Below, piece by piece: positions 1 through 64,000 of a stretch of DNA of 64,000 bases. A program made the translations under genes and the position numbers. Under the pieces are notes generated by a model that saw nothing but the letters and a program-made list of their open reading frames with translations, was not told the origin of the DNA and ran no database searches. Source of the DNA: Amphiscolops sp. MND2022 (Eukaryota); NCBI GenBank assembly GCA_964187785.1, contig OZ076409.1, forward strand, positions 12,030,001 through 12,094,000, given 5' to 3'. Numbering within the stretch: position 1 is the stretch's first letter; the number at the start of each line of letters is the position of its first letter.

Positions 1-317
1 TAGTGCCAATGTTTTTTTAAAGTGGTTATGTAAACTAGCTCTGCCACAGAAAATCATGGCAAAAATTGCTGTCAACCTTCGATGCATGTGAAAAGTTTTA
101 GCAGTTTGAACTAGGGTATATTACTGATGCCATCCAAATTTAATATTTCAATGTCTATCAAAAAGTCAGCAGACATGAATATTTTCAATATTAAAACTAG
201 GCTTTGTAATAACGTTTATCTAAATCGTTCACATGGCCAAACACTGGCAGCAAAAGAACTAACTGATTTTGTTTTAATCGTATATCAAAACAATCGACGC
301 CTGTTTAAAAAAATACT

Positions 318-707
318 TCAATCGCAATCTTGTGAAAAAGACAATAAGAAACACGGCCGTAACATTCCTCTCCACTCCTTGTCTTTGACAAACTTTTTCT
401 GGGTCATCCAACCTACGGTGCTTGCTGGTCCAAAATGTCTCACTTCAAAGTAAGAAAGGTCGCCTTCTGATAAACTGGGTTTCTGTCCCTGCCTAGAAAA
501 ATTAACATCAAAGAGAACTCTGCAAGCTTCATTGTTCTGATGATCAAATGTAATGATTGAATTTCTTGGACATAACTTGACTCGGGTCCCGAATGTCATT
601 ACACGAAGTGGCCCGGCTTCAAAAAGTGAGTTTCCAAGAAGACCATAAAAGTCGGATAAGGAATATTTTTCAGCATCAATTTTTGAAGAACTAGGTTTAG
701 AGCCCAT
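318..707 (-). CDS. Probable first coding exon (or short gene) of an N-myristoylated protein; weak SPRY/B30.2-like motif
   Basis: True ATG at 707. N-terminus MGSKPSS fits the MGxxxS myristoylation consensus. YFEV...VGW motif is reminiscent of SPRY. TATA-like TATAAA on the minus strand at about 831-836. The 3' end or splice donor is not resolved. Confidence 0.45.
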   Translation of the reverse strand: MGSKPSSSKIDAEKYSLSDFYGLLGNSLFEAGPLRVMTFGTRVKLCPRNSIITFDHQNNEACRVLFDVNFSRQGQKPSLSEGDLSYFEVRHFGPASTVGWMTQKKFVKDKEWRGMLRPCFLLSFSQDCD

Positions 708-2282
708 AACTGCTACTGCTGATTGGGGGAAACTGCTAATTTAACAAGGAACAACTAAGATATGGTGGTATTAGAACAACTGAGAAACAGCAGTAATAAG
801 TTGAACTTTTTCAAAATAAAATGAACTTGTATTTATAAAATAAATTATCCTTGTGTAGTTTTTGAAAGCATTCAAAAGATAGAAAAACGTCTTGAAGAAT
901 CTTCAGAGATAAGTTTATTTTAGGAGTTTTGCCAGACAGCTGGAAGGTTAGAGCAGTATTTAACCAGAATTTTTTGGAACTTTTGCCATTTCATAAAATT
1001 TACTCACTTTTTTTGACCCTTTAAAATGATTCATTGTGAGCAAAAAAATATTTCATTGCTGCTGTGAAAAAGCTGCTTGTTTTAAATTTAAGTCCTCCTT
1101 GTCCGATGAGTTATTTCAACGTTTCTATTTCGTAGGTTTGGCTTTGAAATGCTATTCGTTATACAACAAAAAATGCAAACGAGTATATTCTACTTAAAAC
1201 CAGTTGCCTTTCGTTTACTATTAGATAAAAAGAAAGTTGTCATCATTTAACATCCTATTTGAACGACGTTTAAGAGTATATAGTTTGAGCTATACATGTA
1301 TTAGGTCTTACCAAAAAACCAAATAGTTCAGAGATTCTTCTAATTACAACATTATAAAGAGCGTTTATTGTCACAGAACTTGAAATCTTGAGAAAATGCG
1401 CTGGGGTATTTTGTATTTTACGTAAAGTACTTGTTACAAGTGACCTGAGATCGAAGAAAACTTTTGAAATTTCGATGAAAGTTTGCCCATTTCTATTTAT
1501 ACATTCATTGTGTGTGATAAAACATATATAAACATGTTCTATAACAACGAGAAATGGCTACATCCCCGACGATAATATGAATTGTCTACAATATTCTCTG
1601 CTAATTTCGTTTGAGTAATTATTGAGTTCATCCATGCCAGAAAAAAAATGCGAAAACGACAAAAATACTTTCACGGAATGAATTTGTTTTCTTGAGATTA
1701 ACTATCGATGGAGTAAAATTTTGAAAAAAAAGTCCGGAAAAAAGTTACTGTGCCCATTTTGAAACGATTGAATACAATCAGTTGAGTTTTTTTGTGGATA
1801 ATTGTTGTGAAGCGGATTAAAAATCCAGACAAATTTCGCGACCGGTGATGAAAGCTACTATACCTTGTCAGTCAGTGAATATGCCTCAAAAGCACTTAAC
1901 AGTCCAACATTTAACACTGAGAATTTTTGCATTTAATAAAAAACTATTCTTAGCAAAAACATCCGAAAACCAAAGGAGGACTTTTTGGTAGAATAAAAAA
2001 CTTTTGGAAAAAAAGGTCGAACTGGGCCAAAAAATCTTAGTCTCCCAGTTTTGTCATTTGATTTGAAATCTAAAAACAACGGAAGTAAGCAGGAATCGAA
2101 CTTTGTCTTCCTGCTCCGGAAGTCAACGCTGTAATGATTAGACCAGTTGCTATATAGGCCGCTCTTTCCGTTTTTCTCAGATTCGTTTGTCTTGAAATTT
2201 TGAAAAGGAAGACTGTATTAGTCTTACAACTCGGTCTCCGCTGGAAGCACCGACTGAAAACGACGAGCCGATACGTTTCTAC

Positions 2283-2802
2283 TTTTTAGTCGGCGCTTTT
2301 TGAAGTACAAAAGATTCCGATTCTTATAAAGGCAAGCTTTTTCTTGTCAAAGTCAACACTCAAAGATTCAGTGCATTTAATCATTGTGAAGTCAGACTAA
2401 ATTTTATTTAGGACCATAGAAACAACAAGGCTATAAAGCAGCAAACAGTCACTCATTGATGTTTTTCGGCAATGTGTGACTTTTCTCGAAAAAAATTTTT
2501 TTACCATATGGTCCCCTCCGGCTTTTGCGCAATTTCAACTTCGGGTACCGTCTGTTCAGTTTTTTGGCACTGTGTGACTTTCTTCAGAAAAAATCTAATT
2601 TCGACAAGTTTTCTTTTCACCAAACTGGTTTTTATCGATGATTTCAATGAGAGAAAAGCGCTTTTCCAAGCTACAGGGTGCCCTTTTGAAATTTTTATCT
2701 CTGAAAGTTATGAGAATTTGCTTGAAACCACTGAGAGCATATTTGATAGTTTGCGTTTTTTAGTCTTGAACGGGCGGCAGTTTGAGAAGTTTCCGTCTTG
2801 TT
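2283..2802 (+). mobile_element. HINE (Helentron/DINE-1-like) family 1, diverged copy
   Basis: Starts TTTTTAGTCGGCGC and ends ...CCGTCTTGTT, like the other copies. Confidence 0.55.
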
Positions 2803-4037
2803 CATTCCTGCATTGATTGATTTTAAAAATTAAGAGTAAATCCTTCGAACATGCAAATGATTTTCAACGTGAACAACCATGTCTGTTGACGTTTAGGCTC
2901 AATCAAACCACGGGAACTGACACTTTTATGTTTATGAAAGAGAAAACGAAACAAAATAACGTTTGCTTGAAAACAAAGCAACATCGGGCATACCATAACA
3001 TACAAAACAAAATGGAATCTGAAAGGCTTTCGGTTTTTGAGTTCAAGCATCCTGTGTGCGGGAAAACAATTGTTATTTTCGTTTTTTAAGAACCGAAAAA
3101 CTTTAGAACTTGTGTCACTTCACTTCAATTCAAATACAGCTTGGCTTAGAGGTTAAAGCGGATTTCCTGGCCTGGTGATGAGGTCTGAGCGGCAGGGATG
3201 GGTCGGAGTCACGAACTGAACCAAATATTTTTATGCTTGCAAAGATAGAGGACCCCCCCTCCTTCCTTGGATTTTTCCAGCAAAAACCCCTTTGATTTTT
3301 AGCAAGAACAAAGCGTTTTGTGCGCATAGAGCCCCCTTAAGGTTTTTTGGCACTGTGCGAATTACGCGCGTTGCCGTAGAAGCTTTTTTGAAAACTCTTT
3401 TTCATACAATTTCTCATTTTTCTATTAAGGAAAACCGATTCACGAGTCTTGAGGGTGAAGTCTTTGGTTGAAGGTGGCCTCTCTGGTTTTGATGAGAGTT
3501 TGCTCGATAATTGTGAAGAAGGCCTTTTTCGGCTGTGTTTTTTACAATTTTTCTTTTGACTGGAGTTCCGCTGAATGTTTTCACGTTGGGAAATGTGTTT
3601 TTTGAGCCAAAGTGTCACACTTTTGGGTAGTTTTAGCTCCTTGTTACTTTTTTCCCACCAAATTTTTCGAAGAAAAAATCACAGTATCGAGTAAGTTACA
3701 TTTTCGGTTAAAAAGACATCTTTCCTTCATACTGAAAGGTCCTCCTTGAGTTCTGTTACAACACTCTACGGAAATTACCATAGTGCCACTGCGCATCTTG
3801 TTTCTTTTCCAGTCAGTTACTTATCAGTTTATGTGGAATTTAACCGAGTATGCATAAATCATCAGAGAAAAATCAGACATAAAAGGTTTTCATACTGATG
3901 TATCAAGCAAATGTTTAATTTAGTTGCTAAATGTTTTAACGCCTCAGTGAATGGAAGTTAGTTTGCATTCTGATCCTGGCACAATAACGGCCCAGTGGAG
4001 CATGGGAAACTTGATTATCTGTCGCTTCTAATCGAAA

Positions 4038-4563
4038 AACAAGCCGGGACGGCCCAAGTCGGCGCCATATCTAAGGCTCAATAAGACTCGAAAACCACTT
4101 TTTCTACAACTGGAGACAACAAAAGCTCTCAAAAAACTAAAAATTGAGAAAATTTTTTTTGAAGTCGCATAGTGCCAAAAAATGTAAAAGGGGGGACCCT
4201 TTGGGAATTTTTTGAACATCCCAACATTCTGTTGCAAAATATTTGAAAAAAAATTGATGGGGACCCTTTGGAGCAATAAAAAAAATTCGTGTGAAAAATG
4301 AGAAATTTGAACAATCTCACAGTGCTGAAAAAAGGGGAAAGTCTCATAGTGTCGAAAAAAGTGGAAAGGGGGAATGCTTTGGAATTCTGCTTTGGAATGG
4401 CTTTTTATCCCATGTTAGAGGCTTTGGATGCGTTGAAAATGAAGTACCAAGTACACATGGTAAAAGTGCATAATGCACAAAAACTGGACCGATCGCGTTG
4501 AACTGACGAAAAAAACTAGCCACTGTAAGAGTCGGGTTTTTCTTCAAAAACGCCGACTAAAAA
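4038..4563 (-). mobile_element. HINE family 1 copy
   Basis: AACAAGCCGGGACGGCCCAAGTCGGCGCC ... GAGTCGGGTTTTTC..AAAACGCCGACTAAAAA: both termini present in reverse orientation. Confidence 0.75.
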
Positions 4564-6208
4564 ATATTTAAAACAATTTTGGTGCTTTCGGTTATGATGT
4601 GCAGCTTGAAGTTTTTGTGAGGCAATTTTATGTAGAATTTGAAGTTTGTTCGAACTTAGCAACAACGTCGAGATTTTCTAATGAATATAAAGGCACAAAA
4701 CACAATGCTCAAACCTGTGGAAGAGAGTTTTGTTTGGGAGATTATTCGCTTATCGATTTGTTTCAAACTATCAGAACTTGTAAAATCAGTCCGTGTAAAA
4801 TCCGAACTTCAAAGCAGTGAATAATATGGGGTTCAATGAAACAAGAAAACAATCTTGTAGGGGCAAAAAATCTTTTAAAGTCTTGATAAAGAGATATTTT
4901 GGTAGTTTTTCTTTCGAATTCTTTTGGATCCCCCTTTGAAGTGCTAAAAAATTTTTATAGCATATATGAAAATGTATTTTCGTTCACTTTTATCGCCCAT
5001 GTCACATCCAACACCAAAACTACTATACAACTTTATAAGCTGTGTTGCAGCGAAAAAGATCTCCAACAACTGTACGTTTTTATGCGATTTAGCTTGAAAA
5101 GACAAAAATTCTTGCATCATTCATTACTATTTGATTTATTTTGCCGACCTTCTTTGTAAAATAGCTTTGATCGAAATTACTTCGTGAAAGTGAGGGATAC
5201 AGTAAGAAATATCTGATGCTCATGAGAAAAAGAAACAGAAAGAAGGAAATAACTGATGTTTCCTAACAAAAAAGCAAAAGCTGGTGGCAGTTTTATCCTT
5301 CTCGTGAATTGGGTAAAAGGGCCATTGATCCGGATGCAGATTCGGTTGAAGTTATATTACTCATTGAGGTAAATTTCGACTAGATTTTCAGGTAATAATA
5401 TCTGTAATGTAGGGGGTGAGTTGATTAGAAACAGTAGGCAATTAGCTCCAGAAAAAGTCTTTGCATATTGGAGCGAGGTTTTGGTCATCCTAACGTAAAT
5501 TTACCGTAATTAGTTGACTACGTCAAGCTATTTTTAGGATGTCTTAGGGTTGCTAACTGCTCGAGAAAATCGTCTTTTTTTTAAATGGAAATGTTTTTCC
5601 CCAGGTTTCTTGGGTCCTTTTTCACAAGTTGTGGTTGCACAAGGCAAAATTTAACTCATACGGTTCATAGATTAAGAAGAAAGTAGGGAAGAAACTACAC
5701 ATTTGGCGCGAGCAGAATGTTGATTGCCGATACAGCTACCCCTGGACAGTTCTTTTAGCAGATTATGAAATATTATTATAAATGATATGGATAGTGGGTC
5801 ACATGCAATTGAGTTTCTCTATTTTTATAAAAAGTGACGGAAAAGGGAAGTCTCGCCGAAAATAAAGAAATATTGTCGGGTTTCCATAATGAGAAGATTG
5901 GCTGACTTGATCTTTCTTCATGTTTAACATAGCTAAAAAAAATCGTGATTTCGAAACCGACTTCAAAAATTCTAAAACTTTTCACTGAGAAACGAAAGTT
6001 CATGAAAAAACACCCAATCACAAAATTTTTGTAAACAAGGAGAAAGTTTTGTTACTGCTTGGACTCAACCGTTCGAATGCATGTTTCCCATTGACAGGCC
6101 GAATTCTGATTCGGTTTTCAGTTTGATGTAGGAGATAGACTCGGCAATACTCAGTAAGTTAGATTATCTTTTTTTAATGAAGGACTCAGGTTAAGGGTGC
6201 GAATAACG

Positions 6209-6469
6209 TGGGCACAAACTGCGATCTGAGGAGTAGGATCGAAACGCACTTCTGTAACTAAGATCTAAAGAACTAAGATCTAAATGTCATTTTTCGTAAA
6301 TAAGATCTAGAGAATGCCAGCTCCCGAATAGTAACTAAAGTCTCAATTTTTGGATGTCATTCCGTTTTTTTAGCCGTTTTTCTCGTTTTTTAAATGTTGT
6401 TCCCGATTTGGAAATGATTTAAAGTTATAAAATGTGCCTCGGATTTGTCTCCATTTCCTCTAGTGCCCC
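6209..6469. repeat. Interspersed repeat with TAAGATCTA sub-repeats; second, internally deleted copy at about 55512-55703
   Basis: GATCGAAACGCACTTCTGTAACTAAGATCTAAAGAACT... and CCATTTCCTCTAGTGCCCC are shared between the two loci. Confidence 0.75.
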
Positions 6470-8395
6470 GCGGCTCCTTGGTGCCGCTCATGTTCCCATC
6501 TTGTCAAGCGAGGGCGAATAGTAGCAAAGACCTAGTGGGAACAGAGATCGCGAAGCGATCGTAGTGGGAGCTGGTCTTAGCGACAGTGAGGGCGAGCGTG
6601 CATACGCCGTATATGACACCACATTATTCAGTGACCGGGACTAACACCTAAGGAATAAGACCTGACATTTCAAAAGAAATAAGACCGAAGGGAATAAGAC
6701 CTAAAACCGAAAGGTAGTTGAATGAGACCTAAAAAAAGGGAATAAGACCTAAAACGATGTTTTTCTAGGGAAAAAACGTTTGATGCTAGAATTCATTACC
6801 AAATCTTCTGAAGAAAATCTCAGCAGATGGAATTGAGACAATCAACACAAACAACCGTTAAATAACAAATTTCACAATCATTAATTGCTTTCCCCCATAA
6901 CGGTTTCATAAAATCGTCAGATCTCAAATCATTTTACTTAAGTAGAAAATATAACCGTTCGTAAAGGCCTTACAATATTTTCAGGACTTTCCTCATCTAA
7001 AGCATCCGCAAGAAATGTTTTTTGTCCCCACAGGACTCTGAACTTACAAGTTTTCGATTCGGTCATTTTTTAAATGGAAATTCTTAACTAGATTCCCAAT
7101 TTTCAACAAGCGGATATTTTCAGCCTCAAATGAGAAATATTGAAACCGTAAATCCAACAGAAAGAAAAAATGCTCGTTTTTGACTTCAAACAACCGTAAT
7201 TCTAACGCCACGCAAGAGCAACGAAAACCAAGTTCTGAATCGGAAAATAAACTGAAGAAGTAACAGTCTTCTAGGACCAAAACAGAGTAAAAGGAGTTTT
7301 CTAATAGTGAAAACGGCGCTATGGTTACATGCAATCTTCGTACTGTTTCCGAATGGTTATGAATATCCATAGAGTTCAAAAGCACAGTTTTTGTCTACTT
7401 AGCTTGCTTTTGCATTGAAAAATTTGCATTTCCCAAAAAACCCTGAATGCAGCCAAATTTTTCGAATGTTTCATTAAATTTTTGTGCATTTTTCAGATGT
7501 TTCCGTGAAGTATTTTGACCAGGAGAGTTGAAAACAAAACATTTAGTTATCTAGCATTAGATAAATAAAAAGTTTTCTGAAAAATATTGAACAAAAAAGT
7601 CAACTTTTTTTTCATCTTTGGAGGAGCATGGGTTAGCGGTTAAAGACTTTGTTTTATATTGAGGCGGTATCAGGTTCCATTACCTCAACTCAACCTTGCT
7701 GGGCCTCGACCAAGCATTTGATCTCTAGCTTAGTGGTGTGACTATGATAAAAATACACCTTTGGAGAATCAAAAGTAAGAAGAGCTACGGCGAGCAGTCA
7801 GGACTTCGTGAGCTTGAGTTTTATGCATTTGGTGTAAAATTTGGATGCTTTGTAGGTATGAGATTCGAAAACAAACATTTGGCTCCTTAGCATACTCTTG
7901 AGTATACTAGAGAAATGATGTTGTCTTCAGATAACAACAAACTTTTAGCTACTTAGGATACTTTTGAGTTATTGCTTTCATATAAGGGATAGAATTAATC
8001 AACAAGTGTTGAAATTTGTGACTTATGCATTTTTTGTACAAATTTTGGATGTTCCCTAGTTAATAGTTCCCACAGAGCTCAACGACAAAATTGTTAGCTA
8101 TACAGCATATTTTTCATAGAACTTGGGGACACTGTATAAACTACGGACACTGTAGTTGAATAAGGAAAATGAATTCAATGTTGGCGAGATTCGGATACCA
8201 TTAACAGCCTGGCAGTATAAAAGACTAACCAGCTCAGCTAAAATCAATCGATGTTCCAATTAACAGAGCTGATTGAATAAAAACACCCATATTCGATAAA
8301 TGATTATCTTCAATTTGAAGAAAAAGGAAAACTCGTTGAGGCATTTTGTTTTATTTTCATCAGCGCATTGCTAATCTACGATTTTAATGTGCATT

Positions 8396-8409
8396 GTTGG
8401 TATAGTAAC
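8396..8409. promoter_or_regulatory. X-box (RFX)-like motif upstream of CDKL
   Basis: GTTGGTATAGTAAC, close to the GTTNCCATRGNAAC palindrome, about 135 bp upstream of the CDKL ATG. Confidence 0.4.
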
Positions 8410-8488
8410 AAGCATGGATTCTTTGCCATAGGTAGTCTCAAGAACGAAATGCGAGGCATCTTTGTTACAAACTATGCCCTTCAAATGA

Positions 8489-8758
<270 letters not shown>

Positions 8759-8761
8759 TAA

Positions 8762-8968
<207 letters not shown>

Positions 8969-8971
8969 TAG

Positions 8972-9044
8972 TGTGGCGGAGAATACCACAAAACGCATCA
9001 CTTACCAAACCTTACAGGCTGTCGCATTTTGTCATCAACACAAT
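8972..9044 (+). CDS. CDKL1: CDKL1/4-like kinase, coding exon 3
   Basis: tttttag|(G)VAENTTKRITYQTLQAVAFCHQHN|gtaagg; 73 nt, phase 2 to 0. Confidence 0.92.
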
Positions 9045-9114
9045 GTAAGGTTTTAGTATAAAGACTTTTTTCATTGTTTCGAGTTTTTTTTCAACCGTAT
9101 ATTGTTGTTTATAG

Positions 9115-9207
<93 letters not shown>

Positions 9208-9636
9208 TAGTATATTTTCACTGCAATTATAATAGAGCTTCATTCATTTCAAGATCTAGGCACATCAGGTATCGACCGAAAATTTTTCGACCGGCTCATA
9301 TTTACTCGACCTACAACTCACATTAACTAATCAAAAATGTTTTCCAAAAAAGGCAAAGTGTTCAATTTCGTCGAGACTTCTATACGCAGAAATACATGCA
9401 CATCTGTTGAAAAAAGTTGAATAATATTACGACGTAATCGCCGGATGACGTATTGTGGGATGTTTCAGCGATGGTAGATTGTATAGCCGAACTGTAATAA
9501 TGCAGAATGAATTTTTAGCAGAACCGAATTGAATTCTCAATTGTGATTGGTCGCTCCGTCCCACAGTGAGTTTCGAATGAGGAATGGGTCATGTAACTTT
9601 GCAACCGGTCAGAGTAAATGAAAACCTAGGTGGTAG

Positions 9637-9936
<300 letters not shown>

Positions 9937-10911
9937 TAGATATTTAGAAACTTCCATTTATGGTACTTTGAGTCATCAAATTAGCCATAGCCATCCCCGT
10001 TGAGTTACCTGAAGCAATAGGAAGGCAAAGATGACCAGTTGCTAGCTAACATGTCAACGTGTCTTTAGATTACAACTGATTTCACGATGGCGTCCATTCA
10101 ACTTAAAATTAGCCTTCTAATTTACGTCAGATCCGTGTGAAAATATATAGAGTTTAAAATTTTGCCCAACCCAGTTTTTAATTCTTTTAACGATAACTAT
10201 CATTCAATGTTGTTTAATTTTGATATGCGTATTTCAGTTTCTCCACTGAAAAAAAATCGAAATGCGAAAAGGGTATTTTTCTTAATTAAACAATACGCAC
10301 AAGCTGTGTCGATATATCATTGCGACTTCTATTTACAATTTCAACTTCTATATACTTTTTCAAAATTTTGTTTTCATTCTGAGTGAAAATTCTTTTTCGA
10401 AAGCTTCTGAAGATTTTGATTCGGACAGATGTAACTAGAGCAATAAAAATGACGAAATATTTTTTCACCTGGATATGCCTTTCAGTTTTTACTGCTAAAT
10501 TTTTTAAATAGAATTTTAAAACCTATTTTTCAAACTATTTCTCAGCAGAACTTGGCAGGCAACATGACAGCTTTTTAACGCTGGAATTGCAAAATGTGGT
10601 TGCTACTAATCAAGCATAAACGATCGACACTCGAAAAGTTTGTTTCTTTCGTGCAAGCTGTAGACTCCAAGAAGTCTATATATCTACATTACATGTATTT
10701 GTCTGAATGGTCTTATTGAAACTCGTTTACGACTATTTCAAGTCTTTCTGAAAAAGATTTTAGTACTTTCACTGCTGATCATGAAGTTGGTTTTTGTAGC
10801 TTTTTCTGTTCTAATCGATGCTTGAGAGTTTTGATATAAAACAATTCGATACTGGAATCCGAAATGTTCACTTTTAATCATGTGCTCTAATCATACTTTT
10901 TGTTTTCACAG

Positions 10912-11054
10912 GTGATTTGATTGACAGACACAAAACAATATTTTCCCAAAATCAGTATTTCAAAGGCCTCTCCATTCCCGAACCCGCCCAGAGAGAACCC
11001 TTGGAAGAAAAACTGCCCGGAATCGTCGGAAAACCTGCTATGGATTTTTTGAAG
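10912..11054 (+). CDS. CDKL1: CDKL1/4-like kinase, coding exon 6
   Basis: ttcacag|(G)DLIDRHKTIFSQNQYFKGLSIPEPAQREPLEEKLPGIVGKPAMDFLK|gtaacg; 143 nt, phase 1 to 0. Confidence 0.9.
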
Positions 11055-12074
11055 GTAACGACATTTTGCATTTAGAACTAAAACTGGTTTGAGACTTGGA
11101 AAATGCATTCAGAGCTAAAAGTCAGTTTCATTGTTCAAAATGCAACAATTTGGGAACCCGAAAATGGAAAACTTTTTTTCAGAAAGTTTCCTTTTTTTTC
11201 AAAATTCCATGAGCAACTACCCAATGTGAAAAATCTTGAAACCTTTGACAAGAATCTTGCATATTCTCGAAAACCTTATTAAGGACACAAAGAATATGTA
11301 CGATCTTGCCAAAAATTTCAATACAAACATTTTTTTTCCGACTGAATTGATATTTAAAACCACTGCTCACTGCTGAAATCTAGCAAAAACAAGTGCAGTA
11401 TAATATCTAAAATCGCTGCAGATTAGGATCCAAAATCATATTTCTGAGTCAGAAATTTTGACCAATTATGTACATCGACCGGCAAAGTCATTAAATTCGA
11501 TCAATGTCGTGAAAAGTGCAAACAACCAAAGTCGGCGCCCCGCTCACGGTTCAAAAAATGCAGTGTTTTGAATATGTGAAGGCGCACAGCATTGTGAAAA
11601 TAATTATCGAACTTACAGCACCAAAAAATACCCGAAGGGTTACCCATAAGACTCAAAAACCGCTTTTCCCCAACTGGAAACATCAAAACGAAAGTTTATT
11701 GTTTTGAAAATTTTTTTTCTTCGGGAAAAAGTCTCATAGTGCCGAAAAAGGAGCTTTAATTCCGCAAAACGCAATATTGCGTGCTGGGTCACCCGCGAGC
11801 GCTTTTTTTGAACCTTAACCTCCTCAGTAAAACGCACATGTAGTTCGGATATAACGTCAAAATTTCGAATATAGCGTGCTAGCTAGGCCAAATGGTCTTT
11901 ACCGTATGAATATTATTTGTTCCATCTGTTCCCCGTAAAAGTGGACTGATCAGAGCTACTGGTGAAAAACACTAGCCACTTTCCGAAAACGCTTACAGCA
12001 TTTTTAGAACAATTTTGCTCCTTTTTAGATTGCTCCGTTGATTTGTGGTTATATTATCGGTTTGGTTGTTTCAG

Positions 12075-12248
12075 AATTGCCTTTATCTGGACCCGATGAA
12101 ACGGATGACGTGTCAGCAGTTGCTGGAGCACCAATATTTTTCCAGTTATTGGGACGCAGCTGCCGGTTGTGGAAATTTAGATTATAATGAAAAGTCCAAA
12201 GAAAGGAAACGGAACAAAGACGCCAAGGACAAACGAAACGCTATCCAT
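12075..12248 (+). CDS. CDKL1: CDKL1/4-like kinase, coding exon 7 (end of kinase domain plus basic tail)
   Basis: tttcag|NCLYLDPMKRMTCQQLLEHQYF...KSKERKRNKDAKDKRNAIH|gtgagt; 174 nt, phase 0 to 0. Confidence 0.9.
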
Positions 12249-14527
12249 GTGAGTAATACCCCTTAAGCCCCCCTAGTAGTACATCCAAATACTATATTTC
12301 CAGTTTTAAGCACTTAAATACTCTTTGTGTTCTGGACGTTGCGGTGCAAAAATCAAAGTGAATTGTTTCAGACTTATCTCTTTAATTTGCCGGTACGGTA
12401 CTCAATGTATATTTAGATATGACGTCAGTAGTCCTAATGTCTTTTCGGTTTCAGAGAAGCCAAGAAACCAAAACTAACATGTGTTCCCCGTATAGTCTTA
12501 GGCACTACTATTCGACACCCTAATAATTTCCCTATATTAAGTCTAGTTATGACTCATCAGATATGTCGATATAACTTATACTGCTTTTAAATAGTAGAAT
12601 AGCAATTTTATTGTTTTGAATGTAGTTGCTGTAAAAATTCAACAAACTAGTGCTGTTTGAAATCAATGGGACTCTTCGTTTTTGACTAGGTTTATCAATC
12701 GATAACTACTTTAAGAAATTTTTCCAGAATTGTATTTTTTTTTCAAATTAAGTTTTCTTCATTCATTCGTGCAAACAATTATTTTTTCGTCCGCATGACT
12801 GCTCTGAAGTACAGTGTGTTCATCGGTATAGAGGGTGAGACGTTTTAGAAAATGTGCTCAGAGGAAAAACTGGTTAAGCATGGAAAAATTTCATTATATT
12901 ATGCTCATGAAGCAAAATTTGTGTCTATTTCTCCGAAGTTTTGCGATGAGATGTTTTCAAAATTTTGTTCCACGAGGAGAGTTTCATGAAAGTGCTTTTG
13001 TTTTGTGTTGCTGCACTAGGGCTTCCTTGCTGTGACCACTGAATTAGGTTTCACCAAAAACGCGCTTGTCGCTTCTCGCGCTCATGACTGGCCCGCTAAC
13101 GCTTAAGCGGCGCTTTTTGGAAGAAAACTTTGGCTGAGCGAATTTAAGTTTTCAAAAGCTACAATTTCTTTTGAAAGTTCGAAGTTTCCATTTCGAACTT
13201 TTGGAAATTTCGATGTGTTACTCTCTTTTCCCAACAAACTACCACCACAAGAGACAAATCTTCAACTGTACTGGCGTCGGGTGAAACGCCCGGTACAAAA
13301 AACTTGCCAGTGTAAGAGTTGGGCACTTTTTGTTACCAAAAAAGCTAAAATTTCCGACCAATCAGTAAGCGGAAATTTCAGTCGTCGCTTTCGCTGTCAG
13401 CGCCTATTCGGATATTACGTCGCTTTCGCTTCTTTTGCGCTTTCGCTTACAAGCGACCAAATTCACTGACTGTGACTACGTTTTAACATAACATTTTTAA
13501 CGTGCTCGTATAAAAGCACCATGTGAATAAATTGAAGAAGTTCGAAATTATTAATCAAAAACGTTTCCGGATTGTCTACTCTATCTGGCTCCAACTTTTT
13601 CCTTCTTGCTCTGGCTAGATTGACTGGCTGTCTGAGTTTGATTGATTGGATGATTGTGTCACACTGTCTGGAGAGCAGTCTGGCTGCCTTCGTTTGGCTC
13701 TTTCTTTTCAGCCTTCGTCCGGATCACTTTCTGTCACTTTCGCAAACTGGCAGGTGTTCCAGATATTCTGTCAACGTCCAATTCAGCACCTCGATTCTAA
13801 TGTCAAGCATCGCAATGGTTTTGAGGCATGACTCTCAACTTATCTCGAATCGTTTGTCAAACTGAAAAACTGCAAGACGTCATTTTAAAGCCAACTCTCG
13901 CTGTCATCTCTTGTTGATAGTGTTTAAAAGCGCTTCTACCATAAACATGGTCGCCTGTAATTATCATCAAGTATACAAACTGCTGTATTATATTGTACCT
14001 CAAGTTGTAGTAGTCGAGAAAACTGCAGACTCGAAGTTTTTCATGTGTGTGAATTAACTAACTCTGGTGTTGTTTTTCATTTTTATGACATGGTTTTGAT
14101 GAGCATGTGTTTCAAGTCACTAGACATCAAAGTTTTACTGTTCTTTATTCTGATATCAAAGTCTCACAGCCGAAAAAAATCAGTGAAGTTAGCATTTTTT
14201 GAGTTGAAGAATCTTTTATCTCAACAGAGATAGGCCAATTTCAAAGTCTAAAGAACGCCAATTTATAGTTTCAAAAAGCAGAATGGTAAAGAATCTGTTT
14301 CGAATTTCCTGCATGTTATACCCGAGTCTTGAGCATGTTAAAAGTTTTATTCTCTTCGCTGTCTTGAAAAATCAAAAGTTAAGGACATATCTGAAGTAAA
14401 AGTTTTTCAGCAGAATAGCAATTTTGAAATTAGTTGTTTAGCGATAAGCGAAAAAAAATTAGCGACGTCAAAACTTTGGTTTACAGCGACGTAAAATTTT
14501 TTGTAATTTTTCAAAAGTTCATATTAA

Positions 14528-15065
14528 CCTCGACAGTACACCGAGAAGTCAAACAATTGACAAAATTTTGGCAATTTTTTTTCAAAGCTTCATTTCTCCA
14601 CAAATAATAGCCGCAGCTCCAATCGGTTTTCTGTTCCTGAAAGCACTTTACCTGAGCTTTCAAATGCGCACTAATTAGGTAGCTGCGCCGGGCCTTTCAA
14701 ATATCGGCTGAACTCATAACTGAAGCTTCATTGAAAAAAAATTCTATATGCGTTTTCAATGGTGGCAAACTGTGTTACTAGAGTGGGACAGTAATTTAGC
14801 AAATAGTTGCTGTAATTGAGAAAAAAAAACGAATTTTCTGAAATGTACTTTTTTGCAATTTTTCACTTTTTTCAGTTACTTCTTTGCCAGTGGCTCGGAA
14901 AAAAATTTATATTGACACAAATAACAATTCACACCAGATAGTCCAATAGATTGTCGATAAGAAAAACAATTTTTCGTTTTCCTCTATGCTTTTTGCGTGT
15001 CGTAATTTATTATTGATTGCGAAAAAAATCGCTCTCCTCATTTGAGGACGAAATCACTGTCGAGG
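14528..15065. mobile_element. piggyBac-like MITE
   Basis: TTAA|CCTCGACAGT ... ACTGTCGAGG|TTAA: 10-bp perfect TIR with a TTAA target duplication; no ORF. Confidence 0.75.
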
Positions 15066-15107
15066 TTAAATTCAGAGCGTACTTGTTGAAAAGTTTTAAT
15101 AACCTCG

Positions 15108-18100
15108 TTTTTAGTCGGTGTTTTTCTTAAGAAAAAAGCCCGACTATTACAGTCACTCGTTTTTTTGAGGCTTCGAGCGAGCGAAGCGAAGCGACGAAGT
15201 CTCTATTGTTCCGCGTTTACTAGCGTTTTGGTTTTTTTTTCGCGTGACATACCCTCTGCATTTGTATTAATTGAAGGCTATTTTCTCAGAGCCTATTTTT
15301 CCGCGACCATCCAAACTTTCCAAAAAGAAACGCAACTTGATGCTCTTTCTAACCGTGTAAAAACTTTCCGAAAATTTTCCACCGGCGCGATTTTATTAGC
15401 TTCGAAAGCGCGAAATTTTCGAAAATTTTTAGGGTTTTTGTCGATTTTGCTATTTTTCTTTTCGCAAACCACAGCGAATTGGCCCGATGTAGGTACTAAC
15501 CGACGTAAAACGATGTTTTCTTTAATTTGGTGAAAGTTTTTTTATCCTAGAATTATTGGGCTTTGCGAAAATGACCATTAAAAATAGGAAAAATTTTCGG
15601 TTTTTTTGCGTAAAAAATTTCTCAACCTATTTTCAAGTAGCAATCAGTTCTAATCCAAGCAGTGGTGTTTCTACTCGATAACAGGTCTGCTTAGCTGCCC
15701 AAAGTTAGAAATTGGAAAGTCACAACGTTTACGTCGGACAGATAGAGACAAAAAAGTTTTCAAATTTTTTGAATTTTTGATAAATTGCTCTCTTTATTCA
15801 ATTTTGTAAAAGTTTTGGCCTATTTTCTCGGAGTCTAATACTTCGAGACCATCCAAAAAGTCAACAAATTGTTGGAACTGAATTTGTTGGTGAAGATTTA
15901 AATGTTGTTGGATTTTCGGGCAGTGAGAAAATAGCGATTCAATATCGAAAATTTTTTTGGATAATTTTTTTCGAAAATTTTGGAGCTTTCACTAATTTTG
16001 CTCATTTCTACATTACAAACAACGTCGACCCGGCATAAAATACGTCCTATCCGACTTCTTTCACATGTTTAAAGTTTCAATGTGCTACATTTTTGGTGGT
16101 TGAGCAAATGGCGATTGAAATTCTGAAAATTTACGTTTTTTCCCAATTTTTTCCAAGCTTTTTTCTGTTAATAGTTCTGTTCATTTTTGATTTTTTGGCC
16201 GTTTTCTCACAAGGGATTGCTTCAAGACGATTCGAAAAACAGCAATATTTTGTTCTTTAGCAGTTTTTCCAGAAATTTTTGGCCGGTGCGTATTTATAAC
16301 GAAATACGAAAACCGCAAATTTTTATTTTTTTTGCAGACTTTGCTCTTTTCCTGTAATCAAACCACTTGGAACCGCGGCAGTGTAGGAACTGACCGTCAT
16401 TCAGGACTATGATATTAGCCTGGATAAAAGAATTCATTGATACGCGAATTTGCCGTCGAAAAAACTGCGATTGAAAATTCTTCCGGAAATAGTTTATGAG
16501 CCGATTTTTACTAGTTATCGGTTCAATGGGATCTCATATCATTTCCGCTCAAACCATATAGTCCTAAGACTGTAGGCGAAAAGCTCGAAGCAATTAGATG
16601 CATGCGGAAAGTACTCGAATAGACGAGATAAATGCGCTGTAGAACGTCTTTCTACGCAAATTTGGGTTTTTTCTCAAACAATTAAACTTCATACATTAAA
16701 GGTCGTTCGTGGTGCGGGCCTTCTGATTCTTTTCGAGTAATACTCGGATCGCAATCAGTAAAACGAGAAAACCACCCACAGGTCGTTAAAGGTGCGGGCC
16801 TACTATTCTGTGAGGAATAGTGAAACGAGAAAACCGGTTTATGAGCACATTACGAGGTAACGTCCAAAATTAGCATTTGGTTCGACTGTTATTAGATTAT
16901 CTCTTATTCAAATGTTAAATCGGTTATTCAAATTCCTGTTTTTTCGTGGATTGATTAGTTATTGATGATGTGGTTTTTTGAAGCGTACAACCGCGAAATT
17001 TCCGTTCTTAACGTATTCTATCCAGTGAATATCTGCACAGAAGGTATTATGCATTACCGCAATATTCCTGAGAGATTTGATGTCATATGCAACGATTAAA
17101 TCAAGACAACACTAAGTTATATTCACACCTCGCTGTGCAATGATATTCAACCACGTTGTATTGAAAACAAAAATGATTTCGGATCTTTTCGTGATTTTGC
17201 CCCATTCGCAAATTTTAACGTTTCTGGAATACGTTTCCAACGGTGCCCACTGATGCTGGAAGGTTGTTTGATGCACAATTCAGCTAATTTTTAGAACTGA
17301 AAGTATACTTGCTAGTGATGGCACATATCAACCGTCCTATTGATAACTAGGGCAGCCCTTCCTTTTATATAGTGGTAAAGGCCGAAAAAGTTGAGCTTCA
17401 TAGGATTAATACCCGCAATTCTTTTCAATTTCATTGTATTTTGAGCATTCTCGTGCCGTATATAACCTTAGCTATTCGTCATAGCTAATAACTTGGTAAT
17501 ATGGTTCAAATGCACATGATGATAGTCAATTATGGCTGCGGGACCTGTCGCTCGAAGCCGTGCGCAAATTCCTTTGCGCCTATGTTTTTTTTTCGCGTGA
17601 CATACCCTCTGCATTTGTATTAATTGAAGGCTATTTTCTCAGAGCCTATTTTTCCGCGACCATCCAAACTTTCCAAAAAGAAACGCAACTTGATGCTCTT
17701 TCTAACCGTGTAAAAACTTTCCGAAAATTTTCCACCGGCGCGATTTTATTAGCTTCGAAAGCGCGAAATTTTCGAAAATTTTTAGGGTTTTTGTCGATTT
17801 TGCTATTTTTCTTTTCGCAAACCACAGCGAATTGGCCCGATGTAGGTACTAACCGACGTAAAACGATGTTTTCTTTAATTTGGTGAAAGTTTTTTTATCC
17901 TAGAATTATTGGGCTTTGCGAAAATGACCATTAAAAATAGGAAAAATTTTCGGTTTTTTTGCGTAAAAAATTTCTCAACCTATTTTCAAGTAGCAATCAG
18001 TTCTAATCCAAGCAGTGGTGTTTCTACTCGATAACAGGTCTGCTTAGCTGCCCAAAGTTAGAAATTGGAAAGTCACAACGTTTACGTCGGACAGATGGAG

Positions 18101-19833
18101 ACAAAAAAGTTTTCAAATTTTTTGAATTTTTGATAAATTGCTCTCTTTATTCAATTTTGTAAAAGTTTTGGCCTATTTTCTCGGAGCCTAATACTTCGAG
18201 ACCATCCAAAAACTCAACAAATTGTTGGAACTGAATTTGTTGGTGAAGATTTAAATGTTGTTGGATTTTCGGGCAGTTCATTGTATATTATACAAATTGT
18301 GCTTTACTACGAATCTTGAAATAAATGAATATTTGATCCTTCAATTTTTAAATATACATTTTCCAAACTAATCTTAGGAAGGAGTGAAATAGACGAAGTT
18401 ACCGGATCGGTCTTGTAAAAATGCATAGATTGCGGTATGATTACCCCTAGTAACCCTCCTACTGTCTTATTGCACGGCTGTTGTTAAAAATGCTGACTTC
18501 ATCCTTGGAAGGTTTTTATTTATTTATACTGCTAGTAGAAAATGTAAAAATGCTCGAAGACCTATCGGCAATGTACATTGAATCATATACTCCATAATTG
18601 CTCATTGATTTGCTTTGTCTCATGCCTGTAAAATTTTCGGTGAATAGTTTTTTTGTCCATTTTTGATGTCGGAAACCAAAGTTTTTTTCAGACCTCTCGA
18701 TGTATGGGTTTTCGAGAGTGAGATCATATTGGACCACTGGAGTACATACTCACCGTTAGTTATTGATGATGTGGTTGTTTGAAGCGTAAAACCGCGAAAT
18801 TTCCGTTCTTAACGTATTCTATCCAGTGAATATCTGCACAGAAGGTATTATGCATTACCGCAATATTCCTGAGAGATTTGATGTCATATGCAACGATTAA
18901 ATCAAGACAACACTAAGTTATATTCACACCTCGCTGTGCAATGATATTCAACTACGTTGTATTGAAAACAAAAATGATTTCGGATCTTTCCGTGATTTTG
19001 CCCCATTCGCAAATTTTAACAGGTTATTCATCCTCTGGAATACGTTTCCAACGGTGCCCACTGATGCTGGAAGGTTGTTTGATGCACAATTCAGCTAATT
19101 TTTAGAACTGAAAGTATACTTGCTAGTGATGGCACATATCAACCGTCCTATTGATAACTAGGGCAGCCCTTCCTTTTATATAGTGGTAAAGGCCGAAAAA
19201 GTTAAGCTTCATAGGATTAATACCCGCAATTCTTTTCAATTTCATTGTATTTTGAGCATTCTCGTGCCGTATATAACCTTAGCTATTCGTCATAGCTAAT
19301 AACTTGGTAATATGGTTCAAATGCACATGATGATAGTCAATTATGGCTGCGGGACCTGTCGCTCGAAGCCGTGCGCAAATTCCTTTGCGCCTATGTTTTT
19401 ATTTAAGACAGACTCGAAGCGACGAACGTTAAAATTAACGTTCAACTACTAAATAAGTACTAAACTACTGGACCGCTAAAGGCAAACGGGGAGCGCATTC
19501 ATTTACTTTTTAAACGTTACATACAAGCCCGGACGGGACTAAAGTTTTAACCCCCCCCCCCCCCCCTTTCGATTTTTTTTCGGCGCTGTGACACTTTTTT
19601 TCGAAATTTTTTTAATGTCCCCAAAGGGTACCCCCTTTGAGTTTTTTGTTATTTTGCTACAGAATGCGTGTTTATAAATCAAAAAGGGTCCCCCTTTTTA
19701 CATTTTTCGGCACTGTGCGACATTTTCCGAAAGAATTTTTTTTCGAAAATTTCAAGTTTTTTTTCCAAAAAAAAATGTTTTGCGCTTTTTGAGCCTTAGA
19801 TATAGCGCCGACTTGAGACGTTCCCGTCTTGTT
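15108..19833 (+). mobile_element. HINE family 1 copy interrupted by a 4.2-kb HINE family 2 composite
   Basis: 5' end TTTTTAGTCGGTG...GCCCGACT at 15108-15145. Body resumes at about 19396 and ends AGCGCCGACTTGAGACGTTCCCGTCTTGTT at 19833. Confidence 0.75.
15167..19395 (+). mobile_element. HINE family 2 composite: one 5' end, two bodies, two 3' ends
   Basis: SubTIR GGCTTCGAGCGA (15169-15180) versus TCGCTCGAAGCC (17548-17559 and 19359-19370), each 3' copy followed by the stem-loop GCGCAAA-TTCC-TTTGCGC. Near-identical blocks 15232-15924 = 17585-18277 and 16955-17584 = 18756-19395. Confidence 0.8.
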
Positions 19834-21487
19834 AGGCAATTCGTGAGTTGCCGCTAAAGTGAATCGCTAACCGAATCGCTGAAAAATTGTCCTTTTCACT
19901 GAACCTATAACGCTGCTTCTACCTTTTGAAAGAGCCTCGAAGTGGGAAATTGTCGAAAAATATTGTCATTAAAAAAGTAGAAAAGTTGTACAAAAAATGA
20001 CGCATACTTGGTTGCAAACTCCAGTTGGTTGCAAATGTTTAGCAGTGGTCTGCGAGCGATGACATAGCTTTGTTTGAAAATACTTTTCAATTCAATGTTT
20101 AGCCTGTGGTTCAGAGAAAAAAAACCATGAGACAATCTAAATATCGCTACTCTTTCTAATAAAAAGCGCTTACTAAGTACAACGGAGGAACTAGCAATAT
20201 TTTTAGAAAACTAACACCGTGAAAATTTAATTGAATCACAACTAGAGCTCTTTTTACCATCGTGGAGACGGAAACAAAACCATAGCTTGAAAGGTCTCCA
20301 GTCTAGCAAACATCTTGGAAAATATTGGAAGAATTAGAAATTCGCGTTCAACGAACTTTGATTTTAAACTTTGAAATAAATTTGTCATCAATTGATGTGA
20401 AAAATTTAGAATCAGTTTCTTTGAAATATCAATTTGGACTTCTTCAAGTTGGAATGAACTCTGTGTGTTGGTGATTTTTTTTCGTGACCGGAATCAGTAA
20501 CATCAAAAACAACAGCGAATTTGACCTTCTTCAAAGCTTCACATTCAAAGCTTCATCTCATTAATTTCCAATAAATCTTTTGAAATTTCTCTTTGTTCTG
20601 AGGAAGTTCACATGCATCAAGGCCAACTTTGAAAAATTTAAAACAACTTATGTAAAATGTTAGGAAATCATTCTAAAAAGACAGTTATTAATGGTCATTG
20701 GTTTTTCTTTTTTTTTCAGTTTTTGTCTCCTAGAGACAAGTTAATGATTATACTTAAGTTGAGTTCATCGCTGCTTAAATAATGGATGGAAGTGTATGAT
20801 CGAACGGACATTGAATTGATTTAGAAAATTTGACATTTGGTTTTACACCTGCAAATTCTCTTCAGCACAATAGGAATCTTACTTAGACTATTGATTGTCC
20901 CAAGAATAAAAATAATATCTCTAACAGGTGTTCACGTTCGGTTATGGTAAGACAATGTGCTGTACATGAGTTACCATCAAAGAAATATTCTGTTCTTCGT
21001 TTGCTTTTAGTGTTTATACTCGCTTCAATACTCTTTTCTAGTATATGCAAACTGGAAGTAAAAAAACTTGAACCAAAATTTTTTGTTTCCCAAGATAACG
21101 AAAAATATTTTTGTCTGATTTTCTTTTTCATTCAACTATGGTTATATGAAAAATGCTTCTACTTTAAACCAATATTTTCAATCATAACTCATCGATAAAC
21201 AAATCGCAAAACTCCAACTGAATGATTCGACCAAGTTCGCCGCAAATGGTTTGGGCCGCTTCGGGCAATGGTTCCTTCAAGCGCCGAACCACATTGTATC
21301 TATATTGAAGGGATTGTCATTACTCTGATGCAACGTCACATGCAATTCCATGCATAGAACCATATGATTCCATTTGATAATTTCACACCGTTTCCATGCA
21401 TGGAATCGTAAGGAATCATTTGATTCCATTCATGGAATTGCATGGAATCATGACATAATTTATACGGTTTCTTTTAAGGTATAAATG

Positions 21488-21890
21488 AACAAGACGGGAA
21501 CGTCTAAAATCGGCGCTATATCTAAGGCTCAAAAAGCGCAAAAGACTTTTTTTGAAAAAAAAACTTGAAATTTTTGAATTTTTTTCTTTCAGAAAATGTC
21601 GCATAGTGCCGAAAAATGTAAAAGGGGGAACCCTTTGGGCTTTATTAACATATATTCTGTTGCAAAATATCAAAAAACTCGAAAGGGGGGCTCTTTTGAG
21701 ACATTAAAAAATGAAAGGGGGGAAACTTTTGCACTAATTTCCGCTGACCGGACTTGGCTTTATGGTAGTAGTTTTAGTAGTTTCGATTGTAAGAAAAGTG
21801 GCTTAATCAGAGTGAGATTGTAGTCTGACGAAAAAAAACTAGCCACTGTAAGTGTCGGGCACTTTTCCCTAGAAAAGCGCCGACTAAAAA
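21488..21890 (-). mobile_element. HINE family 1 copy
   Basis: AACAAGACGGGAACGTCTAAAATCGGCGCT ... GAAAAGCGCCGACTAAAAA. Confidence 0.8.
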
Positions 21891-22044
21891 TAAACTAGCA
21901 ATTTAATTTGGTGATTGAAAACGGAACGGTTTGCATCAACCCTCGTGAATTCAGATCCGCCGGGTGATTACAGTTTGACAACCAACATTTGCTCGAAAGT
22001 ATTTCCAATTGACACGAATATGTATATAAATTTTCACCTATCTA

Positions 22045-22476
22045 CAGTAGCTTTCTGAAATATCGCAATCTGATTGCTTAAAAGGGCAAAATTCAAAACC
22101 AAATATCTCGTAAACTGTGTCACGAATACAAAAATTTGCCAGCTACAAAAGTTTTTTTGAGAATTTTATCTAGTTTACAAAAATGTTTGTTTGAAATTTC
22201 CACGACCCATACTGAAAAAGTTGGAGAAAAGAAATTGTAAAAATTCGAATTTGAATTTGAGTTTTTTCCCGAAAATCAAGAAAAAGTGCAAGTTTGATGA
22301 ACTTTTGCAATTTTTGTCGCAGAAAATTCAAACGAATATTTTTTCAAACTACCAAAAATTCTCCGAAACTTTCCTAGCTGACAATTTTGTGTATTTGTGA
22401 CAGTTTTCACGATATTTGGATTTTAATTTTAAAGCAATTTTAAGCAATGGAGTTGCGATATTTTAGAACGCTACTC
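22045..22476. mobile_element. Tc1/mariner-like MITE with long imperfect TIRs
   Basis: TA|CAGTAGCTTTCTGAAATATCGCAA...TTGCGATATTTTAGAACGCTACT; inverted similarity extends about 100 bp. Confidence 0.5.
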
Positions 22477-24609
22477 CTTATGTTCGACCGAGATCACTGG
22501 ACGTTGAAAAATTGACACTCGGAAACGCCCGTCAAACGGAATCCGGAAAAGAAGAGTCGCCATCTTGATTTCCGCGTGTTTTTTTGCAGTTTTTGCCGGT
22601 GCTGACCTCAGAACTTTGTCTACCGACGTAATTGAATGAATAAAAACCACTCAAACCTGGATATCTCCCTAAAGGTCATTGAACTTGTCACTTACCATAA
22701 ATGGCATCTATGTTGCGTGCTTATTACGTAGTTTTATTCTTTTTTTATTACTCTATTTTCCTCAGATGCCACTCAAACGTGCAACCAACCTTTGCAGATA
22801 CCCGTTTTTTCTGACCCAATTTCCATCCTATAATTCATGTTTGATTGCTTTTTTCTCTCTTTTTGAAAAAATGGTTGTGAAACTGAACCAAGGCATGTAT
22901 ATTATGATTAAAGAAGCACCTCTATATTCATAACGTTGAGAGGTGGTCAAAGGGGTTTATATATTAATAATACTAGTTCAAGATTTCAAAGGTCTCAGTT
23001 CACAATTTGTCCTTTTTCGCTTTTGCAGACGTCAATCATGTCATTGCATTTGAAGCAGTAACGATTCATGAAACCTCTGTTGTTATGCGAACAAAAGAAA
23101 TATCAAACAAAGGGGTTGTTTCTTTGTTTACAGCCTTTTTTGCTCCAATGCCTCTTGTTGCATGACAGGCAGGGAGGGGGTTGGTTTGGGGGTGTAGAGA
23201 GAAGTGTCTTTTAAGCAGTAAGCAGCTCTTGCATTTAAATGTGACCTTTTAATTTTGCATATTTTCCATGTTGCATACATGCTCATTTGGTCCGCTTCTT
23301 TTTAAAACAGGTTTTTCACACAGTTTCAGGGAAGTACACATTGAATCAAAGGAGTTGGTGCCACGTGTGAAATCATTCGACGTGAAAAACCGAATCGCGC
23401 GAAATTGCCTTTCACTTTTTATATCCATCGTTATTTCGTTTTGAGATCTTAACAGTAGAAATCTATCAAATATTTTGAGTGTTTAAAAATTCCAATTGAT
23501 CATGGTCTAGTCCTTAGCAGTTCTTGAGAAAGAAAGTTGAAAAATTGAAGTTAGTACCTGGGCGCGGCTATATTGGATTCTAACCAAGTAAGAAGTACCA
23601 AAACCAAAAAATACTCTTTCCTTGCCGTTTTAGAAGCATTTTATTGCTCTTTTGGCAAGGAAAACGGAGTCGGTAGGCTGTAACTGTCGAAATTATATTT
23701 TGGCTGACAAATACCGGAAACAGTCGACTGCTACGAACTTCCGATTTTTAGCCGACGCTTTTCGAAGAAAAGACCCGATTATAGCAGTAGCTTTTCTCAA
23801 AACTGGTGAACTGACAGAATTTCATACGTTTCTATACGTTGTTGCTTAGTAACTTGTAACTTCTTGTCTGCAATTTCTACCACTTGGCAGAGAGGTTAAT
23901 CCGGATTTTTTGAGGTCTGAGAAGCAGAAGGACGTGGGTTCAAGTCTCGCACTTGACCAAAATTTTTAATGCTTGCAAAAAGAAAGGGTCCCTCCCACGG
24001 TTTTTTCCGGCACTATGCTACTTTTTCTGAAGGTTTCTCAACGGAAGAACCCCTTTTGATTTTTAGCAGAAACAAATTGTTTTGCGAGCAGAGACCTACC
24101 TCAGGTTTTTTCGGCTCTATCCGACTCATCAAAGCTATTTTTGCAGAAGTTTTATTGCTTAGGATCTCTGCTTAGGAAAACCGTTTCTCAAGTCTTGAGG
24201 GTGGGAACGCTGAGAGTTCTCTCAATACCTGTTGAAAAAAGCCCATTGTTTCTCCGGCACTGTACGACTTTTCTTCAAAAAAATGTTTTGACTCGTTTTG
24301 CGAATTTGAAAGGTTTCCTTTTGGGATTTTCCGCATTATGAGTTTTCCGGAAAGAAAATATTTTTCGACATTTTCCCAAAAATGGGGCTTCTGATGTTTT
24401 TCTGTACCGCAACATAAAAGAACGCAGATTTCTTTTTCCCCTCATTTCAAATTTTTCAGCAGTTTCAATTTTCGCGGAATGCATTGCCAAACTTTAAAAT
24501 ATGTTTTATTTAGGGTAACCAGTTAGAGTTTTCTAAATCTAAATTACCGGTTGAAGGTAAAGTTTAAATCATCGGTGGACTGCGATGATTCCCAACCTGA
24601 GGAAGTCTT

Positions 24610-24958
24610 GTTATTTTCCGACCCACATTTTCAATGGGGGAGGAAAATCATGATCTGTGTTGCGTTTTTTTCCCAAATTTTGCCAAAATTCCACTTTGTA
24701 CTATTCCACTTCCTACTCAGTCTCCCTACTCAGCCATACTGATACTATCCTGTATATATCCTGTACTATCCAGCTATACTATACTGATAGCCTAGTAGGC
24801 TGGAATAATATCTTGAGTAAAAATGGGAATAAGATCTAAAATCACTAAATTTTAGATCTTATTCTTTAGATCCTATTCACCTCCCAAAATAGCTATGGCT
24901 CATTGGTGAAGGCGAAAAGGGAGGAAAGTATCCCGGTGCTTAGCGGGCGTCTTGTTTT
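24610..24958 (+). mobile_element. HINE family 3 copy
   Basis: TTATTTTCCGACCCACAT...TGGGGGAGGAAAATCATGATCTGTGTTGCG ... GGAAAGTATCCCGGTGCTTAGCGGGCGTCTTGTT; homologous to 50710-50967 and 56832-57085. Confidence 0.65.
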
Positions 24959-26080
24959 TTTAACACTCGTCTTCGATTTACTGCTATACTGCGACATGAT
25001 CTGATTGGGGTACGGAAAACTCAACACAAGAAAATTCAACATGAAAACTCAAAACACTTTCACACGTTACTCTTCACTCAAATTCACTCCTGAGAAAAAA
25101 TCTCCAACTTTGGATTGTTTTGTTGACATTTCAATATATCAAAGACTGAATAAACTATACATGTACAGTAGTGATTCTAGAAGAAGCAACATAGCACGCG
25201 GAAAAAAAGCAAATAAACAAATCTCATTGGCCGATCAAGGTCTCACGCGCTCATTTCATTGGTCGAGAGCGATTTCCAAAACATCATTTATTAGTTTTTT
25301 GAATTTTTGACCGACTTACAATTTTTTGATTTCGAAATAATTTTGACAGAAAAATTCTCCCAAACATTTCGAATCTGACAATACAATTTTTTCTCGAAAG
25401 TATGCTAAATTGCATGAGTATGAGCTTGTTTTAAGTTGATAAACTTCAAAATCATATCTTAATACATGAATTTCCGGAAAAGTCTAATTTTACAGCGCAT
25501 TTTTCCTACGATTTTAAGATGATTTCTAAATCAAAACATATCAGGGGCATCAGTTAAATCAGGGGGTCAATTGAACAAAAAACATTTCAAAAATTTTGGG
25601 CAAAATTAGACCAAAAGTGAGAAAAACTTCAATTTTGACCTAAATTTTGCTAAAAATGGCCTATCGTAACTTCTACAATTTTCATCGCATAATCTTCAAA
25701 TAAACATATTTGTAAACTAGATAAAAATTTAAGAAACTTTCAATTTCATCATTTTTCAAAAATCGCTGCTGTTTTAGAGATATTCGATTTTGAGATCTGC
25801 CTTTTTTTGCTTTTAGAAATATCACTACTGTACATTCTATATAGAAAATATGAAAACAATTCTAAACTATACTATTTCTGAATTGATTCGCAATAACTAT
25901 CGACTCTGATTCAACAACAATGGAAGAAGTGCAATATTCCAACGCGGCAAACCGATTGCAATAAGATAAAGGTATATATAGAACTTCTTAATGGACAAAG
26001 TATGTATTCTAATGGAAATATATATTTTTTAATTTTTCGTTTTCTTAAGCAAAAAATCTTAGTTTCAGTAAGGAATTTCT

Positions 26081-26706
26081 TTTTTAGTCGGCGCTTCATG
26101 AAGTGAAACGCGACTATTATAGTGACTCTTTTTTTCAATACACACGAACTGACCAAAATAGTTCTTAAAAGTTCTACGAAATTTTATGGTGCCATATTGA
26201 ACCATTTGGCTTAGCGAACTGGAACTGAACCGAAAAGGTTTTTTTTTATGTTTTTCCGCGTAACATAAAGTACCAGGAGATTCTAAAGGGTCCCCCCTCT
26301 CAGATTTTTTCGGCATTGTGAGACTTTTTTTCGAAAAAAAAATTCCCAAAGGGTCCCCCCTTCAATTTTTTGATGTTCTGCAACAGAATGGATGTTGAAA
26401 AGTCTCAAAGGGTCCCCCTTTCAGTTTTTTCGGTATTGTGAGACTTGTTTTCGGGAAAAAATTTTATCATGAAATGGTCCTCTTCAATTTTTAGATGTTT
26501 TGCAATGATGGATGTTAAAATCCGAAAGGATCCCCCTTTTAGCGTCCGGGCCCCCGGCGGGCCAATTCGGCCAAACTTTATGGGTTTTTCCGGTACTGAA
26601 TACTAGTAAAGAATACTTATAAAGTAAGGAATACTTGACAGTTTGAAGTCCTTTTGCTATTTCTGAGCCTTAGATATGGCGACGAATTATGCCGTTCCCG
26701 GCTTTT
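26081..26706 (+). mobile_element. HINE family 1 copy
   Basis: TTTTTAGTCGGCGCTTCATGAAGTGAAACGCGACT 5' hairpin; internal AAAGGGTCCCCC repeats; 3' end GCCGTTCCCGGCTT. Confidence 0.75.
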
Positions 26707-29396
26707 TATTCTTTTCGTTCACCAGTTTCTGCTTATATAACTTCAAGTCATATGCCACTTTGCCTGGAGATTAACGCGGATTTCCAGGCCTAGTGATGAG
26801 GTGGGAGGAACAAGAGTACACGTGTTCGATTCCCGCTGTAAACCAATTTTTATGCTAGCAAAGTTGGAGGAAAGTCCAAAGGGTCCTTATTGGGTTTTTT
26901 CGGCACTATGCGACTTATTGTCTGAATTTTTCAAACCAAGCCCTCTTCGGTTTTAGGACCAACGCGTTTTGCAAGCATACAGGTCCCCTTAGGCACCATT
27001 TTTCGGCACTGTGCGACTTACCGAAGATATTTTTTCTACACATTTCTTAGTTTGTTTGAGGTTTTAGGTTAACGAAAACCGATTTCCGGTCTTGAGAGTG
27101 ACCTCTTTGGTTAAAGGTGAAGTCTTTGGGACTGATGAGAGTTGCCTCAAAAATAATAGTGATAAAGACTTCTTTCAGCTGTGTACAAGTTTTTAAAAAG
27201 TTATGTTCATTAGAGGTTCGCTGCTTCGGGTTTTTCGAGCCTAATGGCTAACACCCTTGGGTAATTTCGGCACTGTGCGACTTTTTTCGAACTCAAATTG
27301 TTCGCCAAAAACCCACTATATTATGTTTTTGTGATATATACAGTTAAGAAAAAGTCTTCTTTACCATGAAAGCTCCCCTTTTCTGCTGCAACAGTATACG
27401 AAAATCATCTCAGTGCCAGTGCGTTTCGTGTTTCAGTACATTTCAATTCTAATTTAAGCGTAGTTTGCCATAATTACTATTTCTGTTTGATTATTGATCC
27501 ATTTGTCAAGTCAGTGTGCACAATTTCTGTGGAAAGTGAAACGAATAAGTTATATCGAGAAGTCACTGGGACTTTCAATGCAAATGTGTTGAAGTTTCTG
27601 TGTCTAGTTTCATTTGTTGAATTTTCGTATGTTGAAATCTCTTGTGCTGAGTTTTCTGTTAATCATCTGACTTTCATCGTTCAAACTAGTGTTCGCTCCA
27701 CAAGTTTTATCTCCCACTTTGTATGCAATCTAAATTGATATCTTCAAAGTGACAGGGGACAATGGAATGACAAATTTGAACTTTTGGTCATTAGACATTT
27801 GCCCACATTCTTCGCTTAGGTAATTTTTAAAAATTTTTTCCAGCTTTTTCCACAGAAGTAATGATTAGCTCCCAAAATTCTGTATATCGTCTCAATTATC
27901 AATATGAATATATATATATTTTTTCATTATGCTATTTCATTCTCTCAAAGTATAGTTTGTACTACTGTCTTGTCAGGTTTGCTTCCAATGTGATTAAAAG
28001 TTTGTTTCATTAGTTGTTTTCTTTTAAAAAAGGATCGCTCAAGAAAATTTTAATGATAATTCTTCTATGCCCTGCCTTGATTCGTATGGACTACGGTACT
28101 GTTACCAGTGCGAAGATCATGTCGTTTACAATACATCGAAATTCAACTGATTGATTTTTTCGAAAATTTAGGTCCCAAATTCACTTTTATCTGCCCTGCG
28201 AAATCACTTTCTTCCTTTGAAAAAAATACTTTGCCAATCTCGAATGTAACCTCGAATCAAATTGTAAAACCTGATTTTTTTATGAGTTGAATTCATTTTT
28301 GTATGTTTTGGATGATGTTCGGTGAGCTAAAATTACTCATCTTAAACTGTGACGTCATCTTCGGTTACTGCGACCACTGCTGCGATGGCTTTTCTGAAAT
28401 CTGTGAATAATTCAGCCATTCGAGCCATCCATTTCCTGGCGATGGCGCGAAAAACACAATGAAGCAATATTTGGCACGCCTTGTGTGAATTTTGTTTTGG
28501 ACACGCGTGAAGAAAACAGTCTGAATAATAAATGGAGCAGAACGTTTGTTCATGCAACCGTGAATTTGCTTCCTTCCCTACTTACGCAAATGCAATGGTA
28601 CTCCACATGCTATATACCTGCCAACGAGGTTGCATAATTTTTTAATGTATGCTCAAAATGAATATCAGTTACAAAACGAGCCAAAATTTTAAATTACACT
28701 TGTATGTTTTTTCATGTTTCACGTGGAGCCTGGTTCGAAGTGGTGCACTCCAAAAAAACTACCCTAGTCGAGACTGCTTGTACTTTTTACATGCTGCATG
28801 GAAACATGCAGGCTGAATTTTTACAAAACATGAAAAATTCAGGCAGCATGCATGGAAAAATTTTGGAAAACTTCAAAGCACTTTGTAAAAAACTCAAAAA
28901 ATATATCATCAAAAAAGTTTCTAAGCCTAGTTTAACTAGATATTACGTATTATTTTTGTATGAACAGGCACAAAACAGCCATGAAGCAAAAAGTATAAAT
29001 TTATTAGTTCGAATCAGCTTCAATTGCCATTGCTAAAAAATGGATTAAAAAGAGTAATCGATCAAGTTTTACTACTTTCTTTGATCTTACCTCTTGAGAA
29101 CCTTTCGCATCGTCTGCTATCATAAATATCTTGTTTGAACAGCTTTCAAGGTATCACCGTTCCGAATTATCGTGTTTAAAACACTGCTCGAAAGTAGCAC
29201 TGAAATTTATCTTGATCGAAACTGTTTATTAAATTCGGATTTTATTCTTGTAACTGATTTTAAAATCTCGGATTTTATTCCACTGTAATTTTCATGCGTT
29301 TTGAAATTAAAATTCTGAGTTGAAATCTAATTGAATTCTGTTTTAAAACGATACCTTAATAAACCATAAATACTTTTGATTTCGCTTTTCGTTTTT

Positions 29397-29446
29397 TGAC
29401 AAAGGCTAAAAATTACGTAATTAATTGCGTAATTTTTAGCCTGTCA
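29397..29446. repeat. Near-perfect 40-50 bp palindrome
   Basis: TGACAAAGGCTAAAAATTACGTAATTAATTGCGTAATTTTTAGCCTGTCA; the core 29403-29442 is self-complementary except for one position pair. Confidence 0.85.
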
Positions 29447-30742
29447 TATCTACAAAAAGGAGCATCACGGTTCGAGTAACGAACGAATAACCAAGGTTTC
29501 AAAACTCCATTCTTATTTTGTTCTTTGAATATAATAAAAGTCAACATTAATACCATTCATTTGCATATAAGATGGTTTTTAGAATGTTTTTATCCATGAA
29601 CTTTTCGTTTTACCGTTCAATGAACTTTCTGTCAAAATCTTTTTGTGTTTATTCGTATGAATGAAATAATGGCTATTAGATCTTTACGACGATAACCGGT
29701 GTATGAGATAACCGGTCGAATGATCCTAAATTGCTTGATCGGGATCTATTAGGCTATCATTCGAGTATCATTGCTTATAAACCTGTTCTGTCTTGACATT
29801 ACTCTCGGTTAAGAGATCAGGTGTTTCATCACACGATCGAGTTTCAGCGCCCAGAACTGGAATCCTCAAAAAGGGATCTTTCAACCGATGAACAAAATTC
29901 ACGGAACTCCGTTAACGGTGGCGCAAAAATTGTGTTCGTAAAATTTTTCCCGAAACATCAATGAATTTTTGTTGCTAAATTTTGGCAATTTTCTGGCTGA
30001 CTTCCGTCAACGATTTAATCGGTTAATTTTTTTTCGGTTAACCTGTTGGGTCCTTTTGTTTTCACAGCCCAAATTGTCGATTCGTTTGATTTTCGACTAA
30101 TATGTTTCCGCAAACTTCTAGACATGATTTTATTTTGACTGGGAGAATATACAACAAAGCAAACCATGTAAGCTTGTATCGGTGGATTTTGCTGTAATTT
30201 TTTCCTTGAAAAGTTTCTTAGACAGTTCAAAAATACAGTTTTGTCAGAGACGGCTGATAAAAGAAACTACTTATTTACATAAATACGTCTGAGAGTCAGC
30301 GATGATCAATTATATTATTTCATCAGAAAATACAACGTATTTAGTTACTGAGTTTTTAAAAGATCTGCCAAATTGAATTTCATTTTCGATTTTTTTTGAA
30401 ACCGATTTTCAACTATGTGAGAAGTTTATACAGATTGAACCAAATTCAATCGAACTTTGGAAAAGCGAAATGACAGGGAAGGAATAGGATGTTTGTAAGA
30501 AAGAACTCCCCATTTCCTAAATGCTCGGTCTAAATTAGCAGACAATGGCGAAACTCCTAGTGAAACCCATGCAAATTCTTTTGATATGTTCAATATTGTA
30601 TAAATATTGTCCTGCACACTTTTCAATTTCTGTTATTCCTTCAATAAAATGAATTGTTTTGAAAACGTATTGCCCCTAACATGTATAGTTTTAAATAATG
30701 GAAAACACAAATAATCCGTTAAACATCTCACAGTTACCGAAA

Positions 30743-31105
30743 AAAGCCGGGAACGGCACAAGTCGGCGCCCCACTTAAGGCTCAAAAACAGCAAAAGTAC
30801 TTCACAGCGTCAAGAATTCTCTTGTTAATACTCTCTCAAAAAATCACAGGGGGACCATTTGGGAAAATTAGAAAAAAATAAGAAAAAAGTCTCACAGTGC
30901 CGAAAATAACCCTCAAATCAATTTCATTCAAATAACGTTCTGAAAATTTGAAAGAGAGAACCCTTCCGACCAATTTGCTATTTCGTAGAAATTTCGGAAA
31001 ATTTTGGCATTCGGCATGAAAATTCGACCGGATTAAAAAAAGAGAAAGCACGACGAAAAGCTACTATTATAGTCGCGCTTTATCTTATGAAGCGCAGACT
31101 AAAAA
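30743..31105 (-). mobile_element. HINE family 1 copy (diverged)
   Basis: AAGCCGGGAACGGCACAAGTCGGCGCC ... ATAGTCGCGCTT..GAAGCGCAGACTAAAAA. Confidence 0.65.
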
Positions 31106-32692
31106 TGTGGAACTTAATTTACAATTCAGACTGGCCTTGGTTCTATTCAAAATTTCATGCTTCCTTTTGTTCCATGTTTCTTTTGAAGTCGGATGGTGCT
31201 TTTGGATTTTCGAGGGGTATATCTCTTCTACAAATGTCTTGCTTTTAAAAAATCCAAGTTTTTGGTTGTTTTGGATACATAAGAGCGGTGTCTCAACTAC
31301 AGGAAACATTTCATGAATAAAAAAGGGAGTCTACGTTTTTTTAAGTAGCACACGCATACGATAATGAAGTTCACATTTTTGTAGATATAGGTTTTCTATC
31401 AATAATCTATAAAATGCGCAGGTGCGGGAAGTTCATGAATCATATGTGAGTTCATGTCGTTTTCGACAAAGTGAGCAAATTTCTGCTATGATGTTATTCC
31501 ATCGACTTTCGATGCTCATCCCAAATTTATTCCATCGTCTTTCTCCACACACGTTGATTAGGCTGTCAGTTTGAACAGGGATCAAAAAATACTTGAAGCT
31601 GTAATGTATCAGCAATCACAGTAGATGATATTAATGTTCAGATTCGCCGATGACTTGAAACAATGGCAATGAGTCGCAAATCTATGAACTTGAAAAATCT
31701 TTCCAGTAATAGTTGAAAATGAAAATAGTTGAAAGCGGGTTTTTGTGTCGTCAATTTTTTTCAAATATAATTTTACAAATATTACCCTTTATAAGGTGAT
31801 AAAGAAGCGTTATATGACTGTACTGTATGTAAAAATGTATATAATATGACGCTCTTTCTCATACGTTAGAATTCGCGAAGTCGGTAAATTTCTGCAATAG
31901 TCACTTGAAAAATACCTTTCAGAGAAGTTTTTGCCTAAAGAAAGTTTTGCGTAAATTTTAACTAACCTTGTTTGTCAGCGTTTTTCATTTTTGAAACTCT
32001 GAGCATCATATCGTACGTTGGATAAGTGAGCACTCTAAATGTTTCAAAACAGCATTCAGTTCATTAATATGTCAAAGTGTAGATTTAGAAGAGCAAGTAG
32101 TTCCTAGAGATAGCATTGCATACAACAAAAATTGTGCACTAACCCGAAAAACATCAATGTAGCTGAAAATATGTAACAATTTCCTGTTAATGTTCCCCGA
32201 ATTTTAATTTCAGAATTGTTGCCGAGTTTAACATATTGAATAATTCAAACTTTCTCGCTATTTTTGGTAGGCGCATTTAAAAAATGAGCGCGACTGTTCT
32301 GTGGAATTTTTTTTCTTTTTTTTGTCAGATAACAGAATGTATGACTAGTGGACACTTTTTACAGAAACTACTACACTACTGAACCGGCCAGCGGAAACGC
32401 ATCTAAGTTAGGGCAAAAGCCTCCTCTTTCATTTATTCCATTTTTAACGTAAGATACAAAACCGGACGAGACTAAAGGGTCCCCCTTTTGATTTTTTCGG
32501 CACTGTGAGACTTTTTTTCGAAAGTTTTTATACTTGATATATTATGAGGATTATGAGGTATTAAAAAATCTGATTATGAAACCAGATTTTTCCAGATTGA
32601 GAATGAAAACCCAGACACTTTTTAGAACCAAATTTCAACAAAGTATGAAAAGCCAGGTCACTTTGAAACGCTATATTTATTTATCGTTTCAG

Positions 32693-32830
32693 AATTTCGG
32701 TTATCAGACCCAAAGTCTCCCCCGACTCAACCCGAACATGAACTCGATGATGAACCAATCACCGGCCCCCAACGAAGACAAGACGAAGCGCAACCACAAA
32801 TACAACGACCATTTACCTCAACTACAGTAG
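32693..32830 (+). CDS. CDKL1: Probable terminal coding exon of the CDKL1/4-like kinase
   Basis: tttcag|NFGYQTQSLPRLNPNMNSMMNQSPAPNEDKTKRNHKYNDHLPQLQ*. Phase 0 matches exon 7. The LPRL...DHLPQL tail resembles CDKL1/4 C-termini as I recall them. Joined protein is 369 aa if there are no intervening exons. Confidence 0.65.
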   Translation, partial: NFGYQTQSLPRLNPNMNSMMNQSPAPNEDKTKRNHKYNDHLPQLQ

Positions 32831-32851
32831 CCTCCTCTTCTTGGACCTGCC

Positions 32852-32941
32852 AGTCCAGTTCTTTACCTTCCTTATATGGAAAGTCCAATTCTTTACCTTC
32901 CTTATATGGAAAGTCCAATTCTTTACCTTCCGTATATGGAA
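32852..32941 (+). repeat. 3 x 30-bp tandem repeat just after the CDKL stop codon
   Basis: Unit AGTCCA(G/A)TTCTTTACCTTCC(T/G)TATATGGAA. Confidence 0.9.
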
Positions 32942-35185
32942 AAACAAGTGTCCACAAAACAAACGTCAGATTCAGCAAACAGAATTTCTATCATTTCTCC
33001 TCTTTGCAAACAGATGCGTTCTTCTTTCCTAGACTGACCGACCGTGCGAATGCGGCAGGGTCAACTTCTAACCTCTTTGCAACTCAGAATGACCTTTTTT
33101 AAAGCCAATGACGAAAAGTTCTCTCCAGCAGAACTGAAAGTTTGCTTCGTGAAGTTTCAAACTCTACTACGTTTTGCATCTACGTCACTTATCACGTGAC
33201 TTTGTGTTACATAACTTCACAAGTCACGTGACCTACCCGTATGACCTCACTCTAAGTTGACAAATGTCGACATATTTTGTGTTGTTTATGCAACCAACCT
33301 TCGCATATTCCGCTGCTAGAAAGGCAACATGGTGGAACTATGTTACGTAATAACTTCAACTCCTTCGGGCCCTTTTGATAGGATTCGGGAGCCTAGTTTT
33401 TATCGTTCTGCAGATTCTTCACACACCTTTCATCTATCCCAAATTTTCATCTCAACTGAAATGAAGTGTAGTGCGTGTTCCTTCTCCTATTTCTCCACTC
33501 TATCGACGCTCTTCAGGCAAAAAATTCGAAATTGTTCAAATTTTTGATGTAGATTCTGTTATTTATGTTATCTGTTTGTTGTTGCTCAGTAGAAATTCAC
33601 GTATTCTTTTTACCCGTTTTTTTCAAACTACTTGTTGGTTGTAAAAGTGAACATCCAAAAATCTCAGCTTTCAAAGTTGGCTTTTACTTATATTTCCCAA
33701 AAGTATACCATATCTGAATTGCGAAATGCAAAATTCATGTTTTTCATTTTATGCGAACCGAGAGTAGAATTTTAAAAACTATTATGTAGTCACTGTTTTA
33801 CGTACCAACATTAGAGTGCATAGGCAAGCTTAATTTGCTCAAAGCGCAACTTTTTGCTTTCAATACCTCGGATTCCACGACCATACCTTTAACCGTGCAA
33901 AATTTGAATTGTTTGAAAAATTATTTGAAATAACTATTTTTCAAAATGAAATCTGAAAAATCTTGACAATTTTTCTCACTTTCAACCGAGGTTTCGACAT
34001 ATAGTAAAATGGATCAAATGAAAAAAATTACCAATTCGGTCCTACATAGTTTCATTTTTTCCATTGTTGAGCGGATAGTTCCACGTTCCAATTGCTTTAT
34101 TTTCGGCCCGAACAGTTACCATCATCACGTCTGTATTAGCGGGAATGAACAGTGTTCGATTGTTTCATATCAGCATCTATAACAATCTAGTTTTTTGACA
34201 CCATGCTTCATTTTCTCATGCTTCTTTTCGATGCACTTGTGATAAATTTATGACCGATGGTTTTTGAAACATTAATGACCCCAGCCAATGACGTTCACAA
34301 TCACAACTGGACCGCTGCACTGTCCGGCGCATAGTCCCGAAAAATCCAGGCACGGATGGAATTAATCATTGAAACATGGCTCAAAAAGCCAGGTAGTCAA
34401 ACATGCTGTTCCGTTAAATTACGGAATGTTTTTCGTTCTCAGTCAATATGCAAGTATTCACATACCTTTGTATTTTTAACGAAATTTTAACAACAAATCT
34501 TGAAAAAAACTTTCTGAAAGTATTCATCTATCGGTGTCGTACGAATTCACACTTAAAAGCAGTTTTTATTTTAAATTTTGCTTAGTATATATTTAACAGG
34601 TATACTCGACTTCAAATGAAGTATTTATGCTGAATGATTGCTTCCAGCGCGTTTGGCACCCACGCGCGATCTTCTTGGGCGTCAAAACGTTTTTTTTTGT
34701 AATTTTTTTAATGTTGGAGGAAATAACTGCCAACGAAATAACGTCCGAAGCTTTTTGGAAATAATGCCCAAGACTATTATTGGAATCAAAGTGCCAAAAA
34801 TGACTTCTAAAGAGTCAATCTGAAAACTAACAAGACGAGAACGTCTAGAGTCGGCGCTATATCTAAGGCTCAAAAAGTGCAAAACATTTTTTTGGGAAAA
34901 ACTTGAAAATTTTGTCTTTCGGAAAATGTCGCATAGTGCCAAAAATTGTAACTCGAAGGGGACCCTTTGGGGACATTAAAAGAATGTTTGAAAAACAGTC
35001 ACACAGTGTCGAAAAAAAATCGAAAAGGTTTTGTAAGTTACGCTGAAAAAGTAAAAAATGAATGGGCGAACCTTTGTATAAAATTTGCCTTGGCCGGACT
35101 TGGTCTTAGTGGTTTCAGGAGTTTTTCTAAAAAGTACACCGATCAGTGTGAGGCATGTAGTCTGAAGAAAAAAGTCACTGTAATA

Positions 35186-36571
35186 CACCATTTGCAATTC
35201 AAGTGAGTGAAAAAGCGCATTCAAGTGAGAACATGTCGTAAATGACATTCAAGTGAGAAATCGAACATTCAAGTGAGAGAAAACGAAAATTCAAGTGAGA
35301 GTGTTCATCCCTTGTTCAAAGCCTCTCCGAAAGTTTTCATTCTGATTAACTACTCGTCCAAATCATGCCATTCAGAGTCCCAGTTTTTGCCAAAGAATTA
35401 TCGCTGCATTTTTGAGCGGAGATGAACATTTTCGCGAAGTTGCCAATAGTAGCACGCCCCGACCAAGCTGTCCAGAGCCACAGGGGCAAGCGTTATCAAA
35501 AATTTGATGATGAAATGAAAGAAAAAGCAGTCGATATACTCAGCGAAAACCCCTCATCTTACTCAAATGTATGAACAAACAACTGAGTCAGGAGCTCCCA
35601 GAAAAACCTCAAGTACATATAAAAACATTAGCAAATGCCCTGGACGGACTTGCATATATCCTCAAGCTACCGCGTGACGTACCTGCAGACAGAAACAGGG
35701 CCTATGTCATCAACGAGAGATATGAATATGCGAGGTGGCTAACTAGTCCAAACGTGGTCAACACCTGCAAAATGTACGTTGACGAATGCGGAATGAACAT
35801 TCACACAAAGAGGAACCAAGCAGGCAGTATTAGGGGAACTAGGACATACCGCACCGTATCAGGATAGAAGGGACACAGCGTGGCAGTATGTTTGGGCATC
35901 GCCGCAGAATATGGGATTGTGTATTATGAGATATACAGAGGGGGCATGAGCATGTCCAGATACCAACAATTCGTTGGCTTATGTTGTGGAAATCTGATAG
36001 CGGATATTGTGTCAGGATACCTCATTTTCGATAACGCACCAGCCCATCGTGGCATTAAATTCCTGAATATGGACCAAATTAGCTTCAGACGTTTGCCAAA
36101 GTACAGTCCATTTTTGAACCCTGGAAATGTCGTTTCATGCTGGAAAAGTGAGTTCAAGAGTCAGCTCTCATCAAGGCTAAACGAGTTCATTCAGATAGCA
36201 CCTAATGGAGGAACGCTGGCCGATCAGAGATTCAATTTGCTTTCAGAAATATTAGAATCTATCAAACACGTGATAACTCCTGAATAATGCAGAACATGGG
36301 AACAGTTCGTATTCTCATACCTATTTTCTTGCCTGGCAAAAGAAAAAATCGACGGCTGAAACATTCTTTCGAAACTTTACATGTTAATTTATATATACTT
36401 TCATTTAAATTACTCTTTATTCGTTAATTTATGAACACTCTCACTTGAATTTCCGTTTTCTCTCACTTGAATGCTCGATTTCTCACTTGAATGTCACGGC
36501 ATGTTCTCACCTGAATGTGCTTTTACACTCACTTGAATGTGCCTTTTCTCTCACTCGAATTGCAAATGGTG
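35186..36571 (+). mobile_element. Tc1/mariner-IS630 superfamily DNA transposon (defective)
   Basis: TA|CACCATTTGCAATT ... AATTGCAAATGGTG|TA; long TIRs built from ATTCAAGTGAG repeats; internal DDE transposase remnant. Confidence 0.9.
35571..36359 (+). pseudogene. DDE (Tc1/IS630-type) transposase pseudogene
   Basis: Motifs YVDECGMN (first D), IFDNAPAH (second D) and LPKYSPFLNP. The catalytic E is lost and there are in-frame stops ending at 35867 and 36287. Confidence 0.85.
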
Positions 36572-37667
36572 TAGTCGGGCATTTTTCTTTAGAAGGAAAA
36601 CGTGCCTACTAAAAACCGATTCAAAATTGTTTTTTATGATTCGGCCTTCCTCCTTCCAGGCCGCTTCGCGACCCCTTCAAGAATCATTTCAGTTCGTGTT
36701 TCGGTGAGAATTGCCAATTTTCCAACAGTTTTTAAGGGTTAGGGATGCCAGGTTCCCTGTTTTCTATTTTGAAGATTCGATAAAAAGATGAGGTATCTGT
36801 AAAGCCTTCAATTTGGTACCAACTGACTTCTATGCAAAAATAAATACCAACGATTCTCTATCACACTAATGTACATATTGTAATAATGTAAATAAATATG
36901 AACCAACATATATAGAATCGTTATTGCACATTAGGAAATCAGATTGATTGACAGTTTGACAGTCTATGAACCGAATATTTCGGTATTGGTATTACACCGT
37001 ATAACATTCCCTTCCGCCTGGGCATGCTTTCTTCTGCTTTGTCGATGAACACGTCATCGGGCTTTGTTCTCTCTCGATATCCGCTGGTTTCAGTAGGTTT
37101 CCTGCTATTCCGATGAATCCTGAAACAATATTTTAAAACCCATATTCATGTCCAAAAATTTTATTGTCTATGGTTTACTCGTATCTACTCCGTTGTCTAC
37201 TTTCCCGATTTGACCTTCTTGTGAAAATATTTTCGGTTATTAGTTTTTTCATTTTTATTCTCACCGGTATGCATTTCACCATCGGTATATAGCTTCATTT
37301 CGTCCTCAGGATTGGTTGTTATCGGTTTACATCCCTTTCTTTCACACGTGTCAGGGTTTTCTATTTCGGAGTCACTCTCATCGTGGTCACCGATCTCTCG
37401 TTCCTCGCTCTCCGATCCGGGAGCTGATTTTCTTGTCGGGATTTGGATTGATTTCAATTTTCCATTCAGGATATCACTCAAAATCTGATTCCACTGAATG
37501 TTTTTCACGTCTACTCAGCGTAAGCAGTGTCCGTTTTTCGGTGTTATCTTGTCACCAATTAGGGGGCTCGTTCTTTCTTCTTTTCGTTCTGAAATACAAT
37601 TGGTCCCGAAATATGTTTTCGATGAATCGGGTTTCAATTTCGGTGGTTACCGTATGTTCCGTTCCGC

Positions 37668-40600
37668 TTATTGCGAATTGTAATTTCGTTTGAAATTTTC
37701 CTTCAAGTGATTTCTTATGGTTTTTTCAACAAATTTAAAGGGATACTCACTAACGGATTTCTTTCTTGGTAACCTTTCTGCCGCTTTTTCTTCGGTCTTG
37801 GTTTTCGCCATTACCAAATAATTGGAAACGTCTTCGTCTCTGGTACCGTATATCAGAGTCTTCGGTTTCTTTTCTGCTGAAACAGATAATTCGGACCAAT
37901 CAGATAGATATGATTTTCCGTCTTTAATGAGATTGGTCATTTCGGTTTCTGGCTTCCCGCCGTGGTGAAGCTCAAATGGTGTTAATTTCAATTCCGTGTG
38001 TGTTGTAAAGCGAATTATTTTTAACGCTCTATTATTGCATTCGGTCAAGCATAAATTATCTTCCAAATATGATTAAGTTCTTTATTGTTTGTATTGCGGG
38101 TTCAAATGCTTCCCTACCTGTATGTATTTTGGGTGTGCAGTATTCATTCTCAGTGTTTTTTGATCTGCGAAATTCGGTGTATATTCCAGAAAAGAATGCT
38201 CCACCTTTATCCGATTTCACCTTTTTTGGAATTCCGTAAAGATTAAAAATTTGCGTTATAAAGTTTTTGACTTTTTTCCACAGCTTTTACAAATTTTTAC
38301 TGTCGGCCATTTGCTGAATCTAACGACTGCTACTAATTTTTCAATTTCCCCGCTCAGATTTTTGTTGTGTAGTTTACCGGAGAAATCAATTTGGATTTCT
38401 TGTCGCGATTCGCTTAGTGTTTTTATTCGGCGCTTCATGAAGTGAAACGCGACTATAATAGTGACTCTTTTTTATTCTATCCACAGGAACTGACCAAAAT
38501 AGTTCTTAAAAGTTCTACAAAATATTATGGTGTCAAATTGCACCATTTCGCCTAGGGAACTGGACCAAAATGGTTTTGCCTGTTTTTCCGCGTAACATAC
38601 CATACCGGGCGAGACCAAAGAGTCCCCCCTTTCAATTTTTTTCGGCACTGCGAGACATTTTTCTTCGAAATTTTTTTTCGGAATTTTTTTCCTCAAGGGG
38701 TCCCCCTCTATTTTTTGATGTTTTGCGACAGAATGGATGTTGGAAAACCCCAAAGGGTTCCTCCTTTCAGTTTTTTTCGGCATTGTGAGATTTTTTCCGA
38801 AAATAAAAATATTCCCCCCTTCAATTTTTTCATGTTTTGCGACAGAATGGATGTTGAAAAACCTCAAAGGGTCCCCCTTTCAGTTTTTCGGCATTGTGAG
38901 ACTTTAGCGCGCCAGGGGCGCCACTCGGTCCATTTTTTTGTATGTAATTTTTTCAAAAAAAAAATTCGAAAAAGTTTCGACTTTCGGGTACTGTAAAATA
39001 ATACTTGACACTTGGAAGTCTTTCTGCTATTTTTGAGCCTTGGATATGGCGCCGACTTGGGCCGGTCCCGGCTTGTTAGTTTTCCACTTTTGTTTTTCGG
39101 TGTTTGATATTTTAAATTCTTACCGGATGCGAGGCGGGCCACGCATTTGTTCACTTTTTGTCGATTTCTTGTGTGATGTTGGGCCACCAGAGAAACTTAG
39201 CTACCCCCACTTCATTGACAGGTCGTTGAATCGTTGCTTGTAACCTTCGGGTGCCATATCGCGGTCGTTTCGTGTTAATGCTAGTTTTACTCTGTTCAGG
39301 TTGGCATTGGTAGATGATTTTGCTATCATTGTTTTCAAGTCTAGCATCATACATTCCATCTAGGTTTCTTGATTGTGCTTTCCGCGGCTTTCTTTCCTTC
39401 GATTTCTGCTCCGACTATTTGAGTAATTTGTACGTAATGTGCCTCTTTCCTGTCCGTGTTGTAGCTTCGTAAATCAACATTCGGTAAATTATCGCCTCTG
39501 ATAATTTGACTTTCCCCCTTGGTTTCGGGATCTTCTATTTGTTCTTCGGGCTCCGGTTCTGTCCGATTGTGTTGGTTGCTATCGGTTGGTAGCCTCCGCC
39601 CAGTCTGTGTGCCCGGTTGATTAACTCTCCGTCCATCTCTGCGATTTTTTTGTTTTTTTTTGGACTAGACGGGACCCAAATTGTTCTCTGCGCATTCTGG
39701 TCATATCTCTTTTTCACTGTCCCGGGTCTCGCGATTTCTAACCTTCTTTCCACCAACCGAAATGTTTCCGAACTCTTTCTTCTATTTCGAATAATTTCCA
39801 TGATTTCGGCAGATGCGCCTCAATGGAAATAATTTCGGTCCATTTTGTTTTGATGATGCGGTAATGGTATTTCTTGTGTTTGATACTGTTCACGTTTGGA
39901 ATTTTTTGAGTTGTTAATCGGACTGGTTTCTGTTTGTTCTCTTAGTTTGTTCACGCTTCGGTTTTTCCCGGTTGCTCCGTCGTTTTCTGATTGGTTAAAT
40001 AATTTGTTCTCGTGTGTCTTTACTTTGTTCTGTTTGTTTCTGATTCGCTTGCAAAGATGCTGCCGTATTTCAAATTCAATTCGGCTTGTTTTTCGAGAAT
40101 ATTTATCACGTTTTGTTCATCGTATACGTTTTCGGTCATAGCGCCCTCTAACGGATTTCTGCTGAGAAAATTGGTGAATTTCCGGTTGCTTCCGGCAATA
40201 TGTTATATAGTAAAATCGAAGTGTGCTATCCGGCTAAGCCATCTACTTAATCTTGCGCTGTATTGTTTGTTGCATCTATTTCGTTTAATTAGCAGTTCAA
40301 GACTTTGATTATTGGTATATAAATATACCTTCTCTCCGTATAAATAAAATTGGAATTTTTAAAATCCCCAAACAACTGCTTGTAATTCTAGTTCTCAGAT
40401 TGAATAGTTTTTTTCGTTGTCGTTCAGAAATCTACTTAAGAACGCCAATGGTTTTATTTCGCCGTCCGATTGCTTTTGCCACAATGTTATCCCGAGGCCG
40501 GTTTTGCTTGCATCAGTGGCTACCATGTTGTCTTTGTCTTTTGCACAGTGTGCTAATCCCGGCACTTCGTTAAGCAGGTTCTTCATAGCTGTGAAGTCTC

Positions 40601-42861
40601 GCTCTTGTTCCTCTCACCACTTCGACTCAGTGTTTTTTAAAATAATATCGTAGTCTAGTGGGGTTCGTTCCGATGGTCTCGATAGAAATTTTGCTAGATC
40701 TTGTATCGCTCCAATGAATGATTTCAGTTGTTTTTGATTTTCCTGGTGTTTCAATTCCAGATTCACTTTAACTTTTTCATTGTTCGGTTTTATTCCGTTT
40801 TCGTCGATTTCGTGTCCCAGCCACTTCATTTTAGGCTGGAAGAATTCAGATTCTTTCTCGCTTGCTCGGTACCCGGCTTTTGAATTTTTTCTCAGCACGT
40901 CGAAGTTTCTTTTCGTGTCCTTCTTTATTTCCTCGCGTTACCACTATTATTTCATACAGACAGGTCGGTGTATAATATTCCAATGCTCGGTGAATTTTTT
41001 CTTGGAATTTCGTGGGGATGTCGGCCAACCCGTATGATCCCTTTTTGAATTGGTAGTGTCCGCTAAAATTCCCTCTGGATATGGCATATACGCATTGTCG
41101 GCTTGTTTCTTCTGATAACCTCATTTGGCCGTATGCGTAATCCAGATCTATTTTCGATATCATGAGTTCTTTTGTTCGGTCATTAGTTCTTTTTACCGAT
41201 TTTTTTTCAGAAGTTTCTCTATATTTGGCATGTGCGGTCGAATTTTAATACAACTGTCGTTCAGTTTACTTGAGTCTAAATCTATTTTCTACCGATTTAT
41301 CATTCTTCACTGTTATTACTACCGGTAAAACAAAACAATCGTGATCTACTTTTTTGTGTCTCTCCAGATTTCCTGATTTTGTCAGTTTCTATAATTTATT
41401 TCAGACTGCTTCCTGGAGGTGTAGTGGTATTGGTCTTGCTTTTTGTTATACCGGATAGTGTCCCGGTTTCAGTTGTATGTTAATTTCGGCAGTGTTCTTG
41501 AATAAGTCCTGGAAATTACTGATTACTCTCCTCTTTTCTGATTGGCTGTTCCGGTCCGTTCGGATGTTTCGAATTGTTAACTTGAATTTCTTTAGCCAGT
41601 CAATTCCGAGTGGTGGCGTTATGTCATTTCTTTCAGTAATTAGTAATTGCAATTTTTGTTTTTTGTTTTTTTTGTTCTACCGGTACTTCTCCCCGGAATT
41701 TTACTTCGTTCTTGTTCACGCCTTGATATCGCTGTTTTATTTTTTGTATTTCGGTTTCTTTCATTATTTCTTTGTCCGCCGGCATTATTGAGATTGGTGA
41801 TCCGGTATCTATTATGAATTCTTTTTCTATTCCGTTCATTCTCACGGTCGTTGTCAGTTTTTTGTTTTTGTCTACTATTCTGTTGATTCTTCCACTTGTG
41901 TAGATGCTGGATTCTGATTCGTCGGTTTCTTCTCCAATCACTGTGCTCTCATTCTCGTGTAAATTCTGTATCTTCCGTCTGGTTTCGTTTACTGATCTTC
42001 AGGCTCTCGCGAAGTGGCCCTTTCTCCCACAATTATTGCATGTTTGTGCTAGTGCGGGACATTTGTGTATTGGGTTTCAGTTCGGTGCATTGAAGAATTT
42101 ACACGGTCTACTGTTATCGAATTTATTGTTCGGTTTTGTCGCAAATTTATCCTTTTTGGATCGGTTCTTCTTTTATCTCTTTTTTTTTAGTTGGATATCG
42201 GTGCTTCCGGTATTGTGTGTTTGTTGTTGTTCTTTCGTAAGTGTTTTGTTTCATCATTTTGATCGTTTTTTTTCATTCCGTTTTTTTTCTCTTTCAATAA
42301 TTTTTCTCGGAGTTGTTGTCCCTTAATTGCCGTCATTAGTTTTGGGATGAGTAGTTCATCGGCTGTTATAGTTTCGAAGTTGCGCTCTTTTTCAATTTCT
42401 ATCAGTCTTCGCCCGCAGTCCTTCGGGGTTTCTGTTTAGATCTGCTTTGTCCAGAAGAATTCACCTCGGTTGTGGTACACTTTTTTCGTTCAGAAGTATT
42501 CGTTGAATAGTCGTATCAAGTCTTTGATCGATATTTTGTCCGGTTCAGTTTTGTATTTTGCCCGTGTCATATGATACAATGCTTCTGGGCCAATGCCCCA
42601 GATGAAGACTTCTTGTAATTCTGTTTGCTTTTCCAGCCAACCGGTTTGTGTCATTTCGGCTCCCCGTATCAATTCTGGTATGTCTATTTTGTATTTTCTC
42701 TTCGTGTATCGCCGAATTCTTTCAAGCCATTGTTTCAGTGTATATGTCTTCTTTCCTTCGGTGATTGCTTCGAAGTAGGTACTTCGATTTTTGCTTCTAT
42801 CATCTTCTTGGTTTCGGTAAAATAATGTTACTAGATAAAAATGAATTGCTGACTGCGCCAT
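37668..42861 (-). pseudogene. Frameshifted Gypsy gag-pol
   Basis: CPALAQTCNNCGRKGHFARA* knuckle (~42000-42061), IIDTGS protease (~41800), SKIDLDYAYGQ RT (~41150), ATDASKTGLG RNase H (~40510), IQIDFSG and LTPFELHHG integrase. Many stops and frameshifts. Confidence 0.9.
38420..39077 (+). mobile_element. HINE family 1 copy inserted into the Gypsy integrase
   Basis: Both termini present. Removing the element and leaving TTTTT restores the host reading KSGKLKTLSES, so the insertion is in a T-run without a distinct TSD. Confidence 0.85.
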
Positions 42862-44171
42862 GTTCTATTCTGAAGATTCGATAAAAATATGAGGTATCTG
42901 TAAAGTCTTCGATTTGGTACCAACTGAATTCAATGCAAAAATAAATACCAATGATTCTCTATCAAACTAATCTAATGTACATATTGTAATAATGTATATA
43001 AATATGTACCAACATAAATAGAATCATTATTGCACATTAGGAACTCAGATTGATTGACAGTTTGACAGCCTATGAACCGCATAATTCGGTATCGGTATTA
43101 CACCGTAAATCACCCTATAGTTTAAAGTTCCCTCTAAACAGGTGGTGCCCCTGAGAAAGGCTTACTTCAACACACGCTGAAAAGTGATACCATGCCGAAA
43201 TTAATTGACCCAATCTCTTGAACATAGACGCTTCCTACTTATCTGATTTGTTTTCCCTGTCTTTGCTAGAAAAATGCTAGAAGGCATTTGATGTTGTTTC
43301 ACGCGTGTTCACTCTCTTCCTTGAAGCGGAAAATTTCAGTACATGGAATACGCTACAACATCATAAAGGATGTTTTATACGGTGTTCATTGCGCCTATGA
43401 TACAAAGCGATCCCTCGGAGTAACACAAGACTCTATTTCAATGGTGGTTCTTGTTAAAAGTATACTTCAAAATGGGCTCTGTGTGAATCAAACACCGAAG
43501 CAGTACAATGCAAAGCGTGAATTACATACAATACAATGAATCAAGATAACACTCAGAGATAAATTTGTAGAGTGTAGTTTTTATGAAAAACGGGATGATG
43601 TTCATTTTACAAGAGGATTTTGAAAATTGTGATTTGTTGTCACTGAAATGTTTTTTTTACGATTAATAGCATTACTTCGTAGTCAGACTGGGGGCCACAG
43701 TTTTTGTAATATAGCTTTTTTGCTTCACTCTTAAAATTAATTCGTTTCATTAAACGCCTCAATAAACACTTGCAATGAGGTTGAACTTCCTAGGTGGAAT
43801 ATCGTGGGTTCGAATCTGACCCCAGACACTTTTCTTCTCTTCAAATTGAACCTAACTAACAGACCTTCTAATTTCCCTTTCATAATGTTGTTAATTACAT
43901 GTAGATATAGCAGACAGAGTTCAAATACAGTGCAGTTTTCCACTTTTAAAACATTTTGCCTTGCAGAAGATCGGAGCCTAAATGTGATTGAACCAGTGGT
44001 TCGACTGCTAAGCGTAATCCAGCCATCGCTACAGCTAATAATCAGGAGCGGTAACTTTTATTTTTATACAAATAAAGGCTTTTCAATCGATAAACAGCTG
44101 ATTGCTTCATCAGTAAGTTTCTTAAATCTCAAAATTTTGATTTTGGAATATGTGTTTTCAAAACCATGAAA

Positions 44172-44386
44172 GGATCTTTTCTGTTAATTCACCCCCCCAC
44201 CAATTTAATTCCCCCCCAGTTAAGCGGTCAAGTGAAATTACCACTGAATTAATAGTAACAACCAATCAAAATGCAGTATTTTATAACTCTAACTGCAACT
44301 GAAACTCATCGCTGATAGTGGTGGGGAATTAAAATTTATGCGCTTACTGTGGGGGGGGGGGGGGGGGGAATTAACAGAAAAGATCC
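44172..44386. mobile_element. Merlin-like (or other 8-bp-TSD) MITE
   Basis: 19-bp perfect TIR GGATCTTTTCTGTTAATTC; exact 8-bp TSD CCATGAAA at 44164-44171 and 44387-44394. Confidence 0.85.
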
Positions 44387-45012
44387 CCATGAAACGTTCG
44401 AAAGTGTACAAAAATTGTTCGAAAATATGATTTGGGAAGCATGATTCCATTCTTTTCAACAAACAAGATCAAGTTTTTCTGTTGAAATGCATTGTGGTTA
44501 GCTTGCGTCAATTTGGAACTCTGCATTTTCTAACTCTTGAAAATCTTCAAAAACGGAACAAACATGTGACATAAATATCAAAAAATAGACAGCTTTGTTT
44601 TTTGGTATAATTTTTGTTACTTTAAGGCTTTTTCATCCATCAACTCCAAATTGCAAGTCTGAGAAAAACAAAAACAAGATGGCCCAGAAAAAGCACAAAG
44701 TGTTAGAAAGTTGAGTTTTTGGCTTGGGCATTTTGTAACTTACAAAAGTGTTAACGAACAGTACAAACAAAAGTAGTTACTAATTTGCCAGTTTTTGGAA
44801 ACTACTACCAGATTATCTGTTTTGTTTGTTCATATTGAAACTTTTCAGTTTACGAACTTAACGTTTTTCCAAAAGATTATGGTAGATAGATCGTCACTCT
44901 GTGTGTGATTTCCGAACTCTGTGTATTGTAATACACCCCGGATCGTTTGCCCGAAAATTGGAAAAATTGCATCGAAGAGTCAATGTGAAACTGGGGTCCC
45001 CTAAATCAACAA

Positions 45013-45552
45013 GGTTGGGCCACAATTCGTCTCAAGTGACAATTCGTCGCAAATTCCAAAAAGCGACAATTCGTCCCAAGCGGCAATTCGTCCCAAGCGG
45101 CAATTCGTCCCAAGCGGCACTTCGTCCCAAGCGGCAATTCGTCCCAAGCGGCACTTCGTCCCAAGCGGCAATTCGTCCCATTTTGAAAAGACGACAATTC
45201 GTCCCATTTGTAAAAAGCGACAATTCGTCCCAAATTGTTTAATTGATCAGCTAATTAACAACCTTTTGAAGATTGATATCAAATAATTCAACAAATAAAC
45301 TACAAGTGATTACATTTAAGCATTAAGTTACAATACATTTAAGACCTATTCATTGGTGTTAATTGTTGATACCTGCCTCTAATTGCAATATTTCCGGATA
45401 TATTATTACAAAAGTATTGATTGGCAATTACATTGGGGACGAATTGCAGCTTATAATAATTGGGACGAACTGTCGCTTTTTCAAAATGGGACGAATTGAC
45501 ACTTGGGACGAATTGTCCCTTTTTGGAATTTGGGACGAATTGTCGCTTTACG
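45013..45552. mobile_element. Foldback/MULE-like non-autonomous element
   Basis: Exact 9-bp TSD AATCAACAA at 45004-45012 and 45553-45561. Left arm of 17-bp CAATTCGTCCCAAGCGG repeats; inverted GGGACGAATTG repeats on the right. Confidence 0.8.
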
Positions 45553-45622
45553 AATCAACAAATGTTTAATTGTTAAATTCTATATTCAAAAAAGAAGTGA
45601 AACGCGACTATTATAGTGACTC

Positions 45623-45982
45623 TTTTTAGTCGGCGCTTTATCCTTTTAAGGAAAAATGCCCGACTATAGCAGTGACTGTTTTGTTTTCTTCAGACTACAA
45701 TCCTCACACTGATCGGTCCACTTTTTAGAAACAATCCTGAAACCACCTAAGGCCAAGTCCCGCCAAGGCAAACTTAGTCCAAAGTGTCCCCCCTTTCATT
45801 TTTTACTTTTTCAAGGTAACCTACAAAGCCGGACGTGCCTAAAGGGTCCCCCTTTGGATTTTTTTCGGCACTGCGGCATTTTTCAAAAAAAATTCAAAAA
45901 TTTCAAGTGTTTTTCCAAAAAAAAGGTTTTGCGGTTTTTGAGCCCTAGATATAGCGCCGACTTCAGACGTTTTCGTCTTGTT
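45623..45982 (+). mobile_element. HINE family 1 copy, preceded by an orphan 5' end of a related subfamily (about 45593-45622)
   Basis: ...GAAACGCGACTATTATAGTGACTC|TTTTTAGTCGGCGCT ... AGCGCCGACTTCAGACGTTTTCGTCTTGTT. Confidence 0.75.
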
Positions 45983-46731
45983 GCTGACGATTCGACTACA
46001 TAATGTCCAGGCGCGGAAATAGAACACGGAGTAAAATAGCGTGAAATTCCATGTAATTAGTCCAATCAAGTCACGTGATGTAGCATGAAATTACCGCGCA
46101 ATAAGTAAAATTGCGTGTGAAATAACACAATTACCGCCATCGTATACTCTTTTTTTGTTTAATAACAATGATTTATTAAGTAATTTATTTCTTCCCTCGT
46201 CTTCTCCGTCGGTAGAGCGAACATCCTCGTATTTCAAAAAATTACTGAGCGAAGAAACGGAAAATATGGATGAAAGTACCATAAAACACCTTTTGTTACT
46301 TTGTCGATGCAAAATTTTTTTTTCGCGTGAAAAAGCGTGCTTTTTCATATATTTTGCGTGATTGTTCCGTGTAATTTGTTTAAATCTAACGTGAAATTTC
46401 CCGTGATTTTTCAGTTGTCATGTCCGTGTAATATTACCGCCTCTGGTTATGGCTTATGCAATTTTGATTTAGTGTTCATTGGTTGATCGCGCTAGTTCGG
46501 TCGGAATGAGTTAGACTCTGTTGTTGAAAACTGTTGTTTTCAACCATTCCTAACGCCAGGTTTATGGCTCTGTTCAATTTTGACTGTTTTTGCCTATGTG
46601 GGATGTATGAAAAAAGGATATTTTTGAATTTTAAAATGTAAATTACAAACTACAAAGTAAAAACTACATAAAATTACCAATAAATTTATTGCTATTCAAA
46701 TCAGTCAATATATCAAGTTTAGTTCACAATC

Positions 46732-47328
46732 TCATGCACTTTTCTGTTGTTTTGCGTCGTCCTCTTTAAGCTTCTTTTTCATCTCGATTGGGATCTCTCG
46801 GATGCTTCTTTTCTCCTCAGCCACTTCTTTCTCCCCGTGAACAACCATTCGACCCTGGTCATCCATCTTGACCTTTACAGTATCCAGTTTGACCTCATCT
46901 GGAATTGTGAACACTCTCTGGAAAGATCTGGATTCTTTTTGTTTCCCGTCTTCGCTCTCAGTGTTTTGGGTTCCCCTGATTGACAGGCAACGGTCATCAA
47001 GCTCCACCTTCAAATTTTCGGGGCTGTAGTCAGAAGTGCCCAAAGAGAAACCCCAGGATTTCGGGTCTTCCGATTTCAGCGGCTGTAAACAGGCTTCGTT
47101 GAACGAATGACGATTAAGAATTCCATTGGTATCGACATAAGGAAATCCTTGGAAAAGTTCGTTTTCCAATCGCTCGAAGTCGTGTAGGGCCAAGCGAAGT
47201 ATAGTGTCGGCGTTATCTTGTGAACGAAGATGTTGACGAGGAACTGGTCTGAGAGAGAAAACGTGAGCCTCGGGTCTTCGTCTTGCTGACAAGGGATGGT
47301 CGAATAAATCTCCGTATAAGCTCAACAT
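46732..47328 (-). CDS. Small heat shock protein (Hsp20/alpha-crystallin domain), intronless, 198 aa
   Basis: True ATG. Alpha-crystallin motifs DYSPENLKVELDDRCLSIRG...SRSFQRVFTIPDEV...DDQGRMVV. C-terminal I-P-I motif (REIPIE). AATAAA on the minus strand at 46685-46690. Confidence 0.93.
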   Translation of the reverse strand: MLSLYGDLFDHPLSARRRPEAHVFSLRPVPRQHLRSQDNADTILRLALHDFERLENELFQGFPYVDTNGILNRHSFNEACLQPLKSEDPKSWGFSLGTSDYSPENLKVELDDRCLSIRGTQNTESEDGKQKESRSFQRVFTIPDEVKLDTVKVKMDDQGRMVVHGEKEVAEEKRSIREIPIEMKKKLKEDDAKQQKSA

Positions 47329-47563
47329 CGTCAGCTAATGTAATGATGTGCTCGAATGTGAATAATCAAAAGCAAAATTTCCACAGATTTCGATCAATCC
47401 AAATCGGCGAGGGTGTAAGTTATTGGAATGAAGTTTCGATTCTTATTGAAGTGAAAGTGTATGGTCTAATCCAATCTTTTTGCAGAGAAATTCGCGAAAT
47501 GTTTGATTTTAGGAGCGGTGTTAGAGTTCCGGAAATGAATGACTGAAATCTGGTAAAGGTAGC

Positions 47564-47826
47564 TTTTATATATTCCGATACATTGTTCTAGAATTTTCAT
47601 GAAGGTAGATTTTTCTAGAATGTTCCTTAATTACGTCAACGACTAACTAATTCAAGAAGTCGGACTGTCGTTATCAAATCAAATAGGCTGACGTCATTGA
47701 ATTCATGCATTTGATTGGTTAGTTTATTTTACGTAATATTACGTAATGACTGTGCGTCGTCATTCTATTGGTGCTGAATTCTGGAATAATCAGAAATGTT
47801 CTAGAACATTCTCAGCTCGTATAAAA
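47564..47826. promoter_or_regulatory. Bidirectional heat-shock promoter: TATA(-), HSEs, bZIP/CCAAT core, HSEs, TATA(+)
   Basis: TATATAAAA on the minus strand at 47564-47572. nGAAn arrays at 47585-47604, 47611-47626 and 47776-47812. TGACGTCA at 47689-47696. TTACGTAATATTACGTAA at 47729-47746. Two ATTGG. TATAAAA on the plus strand at 47820-47826. Confidence 0.88.
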
Positions 47827-48006
47827 AGCGTTCAAAATTTGAAACTTTCGCTTAATTTATTTCGAGAAGCAAGCACATTTCGATATTCAAACTTCTTCAA
47901 AACTTCAACTTGAGCTATAAACGCTTCATCTGTGCATCAACTCAACTTCAAATTTAACTTATCGCCAGTCTGACATTCTTTTTGATCAAGTCAATAATAA
48001 CCGCCA

Positions 48007-48174
48007 ATGGCAAAAGCGATTGGAATTGATTTGGGAACTACTTACTCCTGCGTCGGAGTTTTCCAACATGGAAAAGTGGAGATCATTGCCAATGACATGG
48101 GAAACAGAACAACCCCCTCTTACGTGGCATTCACCGACTCAGAGAGACTGATTGGAGATGCTGCAAAAAATCAG
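48007..48174 (+). CDS. HSP70: Cytosolic HSP70, coding exon 1
   Basis: [56 protein letters not shown]|gtaagt. This exon is absent from the ORF track. Confidence 0.96.
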
Positions 48175-48573
48175 GTAAGTTGAAAATATTCGGTTTCAAT
48201 TCTTACAAAGATATCTGCTCTAAGGTAATAAAAATAACTGGCAAATGAAATTTAAACGGAGGCCAACATTTGAATACGTTGTAATGGATTCATTTTGTGA
48301 CAATTGTATCGATTTTTTAAGGAAAGCATAAAGCAAAAGAAAGATTGTTTCATGGGATATTCTGAGTTTCATCAATTGACAAAACTCAGAATATCTAGTA
48401 AAACAATATATACTTTTTGCTTTCAAAGCAATTTTTTAAAGCAACACAGAACTACGAAGAATGTCCAATTTTGTAATGAGTAATTTCGCAGCCGAAGTTA
48501 ATTTAACAAATATTTTTGTGATATATCTCATATAAAGATCTCAAATATCTAAAGATTTAATTTTTCTATTTAG

Positions 48574-50334
48574 GTGGCCATGAACCCGACGAACACGATT
48601 TTCGACGCCAAGAGATTGATTGGTCGGAAATATCACGACGACGTGGTCCAATCAGACATGAAGCACTGGCCATTCAAAGTGGTCAACGAGGGATCCAAAC
48701 CCAAACTTCAAGTCGAGTACAAAGGCGAGATGAAATCATTCACATCCGAGGAAATCAGTTCGATGGTTCTGACCAAAATGAAGGACACAGCTGAAGCCTA
48801 TCTTGGAAAAAAGGTGACAGATGCAGTGATCACAGTGCCAGCTTACTTCAACGACGCCCAGAGACAGGCAACCAAAGATGCCGGTGCTATTTGTGGGCTA
48901 AACGTGTTGAGGATTATCAACGAACCCACGGCTGCTGCGATCGCGTATGGGCTGGACAAGAAAACCGGGTCTGAGAAAAACGTGCTCATTTTTGACCTTG
49001 GAGGAGGAACGTTCGATGTCTCTATCCTCGCTATTGATGACGGAGTGTTTGAGGTCAAATCAACAGCCGGTGACACCCATCTTGGGGGTGAAGACTTCGA
49101 CAACCAACTTGTGAACTTTTTTGTGAACGAATTCAAACGGAAACACAAAAAGGACTTGACAACCAACAAGCGAGCCATGCGTAGACTTCGCACAGCTTGT
49201 GAACGAGCTAAGAGGACACTGTCATCGAGTGCTCAAGCCAGTGTTGAAATTGACTCATTGTTTGAAGGAATTGATTTCTACACAAGCATCACCAGAGCTC
49301 GATTTGAAGATCTTTGCGGGGATCTGTTTCGAGGAACTTTGGAACCAGTCGAGAAGGCCTTAAGAGACGCCAAATTTGACAAATCTCAGATCCACGAAGT
49401 TGTTCTTGTGGGGGGTTCAACTCGAATTCCGAGGATCCAGAAATTGTTGCAAGACTTTTTCAGCGGGAAGGAATTGAACAAAAGTATTAATCCAGATGAA
49501 GCTGTGGCTTATGGTGCCGCAGTACAAGCCGCAATTCTTTCTGGTGATACAGACCAGGCCGTCCAAGACGTGTTGCTTCTGGATGTTGCGCCTTTGTCTC
49601 TTGGACTCGAAACCGCGGGTGGGGTCATGACAACCCTGGTGAAACGAAACACGACCATACCCTTCAAGAAGACGGAAAAATTCACAACTTATGCGGACAA
49701 CCAGCCAGGGGTGATGATTCAGGTGTTCGAGGGTGAGCGAGCAATGACTAAAGATAACAACATTCTTGGCAAGTTTGAACTCTCTGGCATTCCCCCAGCT
49801 CCTAGAGGTGTACCCCAGATTGAGGTGACGTTTGATATCAATGCTGACGGAATTCTGAATGTTAGCGCCCAGGATTCAAGCACCGGAATCAGCAAAAGCA
49901 TAACAATCACAAATGACAAGGGCAGACTGTCTCAAGCGGAGATTGACAAAATGGTTGCAGATGCTGAAAAATTCAAAGACGAAGATGAAAAAGAACGGAG
50001 CCGAGTTGCTGCCAAAAATGCATGCGAGAGCTACGTGTTTCAAGCCAAAGCGACCGTTGAGGATGAAAAAGTGAAAGACAAAATTCCAGAAAATGACAGA
50101 AAATTGGTTTTGGAGAAAGCTGACACGATCATCAGATGGCTGGAACAGAATCCATCGGCAGAGAAAGACGAGTTCGAACATCAACAGAAAGAGATGGAAA
50201 AAGTGTTCAACCCGATTGTGACTAAGATGTATGGTTCTAATGGGACAGGATTTCCCGGTTCTGCTGGGTTTGCTCCTGGGGCGAAACCCGGAAGTGATGA
50301 TTCTAGAGGACCAACAATCGAAGAAGTTGATTGA
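48574..50334 (+). CDS. HSP70: Cytosolic HSP70, coding exon 2 (642 aa in total)
   Basis: atttag|VAMNPTNT...; [12 protein letters not shown] and [11 protein letters not shown] signatures; C-terminal GPTIEEVD; no GGMP repeats. Confidence 0.97.
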
Positions 50335-50709
50335 ACAATTTGATTTTTCTTCCATGTATATTTTAGAGTAAAATCCTGATGTAAGCAGTATTTGATATAA
50401 TAGTTTTAGTGGATTGTTTTTTTTCATTTCATAAGAATTAATTATATTTTTGTACTGTTATACGTTTTTTTCCATTAAGCTGTGAGAATCTATAGTGGAA
50501 AACATTCAGAATGCGAACTTAACTCTCCGAAACAAAAAGTGAAAGAATTGTGGAAAGAATGAAATTGATTATTTGATAAATGAAGAGAAGCGAATAACCT
50601 TATGTTCTTCCGAAAAAAATTTTAATTTCATTGGAACCAAATAAATCAGTGAGTTGACAATTTTCCCGAACTCCTAAGAAATCAATTTCTCAACAATTGA
50701 AACGTTTTG

Positions 50710-50967
50710 TTATTTTCCGCCCACATATATATAATGGGGGAGAAAAAATCATGATCTGTGTTGCGTTTTTTTCCAAATTCTGCCAAATCTCCCCCAGTTC
50801 CTCTCCATCGACTTCACTTGACTATTTGTTACTTGAATATTTTAGTTACTTGGTAGCGCAGTTAGTAGTGCGTCTGACTGGCAGACACGAGGTTGTGGGT
50901 TCGAACCCGGGCTGATGCGTTGCATTTTTAGCGGAAAGTTTCCCGGTGTTTAGCCGGCGTTGTTATT
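50710..50967 (+). mobile_element. HINE family 3 copy carrying a tRNA-like A-box/B-box segment
   Basis: SubTIR ATTTTCCGC versus GCGGAAAGT. Internal TAGCGCAGTTAG (A box) and GGTTCGAACCC (B box, 50898-50908). Confidence 0.65.
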
Positions 50968-52021
50968 ATTCATAGGCCCTCGGGACCGAAATGTAAAATG
51001 ACTAATTTTAAAAGTTTGATACTATAGTTTAAGCAAGCTGAGAACAGTTCAAAGTTGGGACAAAAACTGGACACTAGCGAGTTTCAAACTCGTCCTGCTG
51101 CTTCAGAGTCCAACTTATTCAGAGTATTTCATTCCAATTTATTCAGAGCTGCTTCAGAGTATTAATTTGGTGAAACGATTTAGAACACCACATTTTTTCC
51201 TAATCTAGTAGCATCCTTCGGGACTATTCTGGTAGCATGCGCTCCGCCCGTTCTACCTCATCACGCAGCTTTGGGCAAAAAATGATTGCGACATCAGATT
51301 ATTCTTGTTGAAGGATTGTTGTCCGCTATTGCAAAGCATTAAGGTTTTAGGTACACACTTTTGCTAATTCAGTATGTAATTAAGACTCAAACCTCAATGA
51401 TGAGCTGCAGGGTGTTGGTTTTAGGTTTAGAATATGTACTTCTGCATTCCTTCCCGCACTGTAGAGTTTTTCCGAGGAAACTCAAAAAGGAGATTTTAAA
51501 ATCTCTTTGACTGTTGCAATATATAGGACCTAGAAGCAACAATGGGCAAAACGAAAACAACTACATGTAAAATTATCTTTCATTGTCAGAGGTTTTCCTG
51601 ATTCTTCTCTGAGCTCCCCACCACCTGGAAATTTAGTGAAAATATTAGGACAAAAAGACTAAAAACCAAACCAGAAACCTTCATTCTGAAATTTAATGTC
51701 AAGATGACAAGGATGACAGTTTAGGATCCAGACCGCACTATTTCCCCTTCGAATTCACGCGTTTTTGATTAGGCAATTAATCAACAGCTTCTTTTTTTGA
51801 GTCACTGAAAAGTTGTTTCGAATTTAATCACATTCCAAATGTGTGAAAAATGTTTTGTTCAATCGAAAAACTACTCTAATAGAAATTAGTTTCCTGTTAT
51901 GGAAAGAGATTTCACTTTTCATCTGGCCAGTTTGAAATGGGAAACTGAAAAACCCTGTTTTCCTTAAGTTGTAAAGCTTCAAAAAATTTGATCAACAATG
52001 TTCTGCTCTATTTTGATGCTC

Positions 52022-53066
52022 TTTTAGTCGGCGCTTTTCTAGTGAAAAGAGCCCGACTATTACAGTGACTAGTTTTTTCTTCTTTTTTTTCGTCAGACCA
52101 CAGACCTCATCATGTATGCACCACTTTTTTACAGACTCGTTCACGTGTACTCGTCGGTACAGTCTTTACTCGGTTTACGTTTTGTTTCAAAAATTAAAAA
52201 AAAATCGAACATTTTTTTGTCTTCAAAGGATCCCCCCTTCAATTTATTTGATATTTTGCAAAAAACTGGATTTTCAAAAAATTCAAAGGGTCCCCCTTTT
52301 ACAGTTTTAAAAACTGCGCTTTTTGAGCCTTAGATATAGCGCCGACTTTAGACGTTCCCGTCTTGTCTTTCTTCAGACTACAATTCTCACACAGATCGGT
52401 CCACTTTCTAGAAACAATCCTGAAGCCTCCTAAGGCCAAGGCAAACTCAGTCCAAAGGGTCCTTTGTTTTGCGCTTTCATTTTTTACTTTCTCAAGGAAA
52501 CCTACAAAGCCGGACGTGCCTAAAGGGTCCCCCTTTGGATTTTTTTCGACATTATGCGACATTTTCTGAAAGAAAAAAATCAAAGTTTTCAAGTGTTTTT
52601 CCAAAAAAAAATGTTTTGCGCTTTTTGAGCCTTAGATATAGCGCCGACTTTAGACGTTCTCCTCTTGTTTTTCAATCCACACGAACTGACCAGAATAGTT
52701 CTTAAAAGTTATACGAAATTTTATGGTCCCAAATTGAATCATTTGGCCTAGCGACCTTTCAGTTTTTTCGGTATTGTGTTTTTTTTTAAAAAAAATGTCC
52801 CCAAAGGGTCCCCCTTCAATTTTTTGATGTTTTGCAACAATGGATGTTAAAAAATGCGAAAGCGTCCCCTTCTTCAAAGGGTCTCCTTTCAATTTTTTGA
52901 TATTTTGCAACTGAATTGTATTTTAAAAATCCGATGGGGCGCGCCAATTCGGTCCAATTTTTTGGTTTTTCAGGTACTGTAAAAGAAAATACTTTGACAC
53001 TTTGAAGTCCTTTTGCTATTTTTGAGCGTTAGATGTGGCGCCGACTTGGGCCGGTCTCGGCTTGTT
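52022..53066 (+). mobile_element. HINE family 1 composite: one 5' end and three successive bodies with 3' ends
   Basis: 5' AGTCGGCGCT at 52026-52035. 3' GCGCCGACT...CTTGT termini end at about 52366, 52668 and 53066. Confidence 0.8.
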
Positions 53067-54436
53067 TAAACAGTGAGTGATTGTGTGTTCTTTTTAGAGG
53101 AATCATTGATTTTTGAACAAAGGGAATAAAGGTTCATATAGAAGCATTTGGAAAAGCGATTGTGTCGATGTGGAACTCTCTGGATAATTTAGTGCTTGAA
53201 AATGTTCGAAAAATACACAAAATCCGACATAATCATCAAGTTTTTGCATTTTTTGGTCTCTTTTGAAAGCATTATTTCATGAATTTTCAATTGTTTGTCG
53301 TAAAAGCACAAAGATGACTGTATGCTTCATCTTCAAAATTAATGGGTTTCGAATCTTTGGAAACGTTCGGACATTTTGAAAAATTTGCCTAAGTTGCTCA
53401 AAAAAGTTGGACATTTTAGCTACTTTTAGGGTACCTCTGAGGTTGTCTTCAAAAAATCAGATTACTCATCGCTACAGTGTACCGGATAGCTGCTACCTAG
53501 TAGTTCAAACAATTACTTCAAAAACCTACAATTTTGGAACTCTTGGGTTTTTCGAACTAATTTGACACAGCATTTCAATACAATGTTCCAGAGTTCTCTT
53601 ACCAAGCGTCTTGAACTGCTGTTTTTTTCTGCCCGGAACTTATTGGAAATTCTAACCGACGCGAAAATCCGAAACTGTGCAAAACTTTCATGAAAAGCTC
53701 TAAATAAATAGGGACAAACTGATATTTGACTAATTTTATGTCGTTTTGGGGTCAATTTGCGATTAACCAAAAAATCCAAAGAATCTTTACAAACAAATGA
53801 TGCACGAAATTATGTTTTTGTTAGCTGAAATTTATGGAAAAAACATTTGAATTTGGGTATGGACCATTGCAAAATGCCAAATTTTGAAAAAAAGGAACAA
53901 TAAAAAACGCGGTTCGAGTAGTATACTTCCTTTCCCAAATTCAAATATGGGCCAAAAAACTAAATTATGTCAGACTATCTTGCGAAAAACGAATGAAACG
54001 CCATTCAAGAAAACAAGACGACTCGTTGAAGTCCTGCTCAATTTACTGGTCTACTAACACTTCGGTGCCAAAATTGAAAGTCAATCAGTGTCGATTCGAA
54101 CAAATTGTTCCACTTGGACGCGAAGAGCTTCTCATTCATTAAGATGGCCGTGAGAACATACAGCCCTGTGATAAAAGAATGGAACCCCTGTTTGATAATT
54201 AGGTTAGGAATGCCTAATGAGTTTGCGAGTTTCTCAAAAACTGTCAAATTATCCAAATTGTGATAGCAACAATTTTTTTGGGTTTTCGTCTAGTATACCT
54301 TTCTCTAATTTTGGAAGTCTTTACACTAGTATGAGACAAGTTTGCAAATAATACTCTTTTCATGTAAAACATTGGATTTTTCAGTTGCATTGTCTAAATT
54401 AGGAGCAGAGGCTAGTCATTACTTACTTTTTCATAT

Positions 54437-54901
54437 CCCTAAGTTACAAAAATCACAACTCTTGCAAAATTCTTACAAGAATTCTAGTAAGATCTTGTAA
54501 GAAAATGCATTTTTAGAATCTAACTCTGCAAAAATCTTGCAAGATTTGCTTTTTTCTGCTCAGAATGTTACAAAAAATGCATAAGTCTGACAATTTTTTA
54601 AAACAAAAATTGCATTTTCTGCCTCAAACAAAGTTGAACGGCTGCGAAAGAAAACAATCTGAATGCAAAAAATGATACAATTGCCCACATTAAAGCTTAG
54701 CTATTCTAAACGAACAACCCTTCCCTATATCTAGAGCAACTAGATCTTAAATCATCGGAATGTTTTAGTGATTCTATTTATTAAAATCCTTGTCTCAACT
54801 CTTTTTCATGAGGGACGCAAGGTACGATTCTTATAAGAAATGCAAAGTTGACAAGAATTGCGGAAAATTTTTTCAAGATTTCTGATTCTTGTAACCTAGG
54901 G
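54437..54901. mobile_element. Old CACTA/CMC-like MITE
   Basis: CCCTAAGTTACAA ... TTGTAACCTAGGG termini with decayed CTTGCAAG subterminal repeats; TSD not conserved. Confidence 0.5.
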
Positions 54902-55197
54902 ACTGTTCAAGGTGCCCATCATTCACTAATTGTAAACGAATTTTTTTACTGCCGTACCAAATGATTCAAAAAAATTATTAAATAATTTTTAAACCATTGC
55001 TCACAACTTCCGTGAAAAGTGAAACGAAAAAGTTATATAAACAAGTCACTGAGAATTTTGAAGCAAATGTGTTGAATTTTTTGAGTTGACATCGGGCACG
55101 CTTGACAGATGCGATGTTCAAGGAGGCCGCAGACGTTTGGTGGCCATGCATCCACCGAAAAGTTGCTGAAAAAGCTAATAATTGTCACGGGTGTTCT

Positions 55198-56617
55198 CCC
55201 TGGTTGAAAGAAAATGCGTTCCTTGCAAGGATCTTGCAAGATCCTTGTAAAAATGCAATTACTTGTAAGATCTTGCAAGGAAATTTGTTCCTTGCAAGAT
55301 CTTGCAAGGAAATTTGTTTCTTGCAAGATCTTGCAAGGTAATTTTTTCCTTGCAAGATTTTTCAGAAATGTTGATAACTTGCATGATTTTCCAAAAAAAA
55401 CACGAAACCATGGAAGTGTAAAGAACAAAAAACAAAAATTCTAAATTGTCAAAGTTTCAAACTTTTGTTCTCGTGCGTGTCACTTTCCAGAAAACAAGAA
55501 ATACAAGCCAAATGGGTACAAACTACGGTCTAAGGAATAAGATCGAAACGCACTTCTGTAACTAAGATCTAAAGAACTACGATCTAAATGTCATTTTTCG
55601 TAACTAAGATCTAGAGAATGCCAGCTCCTGAAAATCCAAAACTATGAAGAGATATAAAGTATAAAATGTGTCTCGGATATGTCCCCATTTCCTCTAGTGC
55701 CCCGAAAAAACACGACAGACGAGATTGTCGTACATGTCCCTTCTGAAGATGAAATGAAAATGTTATCAGAAATGTTCCCTTCGGTTGAATCTGAAGCCAT
55801 TAAAAGTGTGATTGAAGCAAACGACGGAAATATGGAACGCAGCATCAATTCTTTGCTTTCTATTTCTGTCTCCGAACCACCATCTCCCGTTGTCGAGGAA
55901 AGTGAAGATGATAATGAAAATTGTAGATTTAATAAACAGCAGTACAGGTCACAATTTTCTGTGAAAAATTGAATTTTCATTTTTAGATACCGAAAGCATG
56001 TTTTTGAAAATTTACTGAGATTTGATATTGTTGATAATTCGCATTTGTCCGCTCCTCCTTTGTTGAATAATAACTGGAAAACTTCAATTTAATTTATCTT
56101 CGGTTATTTTCCCATTATTGAACAGGTAGTAGACAGGATAATGGATGAAATAAGTGTTCATACCACTCATCCATCAATTTACTCGGATCATGGTGACCAG
56201 CATAAGGACTTCGGCAAGCAATTACTGTGAACTCTGTTGACAGGTAGCTGCCATTTCCGACATTCTTACTATATTTTTTATACATGGTTATACTGTGATC
56301 TTAATATCGTAAGTATGTTTTGACAACCCAATTAATTTTCCAATGAATTTTTTTCCTTGCCAGAATCTTTCAAGGAAACACTATTCCTTGCAAGAATCTT
56401 CCAACGAATTTTTTTTCCTTGCAAGAATCTTTCAAGGAAACAGTATTCCTTGCAAGAATCTTTCAAGGAAATAGTATTCCTTGCAAGAATCTTACAAGGA
56501 AATTTATTCCTTGCAAGATTCTTGCAAGATGTCTTGCAGAAAAATGCATTATCTTGCAAGACCTTGAAAGAAAATCTTGCAAGATCCTTGCAAGGAACGC
56601 ATTTTTTTCAACCAGGG
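55198..56617. mobile_element. CACTA/CMC (EnSpm-like) non-autonomous element with captured sequence
   Basis: CT|CCCTGGTTGAAA ... TTTCAACCAGGG|CT with a 2-bp TSD; arrays of CTTGCAAG subterminal repeats at both ends. Confidence 0.85.
55739..55864 (+). pseudogene. CUE (ubiquitin-binding) domain fragment, Tollip-like, inside the CACTA element
   Basis: PSEDEMKMLSEMFPSVESEAIKSVIEANDGNMERSINSLLSI has the MFP motif and terminal LL at CUE-domain spacing. Confidence 0.75.
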
Positions 56618-56831
56618 CTGCTTCAAATTAGAAACTGAAATGTTTACAGTTTTGACTGAATTTTAGCCAAGTACCGTGTGCAACGAATAGAACATTGAAA
56701 CATCAGTAGGCGTTGCACGGCCGTTCCAAAAACGAAAGACGTTTCAGGTAGATAAAAATTCAAGTTGGCCTGGCTCGTTCGTTTTACCTAATCAGGAAAC
56801 GTTAAGGATTTTTCCTCACAATAGATATAGC

Positions 56832-57085
56832 AAATAAGACGCCCGCTAAGCACCGGGATATTTTCCGCTAAAAATGTAACGCATCAGCACGGGTTTGAAC
56901 CCACGACCTCGTGTCTACCAGGTAGACACACCTCCAACTGCTCCATGGTGCCAATGTGACTAGAATATGCTAAATGGAGTGGAGTGCAGTGGAGATAAAA
57001 TGGAGTTTTGGCAGAATTGGGAAAAAAACGCATCACAGATTATGATTTCCTCTCCCAATATAATAATGGTGCACCGAGAAGGATA
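56832..57085 (-). mobile_element. HINE family 3 copy with tRNA-like segment
   Basis: Reverse-strand homologue of 50710-50967 (AATAAGACGCCCGCTAAGCACCGGGATATTTTCCGC...GGGTTTGAACCC). Confidence 0.65.
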
Positions 57086-58599
57086 ACACCAGACACAGGG
57101 GCAGGTTGTGAAAAACTTGAAGCGTTGTGCAATTGAATCCTAATTCGACACATCGTATGCCCAAAAAAGGCCCACATGGGAAGATTGGAAGATATTGAGT
57201 GATCCGAAGTTTAATTTAACAACAGCGACTACACAAAGAGTGCTGATCAATAATATTTATGGACTTTCGGAAATATTGTTTGCACTCCTAACTGAAAAAG
57301 TGAAGTTTTGGAAACCTGCATTTGAGGGACATAATAATCGGTTGCCAACACGTCTTAATGTACTTCGTTGAATCAGCTTGTTTCCAAGAACTACACGAAA
57401 TTGAAGTTGGAAGCTAGTCCATCTGGACTTCATTATTCTTATAAGGGAACAGACCAGAGTTCAAAGAAACACAATCGTTTCAAAAAAGAAAGCCATTCGG
57501 TGAAACAAGCCGCATGATCACGATATTTGCTGGATAATGAAAGAATGAATGTCATTATCATAAGTGGAGCGGTCGCGTTGAATAGGCAGGCCAATCTTGT
57601 AACAGCAAAGCGTGTAAGAAAAAAGAGCCAAAAGGCGCAAAAATGACAAAAGCGCATAAAAATCCTTGTGTCTGGAAACATCCAGTGGCGAAAATTGGCG
57701 AAATGCTGTAAAAAGATAGAAAAACCGGAAGAGAACAGAAAAGAACCAGAGTCTGAGAAAACATCGGATGTTGAAAGGCTAGCAGCTTGTGTCGAAACAT
57801 CGATGGATAAAACAAAGAAAGGAAGGAAATGATCCACAGAAACGGCATAAAGCCTGAATGTGTTGGTCAAAATATCATGGTCCCAGTAGTGACAGGACAG
57901 GACGGGAAAAGCCTGAGAAATGAAAGTCACTAATTGTACTTGTGTTGAAACGAAAACTTCACGTTGTCGTTGTATTATTACTGTTTCATTGAATTTGCTA
58001 ACACTTCAGACGTACTCTCCCCATTAGACGTCTCAATTATCCCGAAAAGGAAATATGGTATGCTAGTCAAGTAATGCGTTTGTATAATAGTTGATGTGCG
58101 TAATAAAATATCTGGTAACGGCACAATATGTGAAAGTGTCAGTTTGAGAGTTTGCACAGTTGTTTTGAGTATGCCAATTAAATTATTTCTGCCAGCCTTT
58201 CTCCATTCACATGTTTAGCTACCATCCAAATAGGTGTGAGGACCTCATGACGTTGTTGCACACGATAGTTCACGCGAAGTGCAGGCGACGACCGTTGGCA
58301 ACGCGTTTCATGCAATTCTAAACCATCCCATTATGTACTACCGCGGGCGCACAGGGGGGCTATGTTGCTTAACCCTTTTGAAAATAAAACGCGACTTTTA
58401 TAGTGACTTTTTGTCGGTTTTTCAATCTACACATACTGACAAGAATAGCTTTCCAAAGGTTTCTAAGTGACCCTCTATTCTCAAAAAGAAGACAATCAAG
58501 TTCTGCAACCTACAAGGAACCTGCAAACTACAAGGAACATCTAATCCTCTTGTAGTGACCTCCAACTTGGGTCAATTCATTCAATTCTGTCGATCTAGA

Positions 58600-58910
58600 G
58601 GTAGAACCCATGTTCTCAGGATTGGTTTCGTTCCGTTCGTCTCCGAAACCGTAGTCCCAGGTGCTTTACCAGATAGCGTGTCAATTTTGGAAGATAGGTT
58701 TTCTGTCATCTCAAGAATCTCTCTTTGATTCGTTTCAGTTTCTTTTATTCTCCTGCTGACAGATTTCTCAACCTTTTCAGAGATCCCGAAAAAATCTTTT
58801 TCTGAAATACTCGCAACGTTTTCGGTCCTCCAACTCGCAGCCTCAGGTTCGTGTAACGAACTGATTGGGGACTCTCCCCTGGGTTTCCTCTTGGATCATC
58901 TTCCAGGTAT
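58600..58910 (-). pseudogene. Decayed coiled-coil ORF, probably of retroelement origin
   Basis: Minus strand reads ...ISEKVEKSVSRRIKETETNQREILEMTENLSSKIDTLSG... with a stop near its start. Similar in style to 62580-63170. Confidence 0.3.
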
Positions 58911-60559
58911 TTTTGTTGTACATTATTGACTTAGGCTGGAAAATTCGGCTCGGGATTTTCTACTAAGTAGTGAAGAAAATTTGAAAATTGAAAGGTTTAT
59001 CGATTATCAATAACGGATCAAAAGGCAAAAGTTTTCCCAAAACTATCAACTGAAATCAATTCCAAAATCACAAGTTTCCATACTTTAGACTCACAAGAGC
59101 CGGGGAAATTGCACACATCCTTCACACCTCGTTCATACTGACGTCCTTCCAAGGCAGAGAAACCGGAAGTTCAGTTCTGCTTTGTCGAACTCAGACTCTC
59201 AGTTTCTTCATGGTTTCCAAGGAAAGCAAGCTTCCACTTCCTGTCTCAGTTGCGACTCCGTTTCCCTTCTCCCCCAATTCCGGCCTTTTCGAGACGCCGA
59301 AGCTGAACTTGGCAATTAAAGTTTAGAGATGAATCATCAAATCACCGCTGATGAAAGAAAAATAAGGAAGAAAATGATGACATACAAAATTTTACAGAAG
59401 ACAAAATATCTTTCAATTTAATCTAGCAATCTCCAAAATACTGCGCAAAACTATGATTAGTTCGAATTTTAGGGCACTGGAATTTTAGGGCAAAAACGTC
59501 AAATTTTAACGAGTTGTGAAAATCCTGGTCCCAGGCCGTGGTCCAGGCCATTCAAAAATTTAAAGACGAAAATAGTGTTATAAATTACATGCAATCAACA
59601 GCCATCATTCATAATCATGAGAATTGAACCTTAGATTCATTAGAAAAAGAAAATTATTATTAGCAAAAACGTTTTCCATTTCTACAATGGACTTTACCGA
59701 ATTTCCATCCCAGGCCGCGTCCTTGGCCGCAATACAGAGCATTTGTACAATCATCACGAATATTTAGTTGTTTAGCACAATTTTATATATAGCATCGTTT
59801 CAATTACCCATCTAACACATTACCAGTTTTACATGTACTCAACAAGAACGCGGTAATTATCAGATAATGGCGTACAGCGCATTTCTATCTGAGGCCACTC
59901 GTCAGGCAGGCGTCTCGCTGCTTGCATTTGAGGCCGCCTGACAGGCCGCGGTATTGCTGTTATTATTATTATATAGCACTGTATTAAATACTATTAACTG
60001 CACAATGCCTTCATATTGGTTGGTACACTATTTGTATGTATGTATATAATTGTATATAGTTATAAAAATAATCTTACGTGTTTCCTTTTGATTATTATAT
60101 TATTTTAGCGCCGTTATTTTAGATTATTGATTAAAAAAAAACAAAACAGTTCCATGTTGATTGTTTTAGGTGTTGTGTCTTCGGTTCTTTGCCTTTCCTT
60201 CTTCTATTATCATTTCTTCTTTTATTTTGATGTCTTCTTCTATTCCCATTTTCTTCTTCTCTTCCCATTTTCTTTCTCCATAGACTGAGCTTTTCTCGTG
60301 CCAGTACTCACAGCTTAGCTGGGGATGTGACACTTACCCTGTTATTTCTTTCCTCCACATCTGATTATTAACATAAAAGATCTGTTCAGAGGGTCCCATT
60401 TCCCCATAAAACCAAGCCTGAACTGGGTTGGGACTAAAGTTGTCTTGCTGATAAATATCACTTTGTAGAATCACGTGTTGGATGTTTCCAGCGTTCTCCT
60501 TTTATCTGTTATTAAAGCATCACGTATTGAGTGCTTCAATTTTGTTCCTAAAACTACCT

Positions 60560-62075
60560 TTGTGGTATCAGGTATGGTATGCTCCACTCCCAGAACCAAC
60601 AAGAAACGCATCCGCTGACCATGGTGGTGCTCGATTGCCGCGTTCACGGGTGTACCTACACAACGGTGTATATTGAAGCAGCTCAAATCATCGCACTTTT
60701 CACAATGCACGGGTATTCGCTTGCCCCGGGGCAGGCCAGTAGGCTGAACCCGAAAATCAGTTCCGGTCAAAAGGGTCAAATGTGAGCACGAGTGAAGACT
60801 GGGAGTACTTCATCACCAGGTGGGACGCCTACGAGACATCCAGACGTATGGCTGATTATGATGTCAAATTACAGCTCCTCTAATGTTATGAAGACAGTTT
60901 ACGCAAGAACCTCCATCGCCTCCAATCAAACATCGCTACACCGACAGAGATAGATGCTCTGGCAGCAATCAAAGTCTCTTGCCGTGAAGGCTGAGAAAGC
61001 AATGGTGAGCAGGGTGACTCTCATGATATGACAATGATGCAGGATAGAGAAGATAATAGGAATGTTGCTGCTCGTTTACGAGGTCGAGCTAAGGTGCTGA
61101 AATTCTCAGAAAATGCTGGCACAACCACCTCGAAGCAACAAACTATATCGATGAAATGGTCCGTGGCCCCTACCGAAGAAAGCATGGCGACGACAGCGAC
61201 ACCCAGCAAAATGCACTGAGAAACAACGACCAAGACATGACCCTGGAGGATAGTTTCAAATTTATAGAGGCCAAAGAAGCTGGTAAACGACAACATGCAA
61301 CTCTTCAGAACCAGAGTGCTGCAAGGTTTTCCTCGTATAAACAGGCCGACAAGGTCAACTGCTAGTTCAAGGCCAAAATTGCGGGCAGTCATGCAACGAC
61401 GACAGTTGCGATGAACAAGTGAAGAAGTAAAAGTGCAAGGCTTGCGACAAAACTTGTTCCAAGTGTGACACAAAGGACCACTTTGACAACTTCTAAGGTC
61501 AAAAAGTCAGAAGGAAATGCACGAAAGATGCGGATTAATCCACCACAATCATCCAAGAAAAGAGCAACATCTCTGTAGACTGCACAGTCTTCACTCAAAA
61601 AACGGTTCAACCGGCGGTCGTCCTTGACCACCTCATTCTCGACGAAAAATTGATTGTATTGCGAGACAGTCACTGCCACAGCCAACACTTTATTTGACTG
61701 TCCGCTCTCACATCAAAGACCGCGAGGAGCTGGGTTACCGCCTTCACACACGGAACCACCAGGCTACAACAGATACTTGTCGTCAATCTGTCCTAGTCGT
61801 GATCGAAATCATCCACAGGCTGTGTTGCTAAAAAGCGGATCTCATCCCTGCAAAAACAAAAATGTCAGCAGTGAATCATGACGCTATCCCGAGTCTAGGC
61901 GCAGTTATCCTTCGACTGTCCGGACAATCAGGCTCCACGGAAACACTAATGACAGCACAAGTATGCCACGTGATCGACGTGATGAAGGGTGCATGCTTTA
62001 GTCGGGTTGCCTTTTCAAAATTGGGGATCATCCCGAACTACTTCCTGCTCATCGGATGAACCTCTCGGCAACCCA
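60560..62075 (+). mobile_element. Truncated, decayed Gypsy element (gag and protease)
   Basis: PBS-like TGGTATC near 60563. Gag-like EDWEYFITRWDAY...LQLL...MQDRED..AARLRGRA. CKACDKTCSKCDTKDH knuckle. TDTC..S protease-like remnant. Frameshifted and lacking RT. Confidence 0.65.
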
Positions 62076-62579
62076 TGTTATATAGTTCAGCTTTTCCGTT
62101 AGCTAGTTGGAACTTTCCGTTTTTTCGACGCGCAGGTTAGGTATTTTTAACTGAATACCTAGATTAAATTGCAAAATAACAGTAAAATATGAATAAAGCA
62201 GCTCAACATGTTTCGGACTCGTGGCAATGAAAATTTATTTGCGGGCTCGTCAATATCAATCGTCGTGGTGTATTAAGTTGAACACTACTATGTCAGAGCG
62301 AAAGCATTTGAAAAACTCTGAATAACACTATTTAAGTGTCATTAACAGGTTGGTGAAAAAACCACGTTTAGCTTCAAAAAGTCTCGACTTCTTTTCACCA
62401 GAAACTACAAATTAGTGAGAATCAGTTACATTGTTCTCGATATTCATTACCTCAACAGCAGCATATAACATATACCAACAGGTCGGTCATCCGGAATGAT
62501 TGTTGGTTTTTGATCCAGTATGAAAAGTTGAAGCTTCGCCACTTTCAACGTATTCAATTTTCCAGAACTTAACATTCTT

Positions 62580-63170
62580 CTTGTCATGAACATTCAGATC
62601 AGGGTAATTATTGTTTAACTGATTCTCATCCCGTTCATTTCTCAAGTTGTTCTTTGCGTTTAGATTTCGCTGAACTTCGGAAATTAGTTCCGGTCTCTCA
62701 GTCGGAATGTCCCATCCCTTTCTGGTCCCGTGTCCTGATCCGGCCATAATAATATTTTTGATTTGAGGAAGCACCTGAGTGCTTATCGCATCGCTTATTG
62801 CCCTTTGTATCTGGACACTCACGGAATTCATCATCTCGTCCATTTCTCGTGAAATTCGAGAATTTAATTCACTTGACAACCTGTTTATCTCAGCACTTGA
62901 GTTGCCTGCAATTGAATTTCGGTCACATTCGGCATTTGTCCTAGAGTTAGCATTTCTCTGATTTCTACCTATGTTTTCATCTTCATTTTCGGATTCATTG
63001 CTCGCAAAGCTTCTAGATCTCTGGGCAAATTGCTATTTAAGCTACCTTCTCTCTCCCTTGCATTAAAGTGATTCTCACCTAACATAATATCTAAATTTTC
63101 GATGGCTGACAACATTTCAAGTCCTCTTGATTTTCTCGCTTTCTTCTGTTTTCTAGTTGTAGGCATTGAG
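62580..63170 (-). pseudogene. Frameshifted, truncated 5' ORF of a probable retroelement
   Basis: MPTTRKQKKARKSRGLEMLS... then SSELNSRISREMDEMMNSVSVQIQRAISDAIS in another frame; no splice signals seen; lies among TE remnants. Confidence 0.4.
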
Positions 63171-64000
63171 ACAAACCTGGTCAAATAAAAAATTATTTAA
63201 CACCAGGAAATAGTATCTTGTTTGGAGGTTTGTAACAGAAGGTTATTTTACAAACTGATTTTAAGGAGCAGAACAAAAATTGTGTCTACCCAAGGGAGTA
63301 GCACCTATATATACTGCCTCGGGCGTGACATACATAGTACAAATACTTAAAAAATGTGATGACTACATTCCGGAAGCACCTGAATTACTCAATCATATGA
63401 ACATCAAAGTGCCGCTGAAATGTGATCAGGAGAATGACGCAGCCATTCAAATTTTTGTTTCGACAACGCTAGTAAACATTTGAAAGGCACGCAGTACATC
63501 AAATATCATCAAATAAAATACTCAAGCCGCTAATATTCGGGGAATGCTAACAATCCCGTGTCGGCACGTGCCCCGTTAGCAGACAGAATTGACTAGTAAG
63601 CAACACTATTACATGTTATTGCACATGTTAATCTTTATCTAATACGTCCACAGATTGTACATGTTAACTGGTGAGCATAGCCGGGTAGGTCTTTCAGACC
63701 GGTGTTTGTAGCAACATCATAGTCTAATATTGATTGCACCAATTCATTTAGGGAGTTACATGAGTGTTTACATTGCAATCACAATCATACATGACATTTA
63801 GAGTACGCGATTTGGTTAGATACTGCATCCGAATAATTGATTTGAAAAGAAGCCTTAACCGGCCACTGTCCGATTGGCTCTAGCAACAAGAGATAATAAT
63901 CAGGCAAATGGCCTTATTCGGCCAAATAGTAGAACAAAGCGCTAAATAACTAAAATGAGCATTTAATTAGTATAAAAGCACAACTATTTTACCATTAACA

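Follow-up and report, generated by a model that had tools for sequence, protein, structure and literature searches.

HINE-like repeats nested in one another behind the 5' hairpin in Amphiscolops sp. MND2022

The DINE-1/HINE elements are defined, in the accessible text of Thomas et al. 2014 (PMC4067079), by subterminal inverted repeats (subTIRs) of 12-15 bp, a 5' inverted repeat at the 5' subTIR and a 3' stem-loop; in mite HINEs the 3' subTIR lies 38-60 nt from the 3' end. The same text mentions clustering and end bypass and does not mention a fixed insertion site behind the 5' hairpin. T-rich targets, a 3.4% nesting rate (for all repeats of a fly region) and tandem transposable elements are reported in PMC7492417, PMC3630058 and PMC5932611, and the accessible portions of these papers do not describe a post-hairpin site. 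For the Fusarium Helitron2 elements (FoHeli; Chellapan et al. 2016, PMC5148889), multiple 5' termini are reported, self-insertion near the 5' end is proposed, and the 3' subTIR is placed "~20-40 bp" from the end. In FoHeli3.3, four 5' termini are stacked, and each breaks off in the T-run that follows the first 23 nt (supplement file 1 of that paper); in its available parts the T-tract is not named as a hot spot and no enrichment test appears. The Xenopus HLE2 element HelenXT233 (HELIANO, PMC11417382) has a pair of directly repeated left terminal sequences.

We analysed a window of 64,000 nt in which two repeat families, here F1 and F2, occur; the parts of the nests described below are on the plus strand. 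An F1 element (15108-19833) is split by an F2 insert that sits in the T-tract just behind the F1 5' hairpin, and five junctions in the window lie at such a post-hairpin tract. Both families resemble DINE-1/HINE elements (PMC4067079, as far as its accessible text goes) in their subTIRs, the inverted repeat by the 5' subTIR (clear in F1), the 3' stem-loop, the T-rich target, the variable terminal T's, the lack of target site duplication (TSD), the internal repeats and the lack of coding capacity. As in the published portions on FoHeli (PMC5148889), one copy may land in the first 27-85 nt of a second, composites with two consecutive heads occur, and the T-run stacking recalls FoHeli3.3. The Fusarium products, however, combine many heads with one 3' end, whereas the main products described here have two or three bodies and tails behind a single head, and the complete cross-family nest is also unlike what is reported from Fusarium. 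HelenXT233 resembles these stacks in that a single element carries two heads and each head marks a subfamily, but it is autonomous and is described in the accessible text of PMC11417382 without mechanism or junction analysis. The pairing of 5' and 3' ends from different copies is shared with end bypass in bat Helitrons (PMC4224331, accessible part); those are canonical Helitron1 elements that captured host DNA between copies, whereas the DNA captured here is the body of the nested-into element. We found no precedent in the open-licence literature for the reciprocal stacks of one head with many tails or for a cross-family nest. Post-hairpin nesting at this locus is a clear new case of known behaviour, with a similar habit in fungi and some new details; the F1 and F2 elements themselves are ordinary HINE-like repeats.

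The F1 host begins with a head (15108-15159; 39.9 bits in nhmmer, against a maximum of 9.1 bits in the reversed window) made of a T5 (15108-15112), a hairpin (15112-15146) that contains the 5' subTIR (15113-15122), and a 13-nt spacer. As DNA the hairpin folds at -8.1 kcal/mol with a z-score of -2.96, and all five F1 heads that were folded range from -2.96 to -5.31. The left part of the post-head tract follows as T7 (15160-15166), the site entered by the F2 composite, and its right part resumes beyond the insert as T5 (19396-19400); simple, uninterrupted F1 copies have T6-T8 at this position. The initial annotation had the F1 body and 3' end resume after the insert, and most of this stands: the conserved body landmark CAGACT appears at about 19408, and the body and 3' end (19445-19833; 67.1 bits) include a subTIR (19804-19813) and a 5-bp stem-loop (19816-19829). 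The exception is 19414-19444, for which the other F1 bodies offer no alignment; F1 homology is clear again from about 19445-19498. The body start (19401-19444) also holds a 12-mer (19415-19426; chance about 1e-3) shared letter for letter with the F2 head, and an 8-bp hairpin, oddities that are possibly a repair scar. The F1 subTIR is 10 bp long, with 8 of 10 positions matching in the host copy, slightly under the published 12-15 bp. Altogether 15 F1 heads score above 12 bits in the window.

The insert itself (15167-19395; 4,229 bp) starts 13 nt behind the F1 hairpin and splits the F1 tract as originally proposed, with somewhat refined coordinates. Its head (15167-15231) comprises a 9-bp stem including one G.T pair (15167-15203), the 5' subTIR, an AGCGA microsatellite and a 28-nt spacer, and is followed by the F2 post-head T9 tract (15232-15240). 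The 12-bp subTIR noted earlier is present and perfect (15169-15180 and 19359-19370; the chance expectation close to the ends is about 2e-4), as is the 3' stem-loop noted with it, with a perfect 7-bp stem at 19373-19390 and another in an additional subTIR and stem-loop at 17548-17584 (background 0.005 per position). Of the 5' palindrome that had been noted, the stem exists but its folding does not rise above dinucleotide shuffles (z -0.29; equal folding in 70 of 200), because it encloses the AGCGA microsatellite. The flanks consist of T's only, T7 on the left and T5 on the right, and T5 is the sole match between them.

These features fit the reading of a HINE/DINE-1 architecture. F2 has a 12-bp subTIR and F1 one of 10 bp; the 5' inverted repeat overlaps the 5' subTIR in the F1 heads, and the 9-bp stem at z -0.29 is a possible F2 counterpart; downstream of the 3' subTIR, a short stem-loop precedes the 3' end in both (7 bp in F2, 5 bp in F1). 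Insertion into T-rich sites without TSD could be judged against paralogous F1 copies, which serve as empty sites, and both families are non-coding, interspersed and multi-copy. The 3' subTIR is closer to the end than in the mite HINEs of PMC4067079, at 20 nt in F1 and 25 nt in F2, which falls within the FoHeli range; this distance is a lineage-level detail and not a core HINE feature. No remnant of a RepHel, endonuclease or other coding sequence was detected in F2 (12 frames, no Pfam match below E 0.07), and among the 57 ORFs of at least 100 aa in the window, 53 were scanned and none matched a Helitron, PIF1 or endonuclease family, the other four being three frames antisense to HSP70 and the duplicate ORF of the second F2 body. 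Judged from sequence, the assignment of F1 and F2 to HINE/DINE-1-like (HLE2) non-autonomous elements is supported, at a level that covers Helentron and Helitron2 alike. A canonical Helitron (HLE1; 5'-TC, 3'-CTRR, insertion between A and T) was rejected, as F2 begins with GA, finishes with CTATG and is flanked by T on both sides. The features set in advance as contrary to a HINE (true terminal inverted repeats, a TSD, or a retroposon tail with 5' truncation) were looked for in F2 and none was seen. This bears on the proposal that F2 is a minus-strand retroposon or a MITE in an AT-rich site, for which the left-end T7, read as A7 on the minus strand, would be the poly-A tail. Its true ends are not complementary and no TSD is present beyond T5; ARAGORN found no tRNA in F2, and Rfam has no match in 15108-19833. 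Relatives in public sequencing runs are internally deleted with ends kept rather than truncated, and a subTIR and a 3' stem-loop are present. The TIR-transposon, MITE and SINE/LINE assignments were set aside, and this alternative is largely refuted.

With its additional internal subTIR and stem-loop, the F2 insert has two 3' ends. Behind the single head, the first unit consists of segment A (15241-15924), interior X (15925-16954), which carries on the degenerate internal repeats of A, and segment B with the first 3' end (16955-17584; subTIR 17548-17559, stem-loop 17562-17579). A T9 (17585-17593) then joins this end to a headless second unit of A' (17594-18277), interior Y (18278-18755) and B' with the second 3' end (18756-19395). 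The match to a headless body at this junction scores 182 against a null maximum of 33. The two bodies are joined at F2's own post-head T9, and the insert is therefore itself a nest. A and A' differ by 3 substitutions in 694 columns, B and B' by 5 substitutions and 10 gap columns. Identity of about 99% in the same orientation would suit a rolling-circle concatemer, tandem duplication in place or faulty assembly; the middles, though, are unrelated (X against Y scores 18, shuffles 20) and unit 2 lacks a head, which points to two family members and not one duplication. In addition, most reads at 15834 carry the A' letter in each of the four public runs, and in another stack of the window (at 52022) the third body comes from a different subfamily, leaving such an origin very improbable. 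Continuity of A with X is indicated by a cross-junction score of 28 (shuffle maximum 18), and Y was probably contiguous with B' in its parent element, with modest support from a score of 27 (shuffle maximum 13); the last 60 nt of Y alone are not significant.

Two further nests were found in the window. At 45593-45982, a 5'-truncated F1b head, identical in 34 of 34 positions to 26100-26133, is followed by T5 and a complete F1a element (junction 45594/45623), with no F1b body after it. At 52022-53066, one F1a head is followed by three bodies, whose 3' ends lie at 52366, 52669 and 53066 and of which the third is an F1b body; each is joined at the post-head T-tract position, with scores of 126 and 142 against a null maximum of 29. 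This head is closest to the one at 21890 (score 72), but the bodies of the two elements match at a score of only 34, which is near noise. The element at 4563 combines an a-type head with a b-type tail. A separate insertion at 26081 inside an older F1-related element is an ambiguous possible sixth nest, which may sit about 35 nt beyond the tract; it was left out of the nest count.

The five post-head junctions occur among 22 units of both families, a small, hand-counted set, and correspond to P = 5e-6, 2e-4 or 0.012 when the pool of T-runs is restricted to at least T4, T5 or T6. The flagged locus was chosen for being nested; without it, P is 0.012-0.085 (T5 pool) and 0.12-0.35 (T6 pool), the upper values being those counted by locus (0.085 and 0.35). 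Junctions stacked within a single locus, moreover, do not count as independent events. In all five junctions the host's first run of at least T5 was used (within-host P 1.4e-5, or 0.0025 once the flagged locus is left out). Among the 15 3' ends tested, 3 lead into a headless body with a strong match, the F2-to-F1 junction scores at the edge of the null, and 2 of 13 heads have another head before them.

It could be that HINEs hit long T-runs at random, that the post-head T6-T9 are among the longest, and that insertions into repeats are harmless and persist. The T-rich preference is established (PMC4067079, in its accessible text), and the weaker enrichment in the T6 pool agrees with this. Nevertheless, all 13 heads have T4-T7 upstream, and un-nested heads have only T4-T6, probably including T's of the element itself, so long runs are not required. 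Bodies contain 4-15 other same-strand runs of at least T5 (26 in F2 unit 1), equally safe, and these were used in none of the five clear cases. We regard random insertion as unlikely. The same distribution, with the first run used in all five junctions, speaks against an origin of the stacks by deletion between neighbouring same-strand copies through T-run microhomology. In that case, without any targeted insertion, the T's of a tail would be fused to the post-head tract of a copy further downstream, or a post-head tract to the 5' T-run of such a copy. Copies are indeed dense, a T-run is present at every junction, and the head-head-body (45594) and head-body-body (52022) arrangements would arise without added steps. 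Deletion cannot, however, produce the full F2-in-F1 nest with both F1 flanks surviving, and recombination between bodies of 86-91% identity would be expected to give single chimeras; this origin too is improbable.

Our preferred reading, to which we give a probability of roughly 0.7, is that F1 and F2 are non-autonomous HLE2 elements mobilised by a Rep/Helicase in trans, with the post-head T-tract as preferred target and the nest history given here. The enzyme would join either family into T-runs without target duplication, preferentially into the tract 13-28 nt behind a resident 5' hairpin. First, an F2 deletion derivative (head-A-X-B-tail) would have entered the T9 of another copy (head-A'-Y-B'-tail). 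One head would then have been lost, either because the stack moved again from the inner head and read through its first stem-loop as far as the second one (end bypass), or because the two 65-bp tandem heads collapsed; it is this composite that would occupy the F1 T-tract. The preference might arise if hairpin extrusion, or a head-engaged transposase, leaves the adjacent tract single-stranded as a target; no mechanism of HLE2 target choice was found shown in the open-licence literature. The subTIRs of F1 and F2 differ, so the single cross-family nest (n = 1) favours recognition of structure over sequence.

A broader and distinctly tentative idea is that the post-hairpin T-tract could be a family-independent landing pad for HLE2 transposases recognising structure, with stacks resolved from any head to any tail, so that heads and bodies would be recombined at one constant seam. 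Such a rule would cover the multiple 5' termini of Fusarium, the two left ends of HelenXT233 and the higher diversity of left ends, as well as the head/body mosaics seen here (52022, 4563). Post-head self-insertion would itself explain end shuffling in HINEs and the growth of short elements into multi-kb composites. With its fixed position 45-65 nt behind the 5' end, the proposed self-insertion site offers a countable genomic test and a simple biochemical substrate. In annotation, tools that pair ends will split or mis-join such stacks.

Public sequencing data were compared with the stretch 13600-17600. Four runs (X1-X4) were retrieved with shares of 0.05-0.07; all cover the repeats and none the unique flank, so the runs could stem from relatives of the source or have been filtered. 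Three metagenome-contig matches to a 21-nt F1 tail pattern were dismissed as chance (GC 63-65%, only 21-28 bp matching, no head), and the pattern gave zero loci in genome and viral contigs. In X1, a contig runs from an F2 head through spacer and T-run into an F2 head (joint 15194 to 15162, depth 2.3), and in X3 and X4, which look like one data set, an F1 head and T-run lead into an F1 head (joint 15165 to 15129, depth 2.82); there is one such junction per family, each in single contigs at a depth below 5. With these two and the three further junctions in the window, the suggestion that the T-tract behind a HINE 5' hairpin is an insertion hot spot is therefore supported at the scale of the window and these contigs. 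Among the joints listed for the runs, none leads from a tail to segment A, and X2 has F1 tail-to-head junctions in three contigs, so that T-runs preceding a head are likewise used. Other listed joints, from 15673-15778 to about 17550, represent short F2 derivatives that retain the 3' end. F2 occupies one locus in the window, and its A segment and 3' end reach summed depths of hundreds to thousands in X1, X3 and X4.

The nested arrangement reported in the initial annotation, a copy of transposon family F2 lying in the T-tract of a copy of family F1 (15108-19833), was found in all its parts. The head of the F1 host, meaning its 5' terminus up to and including this T-tract, consists of T5, a hairpin (15112-15146, z -2.96), 13 nt and T7 (15160-15166). 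The F2 insert occupies 15167-19395 (4,229 bp) with T5 directly after it; its flanks have nothing in common beyond T5, and its true ends are not inverted repeats. The subterminal inverted repeat (subTIR) of 12 bp (15169-15180/19359-19370; chance ~2e-4) and the 7-bp 3' stem-loop are both present and perfect, whereas the claimed 5' palindrome survives as a 9-bp stem no stronger than shuffled sequences (z -0.29). Judged by structure, both families qualify as HINE/DINE-1-type non-autonomous elements of the Helentron/Helitron2 type (HLE2), an assignment at the HLE2 level that agrees with the original one, and they would resemble them in working. It is established in the literature that HINEs depend on HLE2 Rep/Helicase proteins for their movement, target T-rich sites and create no TSD (PMC4067079; PMC11417382).

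The F1 body and 3' end resume behind the insert, where 19608-19833 shares 85% identity with the copy at 21488-21711. Alignments of 19396-19545 with other F1 bodies exceed 200 shuffles in five of seven cases, one of them barely. Over its first 45 nt beyond the insert, the sequence retains the CAGACT landmark but includes a foreign 31-nt piece. Here, 15 nt from the insert, a 12-mer of F2 head sequence with an 8-bp hairpin replaces part of the F1 body (19415-19444; chance ~1e-3). A scar of templated repair is one possible origin; another, given 8 nt that also match the F2 3' subTIR, is the tail remnant of an F2-related element. The F1 body also carries a C16 run (19551-19566; C5-C7 in other copies), either a homopolymer expansion or a sequencing error.

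The insert is composite, in the order head, T9, A, X, B, tail, T9, A', Y, B', tail. A and A' differ in 3 of 694 columns, and B and B' by five substitutions and ten gap columns, while X (1,030 bp) shows no relationship to Y (478 bp), their score of 18 lying below the shuffle maximum of 20. A degenerate internal repeat of A extends into X, and that of B extends back into Y with modest support. From this combination we infer that the two units probably arose from one longer, young parent by different internal deletions. The second unit starts exactly at the post-head T9, the remainder expected if the first had inserted into the T9 of the second and one head had been lost. A search of 12 frames of F2 revealed no coding remnant. 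Within X, a 78-bp tandem was noted at 16710-16787.

Four public sequencing runs (X1-X4) were examined as contigs only. The unique flank of the locus has zero coverage. For the A segment and last 100 bp of F2, the summed depth is tens to ~100 in X2 and ranges from hundreds to thousands in each of X1, X3 and X4. Given these depths and the joints from 15673, 15769 and 15778 to ~17550, F2 is an abundant family of internal-deletion derivatives. Behind 17592-17593 the loose ends of contigs disagree (agreement 0.51-0.58), as expected for a true 3' end. In X1, an F2 head variant and spacer lead through a T-run into a second F2 head (one low-depth contig, 2.3). In X3 and X4, which probably represent a single data set, the T-tract of an F1 head leads into a second F1 head (one low-depth contig, 2.82). 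Ordinary tandem insertion also occurs, as shown by junctions of F1 tails to F1 heads in X2. Contigs of all four runs match X at 16548-16654 and diverge at 16654 into letters resembling, by eye, an F1-type 3' end; part of X thus seems common to another HINE family.

All counts refer to the 64 kb window or to these runs. Profiles of the F1 ends detected 15 heads scoring over 12 bits and 12 tails scoring over 14 bits, against maxima of 9.1 and 5.6 in the reversed window. Two further nests were found. At 45593, a truncated head of subfamily b leads through T5 into a complete a-type element, without a b body. At 52022-53066, one head precedes three bodies, each beginning at the T-tract position and the last belonging to subfamily b (junction scores 126 and 142; null maximum 29). 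By hand we counted 22 units, at 2288, 3070, 4563, ~12000, 13341, 15108 (with the two F2 units), 21890, 23745, 26081, 26740, 31105, 32262, 36615, 38420, 45593, 45623, 52022, 52367, 52670 and 58375. The nest count leaves out the ambiguous case of the F1b copy at 26081-26708, directly upstream of the 26740 copy, which may be nested behind a decayed head.

Repeated use of one tract is observed, with five junctions in the post-head tract among 22 units in 64 kb. Against T-runs on both strands (1,875, 851 and 337 of at least 4, 5 and 6 nt), P for all five junctions equals 5e-6, 2e-4 and 0.012, respectively, and 0.002, 0.018 and 0.17 when counted by locus. Excluding the F2-in-F1 locus, P at T≥5 is 0.012 for three junctions or 0.085 for two loci. 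Within hosts, the first of 5-15 same-strand runs of T≥5 was used in five of five cases (1.4e-5, or 0.0025 without that locus). These statistics, from a small post-hoc sample, are suggestive; we consider the hot spot proposed initially likely (probability roughly 0.7).

In the proposed course of events, an element would insert behind the head of a resident one, after which one head would be lost, with about even odds for read-through re-mobilisation and for collapse of tandem heads. Collapse would be allowed by the nearly identical first 15 nt of a- and b-type heads. End bypass is an established source of composites (PMC4224331). More tentatively, exposure of the T-tract might be due to the hairpin or to transposase sitting on it. 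A TA-targeting Tc1/IS630-like element (35186-36571, minus strand, 1,386 bp) lies at the foot of the 5' hairpin of the F1 copy 36615-34829, with a TA duplication, terminal inverted bases matching at 25 of 27 and a broken transposase (35514-36287; DDE_3, E 2.7e-4). It is a weak hint, because 5 of the 21 TA sites of that copy fall within its first 60 nt.

The hot spot was already in part anticipated in print. FoHelis are reported to repeat their first 31-85 nt, for which the proposed explanation is self-insertion and then a transposition that starts at the outer head and stops at the first tail (Chellapan et al. 2016, PMC5148889), and FoHeli3.3 has four stacked termini, each with a T-run at its end (PMC5148889 supplement); a Xenopus HLE2 with two left ends is described in the HELIANO report (PMC11417382). 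Apart from the truncation of its outer head, the 45593 nest fits the FoHeli model. One-head/many-tails stacks, a cross-family nest and an enrichment test were not found in searches of open-licence literature.

Post-head T-tracts are broken by short non-T inserts in five of ten other copies (58404-58420, 31020-31060 on the minus strand, 52073-52090, 45678-45687 and 32306-32324), which may have been left by nests that collapsed or by simple slippage; the insert in the 58375 tract includes GTCGG, as at the head start. Two copies are mosaic: 4563-4038 (minus strand) combines an a-type head with a b-type tail, and 52022-52366 has a head near-identical to that at 21890 with an unrelated body. An older F1-related subfamily (23745-24400, 26740-27434 and 3070-3804; 65-76% alike) shows, by eye, tRNA-like A/B boxes ~130-210 nt behind the head, a stretch with no ARAGORN or Rfam match.

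The window (GC ~37%) has eukaryotic gene content: HSP70 (48574-50334, plus strand) and HSP20 (46732-47334, minus strand) in divergent orientation, a kinase exon, a CUE domain and retrotransposon protease debris. A decayed LTR-retrotransposon-like region (~36760-43100, minus strand) has a direct repeat (36762-37001/42863-43107, 91%) and an aspartyl protease fragment (41636-41998). Long self-inverted segments mark Foldback- or MITE-like elements at 45017-45548, 22046-22475 and 55198-56617; the repeats measure 17 bp at 45061-45180 and 29-31 bp at 55262-56528. A G18 run at 44351-44368 represents a homopolymer expansion or a sequencing error.
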